DNA from: a virus
Reading direction: 5' to 3' (one strand)
Length of the DNA stretch: 41,190 nucleotides
IMG/VR virus record: IMGVR_UViG_3300027533_000012
Location: 1-41,190 of that record
In this document: positions 1 to 41,190 of the stretch, piece by piece
Position numbering within the stretch: position 1 is the stretch's first letter
Layout: each line of letters opens with the position of its first letter
Notes under the pieces: generated by a model
What the model was told of the DNA's origin: nothing
Databases searched by the model: none
Seen by the model: only the letters and a program-made list of their open reading frames with translations
Translations under genes and position numbers: made by a program

Positions 1-127
1 CCGGATAGGCCGAGATGACCGGCGACCCGGCCAACTGCGTAGGCGCCCCGGTCGTCGTGACCGTGCAGAACTTCGTATCGAAGGTGTCACCAAGCCGGAA
101 GTCGCCAATGTATGCCATTAGTTCGCC
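1..127. repeat. terminal direct repeat, left copy (exact copy of 41064..41190)
   Basis: Read directly: bases 1-127 are identical to the last 127 bases. This fits a circular or terminally redundant genome of 41063 bp written with an assembler overlap. Confidence 0.95.
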
Positions 128-1389
128 ACCACAAGACGATTCCGAGCCATACCCATCAGCGCACCCCATCCCGCCGAGGCCGCAATATCACTCATCGTCC
201 ACGGCACGCCCATCGATTCCCCCGTCGTCGTGGTATAGCCCCACAACCCACCGCGCGTGCCGGTCGTAATCGACGAGTCCGTGACGGAGTTCTTCGCCAC
301 GCCGTTGAAACTGTCACTGAGCGACGTCCCATTACTCGTCTGCCGAACCGTATCGGGAATCGAAATCGTGACGCCGACGGTCGCCAGGTCCGTCTCTGTG
401 CCCGTGACGACCTTCGACAGTCGCAACTCGTTCACGATACCCACGAGACGCGACATGTAATGCGTCTGCGCCGAGATTGAAAAGCGCGTGCAGGGCCCCC
501 ACTGGTTATTGTTCGACCCTGGACTCGTCATCACGACGACGTCCGTCTCCGCGTAGTGGTCCGTGCCGGAAACGTCGGCTTCGGCGCGGCAGGAGGCGTT
601 CCCGCCAAAGACCGTATCTAACACGGAGCACCGCTGCGTATCCGTGGCGAAGACCGTGGAAACGGTCGAGTTGTTGAACAATTGATTCCAGGTATAGACC
701 GGGCCAAGGACCGGACTATTCGACTGGTTGAACGTCTCCAGCAGCGTCGTCGCAGGGTCTAGTGGCTGTTCGCGTGGCAAGTCATCTGGCACGAACCGCG
801 CGAAGTCACTCTCTTTAAACTTGAACTTCCGCAGCCAGTAACCGAGCGCCTTGCGGTAGAAACCCGACGGCAGGCGTCCGAGCAGTGTGTCGGCGCGCAA
901 CTGTCGATACATCGCCCGTATCTGCGCTTGCACCAGCGGCCACTCTGGACCACCGATGTCAAACGGCTTCCGGCGCACCTGCCCGCCGAGATGAATCTCG
1001 AACTGCAACGTCTGAGACGTCGGCAGAAGCGGTCCACAACACCGCGTCTGGTCAATATCGCCTTGCAGCGTGAACAGTTCGTGCAGCACGTCCCCGAGGC
1101 GCGTAGACGTCAGCGGATTCGGCGCATTAAAGGCATTCCGCAACCGGAGTCGATGGGCGGCGGAGATCGTCTCGTCGAGGTCCGTGGCCACCTGCACGGA
1201 TCCAGTCGGATTCGGAGCCGCATCATCGACGGCCATGATGGCATTCGTGGTGGACTGGGCCTGCGCGCCACACTCACTCAGTGGGCGAAAGTCAATCGAG
1301 GAGAACACCCCCACGGGCAGACAATGCGCGGCACGCATCCCTGGAAACGGTGCGCGAAACTCATAAGTCTGGAGGACGTATTTCGCCAT
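118..1389 (-). CDS. virion-module protein of unknown function (possible tail accessory or receptor-binding protein)
   Basis: 423-aa ORF with GC-rich third positions. Its TAA stop overlaps the ATG of the fibre gene (TAATG at 116-120, repeated at 41179-41183 across the junction). The C-terminal third is Ser/Thr/Gly-rich. I cannot name any motif. Confidence 0.45.
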   Translation of the reverse strand: MAKYVLQTYEFRAPFPGMRAAHCLPVGVFSSIDFRPLSECGAQAQSTTNAIMAVDDAAPNPTGSVQVATDLDETISAAHRLRLRNAFNAPNPLTSTRLGDVLHELFTLQGDIDQTRCCGPLLPTSQTLQFEIHLGGQVRRKPFDIGGPEWPLVQAQIRAMYRQLRADTLLGRLPSGFYRKALGYWLRKFKFKESDFARFVPDDLPREQPLDPATTLLETFNQSNSPVLGPVYTWNQLFNNSTVSTVFATDTQRCSVLDTVFGGNASCRAEADVSGTDHYAETDVVVMTSPGSNNNQWGPCTRFSISAQTHYMSRLVGIVNELRLSKVVTGTETDLATVGVTISIPDTVRQTSNGTSLSDSFNGVAKNSVTDSSITTGTRGGLWGYTTTTGESMGVPWTMSDIAASAGWGALMGMARNRLVVAN

Positions 1390-2022
1390 CTACTTCACGA
1401 CGACACCGCTCGACAGCGGCGGAAGCACGTTCACCGTAGACCCCTTCGCCGGAGGCGCAGGCGCCACGGAGGCGGGACAATCGAGCGTCAGCTTATAATG
1501 CCCATTGGCGTAGACCGTCGTCGCGCTGGCAGCCACGCAGGCCACGCCCTGCGGTGTCGGCATCGGCGCCAACTGCGCGAAGCCCTTCTGTATCTGCATC
1601 TGCATCACCGACAGCACCGCCAGAATATCCTGATGGTCGCCCGTCGGTGGTCGCGGCGGCACCGGCTCAGACCCGGGCACCACATTGAACGCCCGAATCG
1701 CGGCCGACGTCCCATCGCTCACGGTCACGGAGTAGCCCGTCGAGACCGTCACCGTCGGCAACGGCATCACCGCGATCCAGTGGTCATTCCCGGACTTCGT
1801 GAGCGGAGACGTGGCGACCGGCTCGAGCACGCCAGCCTTGTTCAGATTCGCGGTCAGGCTCGTCACAGGGACAGAGACGGTCACATCGACCGACAACACG
1901 CCCATCAGATTCGCGCCGGTGGACGGAGACACAATCGTAATGACCACGCCGCCTCCATTGTTCTGAGCGCCCACGAACACGACCGCGAACAGCAGAAAGA
2001 GCCACGCCAGTAGGAACTTCAT
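1390..2022 (-). CDS. secreted protein with N-terminal signal peptide, beta-rich body
   Basis: 210-aa ORF. The N-terminus MKFLLAWLFLLFAVVFVGAQ has a basic residue, a hydrophobic core and a small-residue cleavage context. The body is rich in Val/Thr/Ser. It abuts the next gene with no gap. Confidence 0.6.
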   Translation of the reverse strand: MKFLLAWLFLLFAVVFVGAQNNGGGVVITIVSPSTGANLMGVLSVDVTVSVPVTSLTANLNKAGVLEPVATSPLTKSGNDHWIAVMPLPTVTVSTGYSVTVSDGTSAAIRAFNVVPGSEPVPPRPPTGDHQDILAVLSVMQMQIQKGFAQLAPMPTPQGVACVAASATTVYANGHYKLTLDCPASVAPAPPAKGSTVNVLPPLSSGVVVK

Positions 2023-2357
2023 CCCGCGACCTTTCTGAGCTTGCGCTCACGATTCCGATGCGCCTTCGCCCGCCAGTGCAACTGCTTATTGCTATACCCG
2101 CACCGGACACAGACCCCGACTTCACTCCACCGATGGTGCCGATACCCATCCGCACACATCGGCGTCGAATCGGTCGGGCCCGTCGTCCACGTCGCAGGCA
2201 ATTCGTCTTGCTCCATCGCCAGCCGAATCATCGCCGTATCCGCGAACTGACACGCCCGAGAGACGACCGAGAGCGCCGTGGCTTTCGGAGCGACCTGAAT
2301 CAGCGCCGGCAGCGAGGCGAGAAAGACCCGCTCCCACCAGTCCGGCTTCTCAGGCAC
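2019..2357 (-). CDS. hypothetical protein with CxxC and basic C-terminus
   Basis: 112-aa ORF with a 4-nt overlap on the downstream gene. Contains CVRCG and the basic tail HRNRERKLRK. Confidence 0.5.
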   Translation of the reverse strand: MPEKPDWWERVFLASLPALIQVAPKATALSVVSRACQFADTAMIRLAMEQDELPATWTTGPTDSTPMCADGYRHHRWSEVGVCVRCGYSNKQLHWRAKAHRNRERKLRKVAG

Positions 2358-2360
2358 CGA

Positions 2361-2858
2361 CTAGTCCACGCTTTCGACCTTCTTCGGACGACCCGGCCGG
2401 CGCTTCACTTCGACGTCCAGCACATGATCCAGACCGGCCTCGTCGTTCGCCGCCTGGAGCTCGGCCTTGGCCGCGGCACTCATCCGGCGATTGTCATGCG
2501 CGAGATACGCGGCCGCGTTGGCCGTCTCCTCGAGCGCCTTCAGCGCCTGACCCGGCGTCGGGTGGTAGCCGTTCGACAGCGCCACCTTGTGCTCACGCTC
2601 GTCGTTCACCGTGAGCGTGGTGCGGACCTTCATGGTCTGCGGCGGCTGTCCCGGAGGCCCCGGAATCTCCCACTCGTCCTGACCACAGACGTCCTTGCCG
2701 TTTGGCAACGTCGCGGCCTTGTAGACCATTTTGGGATACGGCACGTAGCCGACGGCGTTCATCCCCGGCACACCGAACTCGTCGAACTGATTCTTCGGAC
2801 GATTCCAGCGGGCTTGTTCCTTGCCCAAGTCGGAGTCGGGCGTGATGATAATCGGCAT
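2361..2858 (-). CDS. hypothetical protein with C-terminal AT-hook-like motif
   Basis: 165-aa ORF. The C-terminal KRRPGRPKK matches the GRP-core AT-hook pattern. Confidence 0.5.
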   Translation of the reverse strand: MPIIITPDSDLGKEQARWNRPKNQFDEFGVPGMNAVGYVPYPKMVYKAATLPNGKDVCGQDEWEIPGPPGQPPQTMKVRTTLTVNDEREHKVALSNGYHPTPGQALKALEETANAAAYLAHDNRRMSAAAKAELQAANDEAGLDHVLDVEVKRRPGRPKKVESVD

Positions 2859-2866
2859 TCTCGCTC

Positions 2867-3151
2867 CTAGATGTTACGCAACGCGACCATCAGCGTGGCC
2901 GTCGTGGTCCCGCTGTTCACGCGCTTGACTTGAATCGGCAGAATCTCTCCGGCGACCGCCGTGAACTGCGCCGTGCTGCCATTCTGAAAGACGCCGACGA
3001 CAATCCCGGCGCCCCCGACGTAGACCGCTTCGGTCAACTGCGCCGGCACGCCCTTCGTCGCATCGCCATCCGAATCGGCGTAGATGTTGACGGTGTCGGA
3101 CTTCGTGATCGCCAACGCTGAATTGAACGACTGCAAGACTCCTGCGGCCAC
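2867..3151 (-). CDS. small virion-module protein
   Basis: 94-aa ORF, beta-rich, tightly packed between the glycosyltransferase gene and the 165-aa ORF. Confidence 0.5.
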   Translation of the reverse strand: MAAGVLQSFNSALAITKSDTVNIYADSDGDATKGVPAQLTEAVYVGGAGIVVGVFQNGSTAQFTAVAGEILPIQVKRVNSGTTTATLMVALRNI

Positions 3152-3152
3152 G

Positions 3153-3935
3153 TTAGACCTCCACCATCTGCGGACCCGCCGTGACGCTCACGCGCGGCGC
3201 CGGGACGGACGCCGGTAGTGGCTGATCCGTCCAGTTGACGGCCATGATGGGCTCGTAGTCGCGCGCAAACACCGTCGCCCACTGCCCATCGTGAAACTGC
3301 GGCCACACCGCGAACGTCGCCATATGGCCAAATCGGATATTCGGGTCGCCCCAGACGTCAATCCCAGCCCGCTTCGCCGCTTGGTAGAACGCGATGTCCT
3401 CCCAGACCTCATCCACGGGGCCTTCTTGCCCTGTCGTGAACCACGGACCCGGCAATGTCTCAAACACGTCCATGCGCGTCAGGACGCCACCCATCGTGCC
3501 CGAGACCAGCGGCACGAGGCCATTCGACGCGACCGGCGGCACCGTCGTGACGACATTCCACCCCGCGCCGGCGCCGAACTGCTGCGACCAGATGGGGAAG
3601 AACCGATCCGACCCTTCCACCGTCCGACGAAACAGCGTCAACCCGATGACAATCGATTCGGGATGCTCCAGAAACTTCAGGAGCGTGTTCGGCATACACA
3701 GCTGGTCATCGTCCAGCCAGAGCAGCCACTGGCATCCCTGCTGCTTCGCCAACAGCACCGCTTGATTCCGAGCCGCGGCAATCGACGGGTTCGCCGACCG
3801 GATGAGGCTGACGCCCCCCGGCTGATTCCACATCAGACCGGGAGGCAATCTGAGCCCATACACCGATTCCCAAAACGCCGTAAACCGGGCATTGTCCCGA
3901 CAACACACGACAACCGCACCGGTAAACTGCGTCAC
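3153..3935 (-). CDS. GT-A fold (family-2-like) glycosyltransferase
   Basis: 260 aa with a GTG start preceded by GGAGA. Motifs read by eye: VVVCCRDN first strand, AARNQAVLLAKQQGCQWLLWLDDDQ (DxD motif) and WEDIAFYQAAKRAG (ED motif). Confidence 0.7.
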   Translation of the reverse strand: MTQFTGAVVVCCRDNARFTAFWESVYGLRLPPGLMWNQPGGVSLIRSANPSIAAARNQAVLLAKQQGCQWLLWLDDDQLCMPNTLLKFLEHPESIVIGLTLFRRTVEGSDRFFPIWSQQFGAGAGWNVVTTVPPVASNGLVPLVSGTMGGVLTRMDVFETLPGPWFTTGQEGPVDEVWEDIAFYQAAKRAGIDVWGDPNIRFGHMATFAVWPQFHDGQWATVFARDYEPIMAVNWTDQPLPASVPAPRVSVTAGPQMVEV

Positions 3936-3945
3936 AGGGTCTCCG

Positions 3946-4548
3946 TTAGCCGAGCGTGACGTTCTTCGTCACGAGCGTGATCCACTTGCCGTTGTTCGCC
4001 ACGACCTGGAGGGCATCCCCGATACCGCCGCCGAATGTGGCGATGTCGAACGACGCGCCCGAGCCGTTGAAGCCCGAGCCGGCCGAGTTCGACACCGTAT
4101 GCGCGGCCGCGGTCTGCGCGACCACCGTCAGCACGATGCCGTTCTGCGTCACGGTCGGGTCCGCCAGCGTCATCGCCGCGGCCGTGGCCTTGGTGATGTC
4201 CACGACGGTGTTCTTGTCCGGCAGCGTGATGGCGCCGGAGACGGAATAGCTCACGAACCCGTCATTCATCGGCGGGACCGCCACGAACGTGCCAGGCGTG
4301 ACCGGCGGCATGTCCGAGTAGAGCCCCGTCGAGAGCGGCGCCAGCGCGTTATGAGCGACCGCCGCCGTGCCATCGATGCCCCGTCGCAGGAGGCTGACCG
4401 CGGTCCCGGCAATCGCCGTGATCGGGCCCATGAACTCCTGTTCGATCTTGATGGGACGACCCACCGCGAACGAACTGGTCGACGTGACGTTGATCGTGAG
4501 GTCTGTGGCGGTGCAAGCCGCCGACAGTGAGGTATTGGTCAGAGCCAT
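3946..4548 (-). CDS. structural protein directly downstream of the capsid gene (possible decoration or capsid-associated protein)
   Basis: 200-aa Thr/Ala/Val-rich ORF preceded by GGAG. The call rests on position only. Confidence 0.35.
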   Translation of the reverse strand: MALTNTSLSAACTATDLTINVTSTSSFAVGRPIKIEQEFMGPITAIAGTAVSLLRRGIDGTAAVAHNALAPLSTGLYSDMPPVTPGTFVAVPPMNDGFVSYSVSGAITLPDKNTVVDITKATAAAMTLADPTVTQNGIVLTVVAQTAAAHTVSNSAGSGFNGSGASFDIATFGGGIGDALQVVANNGKWITLVTKNVTLG

Positions 4549-4560
4549 GTGCGTCTACTC

Positions 4561-5790
4561 CTAGCCGACCACGCGGCAGGCCAATTCGGGCCGCAGGGTG
4601 GCCCACCCGTAGAGAATGTCAAACCGACTCGCGTTCTGGTCGGTCTGAATGTTGTATTGCTGCACGTAGCGCAGCGACAAGCCCAGCGTCTTCGAGCGCA
4701 CGCTCGAGGTCGTCGCCCCACCGTTCGGCTTCGCCAGGTCCGCCGTCACCGCGACAAACGCATCGGGATGGAACAGCAGCGACTGCGGCGTGACCGTCGT
4801 CGCCAACGTGCCACCCGCCGCGACCGCCGACCAGACCGTGATGGCCGAGTCGTCCGCTGCCGAGTTCGTCACCGTCTGGAACTGCCCCGACGTGATGATG
4901 GACGGCGAAATCGAAATGGTCATCGCGCCCGTCGTGTCGTTGATGTTCGCCAGCACCGTGAACTGCTGCAGCTGGCCCGTGCTCTGATAGCTCACCGGGT
5001 TGACCGCGTAGACGCCGGCGATGGTGAAGATGTCGCCCTTCTTCAAGGACGACGCACCCGAGGCCCAGCCGTCCGTGATGAGGCTCGAGCCGGTCTGCGT
5101 GGCGCCGTTCGTGAGCGGCGTCGAGGCCGTGAACGTGCCGGTTGTGTGCTGGTAGACGTTCTGGTCCTGATACCAGTCGTCGACCATCAGCGCGCGTTCG
5201 CCGAACTGGCCATCGCGCCAGATCGTGCCCTGCGCCCCCTGCGGATTGAAGATGGTGAAGTTGGCATTCGCCAGCGTCACCGCCATCAGCGGGTCGAGGA
5301 CGGCGCAGCGGTCCACCATCGGGGCCGCAAACTTCGTCATCTTCGCGCCGGCCTGCAAGTAGGTCAGGTTCGACGTCGGGGTCGTGCCCGGCGTGCCGAC
5401 GCTGTTGTAAACATCGGGATAGACCGTCGAGAGGCCATCCGCGTCCACCACGTTACCCAGCGCGATACCCGCGGGTTCGACGTAGCGGCTGCGGACGTCT
5501 TCGATGTCGGTCGTCTCGGTCGCCGTGCTCCATGACGTGCCGACCTGCCGCTGATGCGTCAGCGAAATCGGGACGTAGGAGTCCTGAATGGCCTGCACCT
5601 GGAGTGCCTGCCCTTCGTTGGCGACGAACCGCTGCGGGAGGCGTGCCTTGACGGTCGCGCCCACTTTGGCGCCGCCCTGCACGTATTGGTCGTCGTAGCT
5701 GCGATTGACGTTCGGGAAGAACTTGCACGAGTTCATCAACTTCCGTGCAGTCTCCTTCGTGATCCAGTCAGGAGTGATCAGGCTGTTCAT
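4561..5790 (-). CDS. major capsid protein, P22 gp5 coat-like
   Basis: 409 aa. The N-terminal ITKETARKLMNSCKFFPNVNRSYDDQYVQGGAKVGATVKARLPQRF resembles the conserved start of P22-type coat proteins. The gene follows the scaffold gene. Confidence 0.8.
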   Translation of the reverse strand: MNSLITPDWITKETARKLMNSCKFFPNVNRSYDDQYVQGGAKVGATVKARLPQRFVANEGQALQVQAIQDSYVPISLTHQRQVGTSWSTATETTDIEDVRSRYVEPAGIALGNVVDADGLSTVYPDVYNSVGTPGTTPTSNLTYLQAGAKMTKFAAPMVDRCAVLDPLMAVTLANANFTIFNPQGAQGTIWRDGQFGERALMVDDWYQDQNVYQHTTGTFTASTPLTNGATQTGSSLITDGWASGASSLKKGDIFTIAGVYAVNPVSYQSTGQLQQFTVLANINDTTGAMTISISPSIITSGQFQTVTNSAADDSAITVWSAVAAGGTLATTVTPQSLLFHPDAFVAVTADLAKPNGGATTSSVRSKTLGLSLRYVQQYNIQTDQNASRFDILYGWATLRPELACRVVG

Positions 5791-5805
5791 GGCCGAGGCC
5801 CTTGG

Positions 5806-6795
5806 TTAGGCCCGTCGGCGGCGCTTCCCCTCGTCTTTGGCGTTGTAGTAGCGGATATGGTCATCCAGGCTACTTGAAGCCGGGTCGGGGGGACCGTCGT
5901 CACGGGCAGGGCGTCCCGTCCGCACGGGAGTGAGCGGACGTGGCGCAGACGAACGACCCGTAGGCACCGCTGATCCCGTTGGAGCAGCAGACGATACCCG
6001 CGACTGTAGCAACCGGCTCACTGCGGCGATTGACTGAGCGTCAACAGGCGTGTTCTGTGTGGACAACGCCAGACTCAGGGCTTCGTCGAGGTTCTTGCCG
6101 AGGTAATAGGCCAATGCGGGTCCAGACTCGTGAGAGTCGAGGACCGCACGCATGACCGAACTGATACGGAGGTCGGGATTGAACACGACCTCTTGGAAGT
6201 CTTCATGGTCCCGTTCAAACGACGTGACCCGTGCGGCGAGGGCTTCCTGCGCTTTGGCGTGTTCCGCCTTCTGCTTCTCGGCGTGGATGGCCTGTTCGCG
6301 CTTCGTGAGCGCCGTCTCGGCCTTCCAATCCGCCATCGCTTCAATCCACGCGCCGAGCGGGTCCGACTCGCCTTGGAACTGCTCAAAGGTCGGCTTGCCT
6401 GAAGGCTCAACAGACGCCGGTGAAGCCGCCTGCCCGGAGACTGCGCTTGGAGTCGCAGTGACTGGAGCGGCCACCGGTGCCGGCTGAGTCTTCAGACGAG
6501 CCGTCAGCGTGTTGACCCGGTGCCGGAGTTCCCGCACCGCATCTTTCCGAGACGCCTTCGTAAACTGTCCGGTCTTGAGACTCCGAAAGCCCCATTCGCC
6601 GTCTGCGTCCTGCTCGGGTTCGGCCTCCGCTGACGAAGCAGGCGTCTCGGTGGACGTGGGCGCCTCGTCAGCGGCAGGGAGTGGGGCCGAGTCCTGAGCC
6701 TGCGCTGTCTCAATCTCCGGCGCCGCCTTCACCGCGGCAGGAGCGTCGCCGTCGGCTGTGAATGCGCTGGTATCGTTCTGGATCGGTGCCGCCAT
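5806..6795 (-). CDS. scaffolding protein
   Basis: 329 aa with an acidic low-complexity N-terminus, a charged helical centre (AEKQKAEHAKAQEALAARV) and a basic end (KRRRRA). It lies between the portal and coat genes. Confidence 0.6.
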   Translation of the reverse strand: MAAPIQNDTSAFTADGDAPAAVKAAPEIETAQAQDSAPLPAADEAPTSTETPASSAEAEPEQDADGEWGFRSLKTGQFTKASRKDAVRELRHRVNTLTARLKTQPAPVAAPVTATPSAVSGQAASPASVEPSGKPTFEQFQGESDPLGAWIEAMADWKAETALTKREQAIHAEKQKAEHAKAQEALAARVTSFERDHEDFQEVVFNPDLRISSVMRAVLDSHESGPALAYYLGKNLDEALSLALSTQNTPVDAQSIAAVSRLLQSRVSSAAPTGSAVPTGRSSAPRPLTPVRTGRPARDDGPPDPASSSLDDHIRYYNAKDEGKRRRRA

Positions 6796-9047
6796 CAGGA
6801 TTGGTCGCTATTCTGCGCCGATTGCGCCTGTTCTGCAAGGGTCTGCTCATGCTGCCGGCCCATTTCAGCCTCGGATGACTGCAACACCCGGTCCTGTTCA
6901 CGCTGCGCAGCATCAAACTCCCGCCCCGCTTCCGCATGTCCGACCTCGAGCGCCGCATCCGTCTCCGCCATCGCCCGCTGATGCGCCTGTTCCTTCGTCT
7001 GGTGGATGCCTTCCCGTGTCGCCGCCAACGCTTCCTTCAGAATCAGCGTCTGCTGCTCCATCTGGGCCTGCATCGACGCAATGGCGAGCTTGACCTGGTT
7101 GTCGCGGGCGTCCATGCGCTCATCGGCGGCAATCTTCATCTGCTGAATCATCGCTTGCGACTGCGCCTTGACCTGCTCGGTCTGGATGAACTGGGTCTTC
7201 GCTTCGAGTTCCTTCGCCATCGCCTGATTCTGCTGCCCGAGCGCCTGCATCTGCGCCTGCACCTGTGGCGGAATCGGCTGCTGTCCTTGCTCCTTCGCGT
7301 CCAACTGCTGGAGTATCTGCGGCGGGAGCATCATCCGGGCGCGCTCTTTCATCTGCTGCGACCCCGGCCAATCCTGCGCGGCAAAGAACAAGTCCGCATA
7401 CGCGGGGAACAGCCCCGGCTGCGACGTCAGAATCTCGCCCATCGACGCTGATTCCTGCTCTCGCCGCGTGTCATACGCCTTCCCAACCTTGACCGCAATC
7501 GTCCAGTCCGTATCCGGCGTGAGCTTGTAGGTCGTCGCATTCGGCGCCCCCGGCGGCGCGACCATAGGACGGCCCTTCTGCATCACGAACGGCTGACCAA
7601 TCATCACGGTTTCCGGGTCCGTGTCACCCTTGATGATTTGCGCGAGACGGCCCTGCCGGTCGTAAATCTTCGGCAGCAGGTCATTCACGATCCGGCCTTC
7701 ATACGTCATAGACCGGGCCATGTTGTGCAGATAGTCGCTGGTCCCGTGCTCGGTCTGCTTCTGCAAGGCCAGAATTGCGCGTCCGCTCTTGATGGTCGGG
7801 TCCACTTCCCCGAGGCTCGAGGATGGGATGCCCGTCGTATCGTGGATGCCCTGAGAGAACTGCCCAATCGCCATCGCAATCGCCTGAATCGGCGGCTCGA
7901 CGGACTGGCGCATCGGCGGCGGCAACGTCTCGCCTGAGACGGTCGTCGGCTTGTATTGCAGATACGGGATGTTCCGGCTGTTCGCCAGCTGAAACTCCAT
8001 CTCGTGCCCTTCGAACTGCCCCTCAGCCCCGACCCACGGCGCCCGCGGTGCCAGCCCGATGGATTCCACCATTGCGGACACCATGTAATTGAACCCGCGC
8101 TGGGAGTCCATCGACGTCTCGACCATGCCAATCTCGCGGCGGTCCCCGTCGAACGGCTGCAACTCCTCTCCTACGACCTTCACGATGGGAATGAACCGCC
8201 CCGGCCAGTCCGTCTCGTCGAGCACTTCCTGCCCGTTGATCTTGGCCCACTTGATGGTCCGCTCGGTCGTGTCCCGGCCGCTCTCGGTCTTGATGGGTTT
8301 CAGGACCTCGTAGAAATACTCGGCCACGCGGACGAACTTGACCTTCTCTGTCTCCCGAAACCACGGCGAGGCGTCCTGCATCAGCGTCCGCCAGTCGGCG
8401 TCATCGCTGTAGCGCGTGGCGACCTGCGACTCAGGAAACTCCGATTTGAAAGCCTCAAAGGACATGTCCGTGAACACGAACGCCCACCGCGCATCGGACC
8501 CGTCCGGTTCTTCATGCGCCGGGTCCAGCATCACGTTCGCCTGATTCCAGATGCGCTGGATGACAATCTCCTGGTCATCCGACTTCGGCGACACATACTG
8601 CGTCGAGACACGCCAGAAGCCGCGGCCAGCGATGACGGCCCGAGAGAAGCCCCACGAGCGCGCCGACTGCGCGTGCGAATGCCGCTGGATGCGCCGGATG
8701 AGCCCTTCCCGTAGCTCAATCTCCTCGTCGCTGATGGGCTGCACGCCCTCCAGCCCGAAGTCATCCGCCGGGACGAGTTCGACACCCATGTCGGCATTGC
8801 GCTCCTGATTGAGCACCTGCCGCACGGGCTGCTTGATTTTATTGATGGTCAGACACGGCCGCGGCGGGACGGGAGGCAGACGGTTGCTCGACTGCTGCCC
8901 TGAGCGGTCAGCCCGGACATCGGCCGGCCACTGGTCATCCTCGTAAAACTTCAGCGCCTCTAACTCGCGCTTCCGCTGTGCGGCTTCAGCTTCGGCCGCT
9001 TGGTCGAATCGAGCGCGGGCGAGGACGACTAGCGGGGATTCAGCCAC
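6795..9047 (-). CDS. portal protein with long C-terminal helical barrel (P22-like)
   Basis: 750 aa with a GTG start, located between the terminase and scaffold genes. The last ~190 aa are Gln/Ala/Glu-rich and predicted to be a continuous helix, as in the P22 portal barrel. Confidence 0.8.
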   Translation of the reverse strand: MAESPLVVLARARFDQAAEAEAAQRKRELEALKFYEDDQWPADVRADRSGQQSSNRLPPVPPRPCLTINKIKQPVRQVLNQERNADMGVELVPADDFGLEGVQPISDEEIELREGLIRRIQRHSHAQSARSWGFSRAVIAGRGFWRVSTQYVSPKSDDQEIVIQRIWNQANVMLDPAHEEPDGSDARWAFVFTDMSFEAFKSEFPESQVATRYSDDADWRTLMQDASPWFRETEKVKFVRVAEYFYEVLKPIKTESGRDTTERTIKWAKINGQEVLDETDWPGRFIPIVKVVGEELQPFDGDRREIGMVETSMDSQRGFNYMVSAMVESIGLAPRAPWVGAEGQFEGHEMEFQLANSRNIPYLQYKPTTVSGETLPPPMRQSVEPPIQAIAMAIGQFSQGIHDTTGIPSSSLGEVDPTIKSGRAILALQKQTEHGTSDYLHNMARSMTYEGRIVNDLLPKIYDRQGRLAQIIKGDTDPETVMIGQPFVMQKGRPMVAPPGAPNATTYKLTPDTDWTIAVKVGKAYDTRREQESASMGEILTSQPGLFPAYADLFFAAQDWPGSQQMKERARMMLPPQILQQLDAKEQGQQPIPPQVQAQMQALGQQNQAMAKELEAKTQFIQTEQVKAQSQAMIQQMKIAADERMDARDNQVKLAIASMQAQMEQQTLILKEALAATREGIHQTKEQAHQRAMAETDAALEVGHAEAGREFDAAQREQDRVLQSSEAEMGRQHEQTLAEQAQSAQNSDQS

Positions 9048-9179
9048 GGCGAGAGGCGATGCGCGCGCCTAAGTCGGTCCGCACCTGGGACAGTGCCGAC
9101 CATACGCGAGAGACGTCGTGCCGTCTCTGCGTGCTCCCCAGCGCCCAAACGCGGCACATCGCGGGACAGGATAACACGG

Positions 9180-9374
9180 TCAGGCGACCGGCCACTTACT
9201 GCCACGCAGGATGTAGAACACCGCCAGCCCTGCAACACAGATACGCACGACCAGCATCACGTCACCCGTGACGCCAAATCCGAGTATCCGAGACAGCGGC
9301 GGAATCAGCGCGAACGTCAGCACCACCGCCACAACCGCCACGAGAATGCGCCAGAAGATGCCTGTCATATCCAC
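9180..9374 (-). CDS. small two-pass membrane protein
   Basis: 64 aa with two hydrophobic spans (ILVAVVAVVLTFALI and LVVRICVAGLAVFYIL). It sits between terL and the portal gene. Confidence 0.55.
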   Translation of the reverse strand: MDMTGIFWRILVAVVAVVLTFALIPPLSRILGFGVTGDVMLVVRICVAGLAVFYILRGSKWPVA

Positions 9375-9375
9375 C

Positions 9376-10782
9376 TCAACTCATCCAACCCAGTGACCCA
9401 CCCATCGCCGCATACGCCGGCTTCCGGGCCTTCTCGATCGGCCGCTCCCGCACCGCCAGCCCACGAAATGCATCCGCCGCATGGCTCGAGAAATCATGCA
9501 CCGGCGTGTCCTTGAACTCGTTCAGCGCCGTATTCCACGCCCGCCGATAGTGCCGCAACCGCTCCAGCCCCACTTGGCACTTGACCTCGTCGAACCAGCA
9601 CCGGGCCATCGCCAGCCGTGCCGCGTGAATCCCATCCTCCAGCCCGATGTTCGGCGTGACCTCAAACTTGAGTCCGAGCCCGAACGCAATCTCGCGCCGG
9701 GACTTGCCCGAGCCGAGCTCACGGACCTCGATATCGTGCGGCGCCCAATGCTCACCGTAAGCGTATTTGCGGTCGGCCAGCACCTTCACGTAGTGCGGCA
9801 GTCCTTCCCCGCTGGCCTCGTAGTAGTCGATGAGTCGTATCTCACCTGACCCGAGGCGCTGCGAGAACCAGATGGCGGTGCTGTCGCCCACGCCCAGGTC
9901 CCAATCGGTATCGACCCGGAGACGGGCATCATACGGCACGCGGCAGATACGGCCGTCGGCCTTCGCCTGCCCTAACTCTTTGGCGTAGATGGCGCCCTTG
10001 ATGGCGGCATCGGCGGACAGGAACCACTCCTGATCGAACTCGTCCTGTGTCATCACGCCCTGAACCACCAGCGCGCGCTCGTCCTCCATCGCCTGCCTGA
10101 GCGCGTCAATCGTGGCCCCGGCCTCAGTCGCCAGTGACTTGTCGATGTCCTGCCACAGCGCGAACCAGTCGCCGGCATCCTTCGCCGCGGCGTGCATGAC
10201 ATACAGCTTGTCCCGGCCCTTGATGGTGCCGCAGAACACGCCATACCCCAACTGATCCGCCAGCGCCTTCGAGATGACCTCGCCGAAGGCGTTGTCGGCA
10301 ATCTGGCTGTATTCGTCGAGGGATGCGCCGGCGAGGCCCAGCCCGCGAAGGCTATCAGGACTGTCCGCCCCAACCAGCGTCAGGATGTTGCCGTTGGGAT
10401 ACGTCACGCTCAGTTCAGACTCGTTGAACTTCACGCCAGGCACCGGGCGCGCGATGTCCTTGAGCATGAGCCAGGCCGTGCCCTTCGCCTGCTTGTAGCT
10501 CGGCATGACGTGGGCATACTGCCGGCGCTTCGTGAGCAGCCCGGAGACGGCCTCGGGCTTGTGCGGCAGCAGCGTGGTCAGGCGCCGACGCTCCCAGTCG
10601 TTATCGAGCGCGGCCCGTTGGTGGTGGTTGATGACACAGGTGGTTTTACCAGCACGGCGATGCAGGATGAGACAGGCCCACCGGCGGAACGAGGCATGGA
10701 ACGGACGCGCCCACATGCGGGGCGTGTAGGGAATGTCGATGATCCGGGCCTCAGGCTTGACGGCCTTGGCCTTGAACGGCAC
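9376..10782 (-). CDS. terL: terminase large subunit
   Basis: 468 aa. Walker A-like HRRAGKTT, Walker B-like GASLDEY, and nuclease-domain acidic motifs DWDLGVGDSTAIW and HDFSSHAADAF. Confidence 0.9.
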   Translation of the reverse strand: MPFKAKAVKPEARIIDIPYTPRMWARPFHASFRRWACLILHRRAGKTTCVINHHQRAALDNDWERRRLTTLLPHKPEAVSGLLTKRRQYAHVMPSYKQAKGTAWLMLKDIARPVPGVKFNESELSVTYPNGNILTLVGADSPDSLRGLGLAGASLDEYSQIADNAFGEVISKALADQLGYGVFCGTIKGRDKLYVMHAAAKDAGDWFALWQDIDKSLATEAGATIDALRQAMEDERALVVQGVMTQDEFDQEWFLSADAAIKGAIYAKELGQAKADGRICRVPYDARLRVDTDWDLGVGDSTAIWFSQRLGSGEIRLIDYYEASGEGLPHYVKVLADRKYAYGEHWAPHDIEVRELGSGKSRREIAFGLGLKFEVTPNIGLEDGIHAARLAMARCWFDEVKCQVGLERLRHYRRAWNTALNEFKDTPVHDFSSHAADAFRGLAVRERPIEKARKPAYAAMGGSLGWMS

Positions 10783-11175
10783 CTAGCCGCCCCAGCGGAT
10801 GACGAGGTCGCCATGCACGTCGAGTTCCTGCGGCGGCTCCACGGGCTTGTCGATGGCCCGGTCGGACAACGCCGTGAACGCCTGCGTGCTCGGCACCTTC
10901 GTGTGAATCCAGTAGTATTCGCCCTCTTTGCCGCAGTTCAGCGCGACTTCTATCTCTTTCGGGTCGGTAATCTGGACGAACTGCTGCGTCTTCGGGTCAC
11001 GTAGGTAGAAGTGCTTGAGGCCCATCGCGTTATCGACCTGGGCCTGCGCCAGTTCCTCGATGTGCTGCTCAAACTTGGCGAGGATGCGCTCACGGATAGC
11101 CCGCTTACGAATCGTGGACTCGTCCTGAGAGCCAAGAGGACGACCTGCGCCCGCTCGTTTGCCGCCTTTAGGCAT
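10783..11175 (-). CDS. terS: terminase small subunit (putative)
   Basis: 130 aa with the basic N-terminal motif KGGKRAGAGRPLG. It directly abuts terL (stop at 10783, terL start at 10782). Confidence 0.6.
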   Translation of the reverse strand: MPKGGKRAGAGRPLGSQDESTIRKRAIRERILAKFEQHIEELAQAQVDNAMGLKHFYLRDPKTQQFVQITDPKEIEVALNCGKEGEYYWIHTKVPSTQAFTALSDRAIDKPVEPPQELDVHGDLVIRWGG

Positions 11176-11192
11176 GGGAATATTTCAGAGAA

Positions 11193-11447
11193 TCAAACTT
11201 TTGACAGGCGACGGGAATCTGACAGCGCGCAGACCTGGTTACTGAAGCTGGCCGCGACGGAATCGATACGCGGCTGCGGTCGTGGCGTCAGGGGCGGGTC
11301 TTTGCGGAACGTGGACGCATACAGGGCATCGGCCCAGAGGCCCAGCTTGACGTCGATGGCGGCGGCGGCATCGTCGAAGCCGGCGTCACGGAGCGCGAGG
11401 AGTTCATCTGGTGTGCAACGCTCGAGGATCAGGCATTTGGTCAGCAT
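11193..11447 (-). CDS. hypothetical protein
   Basis: 84 aa with about 75% GC3 by hand count. It starts 2 nt after the RHH gene stop. Confidence 0.45.
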   Translation of the reverse strand: MLTKCLILERCTPDELLALRDAGFDDAAAAIDVKLGLWADALYASTFRKDPPLTPRPQPRIDSVAASFSNQVCALSDSRRLSKV

Positions 11448-11449
11448 GG

Positions 11450-11635
11450 TTACGCCTCTTTGGGCTGTAGGGCTGATTCTCGCACGTAATCGGAAACCGT
11501 GACGCCTTGCTCACTGGCGCGCTCGTGAATCTGCTCCAGCTGCGCCGCGGTCAGGCGGATGTTCAGGTTCTTGCCTTTGGTGCCTGGACGCACGACCGGA
11601 GGCCGGCGTGGGGTCAGGGTCAGTCCGTCGTCCAT
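11450..11635 (-). CDS. ribbon-helix-helix (CopG/Arc-like) DNA-binding protein
   Basis: 61 aa counted from ATG 11635. NIRLTAAQLEQIHERASEQGVTVSDYVRE fits a beta-strand plus two helices, as in RHH proteins. The upstream ATG at 11653 lies inside the promoter elements, so I rejected it. Confidence 0.65.
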   Translation of the reverse strand: MDDGLTLTPRRPPVVRPGTKGKNLNIRLTAAQLEQIHERASEQGVTVSDYVRESALQPKEA

Positions 11636-11642
11636 GGAAAAC

Positions 11643-11671
11643 AGTCTACACATATTTTTCGCTTGTGTCTA
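11643..11671 (-). promoter_or_regulatory. leftward sigma70-like promoter giving a leaderless RHH mRNA
   Basis: On the minus strand: TAGACA (11671-11666), a 17-nt spacer, TAGACT (11648-11643), then 7 nt to ATG 11635. Both hexamers lie within the direct repeat GTCTACA. Confidence 0.5.
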
Positions 11672-11679
11672 CATTTGTG

Positions 11680-11708
11680 TTGACATGTTTTCTGTGTTGA
11701 CGTATATT
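11680..11708 (+). promoter_or_regulatory. rightward early promoter giving a leaderless first early gene
   Basis: TTGACA (11680-11685), a 17-nt spacer, TATATT (11703-11708), then 7 nt to ATG 11716. TGTGTTGAC is repeated at 11676 and 11693. Confidence 0.6.
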
Positions 11709-11715
11709 CTGACTC

Positions 11716-11931
11716 ATGACGAACGCAACCGCTGCCGCCACGCTCTTCCTGGTCGTCGCTGAATCCCACATGGACCGCGAAGCCGTCCTCTGCGCCGACT
11801 GCCTCCCCACGCAGCCGCGCGTGCGGGGCCGGTTCGCCTCGGTGGTCGAGATTGACGCCGATGCGCTGGCCTTCATGGCGGACCTCGAAGAAGACGTCTG
11901 CGAAGTCTGCGGCGTGAAGGGAGCCCGGTAA
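11716..11931 (+). CDS. small Cys-pair (Zn-ribbon-like) early protein
   Basis: 71 aa with CADC...CEVC. Confidence 0.55.
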   Translation: MTNATAAATLFLVVAESHMDREAVLCADCLPTQPRVRGRFASVVEIDADALAFMADLEEDVCEVCGVKGAR

Positions 11932-12101
11932 TGCGCGCCTCATTCACCCGCCACCACATCGGGCAGACAGCATTCGGACTGTTTGGGAACGTGTGGCCGA
12001 CCGAAACCAACCGCATCGACCGCCAGACGATCGGCGTCTGGTATCTCGCGCTCCACCTTGGAACCTGCCGATTTGACCTCTGCGGAAAGTGGGGCCGGTA
12101 A
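11931..12101 (+). CDS. small early protein (below the ORF-track size cutoff)
   Basis: 56 aa with TAATG overlaps at both ends and about 77% GC3 by hand count. Confidence 0.5.
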   Translation: MRASFTRHHIGQTAFGLFGNVWPTETNRIDRQTIGVWYLALHLGTCRFDLCGKWGR

Positions 12102-12298
12102 TGCGAACCGAGATGCAAAACCACATGCGCTACCGCCGCGGCGGGAAGCCCGCTCCAGACTGGAAGGCGTTGGCGCACGAGTTCACCCGCCATGCCCTGC
12201 TGCCGCTCTGCACCGTCTGCGGCCACGGCGAGGCCCATGCCATCCACCACGGCGGCGACTGGTTCCATGCCCTGCCGCCGATTCAGGAGACGCGATAA
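12101..12298 (+). CDS. small Cys/His-rich early protein
   Basis: 65 aa from ATG 12101 (TAATG coupling). Contains CTVCGHGEAHAIHH. Confidence 0.5.
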   Translation: MRTEMQNHMRYRRGGKPAPDWKALAHEFTRHALLPLCTVCGHGEAHAIHHGGDWFHALPPIQETR

Positions 12299-12522
12299 TG
12301 GCGACCGACACCACGCGTCGGACTCAATGCGAACGCTGCGGCAAACAGCACATCGGCGCGTTTGTCTGGCTGGAACTCAACACCTACACGGGCCTCTACG
12401 ACAAGCCGGGAACGATTCCGAAAGACGAGTCTCAGGGCCTGTTCATGTTTGGGCCGGCATGCGCGCGGACTGTCTTGAAGAATAACGGCCACAACAAGCA
12501 AATCAGAAAGGCGACCCGATGA
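12298..12522 (+). CDS. small Zn-ribbon-like early protein
   Basis: 74 aa from ATG 12298 (TAATG coupling). Contains CERCG...GPAC. Confidence 0.55.
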   Translation: MATDTTRRTQCERCGKQHIGAFVWLELNTYTGLYDKPGTIPKDESQGLFMFGPACARTVLKNNGHNKQIRKATR

Positions 12523-12731
12523 CCGGCACCTGGGTTGCGCTGGTCGTCTCCGTCGGCTTCGTGGCGCTCCTGCTGCGGGCCGTGAAGCAGAAGCCGGAAG
12601 CCGTCGAAACCTGCGCGACCTGTGGCCGTGTGCAGGCGAAGCGGTGGATGACCGAAACGATTGTCAATCGGAACGGCGAGACGCGCTGGCTCTGCTGCGA
12701 ACATGACGCGCTCGACCCGTGGACCCTGTAG
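12519..12731 (+). CDS. small membrane-anchored Cys-rich protein
   Basis: 70 aa with the N-terminal hydrophobic span WVALVVSVGFVALLL, followed by CATCG...CCEH. Confidence 0.5.
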   Translation: MTGTWVALVVSVGFVALLLRAVKQKPEAVETCATCGRVQAKRWMTETIVNRNGETRWLCCEHDALDPWTL

Positions 12732-12742
12732 AGGAGATTGAG

Positions 12743-13174
12743 ATGGAAACCGTGACCCGTATGCCCTTCGTGACCGAGAAGATGCGCGACGTCGAACGCG
12801 GCCTCATCCGCATCATCGCCACGAAACTTCACACGCTCGACTGCCTCCGGCGAGGCGTCTACAACGACTTCGACGAACTGCCGGAACACGAACAGGCGAA
12901 GATGCTGCGCGTGGCGACGATGGCCGCGGGAGCGGTCAACACCCAGACGCAGCAGCTGGCCCTCGGCGCGGCAGGATTGGCCATCATGAAGACCATCGAA
13001 GGCCATATCGACGCGGTCGTGGAGCACTGGGAAGACCACAGCCATGCCGACGTCGTGCGCGAGGCCCTCGTGACCGGCGACCGGATCAACCTGCTGTCGG
13101 GGCTGCGCGCGAGCATTCCCGGCATGGTGGACGCCGCGGCGAAGGCCGCATTTGCGAAACTGGAGACGCGATAA
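12743..13174 (+). CDS. hypothetical early protein
   Basis: 143 aa from ATG 12743, preceded by GAGGAG. Confidence 0.55.
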   Translation: METVTRMPFVTEKMRDVERGLIRIIATKLHTLDCLRRGVYNDFDELPEHEQAKMLRVATMAAGAVNTQTQQLALGAAGLAIMKTIEGHIDAVVEHWEDHSHADVVREALVTGDRINLLSGLRASIPGMVDAAAKAAFAKLETR

Positions 13175-13893
13175 TGACGACTTCCGAACAGATTACCGAC
13201 CTCGCCACGGCGCTGGCGAAGGCCCAAGCCAAGGTCCAGGGCGCGAAGAAGGATGCGGAGAACCCGCACTTCCGCTCGAAGTATGCCGACCTCGCGTCCT
13301 GCTGGGATGCGTGCCGCGAAGCCTTGACGGTAAACGGCCTGTCGGTCGTCCAGTCGCCACGGCTCATCAACGTCGGCGAAGGCGCGTGGATGGTCGAGGT
13401 CGAGACGATGCTGCTCCACGGCTCCGGCCAGTGGATTCGTGACGCTATCGCCGTGCCGCTGTCGAAGATGGACGCGCAGGGCGCAGGGTCCGCCATCACC
13501 TACGGCCGGCGCTACGCTCTCGCCGCCTTTGTTGGCATCGCCCCAGAGGACGACGACGCCAACGCCGCGGTCGGCAGTCATCCCGCACCGGCTGCGCGTC
13601 CTGCCGCACCGCCAGCGGCTCCCAAGGGTGGTCCCGTGCAAGTCGTGACCGTGACGCCGAAGCCCACGAGCAAGCCTGGAATCATCCGCCATGAGGTCAA
13701 GTTCTCAGACGGGACCAAGGCGGCGACCATCTCCGAGCGGCTGGCGAAGCAGGCGACCGACGCCCGCGACAGCGGCGATACGGTGCGGCCCGTGTTTAAG
13801 ACGACCAACTTCGGGACCGACCTCGTTGGCTTCAACTCCACGCCCGCCAGCGACGAAGGCCCGTCCATGCTCGACGACGAGCCCCCGTTCTAA
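13174..13893 (+). CDS. ERF-family single-strand annealing protein
   Basis: 239 aa. LAKAQAKVQGAKKDAENPHFRSKYADLASCWDACREAL and GSAITYGRRYALAAFVGI are typical ERF motifs. The C-terminal tail is Pro/Ala-rich. Confidence 0.8.
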   Translation: MTTSEQITDLATALAKAQAKVQGAKKDAENPHFRSKYADLASCWDACREALTVNGLSVVQSPRLINVGEGAWMVEVETMLLHGSGQWIRDAIAVPLSKMDAQGAGSAITYGRRYALAAFVGIAPEDDDANAAVGSHPAPAARPAAPPAAPKGGPVQVVTVTPKPTSKPGIIRHEVKFSDGTKAATISERLAKQATDARDSGDTVRPVFKTTNFGTDLVGFNSTPASDEGPSMLDDEPPF

Positions 13894-13903
13894 GGACACC
13901 GCC

Positions 13904-14215
13904 ATGAGCTATTTGATCATCGACGTCGCTTCGACCGCCATCGACAACGCCGCCGGCTTCATGGAGGAGCCGTCGGCGCCCAAGAACTACTCTGACCCCG
14001 TGAAGATCGCCGCCTACATCGCTGAGAAGAAGGCCGAGCGCGTGGCCGGACGGCCTGGTCGAGTTCAAACTGGTCGACCTCGAGACGGGCGAAGTCCTGC
14101 GCGCGTGGGAATCGGACGTGCGCCAGTGATCCGCGCCTTCCTTCGCTGGACCCTCGCCATCGCCTTGGCGCTGGCCTTCATCGCCTTCTGTATCTACATC
14201 GGGGCTACACCATGA
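13904..14215 (+). pseudogene. composite ORF: exonuclease-like N-terminal fragment, out-of-frame middle, 29-aa hydrophobic peptide
   Basis: The first ~47 aa (MSYLIIDV...PKNYSDPVKIAAYIAEKKAE) recall the N-termini of phage RNase-H-fold 3'-5' exonucleases. From about 14042 to 14129 the GC3 signal moves to the +1 frame (WPDGLVEFKLVDLETGEVLRAWESDVRQ*). GTG 14126 (GTGA overlap) opens VIRAFLRWTLAIALALAFIAFCIYIGATP. Confidence 0.4.
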
Positions 14216-14403
14216 GCGAACCGACCGACAACGAGATCATCGAGGCCATGCAGTGCTACGGCGGCTCCTTCGCCCGCGCACTCGGCACGGCCTTGCACTA
14301 CGCGGACGCGACGAACTTGGCGAAGGTGAAGCAGGCCCTGCCGGAGTTGTGGAAGACCTACGCCGAGATCGTCAAGGTGAAGCGGCAGGCGGTGGCGTCG
14401 TGA
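14212..14403 (+). CDS. hypothetical early protein
   Basis: 63 aa with ATGA coupling upstream. Confidence 0.55.
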   Translation: MSEPTDNEIIEAMQCYGGSFARALGTALHYADATNLAKVKQALPELWKTYAEIVKVKRQAVAS

Positions 14404-14591
14404 GCGACAAACCGAAGCAAGGTGGCATCAACGAGAGCACCATCGCCAGAATCGCGGGCAACGTGGCGAGTGGGTGCGCGACTAAAATCCGCAACCAATC
14501 CGACGCGGAGGACATCGCGGCGTGGTCCGTCATCATCGCCCGCGCCATCGCAGCCGAAGTTGAGCGCACGCGCCAGAAGGAGCAGGCATGA
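14400..14591 (+). CDS. hypothetical early protein
   Basis: 63 aa from GTG 14400 (GTGA overlap with the preceding stop). Confidence 0.5.
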   Translation: MSDKPKQGGINESTIARIAGNVASGCATKIRNQSDAEDIAAWSVIIARAIAAEVERTRQKEQA

Positions 14592-14809
14592 ACTGGCTCT
14601 CTCGCCTCCTCCTCGCATGGCGTGACCGCCCCGATCCCGCGTGGAAGCCGACAGGCCTGAAGTTCACGACGGGCCGCGACTACGACCAGGACCAGGGGAT
14701 TCGGATGGCGCGCGAAGCCCGCCTCAAGTCGAGTACGGGCCGCGTCTACCGCAAGCCAGCGAAGCCGAAACAGCCCGCGCCCGTCGTGTCCATTCGGAGG
14801 CAGGGATGA
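14588..14809 (+). CDS. hypothetical basic protein
   Basis: 73 aa with ATGA coupling at both ends. Confidence 0.5.
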   Translation: MNWLSRLLLAWRDRPDPAWKPTGLKFTTGRDYDQDQGIRMAREARLKSSTGRVYRKPAKPKQPAPVVSIRRQG

Positions 14810-15261
14810 CCCACGGCACCGAATACGCCTACATCTACGGCAAGTGCCGCTGTCAGGTCTGCCGCGACGGCTACAGCGCCCACCAGAAACGGCGCCGGGA
14901 CCGCAAACGCGCCAGCGGCCACTGCTGCGACTGCGCCAATCCCGTCGAACCCGGCCGCCGCTACTGCGCCACCCATCGCGCCATGCGGTCGTTCAACGAA
15001 CTCCGGAGGCTCCACCAGATGACCGTGCCCACCCGCCAGTGCGCCCGCTGCCCCGCGATGATCGAGCCGCGGAAGTATTCGGCCACCCTCTGCTCGACGT
15101 GCCGCACCGAGGCCCATAGGAGCCGGCAGTTTGACCGGGAACAGTCCCGGCTGCATCCGGACGAACGCCCGCTCATCGACGAAACCGCCGCAGCCATCGA
15201 GGCCGAACTGGCACGACTGGACGCCTTGAGACTCCGCACACGCTTTCGGGGGACCGTATGA
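14806..15261 (+). CDS. multi-Cys zinc-finger DNA-binding-like protein
   Basis: 151 aa from ATG 14806. Contains GKCRCQVCRDGY, CCDCANP, CARCP and CSTCR. Confidence 0.55.
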   Translation: MTHGTEYAYIYGKCRCQVCRDGYSAHQKRRRDRKRASGHCCDCANPVEPGRRYCATHRAMRSFNELRRLHQMTVPTRQCARCPAMIEPRKYSATLCSTCRTEAHRSRQFDREQSRLHPDERPLIDETAAAIEAELARLDALRLRTRFRGTV

Positions 15262-15581
15262 CGCAACCAGGACTGAACTTCTCACCCGTGAACGCGCGAG
15301 TCCGCACAGGACGTAAAGTGAGCCTCGTCGAGAAACTGGCCGACTACTTCACCGCGCGACCCGGCGTCTGGATTCAGGCGCGGGAGCTCGAGTTCGCCGG
15401 ACGGCAGGCGTGGCGCACGCGAACGAGCGATTTACGAAAGCCGCCGTTCAACATGGTCATCGAGAACCGCATCCGGCACTGGCATGACCCGCTCCGGATT
15501 CGGCCGAGCTTCACCATCAGCGAGTATCGGTATGTGCCGCCGGCGGAAAAGACTTGCGACGAGGACGCAACCAGCGTATAA
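15258..15581 (+). CDS. winged-helix-like DNA-binding protein
   Basis: 107 aa. WIQARELEFAGRQAWRTRTSDLRK resembles a wHTH recognition segment. It is the last gene of the early block. Confidence 0.45.
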   Translation: MTQPGLNFSPVNARVRTGRKVSLVEKLADYFTARPGVWIQARELEFAGRQAWRTRTSDLRKPPFNMVIENRIRHWHDPLRIRPSFTISEYRYVPPAEKTCDEDATSV

Positions 15582-16012
15582 AAGGCAACAGCCCCGCGTT
15601 GATGCGCGAGGCTGTTAGATCGCGTTGCAGGACGCGACCGGGAACGAAGCCCAAGTTTAGCCCACGGGTATCCCGGTTTCAACCTCCAACACAAACAGCA
15701 TCAAGCCGACGCCTGACGGATAACGGCAGGGGCGCGGTTCGACCAGGCTGGCACTGCGGGAATGTGTCGATACCAGCCATGTAAGCCCGTGGGGTGAACC
15801 CGAGAGCGGGCGAGGACATAAGCGCGTGAACCGCGCGAATAGTCTCGGGATGTCGGATGGGTGGTCATGCTCGATCCGGCCTCCGGTCGCGTGCGGCTCC
15901 ATACAGGGCTGAATCGTGACGCCGTGGAGACACTTTCACTCAATGGAGTAGGGGTGTCTCTCCGGCCAACATGCTCACCACCAGGGCTGTAGAGAGATTG
16001 AGAAGGAGAGAT
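15582..16012 (+). other. 431-bp ORF-free, hairpin-rich intergenic region (candidate ncRNA, 5' leader or origin)
   Basis: No frame shows coding-type GC3. Several local hairpins are present, plus an 8-bp long-range complement CCCACGGG (15661-15668) with CCCGTGGG (15786-15793). Confidence 0.4.
15587..15637 (+). terminator. two tandem GC-rich hairpins after the early block
   Basis: Hairpin 1: AACAGCC/GGCTGTT plus an inner CGCG/CGCG (15587-15616). Hairpin 2: TCGCGT/ACGCGA (15620-15637). Neither is followed by a U-tract. Confidence 0.4.
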
Positions 16013-16327
16013 ATGAATCTGACCGAATATCAACGCGCCGCGAAACGCACGAGCCTCGCCGAACCGCACCGCGAACGGCTCATGGTGCAGGCGCTCGGCC
16101 TCTGCGGCGAAGCGGGCGAAGTCGCCGACCTCATCAAGAAATGGGCCTGGCACGACAAGGAACTCAGCCGTGACGCGATGGCCGACGAACTCGGCGACGT
16201 GCTCTGGTATGTCGCGGACCTCGCCAGCGCCATGAACCTGTCGCTGGACTTCATCGCCGAGCAGAACGTGGCGAAACTGCTGAAACGGTTCCCGGACGGC
16301 TTCGTGACCGGCGGCGGTATCCGATGA
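16013..16327 (+). CDS. mazG: MazG-like nucleoside triphosphate pyrophosphohydrolase
   Basis: 104 aa from ATG 16013, preceded by AAGGAGAG. LGLCGEAGEVADLIKK and ELGDVLWYVADLA are the EXXE/EXXD helices of the MazG fold. Confidence 0.8.
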   Translation: MNLTEYQRAAKRTSLAEPHRERLMVQALGLCGEAGEVADLIKKWAWHDKELSRDAMADELGDVLWYVADLASAMNLSLDFIAEQNVAKLLKRFPDGFVTGGGIR

Positions 16328-17622
16328 GCGCCTACGCCGACTTCCTCGACAAGAAGCGCCGCGTGGCCGCACCGCTCGGCATCGGCCTCGAGGCCCCACT
16401 GCCTGACCTGCTCTTTCCGTGGCAGCGCGCCATTGTGAAATGGGCGGCGAAGAAAGGCCGTGCCGCGATTTTTGCTGATTGCGGACTCGGCAAGACGTTC
16501 ATGCAACTGGCCTGGGCGCAGGCGATGGGCGCCAAGACGCTGATTCTGGCCCCGCTCTGTGTCGCCGAACAGACCGCCGATGAAGCCTCGAAGCTCGGGA
16601 TGGTCGTGCCGTATGCCCGAAAACAGGCCGAGGCCATCGGCGCCTACAGCATCACGAATTACGAACGGCTCGACGACTTTGACCTCTCCCAGTTCGGCGC
16701 GGTCGTGCTCGACGAGTCCAGCATCCTGAAAGCCTTCGACGGGACCACGCGCACGAAGTTGATTGAAGCGTGCGCCCGTGTCCCGTATCGGCTCTGCTGC
16801 ACGGCCACCCCGAGCCCGAACGACATCAGCGAACTCGCCAACCATGCCGAGTTCCTGGGGCTGATGACCCGTGCCGAGTTTCTGGCGTCCTGGTTCATTC
16901 ACGACAGCGACGGCTGGCGGATGAAGGGCCACGCGCGGCAACCGTTCTACCGCTGGCTGGCCTCGTGGGCGATTGCGTTCCGGAAACCGTCTGACCTCGG
17001 CTATTCGGATGACGGATTCGTGCTGCCGGAACTCGTCATCAAGGACCACATCCTCGAAGTCGATGGGCCTGCGTCTGGTTCGCTGTTCCCCGAGATGGGC
17101 ACCAAGGGACTCAAGGGCCGTCTCAGCGCCCGCAGGGCTTCACTGGAGTCACGGACGGAGGAATGCGCGCGTCTCGTGCTGCATCATGCGCCCCAGTGCC
17201 AGTGGCTCGTCTGGTGCGGCCTCAACGAGGAGAGCGAGACGGTCGCTGAACTGACGGGAGGCCTCGAAGTCTCCGGGGCAGACAGTTACGACGAGAAGCG
17301 CCATGCCGTCCTGAGTTTCACGTCGGGCGAGACGCGGACGCTCATCAGCAAGCCGCGGATTCTCGGCTACGGCATGAACTTCCAGCACTGCCACCACGCC
17401 ATCTTCGTCGGCCTCGGCGACAGCTACGAGCAGTATTACCAGGCCATCCGCCGATGCTGGCGGTTCGGGCAAAAAACGAAGGTCACGGCGCATATCGTCA
17501 TCTCGGAAGCCGAGCGCGTGATCGTGGAGAATGTCCGTCGCAAGGAAGCCGCCGCCGCGGACTTGTCCGCATCCCTGATTGACCATATGCGCGATTTTGA
17601 GCGCGAGGAGTTAGCCGTATGA
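16324..17622 (+). CDS. SNF2/DEAD-like superfamily-2 helicase
   Basis: 432 aa. Motif I is DCGLGKT, motif II is VLDESS, CCTATPSPN is present, and the C-terminal helicase lobe has YGMNFQ and QAIRRCWRFGQ. Confidence 0.85.
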   Translation: MSAYADFLDKKRRVAAPLGIGLEAPLPDLLFPWQRAIVKWAAKKGRAAIFADCGLGKTFMQLAWAQAMGAKTLILAPLCVAEQTADEASKLGMVVPYARKQAEAIGAYSITNYERLDDFDLSQFGAVVLDESSILKAFDGTTRTKLIEACARVPYRLCCTATPSPNDISELANHAEFLGLMTRAEFLASWFIHDSDGWRMKGHARQPFYRWLASWAIAFRKPSDLGYSDDGFVLPELVIKDHILEVDGPASGSLFPEMGTKGLKGRLSARRASLESRTEECARLVLHHAPQCQWLVWCGLNEESETVAELTGGLEVSGADSYDEKRHAVLSFTSGETRTLISKPRILGYGMNFQHCHHAIFVGLGDSYEQYYQAIRRCWRFGQKTKVTAHIVISEAERVIVENVRRKEAAAADLSASLIDHMRDFEREELAV

Positions 17623-18500
17623 TCCGCCGCACCGACCAGCCCGACTGGACCCTCATCAACGATGACTGCATCGAGGCCCTCGGCCGGGAGATTGCCGACG
17701 ACAGCATCGACCTGTCCGTCTACTCACCGCCGTTCTCCAGCCTCTACACCTACTCGGCCAGTGAGCGCGACCTCGGGAATTGCGCCAACGAGGGCGAGTT
17801 CTTCGAGCACTACGCCTTCCTGATTCGGGAGATGTTCCGGGTCACGAAGCCGGGCCGTCATACCTGCGTCCATGTGGCGGAACTGACCAGCACGCTCCAG
17901 ACCCACGGCGTCATCGGGCTGATCGACTTCCCCGGCATGGTCATCCGGGCCTACATGGCGTGCGGCTGGACGTATCACGGCCGCGTGACCATCGACAAAG
18001 ACCCGCAGGCGCAGGCCATCCGGACGCATTCCAAGGGCCTCCTGTTCGTCCAACTCCGCAAGGATTCGACGTGGAGCCGACCGGCGCTGGCCGACACGAT
18101 TCTGATCTTCCGCAAGCCGGGAGAGAACGCCGTCGCCGTCAATCCCGACATCACCAACGACGACTGGATCGAATGGGCGCGGCCGATCTGGTATGGCATC
18201 CGCGAGTCGGACACGCTGAACGTGGACGTGGCCCGCGAGAACGACGACGAGCGCCACATCTGCCCGCTCCAACTCGGGACGATTGAACGCTGCATCCGGC
18301 TCTGGTCGAATCCGGGCGAACTCATCCTGTCTCCGTTCGCCGGCATCGGGTCCGAAGGCTACGAGGCCATCCGGTTGAATCGTCGGTATGTCGGCGTCGA
18401 ACTCAAGGCCAGCTATTACGACGTGGCTGTGCGGAATCTCCGAGCCGCCGAACAACTCCGGACGCAGGGCACGCTGTTCGCCGACGAGCACACGGCATGA
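17619..18500 (+). CDS. beta-class N4/N6 DNA methyltransferase (SPPF motif, possibly m4C)
   Basis: 293 aa. Catalytic motif IV (DLSVYSPPF) comes before AdoMet motif I (ILSPFAGIGSEG), the order typical of beta-class enzymes. There is a 4-nt overlap with the helicase gene. Confidence 0.85.
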   Translation: MIRRTDQPDWTLINDDCIEALGREIADDSIDLSVYSPPFSSLYTYSASERDLGNCANEGEFFEHYAFLIREMFRVTKPGRHTCVHVAELTSTLQTHGVIGLIDFPGMVIRAYMACGWTYHGRVTIDKDPQAQAIRTHSKGLLFVQLRKDSTWSRPALADTILIFRKPGENAVAVNPDITNDDWIEWARPIWYGIRESDTLNVDVARENDDERHICPLQLGTIERCIRLWSNPGELILSPFAGIGSEGYEAIRLNRRYVGVELKASYYDVAVRNLRAAEQLRTQGTLFADEHTA

Positions 18501-18850
18501 CCGCGGCGCCGACGCGCGAGATGATGACCCGCTTCGATGCCCTGCACCGGGAGCACTTCGGCACGAAGGCGCTGCTATTCGCCGGCAAGGATGCGGCACT
18601 GCTCGCCAAGCTCTGGCGGTCGCATGGCGAACTCGTCTACGACTGGATGCCCGCGTTCTTTCAGGCCCGTGACCCGTTTGTGGAGGCCCGAGGCTATACC
18701 GTGGGCATGTTCGTCTGGTTCGTGCCACGGCTGCTCGTGAAGCGCACGGTCCGGCCAGCGGATTACGGCGGCTGGCATGACGAGTGCGAGGCGCTGCATG
18801 GCGGGCGCTGCACCAATGCCCACTTCCATGCGGCCGTGATGCGTGGTTGA
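18497..18850 (+). CDS. hypothetical protein
   Basis: 117 aa with ATGA coupling to the methyltransferase gene. Confidence 0.55.
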   Translation: MTAAPTREMMTRFDALHREHFGTKALLFAGKDAALLAKLWRSHGELVYDWMPAFFQARDPFVEARGYTVGMFVWFVPRLLVKRTVRPADYGGWHDECEALHGGRCTNAHFHAAVMRG

Positions 18851-18876
18851 CAGACTGACTACGTAGAGCGTAAGCT
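18847..18876 (+). promoter_or_regulatory. internal sigma70-like promoter
   Basis: TTGACA (18847-18852, overlapping the preceding TGA stop), an 18-nt spacer, then TAAGCT (18871-18876). Confidence 0.45.
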
Positions 18877-18903
18877 ATGCGCTCAACGCTCACGAGGGAC
18901 ACG

Positions 18904-19440
18904 ATGAAACTGACCATTACCGAAGCACTCGCCGAGATCAAGACCATCACGAAGCGGCTGGAGAAGAAGCGCCAGTTCGTGGCGTCATATCTCCTGCGCG
19001 CGGAAGCCGCCAAAGACCCGCTCGAAAAGGACGGCGGCACGCCGCTCGTCCTCGCGCGTGAATCGCAGGCCATCGTGGACCTCGAGACGCGCATCGTCGC
19101 CATTCGCACGGGCATCCAGCAGGCCAATCACCGCATCGCCGTGACCGTCAGCGGCCAGACCAAGATGCTGGCCGAGTGGTTGACATGGCGCAAGGAAGTC
19201 GCGCCGGGCCGGCAGTCGTTTCTAGACCTGCAGCGGCGCACCATCGTCGCCAACCGCCAGAACTTCCAGAAGCAGCTGAACGCCAACCCGGATGATATCG
19301 GCCTCAAGATGGGTATCGCCGTTCAGGTCGATGAAGGCGCACTGGCGAAGGACGCCGAGACGATTGAGACGATTCTAGGCGCGCTCGACGGCCAGTTGTC
19401 GCTGAAGAACGCGACGGAGTTCATCGAACTCCCGGACTAG
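18904..19440 (+). CDS. DIP1984/septicolysin-like family protein (function unknown)
   Basis: 178 aa from ATG 18904, preceded by GAGGGA. MKLTITEALAEIKTITKRLEKK, IQQANHRIAV and LDGQLSLKNATEFIEL follow the family pattern as I remember it. Confidence 0.4.
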   Translation: MKLTITEALAEIKTITKRLEKKRQFVASYLLRAEAAKDPLEKDGGTPLVLARESQAIVDLETRIVAIRTGIQQANHRIAVTVSGQTKMLAEWLTWRKEVAPGRQSFLDLQRRTIVANRQNFQKQLNANPDDIGLKMGIAVQVDEGALAKDAETIETILGALDGQLSLKNATEFIELPD

Positions 19441-19488
19441 TTTAGGTTTCGCCTTGGGCAGCGAAGTGAGAGTAGACAGCGCACAACC

Positions 19489-19558
19489 GCTTGATTAGCT
19501 CAATTGGTAGAGCACGGGCTCACGCCCGGTGTAATGGGTTCGAATCCCATATCAAGCT
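19489..19558 (+). tRNA. tRNA-like gene with a truncated 4-nt anticodon loop (non-decoding or pseudo-tRNA)
   Basis: Acceptor stem GCTTGAT/ATCAAGC, D arm GCTC-AATTGGTA-GAGC, anticodon arm CGGGC-TCAC-GCCCG, variable region GTGTA, T arm ATGGG-TTCGAAT-CCCAT, then U73 followed by CC. Confidence 0.75.
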
Positions 19559-19586
19559 CCTGCATAGGAGCAACCGACACTCAGAA

Positions 19587-19657
19587 GTTGAATGTTGAAA
19601 CGATGAAATCTCAGGCTTTCAACGCTCACGACTGATGGTTGAACGATGCTTGAAATC
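19587..19657 (+). repeat. AT-rich cluster of GTTGAA/TTCAAC hexamers
   Basis: GTTGAA occurs at 19587, 19594 and 19638, TTCAAC at 19618 and CTTGAA at 19649. The composite units GTTGAAACGATGAAATC (19594-19610) and GTTGAACGATGCTTGAAATC (19638-19657) are imperfect direct repeats. Confidence 0.5.
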
Positions 19658-19765
19658 CAGCACTCACGGGAGGTCGTGGCGCAATCCACGGCATGGGCAC
19701 GCGAGGTCGCCCATTCTCCCCCGGCTGGCTGTTGTTGCGAGGCGAATCGTTTTTCTGGAGATGTA

Positions 19766-19912
19766 ATGAAGCACACGACCACGACGCGCGTCACGCGGCA
19801 CACCTGCCTCCGCTGCGATTACACCTGGATGCCGCGGTATCCGACCCCGCCCAAGGTCTGCCCGGTGTGTAAGTCGCTGCTCTGGCGCACGCGGAAGGGC
19901 GTGAAGCCATGA
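19766..19912 (+). CDS. small Zn-ribbon protein
   Basis: 48 aa from ATG 19766, preceded by GGAGA. Contains CLRC...CPVC. The upstream extension to 19646 has low GC3. Confidence 0.55.
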   Translation: MKHTTTTRVTRHTCLRCDYTWMPRYPTPPKVCPVCKSLLWRTRKGVKP

Positions 19913-20193
19913 CGTTGCGCCTCCCCGCCTCCGACCCCCGCGTGAGACAGGCGATCCAGGGGAAGCCGTGCCGGCATAACGGGACTTGGCTGATCGCTGG
20001 CGGCCGCTACGAATGGTGCTACGCCTGCGGTGCGCTCAGGACGACGCGCGAGACGGGCATCGCGGAATGCGTGGTGGACTCGCCGTGGCTGCGTCCAGTC
20101 GGCGTAAACGCACCGAACCCCTGGTCGAAGTGGGCGAAGGCGCGAGACTCGTTCCAGAAGCGCAGAGCGAATCGCGCACGGAAGGCCAGTTAA
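19909..20193 (+). CDS. hypothetical Cys-containing protein
   Basis: 94 aa with ATGA coupling. Confidence 0.5.
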   Translation: MTLRLPASDPRVRQAIQGKPCRHNGTWLIAGGRYEWCYACGALRTTRETGIAECVVDSPWLRPVGVNAPNPWSKWAKARDSFQKRRANRARKAS

Positions 20194-20498
20194 TGGGCTA
20201 CGCCCGCAAGGTGGACGCGAACCAGGCCGAGATCGTCGCCGCGCTCAGGAAGGCGGGCTATCTCGTGAAGGACTTGCGGAAGGCTGGCGACGGGGCACCG
20301 GATTTGCTCGTCGCTGGCGGGTGGACTGTGATGGGCGCACCGATGCCGGTGAAACTACTGGAAGTGAAGCGCGCGAAGGGCAAGCTCACGCAGGCCCAGT
20401 CGGCATGGCGAGAGCAGGGCTGGCCCGTGATTGTCGTGCGAACCGTGAGCGAAGCATTATCCGCGTGCGATGGACGCGGCGAGGTAGGCCATGACTGA
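20193..20498 (+). CDS. VRR-NUC / PD-(D/E)xK nuclease
   Basis: 101 aa from ATG 20193 (TAATG coupling). GAPDLLV...VKLLEVKRAKGKLTQAQSAWREQGWPVIVV matches the D...E-x-K core and the LSxxQ segment of VRR-NUC proteins. Confidence 0.7.
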   Translation: MGYARKVDANQAEIVAALRKAGYLVKDLRKAGDGAPDLLVAGGWTVMGAPMPVKLLEVKRAKGKLTQAQSAWREQGWPVIVVRTVSEALSACDGRGEVGHD

Positions 20499-20796
20499 GC
20501 GCGACGAGACGACGCGGCCCCTGACGGCCGAGATGGTGAAGCGATTGCGGGCTGAAGTTGCAGACATGCTTGAGCCACCAGCGTGGTCGCGCATGCACAT
20601 CGAGCCACTGACGTTGCTGGCCCTTCTGGACGCCCTCGACGCCCGAGAGGCGCAGACGTGCGGGACGTGTAAGTGCGCCGTGAAGTGGAACGAAGGGTTG
20701 ACCCTCTGTGAGATTGGCGTGCGCCGAGACGCCGACCTGATGATCAACCCCATCGCGTTCGGCTGCAACCAGTGGGCCGCGAAGGAGCCAAAGTGA
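20491..20796 (+). CDS. hypothetical protein
   Basis: 101 aa containing CGTCKC. Confidence 0.5.
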   Translation: MTERDETTRPLTAEMVKRLRAEVADMLEPPAWSRMHIEPLTLLALLDALDAREAQTCGTCKCAVKWNEGLTLCEIGVRRDADLMINPIAFGCNQWAAKEPK

Positions 20797-21161
20797 AGGC
20801 GATCACGATTTGCCAGCCCTACGCCGACATGATCGCGAAGGGCGAGAAGGTCATCGAGAACCGGACGTGGCCGACGAATCTGCGAGGACGCATCGCCATT
20901 CACGCGGGCAAGTCTCGCGAATGGCTCGACGACGGAGACGAGGTCGCGCGTCCAGGCATGCCGTTCGGTGCCATCGTCGCCACGGCCGTCCTCTACGACT
21001 GCCAGCGAGTCGAGAAGTTACACGCCGACCTGCAAGGCAGAGACGACGCCAACGGGCCGTGGTGCTTTCTGCTATGCGACGTGCAGGCATTCACTGAGCC
21101 TATTCCCGCGAATGGCGCGCAGGGATTTTGGGAGTGGGCGGAGAAGGAGCCGAGGACATGA
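20793..21161 (+). CDS. ASCH domain protein
   Basis: 122 aa from GTG 20793, preceded by GAAGGAG. KAITICQPYADMIAKGEKVIENRTWPTNLRGRIAIHAGK is a typical ASCH N-terminus. Confidence 0.7.
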   Translation: MKAITICQPYADMIAKGEKVIENRTWPTNLRGRIAIHAGKSREWLDDGDEVARPGMPFGAIVATAVLYDCQRVEKLHADLQGRDDANGPWCFLLCDVQAFTEPIPANGAQGFWEWAEKEPRT

Positions 21162-21547
21162 GCCTGTTGGGACGTGACCCTGACGCTGACGAGCCGCCCG
21201 CGCCGCGATGTGTGCAGTGCGGGCAGGAGCGTGGCCCCTCGCATACGGCCGCAAATCACCTTTGGACGCCCGCGCCGGAAGGCCCCTACACGTTGATAGC
21301 GCACGGAGGCCCCGCGCCGACGTTCACGGCTGAGGAGTTTGATGCTGCTGCCGTGCATAAGCGGAAGGTTGCCGGGTATTGGCGAAGTCTCGACGTGCAA
21401 CACGAGGTCGTGCGATTTGAGAAGGACGCTGAGATGCTGGAGTTCGCCGCGTCCCTCGTCAGGCGGGAGGAGCAGCTAGTGGCCGCGTTGCGGAAAGTGA
21501 CGGATACGGTTGAACGCATGACGGCTAAAGCCACGGAGGCCCCATGA
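21158..21547 (+). CDS. hypothetical protein, first member of a junction-repeat gene trio
   Basis: 129 aa ending ...KATEAP. The stop/start junction is repeated at 21928-21955. Confidence 0.55.
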   Translation: MSLLGRDPDADEPPAPRCVQCGQERGPSHTAANHLWTPAPEGPYTLIAHGGPAPTFTAEEFDAAAVHKRKVAGYWRSLDVQHEVVRFEKDAEMLEFAASLVRREEQLVAALRKVTDTVERMTAKATEAP

Positions 21548-21945
21548 CCCCTGACCGCCCCGACGAGACGCTGGCACCGCTGCTGACGAAGTTGCGTGAG
21601 CCTGTCGTATTCCGCAGTCGATACGACAGCAGCCTGATGAACCTTGCGGCTGAGACTATCGAGCAGGAGCGCCGTCTCTCCGCCGAGAAGGACGCCACGA
21701 TTGCCGCGCTGACTGCGGCATGGGCTGACCGCGCGTCAAAACTTGCGGACACGCAGCACGGGCTGGAGACGCACGCGCGGATTACAGACCGCATGCTGGC
21801 CGAGAAGGACGCCACGATAGCCGACCTTGAACAACGAATCCGCAGGTTCTCGGAAGAAGTGCGGCACGTGTCGGTGCGGATGGCGAACAGCCTGATGACG
21901 CCTGAGCGATTGCGCGAGCTGCTGAAGCCCACGGAGGCCCCATGA
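21544..21945 (+). CDS. coiled-coil protein, paralogue of the N-terminal part of 21942..23156
   Basis: 133 aa starting MTPDRPDETLAPLLT and ending ...PTEAP. Contains two LSAEKDAT/LAEKDAT repeats. Confidence 0.55.
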   Translation: MTPDRPDETLAPLLTKLREPVVFRSRYDSSLMNLAAETIEQERRLSAEKDATIAALTAAWADRASKLADTQHGLETHARITDRMLAEKDATIADLEQRIRRFSEEVRHVSVRMANSLMTPERLRELLKPTEAP

Positions 21946-23156
21946 CCCCTGACCGCTGCGCCCGTTGTGGCGACACACGCGCCGACCACAAGGTCGAGTC
22001 GTGCCATGTATTCCACGCTGCCCCTGACCGCCCCGACGCCCTCGCGCCGATCCTGACGCCCGAAAACGCCGAGAAGGCACTGCGTCAGTTCGTGCGCGAC
22101 GTTCGCCCCGGTTCATGCCGCACTATTTCGTGCGCGTTGAACGGCACGTCCTGCGATTGCCCGCTGTGCCTCATCGACATCATCGCGGACAGGAACCAGC
22201 CCGAAACCGTCACGCTGCGCCGTCTCTCCGCCGAGAAGGACGCCAAGCTGGCCGAGATGAAGGCCCGGATCGAGAAACACGAAGCCACGCCGTGGCCCGG
22301 TTGCCGTGTCCTGTCCATCGGGGACGAGTGCGAATGCTCACTGTGTCGATCCGAAAAGACGCGCAATGGGTATCGCATCGAGCGCGACGAGGCCGAGCAC
22401 TACGCGAAGGAATTGCGGGCCGCCCAACTAGCCGAGCAGTCCGCCACCCTCGCGCGGCTGGAGAAGGAGCGGGACAGGATCGCAAGCTACGCGGCCTCAC
22501 TCGCCAAGTCACTATCACCGTTCCTGTGCGATTGGTGCCGTGGCACTGGCGAGGACAGCGACAACGATGGCCGAGGTCCGTGCGGATCGTGTGGCGCAAC
22601 CGGCTTTGTTCGGATCGATAAATTGCGCGAACGTCTCGCCGCCCGTGAGCAGGAGATCGCCACCCTGAAGGCCGAGCGGGACGAGATGGTCAAGTCGGAC
22701 CAGTTCCGCGCGTTCTTCGAGAAGTGTCGGCCCGTGCGTCAGCGCAACACCGAGGCGCGCGAAGCCGAACTCCAGAAGCTCCACGACGACGTGACGCACT
22801 GGATCATGGTCGCGGACGGCATCAACCACGACACCCGCTGCCCGAACCACTTCGCCGGAGACGCCCAGAGCCAACCGTGCTTACGCTGCCAACTGGAGCA
22901 GGCCCGGCAGCGGATCGCGCGGCTCACCGAGGCGCTGGAGACGGCACGAGGCGCACTCGCAGACATCTCGCAGTCGCGCGACATGAACCTGACGCTGGCC
23001 CGCAAGAAGGCCCGACGCATCTACGCAGCCACGTCGCTAGCCGACGCCCCGAGGACGGAGACAACATGCGACCACGTCTGGTTCTCGCTGGATATTAATC
23101 CACACCACGTCTCGTGCCAGAAGTGTGGCGCGAAAGCTCCTGACGGGCTATCCTAA
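21942..23156 (+). CDS. coiled-coil, multi-CxxC protein with a DnaJ-type zinc-finger element
   Basis: 404 aa starting MTPDRCARCG and containing PDRPDALAPILT and LSAEKDAKLAEM. CDWCRGTG is an exact CxxCxGxG and CGSCGATG is a near copy. Other Cys pairs are also present. Confidence 0.55.
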   Translation: MTPDRCARCGDTRADHKVESCHVFHAAPDRPDALAPILTPENAEKALRQFVRDVRPGSCRTISCALNGTSCDCPLCLIDIIADRNQPETVTLRRLSAEKDAKLAEMKARIEKHEATPWPGCRVLSIGDECECSLCRSEKTRNGYRIERDEAEHYAKELRAAQLAEQSATLARLEKERDRIASYAASLAKSLSPFLCDWCRGTGEDSDNDGRGPCGSCGATGFVRIDKLRERLAAREQEIATLKAERDEMVKSDQFRAFFEKCRPVRQRNTEAREAELQKLHDDVTHWIMVADGINHDTRCPNHFAGDAQSQPCLRCQLEQARQRIARLTEALETARGALADISQSRDMNLTLARKKARRIYAATSLADAPRTETTCDHVWFSLDINPHHVSCQKCGAKAPDGLS

Positions 23157-23164
23157 CCACGGCC

Positions 23165-24505
23165 ATGCGCTTCCACCCCACGCGCGGCACGCTCTGCGGC
23201 GGCAAAGGCACCATCGCCCTCTGGGTCTGGGACTGGTATACCCACGAACCCAAACGGCTCCTGACCAATCCTGACGGCTCCCAAGCGATGGGCGGCGATA
23301 TCTGTTGGTTAGCCGAGACGGCCATCAGCCAGGTCGTCAACCCGACGCCGAAACTGGTCCAGTTCCCGACCGCGCTGAACTACCAGCAGCAGCCGTGGCC
23401 GCAGTCGGAAGGCGGCGGCAACCAGATGCGCGCCACCGGCAAGGTCGGATGGGCCTGCACCTTCGCCAACCCGCTCAACACCTACGGCACGTATCCCGAT
23501 GGCACACCATTCACCGGCTCGAAAGAATGGATTCTGGACGCCGACGGCGACACACTTGTGTTTTCTGACCCAGCAGACCCCACATGGGCTGAACTTGAAC
23601 CGTATCTCAAACTCGGATTACATGACTACTACCCGCGCACGGTTGATGCGCGTTGGGCGCCGGACTACCTACCCGATTCCGTGCGTCTCAAAGGCCGCGT
23701 GCTGGTCTACTGCCTCGCGCATGGCGTGAAGCTCCAAGTCGAGATTGACGGCCTCCCGGTGCAGGTCCAGACGACCGGAGACGGGCAATGGTCGCCGCTC
23801 GGGTTTGAAGTGAACGGCGTGCTCTACCTCTGGTATTTCGCCAGTGACGCGCTCGGGACCATCTTGCACCGCGCCGACGATGCCACCCGAGGCGCCAGAA
23901 CGCCATCTGCGTGGTCGAAAGACGTCTGGATGGACCCGAGTGGCCGTGTCTGGCTCGGGTTCGCCACCAACGAAGCGGAGAGCATCGACAGCGCGCAGGT
24001 CGTCGCGCTCGATTCGCTGCCGTGGGAAGCCTTTCACCATCCGGACCCACCCGATCCGCCTGACCCGCCGGACCCGCCAGACCCTCCGGTGCCACCTATT
24101 CCCCCGGAGCCACCTGTGCCGACCACGCGCAAAGTCTCGATTGCGACCCGTGTCCTCAATACCCGCTTCGGCGAACCCTCGCAAGGCTACGAGGAGCGGC
24201 CGACGTTCGACAAGCCGTTATCCCCCTCGGACCCGTGGCCGATGAAGGCCGGGATGATTCAAGGCGACGAGACGTATACCCTCCGGACCTCGCCGACCGG
24301 CGTGCCGTATCTCCAATGGCCGCACGGGCAAGTCATTGCCGTGCGAAAGCCCAACGGCGAACTCGGCGAGACGGCGTGGCCGGGAGAGTCTTACGAACCA
24401 GGTATCGACGAGCGGCTGAAAGCGACCGCTCAGTCTGGCGTCTATGTCGAAGCGGAGCCGCCGGCTGGACGTGCCGCGGTAGCGTTCGCGCTGGTGCTCC
24501 TTTGA
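23165..24505 (+). CDS. upstream ORF of a candidate two-frame gene; contains a (PDP)n Pro-rich linker; function unknown
   Basis: 446 aa with coding GC3 throughout. The linker is HPDPPDPPDPPDPPDPPVPPIPPEPPVP. The ORF ends CTC CTT TGA C. Confidence 0.7.
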   Translation: MRFHPTRGTLCGGKGTIALWVWDWYTHEPKRLLTNPDGSQAMGGDICWLAETAISQVVNPTPKLVQFPTALNYQQQPWPQSEGGGNQMRATGKVGWACTFANPLNTYGTYPDGTPFTGSKEWILDADGDTLVFSDPADPTWAELEPYLKLGLHDYYPRTVDARWAPDYLPDSVRLKGRVLVYCLAHGVKLQVEIDGLPVQVQTTGDGQWSPLGFEVNGVLYLWYFASDALGTILHRADDATRGARTPSAWSKDVWMDPSGRVWLGFATNEAESIDSAQVVALDSLPWEAFHHPDPPDPPDPPDPPDPPVPPIPPEPPVPTTRKVSIATRVLNTRFGEPSQGYEERPTFDKPLSPSDPWPMKAGMIQGDETYTLRTSPTGVPYLQWPHGQVIAVRKPNGELGETAWPGESYEPGIDERLKATAQSGVYVEAEPPAGRAAVAFALVLL

Positions 24506-24506
24506 C
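24500..24506 (+). promoter_or_regulatory. candidate programmed +1 ribosomal frameshift site CUU UGA C (prfB type)
   Basis: The exact heptamer lies at the only interval (24483-24503) where frame 2 and the start-less frame 0 can be joined. Confidence 0.5.
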
Positions 24507-25478
24507 GACCCGGCCCACCCGTGGCGCACTGGCGCTGACCTGCTACACGTCCACGGCGATTACGGGTCCGTCACCGACTCCCGCGGCTGGGCGCAGTTCT
24601 CACCGTTCTTCCTGACCTTCCTCGACGGCTGGCATCCTGAATACGCGGAGGAATGGGCGCAGAACTGGCGCAGCCGCGGCTACACGCACATCGCGCTCGG
24701 GCGGAACTACGACTACCCCGGCTCCCCGATTCCAGGCCGAGACTTCACCCCGCAGCAGTTCTGCGGCTATGTCCGTCGCGTGCTCGACATGGGCTTCAGC
24801 CCGATCTGCTTCCTCGCCGCCGACACGCCCGAGCAGCCCATCCTCGAGACGACGCAGGCACTGAAAGACGCGGGACTGCTGCCCTACGTCATCTGCGTGC
24901 CGGCGTGGGAACCGATACCGACGAACTACTGGCGCAGTGTGCAGATGTCGAATGCACTGGAGGGCATGAAGGCCATCGGCGGCAGCGAGATTGTCCTCGG
25001 GGTTCACTTGCAGCCGGGACGCTGGTCGATGGCGTCCTTCGCAGGCGTGATTCCGGCAACTGACCCGACACCACCCGGCACCGCCGTGCTCGAGGAGTTC
25101 GTCGACCCCGAGACGGGCGTGCTGATGAAATACCTCATCGAGGACGACGACCCGTGGCGCGGTGACGAGCAGGATGCGTGGAAGTCCCACGGCGGGCAAT
25201 ACGTGGACATCTTCCTGTATCAGTTTGAGCACGGGTTCACGCAGACGACGGCCCCGGACTGGCAGAACCGCTGGCGCGATGGGATTCCCCGGATGGGCAA
25301 CGGCTTGAACGGCTGGCGCGTGATGCCTGTCTGCGCCTTCGAGACGGTGCTCTATGATTCCTACCGCGGGAACTGCAACGAGACACGCGCGCGGGAGATT
25401 GCCGGCGAAGCCCGAGACATTGCCTGGAAAGAGTTCGGCGTGTCCGTCACGTTTGGAAACGGTTGTCCGCTTACTTAG
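24504..25478 (+). CDS. start-less +1-frame ORF with a TIM-barrel glycoside-hydrolase-like domain (tentative), probably read through from 23165..24505
   Basis: The frame is open from 24483 with no ATG, GTG or TTG before 24780, yet GC3 over 24540-24779 is about 85-90% by hand count. VPAWEP and LYQFEH are candidate catalytic Glu motifs. Confidence 0.55.
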   Translation, partial: DDPAHPWRTGADLLHVHGDYGSVTDSRGWAQFSPFFLTFLDGWHPEYAEEWAQNWRSRGYTHIALGRNYDYPGSPIPGRDFTPQQFCGYVRRVLDMGFSPICFLAADTPEQPILETTQALKDAGLLPYVICVPAWEPIPTNYWRSVQMSNALEGMKAIGGSEIVLGVHLQPGRWSMASFAGVIPATDPTPPGTAVLEEFVDPETGVLMKYLIEDDDPWRGDEQDAWKSHGGQYVDIFLYQFEHGFTQTTAPDWQNRWRDGIPRMGNGLNGWRVMPVCAFETVLYDSYRGNCNETRAREIAGEARDIAWKEFGVSVTFGNGCPLT

Positions 25479-25486
25479 GAGCCTTC

Positions 25487-25633
25487 ATGTCCAAGTTCCT
25501 CGACATTCTCATCAAATACGCCGAGTCGCATCCCGAGCAGATTCTGGCGATCATCCAGCAGATTCTGGACATCCTGAAGGCTAACCCGGCGCTGCTGCCG
25601 GAAGTCGTGGCCGCGCTGAAGTCGAAGGCGTGA
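25487..25633 (+). CDS. small helical protein (below the ORF-track size cutoff)
   Basis: 48 aa, MSKFLDILIKYAESHPEQILAIIQQILDILKANPALLPEVVAALKSKA, preceded by TAGGAG. Confidence 0.5.
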   Translation: MSKFLDILIKYAESHPEQILAIIQQILDILKANPALLPEVVAALKSKA

Positions 25634-25637
25634 AGCT

Positions 25638-25889
25638 ATGCGTCCCATCAATCCGATCCGCACGCTTCGAGAGGAGTTGTATCCGCATCAGATTGAGAAT
25701 CGCGTCGCACTGAACGCGCTATTGGACGGGTCCCAACAGCATTCGCGTATCACCCTGCGCTACGAGACGCCAGCGCCTAGATACTTCATCGACATGGCCG
25801 CGCTGCGCTTTCTCGGTGCGCGACTACTGGACTCTGCTGCGATTGGACTGCTCGTGTCCGTCGCCATCTACGTCTGGCGCGCACTGTGA
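25638..25889 (+). CDS. small protein with a C-terminal transmembrane segment (possible lysis-associated)
   Basis: 83 aa with the hydrophobic span AAIGLLVSVAIYVW. Confidence 0.4.
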   Translation: MRPINPIRTLREELYPHQIENRVALNALLDGSQQHSRITLRYETPAPRYFIDMAALRFLGARLLDSAAIGLLVSVAIYVWRAL

Positions 25890-26101
25890 AGCATCCGCTA
25901 TCGCCGGAGTTCTACGAGGCGTTGACCGAGTGGGATGAGCACCTTCGGCGGCTATCCTGCGCCTACATACAGGGCATGGCCGCTGAATACGACCGCATCT
26001 TCACCGAATCACCAGCACTCCCGGCTCCCGATGGAGCCAGCACACGGCGCCCACAACCGCCGCGAGTAGACCTGCCCACCAGCGGGCTCGGCCCAGACTA
26101 G
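25886..26101 (+). CDS. hypothetical protein; the 3' end overlaps the M50 gene antisense
   Basis: 71 aa with ATGA-type coupling. The last 101 nt are antisense to 26001..26840. Confidence 0.35.
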   Translation: MKHPLSPEFYEALTEWDEHLRRLSCAYIQGMAAEYDRIFTESPALPAPDGASTRRPQPPRVDLPTSGLGPD

Positions 26102-26840
26102 GCTCCAGCCACGACACCGGACTCGGCGCTGGCCCCGTGAGCAGCATCACCACGCCGACAAACAGCCACGTCAGCAGATGCGTGGCCTGCCAGGTCACGG
26201 GAATCCAGCAGGCGTAGGACACCCACTGCGCCCGCTTCGCCCCGATGAGGGCTGAGACAATCTGCCCGCCATCGAACGACCCATACGGCAGCAGGTTCAC
26301 GCCGGTCATCACCAGCCCAATCCACCCCGCCACCGCCACCGGATGCCAGACGACGGTCTGATGGCTGTAGAGATACTTCTGCCACGCCAGCGCCAGCCAC
26401 GGCTGTCCGAGCCGCGACAAGCCGTCTGAGGCGTCAGACGGAGCGGACCAGCCCATCGACACCAGCAGGATGACGATCGCGGCCGCAAAGCCCGCCAGCG
26501 GCCCGGAGAGGGCCACGTCGAACAAGGCGCGGCGAGAGGGGAACGGACCCGCGACACGGATGGTCGCCCCGAGCGTGCCCGTGACCAGGAACGGCGCCGG
26601 GATGAAGTAGGGCCCGGTCCATCGGATGCGGTAGTGGTCGATGACGACCAGATGGGCGGATTCGTGCAGGCCGATGATGCCGTGGAGCGCGGCGGAGAAG
26701 GCCAGCCCGTAGCCCCACGAGGCCCAGAACGGCAACCAGACGCCCGTGGCGGCCTCGTGGTAGCCGATGCCGTGGAACATGCCCGCCAGCGTCGTGGTCG
26801 CCCACGTCGCCAGCCAGAGCCCCACGACGCGACGGGTCAT
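26001..26840 (-). CDS. M50-family site-2 (intramembrane) metalloprotease
   Basis: 279 aa, polytopic. It has HESAH (an HExxH motif) in a hydrophobic segment and NLLPYGSFDGG (the NxxPxxxxDG second S2P motif). Confidence 0.8.
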   Translation of the reverse strand: MTRRVVGLWLATWATTTLAGMFHGIGYHEAATGVWLPFWASWGYGLAFSAALHGIIGLHESAHLVVIDHYRIRWTGPYFIPAPFLVTGTLGATIRVAGPFPSRRALFDVALSGPLAGFAAAIVILLVSMGWSAPSDASDGLSRLGQPWLALAWQKYLYSHQTVVWHPVAVAGWIGLVMTGVNLLPYGSFDGGQIVSALIGAKRAQWVSYACWIPVTWQATHLLTWLFVGVVMLLTGPAPSPVSWLEPSLGRARWWAGLLAAVVGAVCWLHREPGVLVIR

Positions 26841-27025
26841 CCCTTCGGCGGCGGGAAGATTTTGTCGAGGAGGGACGTCTGCGCTTCGAGCTTGGAGGGG
26901 AGCTCGTCACGCAGCCGGAGCGTCATCGGGTTGTGCCGACGGAGCCAGCGGTCGGCCAGCCGATGCACGAAGGACACCCACCAGATCGGACGGGTCATCA
27001 CCATACCGGATGGGACGGTCATCAT
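26837..27025 (-). CDS. small protein coupled to the S2P gene
   Basis: 62 aa with ATGA overlaps at both ends and good GC3. Contains TRPIWWVSFVHRLADRWL. Confidence 0.5.
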   Translation of the reverse strand: MMTVPSGMVMTRPIWWVSFVHRLADRWLRRHNPMTLRLRDELPSKLEAQTSLLDKIFPPPKG

Positions 27026-27234
27026 TCGGCCTCCCGGTTTCTGAGACAACGTGAGAGGGCGGACACGAGCCGGTCGTTGTGTCGGGCGAGGTCGTCGCGC
27101 TGTTTCAGAATGTCCCTCACCGCGAACGCCGGCCATATCCACCCCTTCAAAAACGCCACCACGATCAACGCCAGCAGTCCCGGCGCGGACAGACTCGTGA
27201 CCTTGCCAATGTCGGCCCACGGCAGCTGGTCCAC
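27022..27234 (-). CDS. single-pass membrane protein with a C-terminal coiled coil (holin/spanin-like)
   Basis: 70 aa from GTG 27234, which lies 2 nt after the preceding stop and is preceded by GGGTGG. The hydrophobic span is APGLLALIVVAFLKGWIW, followed by RDILKQRDDLARHNDRL. Confidence 0.5.
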   Translation of the reverse strand: MDQLPWADIGKVTSLSAPGLLALIVVAFLKGWIWPAFAVRDILKQRDDLARHNDRLVSALSRCLRNREAE

Positions 27235-27236
27235 GG

Positions 27237-27497
27237 CTAGCCACCCTGATTGCAGTCGAGCCCGAGCGGGCCGCAATACCACCACTGGACGAGTTCCCAC
27301 CCCGAGCCGAAGTTCTCCTGCCACCAGGCATCGTTCCGGCACAGTTCGCAGGTAATGCCGGATTCCGTGTTGGACGACTTCTTCAGCGCCGGATGGGCCA
27401 ACGCCTTCGCCAGCGCGGCAAACCCCGCCGACGGGTCATAGCCCTGTGCCCGGAGTAGTTCGACAATCGTCCCGAGCTTCTTCGGATACTGATGCAT
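27237..27497 (-). CDS. small Cys/Trp-rich protein
   Basis: 86 aa preceded by AAGGA. The C-terminus reads CELCRNDAWWQENFGSGWELVQWWYCGPLGLDC. Confidence 0.55.
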   Translation of the reverse strand: MHQYPKKLGTIVELLRAQGYDPSAGFAALAKALAHPALKKSSNTESGITCELCRNDAWWQENFGSGWELVQWWYCGPLGLDCNQGG

Positions 27498-27512
27498 GAG
27501 GGATGCCGTCCT

Positions 27513-28112
27513 TTACGGCACGTAAAGCGACTGGATCAGATACCCGGATGTCACCGGGAGGAGCACCATTTTCCCACCCGAGGCCAAGGAATACGCACCC
27601 GTATCCCCGTCGATCGTCTCGGACCCGTCCGGCGTCACCGACCACGCCACGGTGCAGTCGTTCCAAATCGATAGCGGCATCTGCCGATCCGCCGCCGCTT
27701 GGAGCGTCAGCACCTTCGCCACGGTGCCCGAGAACGTGACGAAGTTGTCATCATCCGTGACGGTGTAATTGGCGACCAGGTTCTTCTGGCCTTCCGCAAG
27801 AATCGTCCCGAGCTGCGAGAAGAACGTCTGCCCGATGTCCTCGACGCCGAGATACTGCCGAACCTGCACCATGTCCGCGTCGAAGATGGTGACGTCGTAG
27901 GCGCCGGGCTCGAGGAACACCGTCGCGTAGCCGGACGCATCCAACTGGACCGGGTTCATGTTCGCCACGTCCATGTCGGCCGTCGTCCACGTATCTTTGT
28001 CGGTATCTTCGCCCGCGACCTTGAACTGGACGAACCCGAGCCCGAGGTTATCCCCGTTCTCGTCTCGGATGCCATCAGCGGTCAGGTAGAACAGCGAACC
28101 AGGCACGCTCAT
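27513..28112 (-). CDS. virion/tail-associated protein
   Basis: 199 aa, beta-rich, with a 4-nt overlap on the upstream 626-aa gene. Confidence 0.4.
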   Translation of the reverse strand: MSVPGSLFYLTADGIRDENGDNLGLGFVQFKVAGEDTDKDTWTTADMDVANMNPVQLDASGYATVFLEPGAYDVTIFDADMVQVRQYLGVEDIGQTFFSQLGTILAEGQKNLVANYTVTDDDNFVTFSGTVAKVLTLQAAADRQMPLSIWNDCTVAWSVTPDGSETIDGDTGAYSLASGGKMVLLPVTSGYLIQSLYVP

Positions 28113-29989
28113 TGGTCATCCTTCTGATTGTTCGCCAACGCGACAGCGCGGGCGGTCCATGAGGCGACACGTCCAGCGTTCTTCGTGGGAATCGTGACGC
28201 CTTCAGTCAAGAGCCTGACACCGGCTGGCGAATGGAGGAACTTCGACGTCGCGCCGGCGCCGAGTTGCAGAAACAGCGCATTGACAGGGTCGAAGAATGC
28301 CTGAGCCCCCTGAGCCCCCTGAGCGGCGATGACACCGCTGCCGCTGGGATTGGGATTCTCGCCGAGCTTCTTCGCCAAGAGGAAGAACTTGTCGAGGTCG
28401 CTGACCAGCTTCGGGTCCGACTTGAACAGGATGGCTTTCGTCTGCGGCCCGAGCTTCTGCCAATCTGCCGCCAACTTCGCCGCCTTGACGAAACCGCCTT
28501 CAGCCGTCGCCTGCTCCAGCGCATCTTCGAGATATGCCCGCGCCACGTTTGGCATCTCGTTCGGCGCAACCTTGGCGATCGCCTTCAACTGGTCGACCGC
28601 TCCGTCCTTCGTCGCCGTCATCTGGCGGAAGAACTGCACCGGCTCGTCTTTGACCTGTTCCAGCGTGTCGATGACCGCGTGCTTGGCCGACGTCGCCGCA
28701 CGACCCGCCTTGAGCGCATCGATGGCGTCCTTGCCGCCAGCCGCGACCGCGGTATCGACCGCATCGCTCAACTGCTTGACGCCGTTCGCCGCCATGCCCT
28801 GCGTAATATCGCGCGCTTCCGGCATCGCCGCGCCACGCGCCATCTTCTTCAGTGCCGAGAGGTCGAGTTCGACCACCGACGCCGGCAGCACATCCGGACC
28901 TTCCACGAGATTCCGGATGGCCTGAAACGCGGGCGAGGCTTGCCGCTGTGTCTCCGGCCACGTCCGCAGCCACTTGTCGTAGGTCTGTTTAAGCGCAGCC
29001 TTCGGACCTTTCAGGTCCACCGGAAACGCCATCGTCTCCATCACGGGTTGCGTGACGCGCGTGCCCGTCACGGGCAGCGTGACTTCTTTCGTGCCGACCT
29101 GGACCGACTTCTGAGCCGCTGGCGAGGCTTCCAACTGCCGCAGCGTGTCATACGCCGCATTGGCTTCGCTGTGCAGGTCGGAGACGGTCGTCTCAATGGC
29201 CTTCTGGACCGACTTCGCGCCGGCATACGGTGTCGTCGCCGCGCCTTGATTCGCCCGCTTGGCCAGCGCGTCCCCGGCACTCGTGAGGCCCGCGGCTTCC
29301 TTCTTCGCCACGTCTCGCGCGACGACGCCACCAGCCAGCGACCGATCCGCCAGATACTCGGCACCCTTCACGACGGGATTCTGTGTCGCCGTCGCCGCAC
29401 TGACCGGGATGCCCTGCGACTGTCCAAACTTCACCGCCGCCGCTTCTTCTGGCGTGGCGCGTCCAAGCTTCGTCAGGTTCTTGACGTATGGCGCCGCAGC
29501 CTTGAGAGCGGGAGCGACCACGGCAGACCCGACCGCCTCTCCCGCGCCTTGGATGCCGCCCTGAATGGCGATACCTTTGGCCGCTTCGGTCGCCGTCTTC
29601 GGCGCGTCACGTCCAAGCCAGCGATTCGCCAACTGCCGCCACGCCTCGCCCGTGGCCCCACCAGCCGCCGCACCGGCGACCATGCCCGGCACGGCACCAG
29701 GCGCACCGATGAGGCCACCTGCGACCCCTCCGACCGTCGGGAGCAGGTCTACGGTGTCTTCGATGTCTTTGCGCGATGAGACGGCGAGTTTCCCCACCAA
29801 CGGACTGAGCGGACCAGTGGCCGGAGCCACCATCGCCAGCGCCTTGCGCCATGCCGGGAGTTCTTCCGTCTTGGCCGGTTCGGCGGCTGGAGTCGCTGGT
29901 GTCGTCGCTTTCAGGTCGTCGGCGAAACTGCCCGACTTATTGACCGCGGCGAGGTCGTCAGCGAACGACGTAGCCTTCTGCTGCGGCAC
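28109..29989 (-). CDS. large internal virion / ejection protein (putative)
   Basis: 626 aa, Ala/Gly/Lys-rich and mostly helical, located in the run of large genes after the tail genes. Confidence 0.4.
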   Translation of the reverse strand: MPQQKATSFADDLAAVNKSGSFADDLKATTPATPAAEPAKTEELPAWRKALAMVAPATGPLSPLVGKLAVSSRKDIEDTVDLLPTVGGVAGGLIGAPGAVPGMVAGAAAGGATGEAWRQLANRWLGRDAPKTATEAAKGIAIQGGIQGAGEAVGSAVVAPALKAAAPYVKNLTKLGRATPEEAAAVKFGQSQGIPVSAATATQNPVVKGAEYLADRSLAGGVVARDVAKKEAAGLTSAGDALAKRANQGAATTPYAGAKSVQKAIETTVSDLHSEANAAYDTLRQLEASPAAQKSVQVGTKEVTLPVTGTRVTQPVMETMAFPVDLKGPKAALKQTYDKWLRTWPETQRQASPAFQAIRNLVEGPDVLPASVVELDLSALKKMARGAAMPEARDITQGMAANGVKQLSDAVDTAVAAGGKDAIDALKAGRAATSAKHAVIDTLEQVKDEPVQFFRQMTATKDGAVDQLKAIAKVAPNEMPNVARAYLEDALEQATAEGGFVKAAKLAADWQKLGPQTKAILFKSDPKLVSDLDKFFLLAKKLGENPNPSGSGVIAAQGAQGAQAFFDPVNALFLQLGAGATSKFLHSPAGVRLLTEGVTIPTKNAGRVASWTARAVALANNQKDDQ

Positions 29990-31397
29990 GGGCTTTCTCC
30001 TGTTCTACGGTCGTTCCGTTGCGCTTGGCGACAGCCTGAATCTGCGCCATCGACACTTCCTTGTCGCCACCACCAGCCGTCGGCGCTTCACCGCCTGCTA
30101 CGGCGTAGATGTTCTTCTCGTGGCGCACGAGGAAATCCCGCAGCGACTTCAACTTGGCCTGAATCCGGCTGTCGCTGTCGTTGATCGTCGGCGTGTAGGT
30201 GTCGAGCAGTTTCTGCTCCGATGGCGTGAACGACGTGCCTCCGCGCAACTTGGCGATGGTGCCTTGGATGTTGCCGAGTTCATTCCGCAGTTGTTCTTCA
30301 TCCTGCGTGCCGATGCCGACCTGCGACAGCGCCTGATTGATGCTGCCGCTGTAACCAGCACCAACACCCTTCCACCCGATCTGGTTGCCGCGCTTCTCGA
30401 CCGCATCGATGAGGCCAACGAGGTCACGACCGACCACGACGTCACCCTGAGCACCGACGCCGAGCTTCGGCGTGGCTGGTGTCCCATCCGGACCCGTGGT
30501 CGGCTTGGGCTGACTGAGACGTGATTCCGTGCGCTCACGGAGGCGCAACTGCTGCGCCCGATACGCTTCGGTCGCCGACGCGGCCTTGTCCTGACGCGCA
30601 TTGTCGGCGTCACGATCTGCCTGTAGCGCCGTCGCCGACGCCTGCCTGTCGCTGATGGTCGCCCGTTCATTCGCCGTCAGAGCCAACTGGCCCATCTTGG
30701 CCACCGACTCCGGCGAGAACGCGCCTGCCGACTGAATCACGCCCGCCGGCACGCCCGCTTCTTTCCCAAGCCCGACCACCGCCGCCCATTCCTCAGGCGA
30801 CTCCGTCAGACTCAGCCGGTCATAGAAGCCCTTCGCCGGATTGGACCCGAACATGTCCTCCAGCGCCTGCTTCTGCTTCGCCGCGAACTCCTTCGCCGGC
30901 GTGCCCATGTCGATGATGGTCTTGATGGCGGCAGGGTCAAACGTCGGCGGCAGGGCTTTCAGGAAAGACTGCTTCTCCGGGTCATCTCCGGCCAGCTTCG
31001 TCAGCGCGGCCTGAACCACGGGATAGTTTTGCGGATTCGCCGCCTGCAGCAACTGCGCGGCATGGCCCATCCCCTTGATATCCGCGTCCATGTCAGCGAT
31101 GACGGCGTCTCGAACGCTCTTGCGATGCGTGTCGAGGCCCTTCTGGAGTTCATCGCCGAGCTTTGGATTGATCTTGTAGACACCCATCACAGCGGACTCT
31201 TGATCGGGCGCCGACTCCAACACGGCACGAATCGCCGCGTCATCCTTCGCGGCCTGCTCAATCTTCATCCGTTCGGCTTGCGTCTTGGCGGTCTGTTCTT
31301 CCTTCTGCGCCCGCACCAGGTCACGCGCCTGCTGCACCGACGGGTCATACGGCTTGATGACGTTGAGTTGTCCGAAGACGTCAGCGGCCATCATCAA
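29958..31397 (-). CDS. internal virion / ejection protein (putative)
   Basis: 479 aa, helical and charged. The call rests on position only. Confidence 0.4.
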   Translation of the reverse strand: MMMAADVFGQLNVIKPYDPSVQQARDLVRAQKEEQTAKTQAERMKIEQAAKDDAAIRAVLESAPDQESAVMGVYKINPKLGDELQKGLDTHRKSVRDAVIADMDADIKGMGHAAQLLQAANPQNYPVVQAALTKLAGDDPEKQSFLKALPPTFDPAAIKTIIDMGTPAKEFAAKQKQALEDMFGSNPAKGFYDRLSLTESPEEWAAVVGLGKEAGVPAGVIQSAGAFSPESVAKMGQLALTANERATISDRQASATALQADRDADNARQDKAASATEAYRAQQLRLRERTESRLSQPKPTTGPDGTPATPKLGVGAQGDVVVGRDLVGLIDAVEKRGNQIGWKGVGAGYSGSINQALSQVGIGTQDEEQLRNELGNIQGTIAKLRGGTSFTPSEQKLLDTYTPTINDSDSRIQAKLKSLRDFLVRHEKNIYAVAGGEAPTAGGGDKEVSMAQIQAVAKRNGTTVEQEKARAAAEGYVVR

Positions 31398-32578
31398 CCC
31401 CAGTTATCCGGCAGGTTGCCGGGATTGCTTGGCGTCGTCGTATACGGCGGAGTCGCACCGCCGCCACTACGATTGAAGATGCGGCCCCAATCGATGTTCC
31501 CGAGCGTGTTGTAGATGGCGCTGTTCGCATTCGAGTCGGCGATGGTGCCGCGCGCCGCGTTGTCACCCTGCCCAGTCGCCAGGTTCGCCTGATCACGTCC
31601 GTATTGCGTGGCATACTGCGCCGTCTGACCCGCCGCGTTGATGCCCTGACCCGCCGCTTGCAGGCCGTAGCCCACCATCGGATTCAGCTTGTTGAAGGCG
31701 TTGTTCTGGTTCGTCCAGAAGGCGTTCTGGTCGTTCCCGTAATTCCGGAATGCCCGCGCATCGGCCGCACCGTATTCCTGAGACGCCATGCCCTGCGCGT
31801 AACCAGCCAAGTCCTTCAGCGTGCCACCGGTCAGCAACGTCCCCTTGGACGCCGCCGACCGCTCGAGCGCCTTCTGGCCTTCCTGTAACCGGAACTGGAA
31901 GCCGGGATCATCAGTCAGATTCGGCGCTTGATAGGACTCCGTCCACGGCGCCAGCAGTCCCGGAGCGTTGAACGAGGCCGTCCGCGACACCGCATTCGGT
32001 GAGAAGCCTTCGGCGCTCAGACCGCCACCATAGCCGCCGTAGCTGCCGCCGGGCCCACCGTCTGGCGAGATGGACCCATTCTCACGCCCAATCCAGTAGT
32101 CCTCCATCGTGCGTCCCGGTTCACCCGTGGCCCACGCCGAGCGGTCGTTCGGGTCGTTGTTCTTATTGACGTAATACTGGACCTGATTGGCGACCTGCGC
32201 CTCGGTCCAGTCGGGATGCGACTGCTTGATGGTGTCCCGAATGCGCGATGGGAAGTCCGTCGGCGAGGCCGGACCACCACCTGAGCCGTGAAATCCACCA
32301 ATACTCCAGTCTCCAGATGTCGGCTGGTTCTCCATGCCGCGCACGACCATGCCGTCCTCGCCGTAGCCGGTCTGATACCCACCCGCGCCGGCCGGATTGC
32401 CATTCACCGCCCAATACGGGTCGTGACTCACCATCGTGCCGTCATCCCGATACGCCGGATTCTGGCCTGACCCTTCGACGTTGACGGGATTCCCACGGGC
32501 ATCGACCAGTCGCCCGTTCTCATCGACATGAATACCCGAGCCAGAGACCGCGTATTTACTCCAATCGAAGTCCGCCAT
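31394..32578 (-). CDS. internal virion protein (putative), Gly/Asn/Gln-rich
   Basis: 394 aa with ATGA coupling. Confidence 0.35.
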   Translation of the reverse strand: MADFDWSKYAVSGSGIHVDENGRLVDARGNPVNVEGSGQNPAYRDDGTMVSHDPYWAVNGNPAGAGGYQTGYGEDGMVVRGMENQPTSGDWSIGGFHGSGGGPASPTDFPSRIRDTIKQSHPDWTEAQVANQVQYYVNKNNDPNDRSAWATGEPGRTMEDYWIGRENGSISPDGGPGGSYGGYGGGLSAEGFSPNAVSRTASFNAPGLLAPWTESYQAPNLTDDPGFQFRLQEGQKALERSAASKGTLLTGGTLKDLAGYAQGMASQEYGAADARAFRNYGNDQNAFWTNQNNAFNKLNPMVGYGLQAAGQGINAAGQTAQYATQYGRDQANLATGQGDNAARGTIADSNANSAIYNTLGNIDWGRIFNRSGGGATPPYTTTPSNPGNLPDNWG

Positions 32579-33231
32579 TAGGCCCTCGATCCTGGCAGCA
32601 TCCGGCCACCATTGTTCAGCGCATCCTGCAACTGATCTTCCGGCACGCGGTAGAACTTCCCATCCGGCCCCTGCACGTTCGGTTGTGCGTAGGAACTCTC
32701 ACTCTGTGACCGGGCCGACAACGCCCGCGCCAGCGAGGGACGCATCTCCGGGACCGCGTTGTCGTCGGTGACCAGTGACGACAGCGTCTGATGCCCCCCA
32801 GATTCGTTGGATGGCATCGACGGCGGCATGGAACTCTCCGTCGGTGCCGCGGTCGCCGTCGCCGTGAGCGGCTGCGACGTGCCCCCAAACCCCATCAGCG
32901 TCGAGAGCGCATTCGCGCCCTGATTCCCGAGTTGGGTATACGGCGTCAGCGCCTGCGCCGCTGTGTTGATGCCACCGATGGCCCCGCCCGGTGCGGCCGG
33001 TGAACCGTTACCGCCCGTGCCTCCCGTGCCTGTCCCTGTGCCGTTGTAGGCGTCACTCAGGGCTGTGGACGCCTTCGCGGTCGCCGCGGCCTGTTCCTTC
33101 TTGGCCTGGTCGATCTTCTCTTTCTGGTCGAGCGCGGCCGCGACGGGTGCCGCCACCGCCATCGACGCGCCACCCGTGAACGGCATCAACACGCCGCCGC
33201 CGATAAGAACCGCCCACTTCTGCCAGCCCAT
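32578..33231 (-). CDS. membrane-anchored Gly/Ala-rich virion protein (putative ejection protein)
   Basis: 217 aa with the N-terminal hydrophobic segment WAVLIGGGVLMPFTGGASMAVAAPVAA. Confidence 0.4.
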   Translation of the reverse strand: MGWQKWAVLIGGGVLMPFTGGASMAVAAPVAAALDQKEKIDQAKKEQAAATAKASTALSDAYNGTGTGTGGTGGNGSPAAPGGAIGGINTAAQALTPYTQLGNQGANALSTLMGFGGTSQPLTATATAAPTESSMPPSMPSNESGGHQTLSSLVTDDNAVPEMRPSLARALSARSQSESSYAQPNVQGPDGKFYRVPEDQLQDALNNGGRMLPGSRA

Positions 33232-33252
33232 AAAAGTGCCCCTATTCTACGC

Positions 33253-35595
33253 CTAGACCCACGACAGGACGTGCAGGATGGGCGCGAAGTTCGGTGTCGC
33301 GCTGTTATCCGTGTTCACGTAGAACCCGACTTGATCCGCCGTCAGAAAGTCCGTCCGACCCACGGAGTGGAACTCAATCCAACTCAACCCGTTCTCACTG
33401 AAGTAGATTTTGCGGTCGGTATTGTTGTCTTCGATCTTCCACCAGTTCGGAATCTTGTTGACCGCCAGCGTCCGATAACTCGTCGAGGCCGACGTCGCCG
33501 TGTTCATCTTCTGCGAGGCGACCGCAATCGTCGTAGACCCCGTATCGAGCGCCGCGAAATGCAGACACGCCATCTTGCCGTCACTGGACTGCCGGAAGCA
33601 CATCCCGACCGACTGATTCGCCTTCTGCACGAAGCACGGCAGCACATACGCGATGCGGGTCCACGGAGCGGAGCCTGACGACTCGACGCGCACCTGGAAG
33701 TTCACGCCCGAGCCCGTGGCCGCTCCGGTCAGGAGCATCCCGCCGTTCGCCGTGCTAATCGTCGCGCTGCCCTGATTCACCCATGAGAAGGAACCCGTGG
33801 GCGTCGTGAACTTGAACAGCGGCCCGAATGGGGCCCACAGTGACCCCGAGTAGCGGGCCATGTAGGGCGCATCGGTGTAGAGGTCTTCATACCCGGCCAG
33901 CGGCGACCCCGGCTCAGACCCGATGGCCGTCGTCGAGAGCAGCGTGGACGGCAGCGGCCCGCGCTTGACGACCGTGCCGCTCGTGCTGTTCCACAGGACA
34001 ATCTCGTTATCGACCGTCGCCGCACCAGGTCCGGAGACGTCACCACCGCCCGCCGCGGTCGCCCACTGACCATCCCCGCGCCAATACGTCGAACTGGACG
34101 CCGCCGTGCCGCTGTTGAGATGCGACACCGGGAGATTGCCCGTGACTTCCGAGCCTGACAAGTCAATCGCTGCGGCCGACAACACGCCTGACGCCAACTT
34201 GGCCGGGCCCGTGCCCGTCGCCGCCTTCAGCAGTTTGCCCGTCGTGCCGTCGAACAGTGCCGCCTGACTCGCCACCGACGACGCCGGCCCCACCACATCG
34301 CCCGTGCCGACCGGCGCCGCATCCTGCCAGACCGTGCCCGTGGACCGCTGTAGCTTGTTCGCCGGCGTCGAGTCCGTCAGCGTGTAATACGTCCCCACCG
34401 GGACCGCACTCGCCGCGGGCTGACCCGCCGTCGTGCCCCGCTGATGAATCTGCGCCACCGTGCTCGAGTTCGGCAAATCCGGAGACGCCGCCGTGACCAC
34501 AAACGGCTCGTCGGAATCTGCCTGCTGCGCCAAGGCCGTCGCAATATCGACTCCGCCCAAGTCGCCCTGTATCTCGTCAATCGCCTGAGACGCCGCCTGC
34601 TGCTGGTTCGCCGTGTTCTGGAAGGCAATCCGCCACGGATACGTCAGCACCCCCGTCCGCGGCTCGGTAATGGGATGGTTGAGCACTGCGGCAAACGGAC
34701 TCGACACGCCGCCCATCGACGTGCCGGGCAGATTCACCTTCGGAGCCGTGCCCTGCGACGTGAACACCAGCGCCCCGGCCACCACCACGCCCCGACTCCA
34801 CTGTCCGGAAACCGGGTTGATGTCGATGACCACGAGTTCGTCCGCCGCTTCCCCGATGCCAGTCGAGTAGGCAATCCGCACCGTGGTCGCATTGAGCGCG
34901 ATGGCGTCCATCGCAAAACACGCCCCGGTCGCCCCGAGGAAGAATCCGACCTGACCGTCTTTGGGGCGGATGGTCAGTGATTCGGTGACCTCTACGACGA
35001 AGACCCGCGATCCGATCACCACCGGCACCAGTTGATTCACCAGCGCGGTCTGACTCGTGAACTCCGCCAGCGCCCCCGTCGACACCAGCCGCAGCGCCCA
35101 CTGCGACCCGAACTGATATGCCAGGTAGTCATCCCGCAACCGGATGACCGCACTCGACAGCGTGACCGCGAGGCTCAGTTCTTTCGAGCCGGTATCGTCA
35201 TAGACCGCGAGGTTCTTGCCTTCCGACTGGTTGACGATGAGCACCGTCTGCCCATCCGGCGAGACGTCCCCGAGCGCCCCGGCCGCGAACGGCCCCAACC
35301 CAGAGACCGACGTCCGCACGCCCGACACCGAGAGATACGCGGCCCAGACCCCGCCGCCGGCGCCCAGTTCATTCTCACCGGCCGCATCTTCGATGGTCAG
35401 CGTATCGGTCGAGACGACATACCGACCGAGCTTGAACACCGCCGGCGAGAACTCGTTCTGGAGAATCAGCGTGTCATCGTCGAACCAGCGCGGGGCTCCG
35501 TTGACCGACGAGCCCAGTCCGGTCGGCGTCGTGCCGTCAATCGACGTCGCCACCGTCCCCTGAGCCGCCGAGCCGACGCTGTTGAGCTTCGGCAT
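33253..35595 (-). CDS. large tail protein (putative tail spike or hub; beta-rich)
   Basis: 780 aa. It is the largest structural ORF and lies next to the other tail genes. Confidence 0.4.
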   Translation of the reverse strand: MPKLNSVGSAAQGTVATSIDGTTPTGLGSSVNGAPRWFDDDTLILQNEFSPAVFKLGRYVVSTDTLTIEDAAGENELGAGGGVWAAYLSVSGVRTSVSGLGPFAAGALGDVSPDGQTVLIVNQSEGKNLAVYDDTGSKELSLAVTLSSAVIRLRDDYLAYQFGSQWALRLVSTGALAEFTSQTALVNQLVPVVIGSRVFVVEVTESLTIRPKDGQVGFFLGATGACFAMDAIALNATTVRIAYSTGIGEAADELVVIDINPVSGQWSRGVVVAGALVFTSQGTAPKVNLPGTSMGGVSSPFAAVLNHPITEPRTGVLTYPWRIAFQNTANQQQAASQAIDEIQGDLGGVDIATALAQQADSDEPFVVTAASPDLPNSSTVAQIHQRGTTAGQPAASAVPVGTYYTLTDSTPANKLQRSTGTVWQDAAPVGTGDVVGPASSVASQAALFDGTTGKLLKAATGTGPAKLASGVLSAAAIDLSGSEVTGNLPVSHLNSGTAASSSTYWRGDGQWATAAGGGDVSGPGAATVDNEIVLWNSTSGTVVKRGPLPSTLLSTTAIGSEPGSPLAGYEDLYTDAPYMARYSGSLWAPFGPLFKFTTPTGSFSWVNQGSATISTANGGMLLTGAATGSGVNFQVRVESSGSAPWTRIAYVLPCFVQKANQSVGMCFRQSSDGKMACLHFAALDTGSTTIAVASQKMNTATSASTSYRTLAVNKIPNWWKIEDNNTDRKIYFSENGLSWIEFHSVGRTDFLTADQVGFYVNTDNSATPNFAPILHVLSWV

Positions 35596-36794
35596 CAGCT
35601 AATCCCCGGCTCGAGGTCCATGTAGGCCTGCACCAGTCCCCACGCGACCGGATCGGAACACGTCACGCGGAAGACCCAATCTCGGGCCTGCCCGAGCTGC
35701 CACCAGATGACGCGCTGGCGGTATTCCCCGAGCTTGCCGACCGACATGGGCATCGACGCGCCCCAGGTCGCGCCGCCATCCTTCGAGATTTGCAGGTGGA
35801 TCATCGGGTCCGAGCCCTGCCCCTGCGACGTGTTCAGCCCCACGCCGACATCCATCCACAGTTCGAAGTTGTGAATGAACGTCCACTGGCCTTGATTGGC
35901 GATATGCGGCGACTGGCGCAGTCGACGAATCAGCCGACGATTGGAGGTAATCGGCGCACAGCCATTCTCGCCGGGGATGACGGGCGCGGTCTCGTTCTGA
36001 AACTCCACCGTCGTTATCTCGCCTTCGGTGAGTTCAATCGCATCGGCGGTGCCGTCGCTGACGACAATCGCCGCTTGAGACCAGCCGCAGACTTGCCCCT
36101 CTGAACAGAAGTATTCGACCTCGGGATCGAGCCCGACATACGTGACCGAGTCGCCGCCTTTGAGCGTGAAGGTCGCCGGGTCCAGACCGGGACCGACGGT
36201 GATGATGAACTCCGCCGTCGGATCATCGACATTCGTCGTCTTCGAGAAGGTGATCCCCGTATCGCCCGCACCCTCAGCGACGAGAAACTCTCCGAAGGCG
36301 AATCCAAACTCAATCGTCTCTGTGTCGAAATCACGCATCGTGATCGACGTAATGGTCTGACCGACCGGCGCATACCACCCGAAGCCAGAGGCCCCGTTTT
36401 CCGCCTCTACCGGCTGCGTCCCTGATGTCGTGCCATCACTCGCTGAGTAGACGACCGTGAACGTCGAGAAGACGTTCGGCTCCATATACCACATGAACGC
36501 GCCGACATTCGGCGGGAGCGAGATGGTAAAACTTTCGAGGTCGTCTGGGAACTCCACGAAATACAGGTCGCCGGTATAGCCGTGGCTCCACGTCGCCCAG
36601 CCATCCCCGACCTTCGTATGCACCATCGGGATACTGAACGTGATATTGCCGCCGACGACCGGACACGGCACCGTCGTGACGAGATCGTGATTGGGCCGTG
36701 CGTCATTCGCAAACGCCGTGAGCGTATACGGACCTGCCGTCGCCGGAGGCGCATCCGTCGACAACGGCGTCGGCAGAAACTGCGTCATCGCCAC
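35595..36794 (-). CDS. tail/virion protein with an Asp-box (BNR) motif
   Basis: 399 aa. ISKDGGATW matches SxDxGxTW. Confidence 0.4.
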   Translation of the reverse strand: MAMTQFLPTPLSTDAPPATAGPYTLTAFANDARPNHDLVTTVPCPVVGGNITFSIPMVHTKVGDGWATWSHGYTGDLYFVEFPDDLESFTISLPPNVGAFMWYMEPNVFSTFTVVYSASDGTTSGTQPVEAENGASGFGWYAPVGQTITSITMRDFDTETIEFGFAFGEFLVAEGAGDTGITFSKTTNVDDPTAEFIITVGPGLDPATFTLKGGDSVTYVGLDPEVEYFCSEGQVCGWSQAAIVVSDGTADAIELTEGEITTVEFQNETAPVIPGENGCAPITSNRRLIRRLRQSPHIANQGQWTFIHNFELWMDVGVGLNTSQGQGSDPMIHLQISKDGGATWGASMPMSVGKLGEYRQRVIWWQLGQARDWVFRVTCSDPVAWGLVQAYMDLEPGIS

Positions 36795-37921
36795 TAGGGC
36801 ACCACCAGGTCATCGGCATACAAGTCCAGCCGCATCTCGTAGATGACGCCCGTCGAGCGGTCCCCGACCAGATGCGTGTTGTAGCAGTAGGCGTGATTAC
36901 GCGCCGGATGCGGCTCAAACTGGATGCTGGTCTCGGGATTCCACAGCGCCCGCTCGTGCCACGCCTGTGTCGAGACGTCATAGACCCACGTCGTGGACAA
37001 CGACGGCACCAGCAACCAGAGGAAGGCGTGCCCCTCGTCCTGCTGCGCGAACATCAAGGCCCCGACCAGATTCGGCGCCTGATTCAGCGCGAACTCCACC
37101 GCATGGGTGGACACCCGCTGCGCGGCATACCCATTCGCCCGCACGACTTCACGCGCCCCGTTCTGGTTCTCCGTCAGCCAGTAGAGCGTGTTGTCGAGAT
37201 TCGCAAACGCAAACGGCGCCGCGATGCCGATCTCCACGAACCCACCTTGAATCGGCTCAAACGGGAACGAGCCATTCCCGGAGTCATACCAGGGATTCGT
37301 CGTCTTCGTGCCCCACAACCAGACTTCGCGGTGCGAGAGGCCCATCGCAATCGGCGTATCAGCGGCTTGGCTGACCTGCGCGACGTCGAGCCCGTCCCAT
37401 TCCAACCCATCTTCGAGCGACGACAGTTGGAACCCGCCCGGATACAGGCTCAGGAAGTAGCCATCGGTGAACAGGCCCATGATCGTCGGCGTGTTGAACC
37501 CGTCATCGGTAATCTCGCCAAACGTCTCGACGTTCAGGTCGAAGATGTAGCCGTGCCCGCCTGACGTGATGAACAGTTGATGGCCCCCGAGACCGTTGCT
37601 GGAGATGGTCGCCGGGTTCTCATCCACCGCAACCACGCCCCGCAGGATGATCGTCCGATTGGCGTAGACTTCGTAGAACCCGGACCCACCGACCGCGAAC
37701 AGTCGCCGATACGTGCTCTCGTAGAACAGGCACCGCACCGACCCGGCCAGCAGGTTCACAAACGGCTGGATACCGGGTGTGCCGATGAAGTAGGGATCGC
37801 CGGCCGGACTGTTCCCGTCGGCCCGCTCGAGATAGAAGTTGACCGTCCGCTCCACGTCAGCGCGACGGGACCGGACCTTCCCAGAGCCCCCCACGAATCC
37901 CGGCACGGCGACACGGGCCAT
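36794..37921 (-). CDS. beta-propeller-like virion protein (tentatively P22 gp10-type tail hub or stabilisation protein)
   Basis: 375 aa. N-terminal VERTVNFYLE and repeated beta-blade-like segments, judged from position and memory of the family. Confidence 0.35.
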   Translation of the reverse strand: MARVAVPGFVGGSGKVRSRRADVERTVNFYLERADGNSPAGDPYFIGTPGIQPFVNLLAGSVRCLFYESTYRRLFAVGGSGFYEVYANRTIILRGVVAVDENPATISSNGLGGHQLFITSGGHGYIFDLNVETFGEITDDGFNTPTIMGLFTDGYFLSLYPGGFQLSSLEDGLEWDGLDVAQVSQAADTPIAMGLSHREVWLWGTKTTNPWYDSGNGSFPFEPIQGGFVEIGIAAPFAFANLDNTLYWLTENQNGAREVVRANGYAAQRVSTHAVEFALNQAPNLVGALMFAQQDEGHAFLWLLVPSLSTTWVYDVSTQAWHERALWNPETSIQFEPHPARNHAYCYNTHLVGDRSTGVIYEMRLDLYADDLVVP

Positions 37922-38989
37922 TTACGACCCCTGATCCGAGTAGATGTTGTAGGAGCCCATCCGGTTCGGCGACAGCGCCAGGTCCAGCGCGGCATCCGCC
38001 AGCCGGATGTTCGCCCGCTTCACCTTGCCGAGCGCGTCCTGCGCGAACTGCACGACCTCTGGAATCTGCGAGAGGGACCGACCATTCGGCGCCGCCAACC
38101 GGATGGCGAGATTGTATTCGATGGCCTCCTCGTATCCGGGCGAGAACGCATACTGCGCCGTTAGACTCGCAAAGCCCGTCATCGCCCGCTTCGAGTAGAA
38201 CGCGATCTGGTTGTCGCCACTCGTAGGATTCGGCCACAGAAACGCCGTGCCAAACGGAAACGTCGGATTGTAGTAGAGCATCGTCGGCAGCGGATTCGTC
38301 AGCGTCTTGACCTGAATCGCTTCGTAGGCGTCATCCGTGATGACGGCCATCGGAATCTCCACCGCCGGCGTCGTGCTGTTCAGGATGAGCCCGCATCCGG
38401 TCACGAATAACGGACGCGCGATATCCCAATCACCACCGTTGCCGACCGTGTATTCCTGCTGACTGGACACCAGGTCAAACACATCCCGCGCGGTGACCTG
38501 CATCGTGAGTGTCTCGGTCGCCCACGAAGAAAGCATCTGGTTCAACCGACGCATCCCGTCCTGCGCCTGACCTGGTCCTGGGTCTTCAGACGGCGACAGC
38601 ACGCCGATGTCAATCAACGCACGAGAGATGAACTGCAACGCCGTGACGGTGCCGAACGACGTCCCCGAAGGGGGCGACACGGGCGTGACTGAGGACGGGT
38701 TATAGTTGACGACCGTAAACGCATCGTCACGCGGATCACAGCCAGTGGCCGTGGCATGGAGAAGCAGCGGCCCAAGCGTGTTCGCATCAATAGGCGAGGC
38801 CGCGAGTTCATACCAGCCGCTACCGACTTCCGTCACCGACCCTGACGCCGCGGCAAAGCCCGACACGCCATTCTTTTTCAGCGTGACCGTTGGCGTCTTG
38901 CCCGTCGCGCCCGTAATATGGTCGGACGACAGCACCATCAGGAACTGGAGGCCAGTCGTGGAGTTAGAAATGCTGACGGGATAGCCCAC
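37922..38989 (-). CDS. head-to-tail adaptor-like protein with an extra N-terminal ~100-aa domain
   Basis: 355 aa. RLNQMLSSWATETL...QQEYTVG...LYYNPTFPFG...GYEEAIEYNLAIRLA resembles podovirus adaptor proteins. The N-terminal domain is paralogous to 38999..39313. Confidence 0.45.
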   Translation of the reverse strand: MGYPVSISNSTTGLQFLMVLSSDHITGATGKTPTVTLKKNGVSGFAAASGSVTEVGSGWYELAASPIDANTLGPLLLHATATGCDPRDDAFTVVNYNPSSVTPVSPPSGTSFGTVTALQFISRALIDIGVLSPSEDPGPGQAQDGMRRLNQMLSSWATETLTMQVTARDVFDLVSSQQEYTVGNGGDWDIARPLFVTGCGLILNSTTPAVEIPMAVITDDAYEAIQVKTLTNPLPTMLYYNPTFPFGTAFLWPNPTSGDNQIAFYSKRAMTGFASLTAQYAFSPGYEEAIEYNLAIRLAAPNGRSLSQIPEVVQFAQDALGKVKRANIRLADAALDLALSPNRMGSYNIYSDQGS

Positions 38990-38998
38990 GAGTCCTCC

Positions 38999-39313
38999 TT
39001 ACAGTGCCGGCAACGACGCCGGCCGATAATTCACGACCGTAAACGTGTCGTCGCGCGGGTCACACGCAGACGCGGTCGCATGGAGCAACATTGGCCCAAG
39101 CACGTTCGTATCGAGCGCCGACGCCGCCACCTGATACCACCCATTCCCGACTTCCGTCACCGCCCCAACGGCCGGCGCAAACGCCGTCTCACCGTTCTTC
39201 TTCAGTTCCACCGTCGGCAACTTTCCCGTGGCCCCCGTAACGTGATCCACCGACAACACCATCAGGAACTGTAACGACGTAGACGTGTTCCCTCTCGACA
39301 CTGGATAGCCCAC
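38999..39313 (-). CDS. stand-alone copy of the adaptor N-terminal domain
   Basis: 104 aa with a GTG start. About 72 of the first 100 residues are identical to the N-terminus of 37922..38989 by hand alignment. Confidence 0.6.
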   Translation of the reverse strand: MGYPVSRGNTSTSLQFLMVLSVDHVTGATGKLPTVELKKNGETAFAPAVGAVTEVGNGWYQVAASALDTNVLGPMLLHATASACDPRDDTFTVVNYRPASLPAL

Positions 39314-39474
39314 TAGAACCCTCCCGTCTGCGTCGAGGCCGGAATGTTCGACCGTGAACCCACGCGGTCAGGGAAATCCGTCATCCGGCGCTCTTTGATG
39401 GCCGATGTCTGACCGACCTTGCACCAATACCGCGGCGCCCACATCCGATCCGCCCAGTAGCGTGAGGCCCACAT
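39313..39474 (-). CDS. small Trp/Arg-rich ORF (below the ORF-track size cutoff)
   Basis: 53 aa, MWASRYWADRMWAPRYWCKV... The ATG follows the fibre TAA directly, and its TAG overlaps the next GTG by 1 nt. GC3 is about 80% by hand count. Confidence 0.45.
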   Translation of the reverse strand: MWASRYWADRMWAPRYWCKVGQTSAIKERRMTDFPDRVGSRSNIPASTQTGGF

Positions 39475-41181
39475 TTACGTCAGGTCCAAGGTGACCGCCG
39501 TACGATTGCCGTCCGCATCGACGGTCGCCGTCACGCGGTCCTTCGTATCCGCCAGGTCACGAATCGCCACGGTGGTCGTCGCCGCACCAGACAACTTCCC
39601 GCCGGCGCCGGAATTGTTCAGCCGAAGCGACTGACGCACCGTCACCGAGCCGTCCACCGCATCGTCCAGGATGGCGTCCACGCCCGCCGATGACAGCGCA
39701 TAGCCGGTCTTGTCGTTGTTGGTCGTGACTGTCACGCCGGCCACCACCGAGGCCACAGACCCGACCACGTTCCCGCCGACGTTCCCGGTGACACTCGCCA
39801 CCGATCCCACGACGTTGCCGCCTACGTTCCCCGTCACTGACCCGACCGCACCGGTCACGGAGCCTACCGCACCCGTGACCGACCCGACCGAACCCGACAG
39901 ATTGCCCGTGATGTTGCCAATGATGTTCGCCGTGAGCGCCGTCGTGATGCTGGTCGCCGCGTTCGTGCCACCGCGCAGGAGGCCATTCGTCGAACCAGGC
40001 GCGATGTCTGGCAGCGCCGTGCCGACGATATGCCCCGCTGTGCCGGCGCCATACGCACCCGGCAGCGCCGTGCTCCACGGGTCGCCAGCCGACCCCGCAT
40101 CCGACAACGCCTTACCGGCGCTGCCCGCCGTCGTATGACCGGACAACTGCTCATCCCACACGCCGTCGGCAATCTCGTTGACCGCATCGGTCGCCAGCGC
40201 ATCGGCGTCAATAGCGCCCGTGGCAATGGCCGCTGCGTTGATGGCGCCGGCCGCAAAACTCGCCGACGTGATGCCACCCGAGGCTACCGAACCGACCGAT
40301 CCCGTCACGTTCCCGCCGACGTTGCCGGTCACGGAACCCACAGAACCCGTGACGTTGCCGCCCACGTTCCCAGTGACCGACCCGACGGCCCCCGTGACAC
40401 TCCCGACGGCGCCTGTCACAGACCCGACAGACCCAGACAAGTCGCCCGTGATGTTCCCCGTGATGGCCGCACGCATCCCGACACCACCACCCGCCGCGGC
40501 GGCGATACCGTCACCACCCGCACTCGCGCCACCGGTCGCCAGGAGCCCGTCGCCGGTCCCGTTTCCGGTCAGGCTCATGCCGTTGCCGTTCGTGGCCGCT
40601 GACGTGGACGTGATGCCGTTCCCGGTCGCGCCCGTGCCGCTGGCCGCGTTGATGCCGTGGCCCGTGCCGTTACCCGTCGCCGTAATCGCCGACGTGTTGG
40701 ACGTCTGACTCGTGATGTTCAGCCGCGAGAGCGCCAGTGTCGCCGTGCTCGAGCCGAGCGTGCCGCCATGCGCGACCCCATCGGCCAAGATGGCATCGGC
40801 TTCACCGCCGGCCGAGACATCGAGCGTCCGCGCCGCCGTCGTCGGCATCAGCGCCGATCGGGCTTCAATCGAGAACTCCGCGACCACATACCCGACGACG
40901 GACGTGCCGCCGACGGTGCCCGTCGTGATGACCAACTGGTAATTCGTGGCCGTGGCATACCCGTTGCCACCCGACGCGACCACGCGCACATTGTTCAGGC
41001 CCGTGACCGAGTCGAAGTCCACCGACAACGTAATGCCAGCCGTCAACTGCGTGGTGGAGTTCCCCGGATAGGCCGAGATGACCGGCGACCCGGCCAACTG
41101 CGTAGGCGCCCCGGTCGTCGTGACCGTGCAGAACTTCGTATCGAAGGTGTCACCAAGCCGGAAGTCGCCAATGTATGCCAT
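39475..41181 (-). CDS. tail fibre with Gly-rich repeat blocks
   Basis: 568 aa. GNG-type repeats occupy residues ~165-235, and two 60-aa (TGxVGSV)n blocks occupy 241-300 and 421-480. The start codon lies inside the terminal repeat. Confidence 0.65.
   Translation of the reverse strand: MAYIGDFRLGDTFDTKFCTVTTTGAPTQLAGSPVISAYPGNSTTQLTAGITLSVDFDSVTGLNNVRVVASGGNGYATATNYQLVITTGTVGGTSVVGYVVAEFSIEARSALMPTTAARTLDVSAGGEADAILADGVAHGGTLGSSTATLALSRLNITSQTSNTSAITATGNGTGHGINAASGTGATGNGITSTSAATNGNGMSLTGNGTGDGLLATGGASAGGDGIAAAAGGGVGMRAAITGNITGDLSGSVGSVTGAVGSVTGAVGSVTGNVGGNVTGSVGSVTGNVGGNVTGSVGSVASGGITSASFAAGAINAAAIATGAIDADALATDAVNEIADGVWDEQLSGHTTAGSAGKALSDAGSAGDPWSTALPGAYGAGTAGHIVGTALPDIAPGSTNGLLRGGTNAATSITTALTANIIGNITGNLSGSVGSVTGAVGSVTGAVGSVTGNVGGNVVGSVASVTGNVGGNVVGSVASVVAGVTVTTNNDKTGYALSSAGVDAILDDAVDGSVTVRQSLRLNNSGAGGKLSGAATTTVAIRDLADTKDRVTATVDADGNRTAVTLDLT
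39742..39921 (-). repeat. fibre repeat block 2 (residues 421-480)
   Basis: 53 of 60 residues are identical to block 1, with many synonymous nucleotide differences. Confidence 0.85.
40282..40461 (-). repeat. fibre repeat block 1 (residues 241-300)
   Basis: Sequence TGNITGDLSGSVGSVTGAVGSVTGAVGSVTGNVGGNVTGSVGSVTGNVGGNVTGSVGSVA. It lies exactly 180 codons upstream of block 2. Confidence 0.85.
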
Positions 41182-41190
41182 TAGTTCGCC
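41064..41190. repeat. terminal direct repeat, right copy (exact copy of 1..127)
   Basis: Read directly. Confidence 0.95.

Follow-up and report, generated by a model that had tools for sequence, protein, structure and literature searches.

Cloverleaf structures that take no part in decoding are known from mascRNA, at the 3' end of MALAT1, and from the t-elements of plant mitochondria, both of which are conserved among relatives and have a demonstrated cleavage. In systems of this type, cleavage by RNase P and RNase Z defines the ends of neighbouring RNAs, and RNase P needs an acceptor stem. Anticodon loops that depart from the usual 7 nt are found in frameshift suppressors of the sufD type, with 8 or, rarely, 9 nt that still present an anticodon, and tRNA genes are, furthermore, classic sites of integration. 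In phages, tRNAs have been proposed to evade anticodon nucleases through mutations in the anticodon loop, with the altered tRNAs still in use (eLife 2023, PMC10264068).

The element described here lies in a phage-like contig of 41 kb (64% GC), which was analysed over its full length of 41,190 nt and is referred to below as the window. Like phage tRNA genes and pseudogenes, it is a phage-borne cloverleaf scoring above the Rfam threshold and located in an intergenic region after a replication and DNA-metabolism block of the helicase/methyltransferase type; its GC content is below that of the genome (51% against 64%), and ordinary tRNAs occupy the same place in relatives. Unlike in phage tRNA pseudogenes, the single lesion is a clean loss of three nucleotides from the anticodon loop, with nothing else degraded. 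With mascRNA and the t-elements it shares a cloverleaf set in a longer (here, probable) transcript, an intact acceptor/T-arm half, an odd anticodon region and the predicted absence of decoding, but many occupants of the same position in relatives have no acceptor stem. Both the element and the sufD-type suppressors have loops of other than 7 nt; the loop of the element, however, has 4 nt, and opening it to 8 nt would cost 6.5 kcal/mol. As in the tRNAs considered in PMC10264068, the change is confined to the anticodon loop, and the turnover of isotypes at this position would fit an arms race, whereas the three missing loop nucleotides set the element apart from those tRNAs, since decoding would be lost with them. 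A term search of the text of PMC10264068 gave no occurrence of deletion, truncated or pseudo, and a literature search on short-loop tRNA-like RNAs of phages returned nothing relevant.

A tRNA-like gene with a 4-nt anticodon loop

The structural genes of the window encode portal, major head, scaffold, terminase and head-closure proteins, and its genes of DNA metabolism, on the + strand, encode an Erf-like annealing protein, MazG, a helicase, an N6/N4 methyltransferase and a VRR-NUC protein. A protein with a Peptidase_M50 (site-2 protease) domain, unusual in phage, is encoded at 26001-26840 on the - strand (Pfam E=2.4e-15). The element is located about 50 nt 3' of the gene for a 178-aa protein (p178), within a noncoding region of about 325 nt that ends at a 48-aa gene, and the place that it occupies is hereafter called the slot. 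The features of the region are as follows:

18904..19440, + strand: gene p178, 178 aa in the gene calls of public contigs, with a longer open reading frame from 18877; it marks the slot in all related loci
19451..19474, + strand: motif GCCTTGGGCAGCGAAGTGAGAGTA (family consensus GCCTTCGGCRGCGAAGTGAGAGAA); the element starts 14 nt later
19489..19558, + strand: tRNA-like gene of 70 nt, from Rfam, ARAGORN, RNAfold and our own covariance model, identical in five assemblies
19515..19528, + strand: anticodon arm CGGGC-TCAC-GCCCG with its loop at 19520-19523, from Rfam and MAFFT alignments and fold energies
19556..19571, + strand: trailer hairpin GCTCCT-GCAT-AGGAGC, in which U73, CC and the final acceptor bases are included
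19559..19560, + strand: CC following U73, with T as the base after it; CCA is thus only partly encoded
19580..19657, + strand: array of short purine-rich repeats (GTTGAA, GATGAA, CTTGAAA, inverted TTTCAAC), read from the sequence
19673..19714, + strand: pair of neighbouring hairpins (GTCGTGG-CGCAAT-CCACGGC and ATGGGC-...-GCCCAT) ahead of the next gene
19766..19912, + strand: next gene, 48 aa by gene calls, reading like a zinc ribbon (CxxC...CxxC) and with only weak Pfam matches

The element reads GCTTGAT-TA-GCTC-AATTGGTA-GAGC-A-CGGGC-TCAC-GCCCG-GTGTA-ATGGG-TTCGAAT-CCCAT-ATCAAGC-T, followed by CC. It comprises an acceptor stem of 7 bp, a D arm of 4 bp with an 8-nt loop that includes GG, a T arm of 5 bp with the loop TTCGAAT, a variable region of 5 nt and the discriminator U73. 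All 21 stem pairs are Watson-Crick and all universal bases of the D and T loops are there, with U8, A14, G18G19, A21, G53, T54-T55-C56, A58 and C61 kept; the T-CC end is also seen in a tRNA-Gly of a Vibrio phage and in several tRNAs of the slot. Against Rfam RF00005 the element scores 55.8 bits (gathering score 29; E=1.6e-9), with the 5-bp anticodon stem kept in the alignment, and against our own tRNA covariance model it scores 70.5 bits. RF00005 is the only family matched in the window at the gathering threshold, with no match to the other families (tmRNA, Y-RNA-like, GOLLD, ROOL, ribozymes), and a search of 19400-19800 at E<=1 returned nothing else notable. In RNAfold, the 4-nt-loop cloverleaf is at once the minimum free energy and the centroid structure (-28.6 kcal/mol, z=-4.0); it makes up 62% of the ensemble, and none of 200 shuffled sequences folds equally well. 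Sequence, stems, length and 4-nt loop are exactly those that the initial annotation had read from the letters, and its question whether exactly three loop nucleotides are missing is answered by the alignments, in which the anticodon loop is 3 nt shorter than in all tRNAs compared, through a clean gap both in the Rfam alignment and in a MAFFT alignment with eight phage tRNAs.

The element therefore has the cloverleaf, the arms (with G18G19 and a T loop of the GTTCRANYC type) and the score of a canonical bacterial-type elongator tRNA. It lacks the corresponding 7-nt anticodon loop, in which U33, three anticodon bases and a purine at 37 belong, its own loop being UCAC. The clear tRNA ancestry combined with a decoding-incompatible lesion is that of a tRNA pseudogene, and the intact acceptor/T-arm half inside a probable longer transcript is that of the mascRNA and t-element type; the 8- or 9-nt loop reading four bases of a frameshift suppressor is absent. 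ARAGORN labels the element tRNA-Val(CAC), at 19489-19560, through the strained 7-nt-loop alternative that had also been foreseen, a fold without nucleotide 26, with a G:G mismatch and a 3-nt variable loop, and 7.9 kcal/mol worse by energy evaluation. By the same evaluation, a fold with a 6-nt loop costs 3.5 kcal/mol and one with an 8-nt loop 6.5 kcal/mol relative to the 4-nt-loop fold, the latter by opening two G-C pairs and placing U at loop position 3 instead of the usual U33 position. Given the dominance of the 4-nt-loop fold and the cost of its alternatives (3.5-7.9 kcal/mol), the modelled structures support the conclusion that the element is unable to decode. On these predicted folds, the tRNA-Val(CAC) annotation is wrong or misleading, an artefact of a program that mainly seeks loops near the standard 7 nt. 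Identity as tRNA-Val(CAC) was rejected as well because the core is distorted in the required fold and the discriminator is U73, not A73; A73, A35 and C36 are the identity elements of tRNA-Val.

The short loop is reproducible. An identical 72-nt sequence, with CGGGCTCACGCCCG, is present in five assemblies recovered by exact-protein look-ups, all of which span the tRNA region: ENA ERZ27267614 and ENA ERZ27267656 (with contigs named k141_*), JGI 3300043602, JGI 3300044742 and Logan SRR35198164. One contig differs from the window at 2 positions over 3.8 kb, both elsewhere than in the element. Five identical assemblies from three pipelines exclude an assembly error, and the short-loop variant is fixed in the phage population from at least five samples, which implies that the phage is viable and circulates with the short loop.

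The slot downstream of p178 and its occupants

The homologues of p178 number more than 1,600, at 50-62% identity, and form a very large unannotated family of phage proteins; they are found on metagenome contigs assigned to Chloroflexota, Alphaproteobacteria, Planctomycetota, Bacteroidota, Armatimonadota and Gemmatimonadota, and none in the protein collection searched falls between 62% and 100% identity. The 178-aa form of the protein is present in the record and a 187-aa form of the open reading frame is absent from it. The p178 model (pLDDT 96.8) is a helical bundle with a small sheet, with 3kdq, an uncharacterised protein of Corynebacterium diphtheriae, as its best PDB match (E=8.7e-3) and uncharacterised phage proteins as its best matches in BFVD (viral). 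Searches of Pfam, NCBIfam, PDB sequences and folds gave no function, 3kdq being the only structural match, and the literature on DIP1984 and septicolysin was uninformative for p178.

The motif GCCTTCGGCRGCGAAGTGAGAGAA follows p178 homologues in 83 distinct loci, 79 of which were aligned (examples are L083 4545-4568 and L138 694-717), and it is often extended by YGCAYRGGA. It is absent from Rfam. The motif could form a 5-bp hairpin (89.6% paired) followed by GUGAGAGAA, and covariation in this hairpin was not above controls in the alignment of 79 loci. Its interpretation as a repeated phage promoter was dropped because it occurs only once in the window. Judging from the contigs compared, motif and slot are common to phage-like contigs binned with several bacterial phyla. 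Between positions 18800 and 20000 there is no sigma-70-type promoter and no terminator on the + strand, and hence none between p178 and the element, which is therefore probably co-transcribed with the upstream gene or genes.

On the 3' side of the slot, the repeat array recurs in many relatives (L084 4853-4935 and L086 4690-4770, with repeats of the GTTGAA, GCTGAAAG and CTCAAAG types) and could represent iterons, operators or an RNA-binding platform. Pairs of hairpins equivalent to those at 19673..19714, with other stem sequences, were found by eye at L084 4936-4990 and L086 4783-4826, and this retention of position with differing stems suggests a structured 5' leader. The trailer hairpin was considered as a feature specific to slot tRNAs and discarded, being not clearly enriched (15 of 30 slot tRNAs against 30 of 77 other tRNAs).

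To describe the occupants of the slot in related phages, 147 further loci were gathered around p178 homologues. In 41 of the 127 related loci, ARAGORN places a tRNA no more than 400 nt beyond the p178 homologue, in most cases 33-71 nt past the stop codon, with isotypes that include Ile, Gln, Thr, Arg, Glu, Asp, Ser, Tyr, Asn, Val and Pro, and with an 8-nt loop in one case. The tRNA covariance model mentioned above was built from 16 canonical tRNAs of related loci and used to search all loci. The census took in the 78 distinct loci that carry the motif and offer at least 130 nt of downstream sequence, with the following outcome:

Canonical tRNA, of varying isotype: 20 of 78 loci
Defective tRNA-like sequence: 14 of 78 loci
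Lone T arm: 5 of 78 loci
No match to the model: 39 of 78 loci

The lesions vary among loci and include lost acceptor stems, loops of 3, 4, 6 or 8 nt and missing arms; such locus-specific lesions are as expected from decay in a hotspot of gain and loss. In eight of the 14 defective occupants the D, anticodon and T arms are perfect and between 0 and 5 of the 7 acceptor pairs are present, and no slot occupant other than the window element has a short loop as its single defect. The closest relatives, with p178 about 60% identical, have the same flanking architecture and other slot contents: a tRNA-Gln(UUG) in L084, a tRNA-Thr(AGU) in L086 and, in L083, a remnant comprising only a D-arm-like hairpin and an anticodon arm that clearly resembles a Gln arm. 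Grouping the occupants by BLAST as a basis for tracing their evolution failed because they are too diverse, with just six pairs clustering.

Several further sequences were noted in these loci. A second short-loop tRNA-like sequence lies outside the slot at L084 2881-2948, with the arm CUGGC-UUU-GCCAG (a 3-nt loop), a G2:G71 mismatch, the T loop UGCAAAU and a D loop without GG; it scores 50.6 bits in Rfam and is missed by ARAGORN. The slot tRNA at L132 3582-3656 has an 8-nt anticodon loop (UUUAAAGA), which ARAGORN reports as tRNA-??? with the 4-base anticodon TAAA, and is a candidate for a tRNA of the frameshift-suppressor type. Cores with perfect D, anticodon and T arms and no pairing acceptor stem are found at L169 663-717, L175 837-890, L145 1974-2026, L144 2000-2059 and L189 717-777, and the first two of these have a common anticodon stem and differ in their 'anticodons' (CGU and CAU, respectively). 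At L116 2886-2977, a sequence scoring 43.3 bits with the tRNA model combines intact stems with an anticodon loop enlarged by a 27-nt insertion, and may be an intron-containing phage tRNA. Finally, a permuted (two-piece) tmRNA gene is present on a viral contig at L106 5992-6241 (Rfam 94 bits), with the tag peptide ATAEPFALPMAA according to ARAGORN.

Of the 78 slots, 47 contain a hairpin whose 5-bp stem closes a 7-nt YU...R loop; the corresponding frequency is 4.8% for control windows taken from these loci and 3.7% for shuffled sequences. Where no tRNA is detectable, these hairpins often display textbook anticodon loops, such as CUGCUAA, CUGAAAA, CUUGUAA and CUUUUAA. Furthermore, a comparison of L174 3555-3700 with L195 750-895, where the occupant is a non-canonical cloverleaf-like sequence, reveals two fully compensated pairs in the anticodon-like stem (CTCGA/TCGAG and CTGGC/GCCAG), with the loop CUGCUAA and about 60 nt of flanking sequence identical. 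Hairpin enrichment and compensated pairs together point to some selection on RNA structure in the slot, which would then not be just a graveyard. As far as sequence comparison can tell, this selection seems to favour anticodon-arm-like hairpins, the very feature missing in the window copy, and not an acceptor stem for RNase P.

The ancestry of the element itself is ambiguous. No DNA relatives of the 2-kb region were found in GenBank phages, and the exact pattern of the element, allowing any loop length, has no match in IMG/VR or in 185,579 species genomes (GTDB). The searches found no diverged relative sharing the element or its short loop. IMG/VR relatives identified through the neighbouring methyltransferase have only the helicase and the methyltransferase in common with the window; the closest of them (L001-L013) have no tRNA by ARAGORN or Rfam, and three more distant loci have unrelated tRNAs. 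The closest tRNA in GenBank phages is the Vibrio-phage tRNA-Gly(TCC), with 77% identity, which ends in U73-CC as the element does, has the variable region in common with it and aligns to it with the 3-nt loop gap, as the Gly-type backbone proposed initially would lead one to expect, but the closest tRNAs among the related loci are of the Ile and Thr isotypes, at 73%. The isotype of origin is thus uncertain from these comparisons, with Gly plausible against Ile or Thr. Deletion of positions 33-35 from a UUNCCAC loop would yield UCAC.

Origin and possible roles of the element

On balance, we consider it probable, if by no means assured, that the element is a recently disabled tRNA gene in a tRNA slot of high turnover. 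A phage tRNA gene would have lost three nucleotides of its anticodon loop and, with them, the capacity to decode; the loss would be recent, and the copy would have no selected function of its own. The slot after p178 and the motif would turn over fast, with intact tRNAs of many isotypes, damaged tRNAs and fragments passing through it, and the Erf-like annealing protein of the phage could drive exchange at short homologies. That only the loop is defective, with no secondary damage, fits a young lesion. The initial annotation had left open whether the element was a freshly disabled tRNA or an RNA not meant to decode: the loss of decoding stands, and the sole defect, together with the intact tRNAs of relatives at this position, favours the former. 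The comparison with relatives that it had called for found intact tRNAs at the same slot, but of other isotypes and with the short loop conserved in no diverged relative. With no relative of p178 at 62-100% identity, there is no sign of a short loop conserved over time. We infer the label of pseudogene from structure, and not from comparison, since searches of IMG/VR, GTDB genomes and GenBank phages gave no orthologue whose loop is intact.

A gene disabled in this manner would probably still yield an RNA cut by RNase P and tailed with CCA, because its acceptor/T-arm half is intact. By known identity rules, this RNA would be unlikely to be aminoacylated or to be productive at the ribosome: synthetases that read the anticodon would have no target, the 3:70 pair is U:A, where AlaRS needs G:U, and there is no long variable arm, which SerRS needs. 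Several observations count against the interpretation as a recently disabled gene. The short-loop form is fixed across at least five samples. The slot occupants are not simply rotting, as seen in the tRNA-type hairpins of 47 of 78 slots and in the perfect D, anticodon and T arms of eight of the 14 defective occupants in spite of their bad acceptors. The second short-loop case, in L084, indicates that the phenotype recurs. The structural selection seen in L174 and L195 could also extend to the window copy.

Several of these observations, on the other hand, lend some weight to a possible, though in our judgement rather less than probable, role as a functional tRNA-shaped RNA that does not decode. 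Such an RNA might act as a processing signal for RNase P or RNase Z, provide a stable structural module or soak up enzymes that recognize the tRNA body. As a processing signal, cleavage would set the 3' end of the upstream mRNA, within the motif hairpin, or the 5' end of the downstream RNA. The intact acceptor/T-arm half with encoded CC, a cut by RNase P that known substrate rules make probable, the lack of a promoter or terminator separating the element from p178 and the presence of a conserved motif 14 nt upstream are all consistent with this role, as are the enrichment of tRNA-type hairpins, the compensatory changes among slot occupants, the fixation of the variant in five samples and the existence of a second short-loop case. 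Yet acceptor stems are poor in eight of the 14 defective occupants and 39 of the 78 slots have no tRNA-like match, so that processing of the RNase P type is no general requirement of the slot; the anticodon-type stem-loop, which is the feature most retained by non-canonical occupants, is absent here; and the short loop is conserved in no diverged relative. The role as an RNase P signal or 3'-end stabiliser suggested at the outset is a possibility weakened by the many slot occupants without a usable acceptor stem, whereas a decoy for anticodon nucleases, suggested with it, fits the window copy poorly because the loop that these nucleases recognize is the part that is missing.

A broader and more speculative interpretation, which we regard as unlikely, is that the region after p178 is a conserved accessory locus for noncoding RNA, made up of the motif, an exchangeable module of tRNAs or anticodon stem-loops and the repeat array, with the 4-nt-loop RNA as a deliberate mimic of the tRNA body. 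The module would be swapped under selection and might supply a replacement tRNA, act as a decoy for tRNA-targeting defences of the host or form a structure that sets RNA ends. A mimic with a 4-nt loop would be tRNA-like in processing, immune to anticodon nucleases and invisible to the ribosome.

The remaining explanations are each contradicted by direct tests. It is very improbable that the element is a working decoder, whether a tRNA-Val(CAC) formed through the shifted stem or a frameshift suppressor formed by opening pairs to give a 6- or 8-nt loop. ARAGORN does call tRNA-Val(CAC), U33 is present and position 37 is a purine in the shifted loop CUCACGC, and the relative L132 has a tRNA with an 8-nt loop, but the shifted fold is 7.9 kcal/mol worse, does without nucleotide 26, contains a G:G mismatch and leaves only 3 nt for the variable loop, while the 4-nt-loop fold takes up 62% of the ensemble. 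By known identity rules, U73 and G37 are also atypical for Val. The link to frameshift suppression that had been raised as a speculation finds no support, the 8-nt loop costing 6.5 kcal/mol and leaving the U misplaced at loop position 3.

Still less credible is a recombination target of the attP type matching a host tRNA gene, another role suggested initially. tRNA genes are often integration sites, and in some slot occupants the 5' acceptor strand does not pair with their own 3' strand, as in attP fragments. The scans of the window with PHROGs and Pfam, however, confirm the initial impression that there is no integrase (a 27-residue match at E=1.8e-4 is the sole trace), the element is a complete cloverleaf and not a 3' fragment, and integration would give the host a non-decoding tRNA. 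No exact match exists among the 185,579 species genomes, a search limited to exact matches. Least tenable of all is an assembly or sequencing artefact concealing a true loop of 7 nt, which had been named as a possible refutation: GC-rich hairpins can be error-prone, but five assemblies, made from different samples with three pipelines, agree exactly on the sequence.

Significance of the element and of the locus

Taken alone, the element adds one disabled tRNA, most likely a young pseudogene, to those of phages, and its practical lesson lies in the misleading tRNA-Val(CAC) label that ARAGORN assigns to it. The wider interest is in the locus described here, in which p178 and a conserved motif precede a slot holding interchangeable tRNAs, damaged tRNAs and anticodon-arm-like hairpins, with the repeat array beyond. 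If the slot were an accessory locus, its occupants would constitute a natural series from the intact tRNA to fragments, and this series could show which parts of phage tRNAs are selected, and why.

Follow-up and report, generated by a model that had tools for sequence, protein, structure and literature searches.

Layout of the locus

The window, by which we mean the whole 41,190-nt stretch of viral DNA analysed here, carries on its plus strand an open reading frame, ORF1, whose 3' end reads CTC CTT TGA C, with CTC at 24497-99, CTT at 24500-02, TGA at 24503-05 and C at 24506 (Table 1). Past a TAG, the +1 frame stays open up to a second TAG at 25476-78. The earliest canonical starts in this frame are GTG 24780 and ATG 24789, no ATG, GTG or TTG lying within 24483-24779, and the near-cognate codons ahead of GTG 24780 are limited to CTG 24540, CTG 24612, ATC 24690 and ATT 24729. 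Termination at the TGA would yield a protein of 446 aa, and joining of the two frames at the heptamer would yield one of 446+324 = 770 aa, with the predicted junction ...AFALVLL-DDPAHPWRTG... and the tryptic junction peptide AAVAFALVLLDDPAHPWR. The sequence CTTTGAC occurs three times on the plus strand of the window and never on the minus strand, and the copy at 24500-24506 is the only one in phase with an ORF end. CTT itself accounts for 31 of the 926 Leu codons (3.3%) in the 42 likely genes of the window. These data bear out the sequence-only reading, which had described this end of ORF1, a +1 frame open from 24483 that lacks a start before 24780, CTT as a rare Leu codon, and products of 446 and about 770 aa.

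Table 1 Features of the two-frame locus (coordinates refer to the window).
Feature	Position	Strand	Evidence or remark
ORF1, zero frame, termination product	23165..24505	+	Four other assemblies have the same 446-aa ORF call
Variable N-terminal region of ORF1, aa 1-290	23165..24034	+	Different sequence in P0001/L001 and L003; conserved in close relative L025
Pro/Asp-rich linker HHPDPPDPPDPPDPPDPPVPPIPPEPPVP, aa 291-319	24035..24121	+	Similar PDPP linkers before the module in L001, L003 and L025
Conserved ~125-aa module, C-terminus ...GRAAVAFALVLL	24122..24502	+	Homology to P0001 and the L003 ORF; omega 0.27-0.37
TAG closing the +1 frame upstream	24480..24482	+	Limits any frame change to 24483-24505; also in L001 and L025
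Conserved 15 nt GCGTTCGCGCTGGTG 5' of the shift site, including weak SD-like GGTG at 24493-96	24482..24496	+	14/15 nt invariant in four lineages
Variable codon, E site at the putative shift	24497..24499	+	CTC in the window, TCC in L001, CGT in L003
Putative shift site CTT TGA C; P-site CUU would re-pair to UUU, A-site UGA then C	24500..24506	+	Invariant in the window, L025, L001 and L003
Coding stretch without a start, +1 frame (DDPAHPWRTGADLL...); N-terminal 92 aa of the enzyme-like domain	24504..24779	+	GC3, omega, homologue alignment, pLDDT
Whole +1-frame region, 324 aa + TAG, alpha/beta-barrel enzyme-like domain, predicted C-terminal part of the 770-aa product	24504..25478	+	Homologues, AlphaFold

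P0001/L001 and L003 have only the C-terminal module in common with ORF1. An AlphaFold model of ORF1 built on a 2-sequence alignment reached a pLDDT of 30, and searches of Pfam and PHROGs returned no match for either half of the gene, the upstream ORFs of its relatives or ten long family members, P0026 excepted, which has weak PEGA/CarboxypepD_reg matches. The genomic setting varies: in the window the gene closes a rightward Erf/helicase/methylase block, in L001 it sits among structural genes (SU10_adaptor), and in L002 it adjoins an M15 endolysin.

The start-less stretch of the +1 frame is coding

The frame with high third-position G/C (GC3) changes at about 24485, where GC3 in the ORF1 frame falls from ~0.8 to 0.47-0.60 and that in the +1 frame is at once 0.85-0.90, the start-less part from 24485 to 24780 included. 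Compared with L004, the start-less stretch has an omega (dN/dS) of 0.14 at a dS of 0.62, and the remainder of the domain has 0.13; purifying selection on the stretch thus equals that on the rest of the domain. It aligns with the N-terminal part of 17 homologues and holds seven of the 32 family-invariant residues (D37, G40, W63, H74, Y83, P84 and G85), and in the AlphaFold model it forms a beta-strand and three helices with a pLDDT of ~90, compared with 88.5 for the whole domain. The +1 frame is clearly coding from the heptamer onward, as had been claimed from its third-position G/C of 85-90%. A further claim, that the junction reads as a continuous beta-strand, is not supported by the model, where the 15 junction residues have a pLDDT below 50.

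The layout recurs in diverged lineages

Assemblies of four separate samples agree over the 2314-nt region, differing by 0-1 SNP outside the junction, which speaks strongly against an assembly error. The layout is also kept in three diverged lineages, L025, L001 and L003 (module dS 0.6-1.3), each of which runs from the ~125-aa module through GCGTTCGC[G/C]CTGGTG-NNN-CTTTGAC into a start-less domain in the +1 frame. Synonymous divergence of the module is 0.64 for L001 and 1.33 for L003, and its protein identity is 77% to P0001 and 53-54% to the L003 ORF. The number of independent lineages, at four with the window, is small. Ahead of the conserved motif, no start occurs in the +1 frames of L001 and L025; that of L003 contains a single GTG, located 35 nt before the stop, from which translation could begin independently. 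The L001 shift-site locus is the same as that of L007 and, by pattern match, that of L010.

In a 607-column alignment of the four lineages, 24482-24506 is the most conserved 25-nt segment, with 21 of its 25 columns invariant against 42% in the module and 22% downstream. Directly 3' of the heptamer the lineages diverge sharply. L025 has 9 extra nt at this point, a length divisible by three, so that the +1 reading is maintained, and the +1-frame domain of L001 has no detectable sequence similarity to the enzyme domain of the window, which suggests, from this one example, that module and heptamer can carry different downstream domains. The ~55 nt before the site are unusually similar between the window and L001, which could reflect recent exchange. 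In the short contig L016 (1135 nt), CTT and the +1 layout are retained and CGG replaces TGA, the sequence reading CTT CGG CGA TAG. Such a variant is at odds with a site that depends on RF2, and the contig could represent a pseudogene or an error.

Further copies proved scarce. Among the matches listed from 1.84 billion representative proteins, P0001 was the module's only one; a profile search built on the module alignment came back empty, missing even P0001, and no match emerged from scans of IMG/VR and GTDB genomes with the module, from a scan of GTDB genomes with the enzyme domain, or from searching 50,697 phage records by megablast and tblastn. The DNA pattern TTCGCNCTGGTGNNNCTTTGAC found one true locus in IMG/VR, L010 (the L001 phage). 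Two other pattern matches, L008 and L009, lie in unrelated low-GC DNA and were discarded as chance. An uninterrupted module-enzyme ORF was found neither in 5.8 billion nor in 1.84 billion proteins, nor was a relative found in which one extra base makes a single ORF across the module.

Relatives with separate or continuous enzyme genes

In L004, L005, L006 and L017 the enzyme is a separate gene, coupled to the upstream gene via ATGA, GTGA or a 10-nt overlap. Because several relatives encode it separately, fusion is not obligatory for the function of the enzyme. That these four give the enzyme its own start codon is a caveat to the recoding model; L025 and L001, which carry the heptamer, are start-less. 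Other relatives read straight across the equivalent boundary in one frame: in P0002 the PDPP linker directly abuts the enzyme domain and is followed by WATGADLLRVRGNF, and P0027 crosses as ...SVLLVMAPVPSPPVTWRTGEALL. Every one of the distant viral homologues (L018-L024) brings a start or signal peptide of its own and so adds no further case of frameshifting.

The enzyme-like domain belongs to an uncharacterised family

AlphaFold modelled the 324-aa domain with alternating strands and helices. Foldseek against the PDB gave generic TIM-barrel matches only (TM 0.26-0.39 query-normalised, to ~0.5 target-normalised, E>1e-3), and the BFVD fold search gave one true homologue, itself uncharacterised (TM 0.74), together with weak matches to phage glycosyl hydrolases (TM 0.44-0.53). 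By sequence the domain fell into no described GH family, with no Pfam match at E<=1 and a best PDB sequence match at E 0.16, and the PDB fold and sequence searches assigned the domain to no known family. The family alignment contains invariant acidic residues, E148 (AWEP), E292 (FET) and E225-x-D227-D228, among which the two catalytic carboxylates of a glycoside hydrolase might be sought. Of the proposed TIM-barrel glycosidase-like domain, the glycosidase part comes down to a weak structural hint, and the fold may be a (beta/alpha)8 barrel: the model confidently predicts an alpha/beta barrel, in a family that is uncharacterised. That family comprises 111 clusters among the matches listed in the representative search, many with lipoprotein-type signal peptides, and the domain may presumably act as a carbohydrate-active enzyme on the host envelope. 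It occurs in phages in fused and coupled forms and, on our reading, in a recoded one.

Signals at the putative shift site

In RF2, the shift canonically takes place on CUU_U followed by UGA_C (PMC5009743; bioRxiv 10.1101/2024.09.24.614795). Judged by its sequence, CUU is the only P-site codon in 24483-24505 with a tRNA able to re-pair in the +1 frame. As in prfB, CUU stands immediately 5' of an in-frame stop, invariantly in L025, L001 and L003 as well as in the window; UGA is followed by C in all four lineages; and the +1 frame is the indispensable continuation, without an initiation site of its own. The SD stimulator of prfB, purine-rich and hyper-conserved there, is absent: upstream lies GCGCTGGTG-CTC, which has no purine-rich SD and in which only GGUG pairs with the anti-SD (4 bp, 3 nt upstream of the site), in agreement with the sequence-only reading that the SD-like signal is weak. 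Many genes of the phage use GGAG-type SDs. The gene does not encode RF2; no RF2 similarity and no Pfam or PHROG match was found, and the homologues are all uncharacterised. RNA structure in 80-96 nt on either side of the site did not exceed shuffled controls in three lineages (z -0.2 to -1.6), and Rfam gave no match at the site. Because the prfB SD element is missing and no significant RNA structure flanks the site, the efficiency of frameshifting could be low, and because that SD stimulator is absent, we infer both the efficiency and the RF2 dependence. The 15 nt upstream may be a stimulator, or may reflect amino-acid constraint alone.

A programmed +1 frameshift as the preferred interpretation

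We propose, with a probability of roughly three in four, that ORF1 (23165-24505) and the start-less +1 region (24504-25478) are one gene, recoded by a programmed +1 frameshift on CUU_U at UGA_C. Most ribosomes would stop at the UGA and release the 446-aa protein, consisting of the variable N-terminal region, the PDPP linker and the ~125-aa module. In a fraction of ribosomes, peptidyl-tRNA-Leu would sit on CUU with the poorly terminating UGA-C in the A site, slip one base forward to UUU and, with GAC read next, continue for 324 further codons, giving a 770-aa protein with the C-terminal alpha/beta-barrel enzyme-like domain. That ribosomes shift here, and how often, is presumed from the sequence, and the dependence on RF2 would follow from competition between the slip and RF2, the sole factor reading UGA; the ratio of long to short product should therefore fall with rising RF2 activity.

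Recoding at CUU might also be real and yet not governed by RF2, driven for instance by the upstream 15 nt or by the nascent AFALVxL peptide, with the stop incidental. This is unlikely in our judgement, though it draws on L016, which has the CTT and the +1 layout with CGG for TGA, and on the strongest conservation taking in the 15 nt upstream in a site that lacks a prfB-like SD. Against it, L016 is a single contig open to the doubts given above, TGA-C is invariant in the four module-bearing lineages, and among stimulators of CUU_U shifting, stop codons in the A site are the best documented (PMC5009743).

Termination at the UGA followed by a nearby restart on a non-canonical codon would produce a separate enzyme protein coupled to ORF1. 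The coupled genes of L004, L005, L006 and L017, in which the enzyme is evidently functional unfused, and the GTG of L003 speak for such a restart, but the +1 frame of the window has no canonical start before 24780, its nearest near-cognate, CTG 24540, lies past the conserved PWRTGAD motif, and the 6-11 codons between heptamer and motif share no candidate restart codon among the window, L025, L001 and L003. With no SD in front, and with the invariance of a rare CTT and of TGA-C left unexplained, we regard reinitiation as quite improbable.

Two ordinary genes, the second starting at GTG 24780 or ATG 24789 (229-232 aa) behind 276 nt that are non-functional or a decaying remnant, would match public gene calls, which give the 229-aa protein P0004 in several databases. 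Those 276 nt, however, have the GC3, the omega and the well-modelled strand and helices of a coding sequence, align to all full-length homologues with D37, G40, W63, H74 and the YPG residues invariant, and are retained without a start in lineages with dS up to 1.3, and we consider this explanation very unlikely. A 1-nt sequencing or assembly error, or a recent mutation inactivating a continuous ORF, is hardly credible: the frame change does amount to a single base at a short T run, but it is identical in the four samples, falls in the same phase at the same heptamer in three diverged lineages, has no uninterrupted counterpart among the matches found in the protein collections searched and is flanked by purifying selection on both sides. 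Transcriptional slippage was ruled out because the T run is just 3 nt, and readthrough or reassignment of UGA because the two coding regions lie in different frames.

If the programmed frameshift is real, database annotation would be corrected, since public gene calls cut the gene in two, a 'hypothetical protein' of 446 aa and a truncated fragment of 229 aa, and the locus would provide a natural case of a host release factor influencing how much of one phage protein is made relative to another. Conserved use in phages would mean that the heptamer functions, or is under selection, where there is neither the autoregulatory loop of RF2 nor an SD stimulator. More speculatively, and on balance doubtfully, the ~125-aa module with its 25-nt 3' end (GCGTTCGCSCTGGTG-NNN-CTTTGAC) might be a portable recoding cassette that hangs different cargo domains (the barrel enzyme or the L001 domain) sub-stoichiometrically on a carrier, at a level set by host RF2 activity. 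Such a cassette would let the phage read the termination capacity or growth state of its host through a signal that the cell itself uses in prfB, the SD stimulator having given way to a novel element on the 5' side.

Comparison with known systems

Bacteria and their viruses seldom use programmed +1 frameshifting, of which CUU_UGA_C is the textbook case. The phage site shares with prfB the identical heptamer, with CUU in the P site and UGA then C, a +1 frame that supplies the essential rest of the protein and has no start of its own, and an implied competition with RF2. It differs in that prfB has an AGGGGG-type internal SD 3 nt upstream where the phage has GGUG, and in that the zero-frame part of prfB is a 25-codon leader whereas ORF1 is a 446-aa protein in its own right. 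The phage gene product is not RF2, and hence, unlike in prfB, there is no autoregulatory loop. According to the PRFect paper, every CUU-stop +1 case in RECODE is prfB (PMC10885494), and the novelty of a phage enzyme with the prfB heptamer fits the literature that we searched, non-exhaustively.

The coupled and fused versions in related phages involve the same enzyme family. In L006 the enzyme comes straight after a gene whose product combines a small module and a proline-rich linker with an N-terminal domain, and in P0002 it is fused to such a product. These versions do not involve recoding: L004, L005, L006 and L017 use an overlap with a real start codon, and P0002 and P0027 a single continuous frame.

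The tail-shaft gene tsh of the Listeria phages PSA, A118 and A500 (CCC_UGA) is likewise a phage gene with a +1 P-site slip on the last sense codon before UGA, giving short and C-terminally extended products with a common N-terminus (PMC5009743). The layout of the present locus, as read from its sequence, would permit a corresponding slip, from the final sense codon into a +1 frame that is open. Slippage takes place on CCC in tsh and would take place on CUU here. What tsh extends is a major structural protein; in the present gene it would be an uncharacterised carrier that gains an enzyme-like domain of 324 aa. In yeast Ty1 and ABP140 (CUU_AGG_C), tRNA-Leu on CUU slips during slow decoding of the A-site codon, and in ABP140 the shift links an N-terminal targeting domain to a C-terminal enzyme (PMC5009743). 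These systems are eukaryotic and use a hungry sense codon instead of a stop, a mode that is possibly relevant, by analogy, to the CTT CGG variant in L016.

Layout and coding status of the probable recoded gene

Re-reading the coordinates bore out the sequence-only description of the ORF1 end, the +1 frame and its missing start (table). The first canonical start codons in the +1 frame are GTG at 24780 and ATG at 24789, and before the GTG the frame holds only near-cognates (CTG 24540, CTG 24612, ATC 24690 and ATT 24729). Third-position GC calculated by frame shows that the coding frame is handed over cleanly at ~24485, past which GC3 of the ORF1 frame drops from ~0.8 to 0.47-0.60, while that of the +1 frame rises at once to 0.85-0.90, well ahead of any start codon. 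CTT accounts for 31 of the 926 Leu codons (3.3%) in the 42 likely genes of the window, and the heptamer CTT TGA C, present in three copies on the + strand, lies in phase at an ORF end only at 24500-24506.

Features of the probable recoded gene, the phage genome and the L001 locus
Feature	Position	Strand	Remark
ORF1	23165..24505	+	446 aa, ends GTG CTC CTT TGA C
Shift site	CTT 24500-02, TGA 24503-05, C 24506	+	read from sequence
+1 frame	TAG 24480-82, then open to TAG 25476-78	+	read from sequence
Terminase	9376-10782	-
Portal	6795-9047	-
Scaffold	5806-6795	-
Major head	4561-5790	-
Head closure	36794-37921	-
Erf	13174-13893	+
Helicase	16324-17622	+
DNA methylase	17619-18500	+
ASCH	20772-21161	+
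Peptidase_M50 (site-2-protease family) homologue	26001-26840	-	convergent to recoded gene
L001 downstream domain	11862-12845 (contig L001)		+1 frame, behind module and heptamer

The 324-aa +1-frame translation retrieved 17 homologues as a query, and HMMER run against all 1.84 billion representative proteins yielded 111 clusters among the matches listed. Full-length homologues align from PWRTGADLL on, which starts six codons past the heptamer, and 24504-24788 encodes seven of the 32 family-invariant residues (D37, G40, W63, H74, Y83, P84 and G85 in the enzyme-domain alignment A4). Compared with the stand-alone gene of the related contig L004 (80% identical), the start-less stretch has a dN/dS of 0.14 at a dS of 0.62, indistinguishable from the dN/dS of 0.13 elsewhere in the domain. 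The AlphaFold model of the +1-frame domain, built on an 18-sequence alignment, is confident (pLDDT 88.5, pTM 0.87), with the start-less part modeled as one strand and three helices at a pLDDT of about 90. The start-less stretch is translated sequence.

In every assembly, gene callers report proteins of 446 aa and 229 aa with a ~280-nt 'gap' between them. A 229-aa product from ATG 24789 would be without the invariant residues, strand and helices of the start-less part, and an independent gene of this size is contradicted by the selection on that stretch and by its modeled structure. The 2314-nt region spanning ORF1 and the whole downstream frame shows no differences in three of four metagenome assemblies, each from a different sample; the fourth differs by a single SNP, at 25430. 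These replicate assemblies, together with the diverged lineages, exclude sequencing error or recent mutation as the source of the frame change.

Conservation of the module and the putative shift site

Of the database matches listed, only P0001 carries the ~125-aa module found at the C-terminus of ORF1; it is 77% identical there and stops at the same residue, after ...AFALVSL. Its contig, L001, reads GCG CTG GTG TCC CTT TGA CCC at the junction and shares the upstream +1-frame TAG with the window; the +1 frame is then open for 327 codons (GC3 0.85) and is without a start for 240 nt. Two more lineages, L003 and L025, were recovered through the contigs of enzyme homologues. The upstream ORF of L003 (4929-6035) combines a different N-terminal domain with a PDPP linker and the same module, here 53-54% identical, and ends GTG CGT CTT TGA C, and L025, a closer relative of the window phage, has a 422-aa ORF1 ending GTG CTC CTT TGA C. 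The two-frame layout and CTT TGA C noted earlier in the window are conserved in these three homologous loci.

Aligning the four lineages (607 columns) singles out 24482-24506 as the best-conserved 25-nt stretch: 21 of its 25 columns are invariant, compared with 42% over the module and 22% over the 150 nt that follow. Between its invariant runs, GCGTTCGC, CTGGTG and CTTTGAC, lie a single variable position and a single variable codon (CTC/TCC/CGT). Because the module has a synonymous divergence from the window of 0.64 (L001) and 1.33 (L003), it is unlikely that the rare CTT, the TGA and the following C were kept passively. The sequences diverge directly 3' of the heptamer, where L025 is longer by nine nucleotides, a multiple of three, so that the +1 reading is kept. 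The L001 downstream domain has no detectable similarity to the window enzyme domain (hhalign probability 0.4%) and no Pfam match. The conserved unit therefore comprises module and shift site together, and one of the four lineages has a different domain behind it.

Mechanism and alternatives

A +1 frameshift in this phage gene is well supported by the comparative data. Between the +1-frame TAG and the zero-frame TGA lie seven sense codons, GCG TTC GCG CTG GTG CTC CTT, of which, as read from the sequence, only CUU lets the P-site tRNA re-pair one base downstream. The P-site tRNA would slip from CUU to UUU at UGA_C, and reading would go on in the +1 frame. CUU_U ahead of UGA_C is the canonical and most efficient known bacterial +1 site (PMC5009743; bioRxiv 10.1101/2024.09.24.614795).

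While prfB has a hyper-conserved AGGGGG-like SD 3 nt upstream, the window site has only GGUG; GGAG-type SDs are frequent in the genes of the window phage. Folding revealed no notable RNA structure on either flank of the shift site, Rfam gave no match, and the sole phage tRNA is tRNA-Val(CAC) (19489-19560), which reads GUG. On these grounds, and in the light of prfB mutational work, a modest frameshift frequency is expected; the 446-aa protein would be the major product and the 770-aa fusion the minor one. The conserved 15 nt upstream could act as a different kind of stimulator, or their conservation may reflect only that of the AFALV peptide. GUG is also the invariant codon two positions ahead of the CUU shift codon, which we assume to be a coincidence.

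The main alternative is termination followed by reinitiation. The four lineages have no restart codon in common between the heptamer and the conserved motif, and reinitiation leaves the invariant rare CTT without explanation. As to the frameshift itself, UGA is read by RF2 alone, and the shift is therefore predicted to depend on RF2. It might instead be an RF2-independent shift on CUU, driven by the upstream element or the nascent peptide, as hinted at by L016, a short contig whose upstream ORF ends TTG CTT CGG CGA TAG, with CTT kept and CGG in place of TGA. Around this point of L016 (120-215), the enzyme domain lies in the +1 frame of the ORF with no start ahead of the conserved motif, and an ATG at 130 would give a 14-codon leader, MIGKAAAFSVLLRR, before a stop. 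The CTT CGG may represent a variant shift site or a pseudogene, or stem from a read error.

Protein products and relatives

ORF1 has no detectable family. Structure searches with the AlphaFold model of the C-terminal domain point to an alpha/beta barrel-like fold to which no solved structure comes close: the top fold matches in PDB are generic TIM barrels (TM ≤ about 0.5), a PDB sequence search gave nothing, and BFVD gave a good match to one uncharacterised phage protein (TM 0.74, E 4e-26) and weak matches to phage glycosyl hydrolases (TM 0.44-0.53). We hypothesize that the domain is an extracytoplasmic hydrolase, which fits the invariant carboxylates in A4 (E148 in AWEP, E292 in FET, E225/D227/D228 in E-x-DDPW) and the signal peptides frequent in its cellular relatives. 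The junction had been read as a continuous beta-strand; this is not supported, because the junction residues are predicted to be disordered (pLDDT <50 for model residues 1-15).

Other family members have different gene arrangements. The enzyme gene stands alone in L005 and L006 (overlapping start GTGA), in L004 (ATGA overlap after a small Cys-rich ORF) and in L017 (10-nt overlap, GTG start with a G-rich RBS). The domain is fused in frame behind a PDPP linker in P0002 and, as we read the sequences, behind a lipoprotein-type signal peptide and an Ig-like domain in many distant members. The single frame of the homologue P0027, ...SVLLVMAPVPSPPVTWRTGEALL..., is collinear with the predicted junction ...AFALVLL-DDPAHP-WRTGADLL, and the shift site therefore sits at a domain boundary. 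The N-terminal part of P0002 (L002 4886-7018) has two QxDxNxVxY-like motifs, NQSDGNGVLY and MQSDGNLVAY, which resemble those of bulb-type mannose-binding lectins; Pfam reported no such domain in P0002.

Genome context

The window seems to comprise a nearly complete, circularly permuted phage genome of ~41.2 kb, also present as contigs of 41,186 and 41,204 nt, and it has no match among 50,697 GenBank phage records. The recoded gene is last in the rightward Erf/helicase/methylase block and convergent with a leftward block that includes terminase, portal, scaffold and capsid genes. In L001 its homologue is surrounded by structural genes, and in L002 it adjoins an M15 endolysin. The Peptidase_M50 neighbor, unusual for a phage, is also found in L004, L011 and L012. 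On the opposite strand of L003 (2159-2690), a few kb upstream of its recoded gene, lie genes for a BrnT/BrnA toxin-antitoxin pair and an Ig-like (HYDIN/ASH-type) protein. Two consecutive genes of the window, with starts at 21544 and 21942, share an almost identical upstream context, (G/C)CCACGGAGGCCCC-ATG, at 21523-21546 and 21921-21944.

Relation to known recoding

CUU_UGA_C is known from prfB (PMC5009743), and according to the PRFect paper (PMC10885494) RECODE lists CUU-stop +1 shifts for prfB genes only; full-text literature searches found no phage case of a CUU_UGA_C frameshift. In Listeria phages, a phage protein is extended by +1 frameshifting at a stop codon, CCC_UGA (PMC5009743). The window gene likewise would extend a phage protein by a +1 shift at a stop, but at CUU_UGA_C. 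Two features of the window case are unusual: it has no SD stimulator, and its conserved module-plus-site unit is followed by a different downstream domain in one lineage. The type of recoding is already known, and the window gene would add a case to it.

Follow-up and report, generated by a model that had tools for sequence, protein, structure and literature searches.

Site-2 proteases (S2Ps) are among the best-studied cellular switches and act in sterol sensing, envelope stress and sporulation. The Asp of their NxxPxxxxDG motif is the third zinc ligand, and their substrates, such as SREBP and RseA, need helix-destabilising residues. Substrates of some S2Ps are peptides or lack a transmembrane segment, for example pro-sigma-K (SpoIVFB) and pheromone precursors (Eep). 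In the spoIVF operon, the gene for a membrane-anchored partner immediately precedes the protease gene, and SpoIVFB of B. subtilis is inhibited by the small membrane proteins SpoIVFA and BofA until a timed signal arrives. RseP of E. coli, a 450-aa protein with tandem PDZ domains, cleaves single-pass membrane proteins of 50-100 aa and neutralises the membrane toxin HokB (PMC10470546). In the literature searched, no role of an S2P in a virus life cycle was described, and no phage lysis system using an intramembrane protease was found.

The window analysed here, a stretch of 41,190 nucleotides, was a complete, circularly assembled genome of a P22-like phage (41 kb), in which the gene of a 279-aa M50 protein was accompanied by portal, capsid, terminase, adaptor and ejection-protein genes. 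The virion (late) operon of 26.5 kb continued unbroken over the window ends up to the M50 gene, and the circular map confirmed that this gene is phage-borne and closes the operon, as an earlier note on this DNA had proposed. The four ORFs that the note had described as a cassette at the operon end were all found on the minus strand between 27497 and 26001 (Table 1), together with the peptides it had quoted, CELCRNDAWWQENFGSGWELVQWWYCGPLGLDC, HESAH (residues 59-63) and NLLPYGSFDGG (182-192). The codon-position base composition of each ORF was typical of coding DNA (GC3 0.80-0.87, GC2 0.45-0.54), and the same four genes were called by independent gene callers in three other assemblies. The phage itself was present in at least five independent assemblies and at least 24 sequencing runs, from groundwater, sediment and soil.

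Table 1. Genes of the cassette and its two flanking genes, with positions in the window.
Feature	Position	Strand	Remark
199-aa acidic protein	27513-28112	minus	15-nt gap to the 86-aa gene; immediately upstream of it
86-aa gene	27237-27497	minus	ATG start, TAG stop
70-aa gene	27022-27234	minus	GTG start, not ATG
62-aa gene	26837-27025	minus	ATGA overlaps with both neighbours
279-aa M50 gene	26001-26840	minus	last gene of the late operon
83-aa tail-anchored membrane protein	25638-25889	plus	from hydropathy; ends the converging plus-strand operon

The 199-aa protein resembled phrog_26190 in its N-terminus (2e-09) and was 97% identical in the diverged haplotype L013; its gene is given as context and is not necessarily a member of the cassette. 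No promoter or terminator was predicted within or around the cassette, and no hairpin was found in the convergent gap downstream of the M50 gene. The gaps of at most 15 nt, with no predicted promoter or terminator inside, suggest that the cassette would be co-transcribed with the late genes. RNA evidence consisted of two exact contigs from one run (a tRNA and the 70/62-aa genes) and was too sparse to interpret. A structured RNA under the sole mRNA-like metatranscriptome contig (26988-27207) was considered and rejected, with a z-score of -1.2 and an empty Rfam search.

The 279-aa protein matched Pfam PF02163 over residues 47-204 with 57 bits (cut-off 27.2; E 2.3e-15). In an alignment of 28 sequences, H59, E60 and H63 of the first motif (H59-E60-S-A-H63) and N182, P185, D190, G191 and G192 of the second (N182-L-L-P185-Y-G-S-F-D190-G191-G192) were invariant. 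The first motif, located in a predicted helix (42-69), read HESSH in L013 and HESAH in a second diverged haplotype, L094, and NLLPYGSFDGG was identical in all haplotypes. The AF2 model (pLDDT 91.2, pTM 0.89) contained a β-hairpin at 74-96 (strands 74-82 and 88-96) after the HExxH helix and terminated in a membrane helix. A PDB profile search matched RseP, MjS2P and SpoIVFB, and SpoIVFB and RseP were the only high-probability PDB neighbours in Foldseek. The assignment to the M50/S2P family made in the earlier note was therefore upheld by the HMM search, the motifs and the predicted fold alike. The dN/dS of the gene was 0.18 against L013 and 0.09 against L094 (93-96% amino-acid identity), and its population variants fell almost exclusively at third codon positions. 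Judged from its sequence and modelled structure, the product of this phage gene is almost certainly an intramembrane M50/site-2 zinc metalloprotease that is functional, maintained by selection and reduced to a minimal catalytic membrane core.

The best structural neighbour was SpoIVFB (PDB 8VJL/8VJM; Foldseek probability 1.00), which shares the HExxH and NxxPxxxxDG chemistry with the phage protein at a sequence identity of 14-17%. The TM-score between the two was modest (0.40), partly because the PDB targets bear extra domains. SpoIVFB carries a C-terminal CBS domain, whereas none was found in the phage protein by Pfam or in the AF2 model, which places the latter outside group III. The small phage proteins showed no similarity to SpoIVFA or BofA and no family match, and pro-sigma-K had no counterpart in the phage. 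By analogy, a hold-and-release logic of the SpoIVFB type would suit a phage clock. RseP (PDB 7W6X and 9J82) was matched with profile E values of 5.8e-6 to 2.3e-4 and Foldseek probabilities of 0.92-0.99, and the modelled β-hairpin after the catalytic helix resembled its membrane-reentrant loop. Unlike RseP, a group I S2P, the phage protein had no PDZ domain by Pfam, and an inserted one is not possible since 279 aa leave no room for it. It had no match in NCBIfam and was no RseP equivalog, as TIGR00054 was unmatched and a cellular relative reached just 24 bits against the cut-off of 147.

The closest relatives in sequence were uncharacterised minimal cellular S2Ps of ~280-360 aa (the HEMGHY ... 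NLLPxGQLDGGH subfamily), for which no function was found. They share the domain-less architecture of the phage protein and 30-42% identity over most of its length, but the phage protein departs from them at near-invariant positions (G62A, Q188S, L189F and H193Q), and their genes lie in housekeeping neighbourhoods without the three small phage genes. A small membrane ORF overlapping the start of the cellular M50 gene was seen in a few lineages only (L010, L039, L057 and L063), and a conserved small upstream partner was rejected as a general rule for the cellular homologues, whose neighbours were heterogeneous. The search for a host or donor among the M50 homologues gave no signal, the 585 genomic relatives being all 30-42% identical and spread across many bacterial and archaeal phyla.

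No relatives of the phage M50 were found in PHROGs, 50,697 GenBank phages or IMG/VR. In tblastn searches of the 50,697 phage records, the M50 protein, a cellular M50 (P0033) and the 86-aa and 232-aa proteins gave no match and the 70-aa protein gave chance-level matches only, and a 21-kb portion of the window matched no cultured phage in megablast. Pattern scans of IMG/VR with the M50 protein, the M50 alignment and the 626-, 199- and 394-aa neighbours yielded no confirmed relative; the same was true of a scan of metagenome contigs with the M50 protein, the reach of which seemingly did not extend to the phage's own contigs. A few uncharacterised proteins in BFVD, from uncultured tailed phages and one giant virus, carried an M50 annotation. 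Three of these (A0A6J5RHB6, A0A6J5SMS1 and A0A5J6VKI8) are virus-borne proteins with an M50 fold like that of the phage protein, and A0A6J5RHB6 matched the phage AF2 model with an E value of 8.4e-6 and a TM-score of 0.50; however, they were merely 11-15% identical to it and went undetected by tblastn in the 50,697-genome set with either query used. Peptidase M50 was also listed as a putative viral auxiliary gene in a metagenome study (PMC12993620). A phage S2P, described in the note as unusual, was thus rare in the databases searched but not unprecedented. The BFVD and auxiliary M50s are a precedent rather than an explanation, because their context and function are undescribed.

The note had joined the four genes into a translationally coupled cassette. 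The overlaps and the gap on which this was based were real: two nucleotides (CC) lay between the 86-aa and 70-aa genes, and ATGA overlaps were found at the 70-aa/62-aa and 62-aa/279-aa junctions. However, such junctions were not specific to the cassette, since the 47 same-strand junctions of the genome included 9 overlaps of 4 nt, 6 overlaps of 1 nt and 17 gaps of 0-20 nt. Adjacent, tightly joined genes are usual in this genome, and such an arrangement therefore does not prove a functional linkage. What goes beyond chance in the sequences is the recurrence of an unchanged gene order with unchanged junctions in the two diverged haplotypes (L013 and L094). The order 70-62-M50 with its 4-nt overlaps was kept in three haplotypes, two of which also kept the 86-aa gene. 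With dN/dS values of 0.04-0.36 between haplotypes, and with order and junctions kept in diverged ones, the cassette genes are under purifying selection. All of the comparative evidence came from one narrow clade in which the M50 protein was at least 93% identical throughout, and no relatives were found outside it; the co-conservation of the cassette genes accordingly held in the existing relatives, within that clade. The generic nature of the junctions would agree with an M50 gene that was captured from a host and has no dedicated phage role, the small ORFs being unrelated fillers; phages often bear stray host genes, and in other metagenome bins of phages, comparable genes for M50 proteins were simply listed as auxiliary. 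We consider this very unlikely in view of the purifying selection on all four genes, the order and junctions conserved across three haplotypes, the intact catalytic residues and the persistence of the phage across groundwater, sediment and soil samples. Any capture of the M50 gene would be ancient, because the protein is at best ~40% identical to any cellular protein.

Searches of PHROGs, NCBIfam, PADLOC and PDB sequences gave nothing usable for the three small proteins. The 70-aa protein had one transmembrane segment at about residues 16-39 (hydropathy peak 2.01), which included Pro, Gly and Lys and contained the membrane motif FLKGWIWPAFAV, invariant across three haplotypes. Its description as a single-pass membrane protein was therefore sound, whereas the coiled coil ascribed to its charged helical tail is a possibility compatible with the heptad-spaced hydrophobic pairs there (I42-L43, L49-A50, L56-V57 and C63-L64). 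It weakly matched PHROG families of unknown function (phrog_4565, 1.2e-4, and phrog_4511), and its homologues were 87% (P0077, in the same gene order) and 66.7% (L094) identical, with dN/dS of 0.19-0.30. The 62-aa protein was basic; its N-terminal stretch (RPIWWVSFVHRLADRWLRR) was amphipathic and rich in Trp, its C-terminus (SLLDKIFPPPKG) was conserved, and neither a transmembrane segment (by hydropathy) nor a Cys was present. It matched nothing in Pfam, PHROG, NCBIfam, PADLOC or PDB and was 93.5% (L013) and 69.4% (L094) identical between haplotypes, where its dN/dS was 0.36 and 0.32, respectively, and the overlaps of 4 nt persisted. The 86-aa protein, correctly called Cys/Trp-rich in the note, had a helical N-terminal half and a C-terminal half with four Cys (C50-x2-C53 ... 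C75-x6-C82) and five Trp. It was the most constrained product of the cassette (98.8% identical in L013; dN/dS 0.04), and its homologues were confined to this phage clade among 5.8 billion proteins; with two further variants known, all four Cys were kept in four variants.

The two-part layout of the 86-aa protein, its low dN/dS and its conserved Cys would be in keeping with a maturation in which either this protein or the 62-aa protein gives rise to a peptide that is released as a signal, toxin or regulator, a role already raised in the note for the 86-aa protein. We regard such processing as hardly likely at all and as the weakest of the roles that the note had put forward, because the 86-aa protein had no hydrophobic segment and no signal peptide; sequence and hydropathy analysis also gave no transmembrane segment or lipobox, and the 62-aa protein likewise lacked hydrophobic segment, signal peptide and lipobox. 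In addition, the Cys spacing of the 86-aa protein looks like a cytoplasmic metal-binding site more than a secreted disulphide peptide, and the restriction of its homologues to this clade leaves no family from which an analogy could be drawn.

The 70-aa protein is the likeliest candidate for a substrate or partner of the protease. Late in infection, the M50 protease would build up in the cytoplasmic membrane and cut small single-pass membrane proteins inside their helix-destabilised transmembrane segments. The co-encoded bitopic 70-aa protein with its invariant motif is the prime candidate for a substrate or gate-keeper, and the soluble 62-aa and 86-aa proteins may serve as modulators. In the most likely outcome, this cleavage would act as a proteolytic switch and set the time at which, as the cycle ends, the membrane is permeabilised and the cell lyses. 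Taken as a whole, from late cleavage of single-pass proteins, chiefly the 70-aa protein, to the timing of lysis, this chain is put forward tentatively, as a possibility well short of an even chance. Lysis genes of tailed phages commonly sit at the end of the tail/ejection block. Lysis cassettes, like the M50 cassette, are clusters of small late membrane proteins at an operon end, and the 70-aa protein resembles some holins, or a short i-spanin, in its size and its single transmembrane segment. Both it and the 83-aa protein are in the size class of the small substrates of RseP, whose cleavage of such single-pass proteins and neutralisation of HokB indicate that S2P chemistry fits holin-sized proteins (PMC10470546).

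No endolysin, holin or spanin was recognised in the cassette, in its neighbours or in the other ORFs scanned across the genome, a result that extends the absence of a classical endolysin or spanin next to the cassette reported in the note and that favours the lysis role. An o-spanin lipoprotein was not found, as Cys is absent from the 62-aa protein and an N-terminal hydrophobic signal from the 86-aa protein (Cys 50, 53, 75 and 82), and no cassette protein matched a PHROG holin or spanin. To our knowledge, holins have no universal signature. Against the lysis role, no muralytic enzyme was identified that a holin could release, and the positive-inside rule weakly predicted an N-out/C-in topology for the 70-aa protein, the reverse of classical type-II S2P substrates. 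A neighbouring gene for a protein of 229 aa (or ~320 aa) with a TIM-barrel-like, confident AF2 model and 98 homologues was considered as an endolysin and rejected, having weak generic TIM-barrel matches only and no Pfam or PDB family. A possible +1 frameshift at 24495-24512 might fuse the 446-aa ORF to the frame of this TIM-barrel-like protein. The 83-aa protein, with its transmembrane segment at residues 59-80 followed by just 3 residues, was oriented like a pre-trimmed S2P substrate, and 111 nt separated the end of its gene from the M50 stop. As an obligatory substrate it was rejected, because one haplotype lacks its gene: in L094, the M50 stop was followed by 18 nt and then by a 47-aa gene. 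The gene was also missing from one contig of run X6, in which 25634 was joined to 26001.

The lack of a PDZ domain is relevant to a second role, in which the protease would cut host single-pass proteins and thereby reprogram or disarm the host late in infection, with the small proteins steering or restraining it. RseP is limited to pre-trimmed substrates by its PDZ filter; the phage enzyme lacks this filter and could therefore attack full-length host proteins. Envelope-stress or ECF anti-sigma factors and the small membrane toxins or effectors of abortive infection would be the candidate targets, and cellular S2Ps act on such proteins, namely RseA, FecR and pro-sigma-K, as well as small membrane proteins such as HokB (PMC10470546). 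A conserved external target would also fit the far stronger conservation of the protease between haplotypes (93-96% identity), compared with 67-94% for the 70-aa and 62-aa proteins. Nevertheless, the late-operon position is an odd timing for host takeover, no PADLOC or anti-defence family was matched, and with the closest cellular homologues just 30-42% identical and scattered over many phyla, a host pathway cannot be inferred by descent. Both the action on the host and these particular targets are thus possible but rather doubtful.

The map position of the cassette bears on a third role. The ejection-protein-like genes (217, 394, 479 and 626 aa; phrog_598 match) lay just upstream of it, and P22 sieA occupies the same relative place on the map, after the ejection-protein genes. 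The protease and its partners might accordingly act like SieA and, when a related phage enters, destroy or block its membrane-inserting ejection proteins, and an arms race at this site would fit the finding that the ejection proteins were the fastest-evolving gene products between haplotypes (80-90% identity). SieA, the product of a gene that directly follows the ejection-protein genes, resides in the inner membrane and acts on the ejection-protein conduit (PMC10883804). However, it is not a protease, has no homology to the cassette proteins and is made by a prophage. The present genome showed no recognisable integrase or repressor, no integrated copy was found among 185,579 reference genomes, and the cassette had no predicted promoter of its own. 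Superinfection exclusion by the cassette is therefore distinctly unlikely.

An intact minimal S2P is maintained in this phage under purifying selection, and the phage must therefore benefit from a timed cleavage of membrane proteins. The cassette may be, though this is rather doubtful, the first virus-encoded module of regulated intramembrane proteolysis, in which a PDZ-less S2P and its small partners trigger permeabilisation through late cleavage. If true, a protease that destroys the membrane effectors of abortive infection or the ejection conduit of rival phages would be equally new, whereas a mere passenger would amount to a modest annotation note. The compact, domain-free S2P of 279 aa with its candidate 70-aa substrate would also be a useful tool for studying substrate recognition. 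The identity of the substrate could expose a new way in which lysis is timed, in a phage with no other visible lysis genes, or could alternatively point to a new mechanism of host takeover, anti-defence or exclusion.

The 279-aa protein matched Pfam PF02163 (Peptidase_M50) at 57 bits, with a gathering cut-off of 27.2 bits, and residues H59, E60, H63, N182, P185, D190, G191, and G192 were invariant in an alignment with 27 homologues. Searched against all PDB sequences, the profile of this alignment matched RseP, M. jannaschii S2P, and SpoIVFB. The AlphaFold2 model (pLDDT 91.2, pTM 0.89) was a helical membrane bundle with a β-hairpin (residues 74-96) directly after the catalytic helix, and its only PDB structural neighbours at high probability were SpoIVFB (8VJM, 8VJL) and RseP (9J82, 7W6X). 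The HMM and structure-prediction checks proposed in the earlier note thus bore out the M50 fold, and every testable defining feature of the M50/S2P family (HMM match, both motifs, and fold) was found. Neither the PDZ domain of the RseP subgroup nor the CBS domain of the SpoIVFB subgroup was present, so only a bare catalytic core remains, and the protein fits best as a divergent member of the minimal-core S2P subfamily.

The nearest cellular proteins were 30-42% identical to the phage protease and formed a widespread, uncharacterised, domain-less S2P subfamily in bacteria and archaea, located in housekeeping neighbourhoods. No host lineage, donor lineage, or integrated prophage copy was identified from these relatives. 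At four cellular loci (L010, at 2400-2705, L039, L057, and L063), a small membrane-protein ORF of 46-101 aa with 1-2 transmembrane segments overlapped the M50 start by a few bases; the one upstream of the homologue P0009, for example, encoded a 101-aa single-pass protein with a charged helical tail. This echoes the phage arrangement but is not general, since most cellular homologues have unrelated upstream genes. Among viruses, the protease matched no PHROG, tblastn of 50,697 GenBank phage records gave no match with the phage M50 or a cellular relative, pattern scans of IMG/VR confirmed no relative, and full-text literature searches turned up no publication on a phage-encoded S2P. Structurally, the best viral matches were M50-annotated proteins in BFVD, from two uncultured tailed phages and one giant virus, and “peptidase M50” was listed among putative auxiliary genes in a river virome (PMC12993620). 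The suggestion that a phage S2P is unusual therefore held for PHROGs and GenBank phages, but BFVD and the river virome provide precedents. The earlier observation is solid. The gene adds a new, divergent member to a known protease family, and its location is unusual.

The two ends of the window share an exact 127-nt direct repeat, which indicates a circular assembly and a complete genome of 41,063 bp. The stop of a 423-aa ORF and the start of a 568-aa ORF overlapped by 1 nt across these ends, so the virion operon is unbroken for ~26.5 kb; the M50 gene terminates it, as its earlier placement at the end of the late operon implied. The plus-strand operon converges on the M50 gene; position 25889 is the end of the last gene called in it. 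A 260-aa glycosyltransferase-like protein (phrog_34859 at 1e-9) was also encoded inside the virion operon, with the major capsid gene two genes upstream. A tRNA-Val gene (anticodon CAC), detected with ARAGORN and Rfam, sits in the gap between a 187-aa gene and the following ORF and was covered by an exact 270-nt contig of the sediment metatranscriptome X17.

Features of the phage genome and their positions in the window
Feature	Position	Strand	Remark
Terminal direct repeat	1-127 = 41064-41190
Virion operon	~11447 through 1/41190 down to 26001	minus	M50 gene is the final gene
Large terminase, portal, scaffold, major capsid protein		minus	PHROG matches
P22-type head-tail adaptor and head-closure proteins		minus	PHROG matches
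Ejection-protein-like gene		minus	PHROG match
260-aa glycosyltransferase-like protein	3153-3935	minus
86-aa gene	27497-27237	minus
70-aa gene	27234-27022	minus	GTG start, 2 nt past previous stop
62-aa gene	27025-26837	minus	ATGA overlap with 70-aa gene
279-aa M50 gene	26840-26001	minus	ATGA overlap with 62-aa gene
Protease difference cluster, L013	26840-26600		residues 40-75
X17 220-nt contig	26988-27207		70-aa gene end and 62-aa gene start
Erf recombinase, helicase, DNA methyltransferase, MazG, nuclease genes		plus
tRNA-Val	19489-19560	plus
404-aa gene	21942-23156		upstream of 446-aa ORF
446-aa ORF	23165-24505	plus
Proline-rich linker of 446-aa protein	~24030-24110
Open +1 frame	24483-25478
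Frameshift-like junction	24495-24512	plus	within 24483-24789
48-aa helical protein			across convergent junction from M50
83-aa tail-anchored membrane protein			across convergent junction; orientation would suit S2P
Segment from 48-aa gene to M50 stop	25635-26000		replaced in L094 and one X6 contig

The four consecutive ORFs described earlier, with the quoted peptides and the HESAH and NLLPYGSFDGG motifs, were all present at 27497-26001 of the minus strand. Their codon-position GC pattern was that of real genes (GC3 0.80-0.87; genome 63% GC), and gene callers predicted the same four genes on other assemblies of the phage. A 199-aa gene sits 15 nt upstream, and no sigma-70-like promoter, intrinsic terminator, or hairpin was found within or after the cassette; co-transcription with the late genes is therefore the simplest reading. 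As for translational coupling, the 2-nt gap and the ATGA overlaps are real but not special: the 47 same-strand junctions of the genome included nine 4-nt overlaps, six 1-nt overlaps, and 17 gaps of ≤20 nt. Because tight junctions are this frequent, the overlaps carry no particular weight, and the case for a functional unit rests instead on the co-conservation of the genes. In X17, the 220-nt exact contig was the sole mRNA-like exact phage match, a signal too sparse to be read as expression and for which DNA carry-over is possible; no unusual RNA structure was found in its segment (z-score -1.2).

At least five independent metagenomes yielded assemblies of the same genome (99.7-100% identical), and sequence words of the phage were found in at least 24 runs from groundwater, sediment, and soil. 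L013, a 7.4-kb contig of a diverged haplotype, had the gene order 210-414-479-630-199-86-70-62-M50 and retained the 2-nt gap and the 4-nt overlaps. Amino acid identities to the window were 98.8%, 88.6%, 93.5%, and 93.6% for the 86-aa, 70-aa, 62-aa, and M50 proteins (dN/dS 0.04, 0.19, 0.36, and 0.18), and 80-90% for the ejection-like genes. In L094, from another haplotype (3.1 kb, ~86% nucleotide identity), the 70-62-M50 order and both overlaps were retained, with identities of 66.7%, 69.4%, and 95.7% (dN/dS 0.30, 0.32, and 0.09). In variant contigs from soil runs, differences in the M50 gene were nearly all at third codon positions. Gene order, junctions, dN/dS, and these third-position variants show that all four genes are real, constrained, and travelling together. 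The selection data contradict the reading of the protease as a passenger gene, which we regard as quite improbable. Co-conservation, raised in the earlier note, was found within one narrow clade; no more distant relative was found. Between the window and L013, 12 of the 17 amino acid differences in the protease clustered around the catalytic helix and the first part of the β-hairpin, the remaining protease being nearly invariant. L094 lacks this cluster despite an L013-like N-terminal half of the 70-aa protein; no co-variation can be claimed.

The three small proteins had no match in Pfam, NCBIfam, PADLOC, or the PDB sequences. The 70-aa protein, whose only database matches were two PHROGs of unknown function, both weak, contained one hydrophobic segment (~residues 16-39), in agreement with the proposed single pass. 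The C-terminal half of this segment, FLKGWIWPAFAV, includes Lys, Gly, and Pro and was invariant in all three haplotypes; the charged, helical tail shows hydrophobic pairs at heptad spacing. The 62-aa protein is basic, with an amphipathic Trp-rich stretch, a conserved FPPPKG terminus, and no transmembrane segment. Homologues of the 86-aa protein were confined to its own phage clade among 5.8 billion proteins. This protein is soluble and Cys/Trp-rich as described earlier, with five Trp and four invariant Cys (CxxC ... Cx6C) in its C-terminal half; neither a signal peptide nor a lipobox was found in it, and its maturation by the protease is considered very improbable.

Across the convergent junction lie genes for a TIM-barrel-like, a 48-aa, and an 83-aa protein. 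The TIM-barrel-like protein had 98 homologues and a confident model with generic barrel matches only, and its family is unassigned. The 83-aa gene is polymorphic: in L094 and one soil contig of run X6 it is missing, and 17-18 nt take the place of the segment from the 48-aa gene to the M50 stop. The 83-aa protein was therefore rejected as an obligatory substrate. The 446-aa ORF terminates ...GTG CTC CTT TGA C, and the +1 frame is open without ATG, GTG, or TTG before 24780. A 343-aa homologue, P0079 (66% identical), aligned to this frame continuously from 24519; ~90 homologous codons of the TIM-barrel-like gene thus have no start codon and begin directly at the upstream stop. GGTG is located 3 nt upstream of CUU UGA C, the sequence of the prfB-type +1 frameshift site. 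In L094, the TIM-barrel-like gene stands alone behind a different gene, with its own ATG (304 aa). The junction in the window may thus reflect either a programmed +1 frameshift that yields a fusion of ~770 aa or a scar of recombination that truncates the gene to 229-232 aa. The 446-aa protein carries a proline-rich linker, PPDPPDPPDPPDPPVPPIPPEPPVP; neither it nor the 404-aa protein had a family match. Their genes are large and late-looking on the “early” strand, and the products may be tail fibre or depolymerase components.

The virion operon ends with an intact, constrained minimal S2P. The 70- and 62-aa genes come before it in every case, and so does the 86-aa gene wherever the sequence covers that position. 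Synthesized late, the protease would lie in the cytoplasmic membrane as infection ends and, lacking a PDZ filter, could engage short single-pass proteins directly. RseP engages membrane proteins of 50-100 aa directly, including the membrane toxin HokB (PMC10470546). The co-encoded 70-aa protein, with its invariant, helix-destabilised membrane motif, ranks first among the candidates for substrate or gate-keeper. The cassette may work like SpoIVFA/BofA-SpoIVFB, where the protease is also encoded with membrane partners, which hold SpoIVFB until a timed signal, although the small phage proteins show no homology to SpoIVFA or BofA.

None of the ORFs scanned, whether inside the cassette or outside it, showed a recognisable endolysin, holin, or spanin family, in keeping with the earlier remark that no classical endolysin or spanin lies beside the cassette. 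Together with the cassette's location where the tail/ejection block ends and its late timing, this result makes a lysis-timing switch our first, if tentative, choice. How charge is distributed in the 70-aa protein, however, weakly predicts N-out/C-in, an orientation opposite to that of classical S2P substrates. Nor was a muralytic partner identified, and a protease in a lysis cassette has no known precedent. Cleavage of host anti-sigma factors, small membrane toxins, or effectors is a possible but doubtful alternative to lysis timing. Superinfection exclusion directed at incoming ejection proteins, suggested by positional analogy with P22 sieA (PMC10883804), is unlikely, and the cassette falls outside the definitions of both SieA and a canonical lysis cassette. 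There is a modest chance that the cassette is a virus-encoded RIP module timing lysis or disarming membrane effectors, and its interest lies in what a phage would gain from regulated intramembrane proteolysis.
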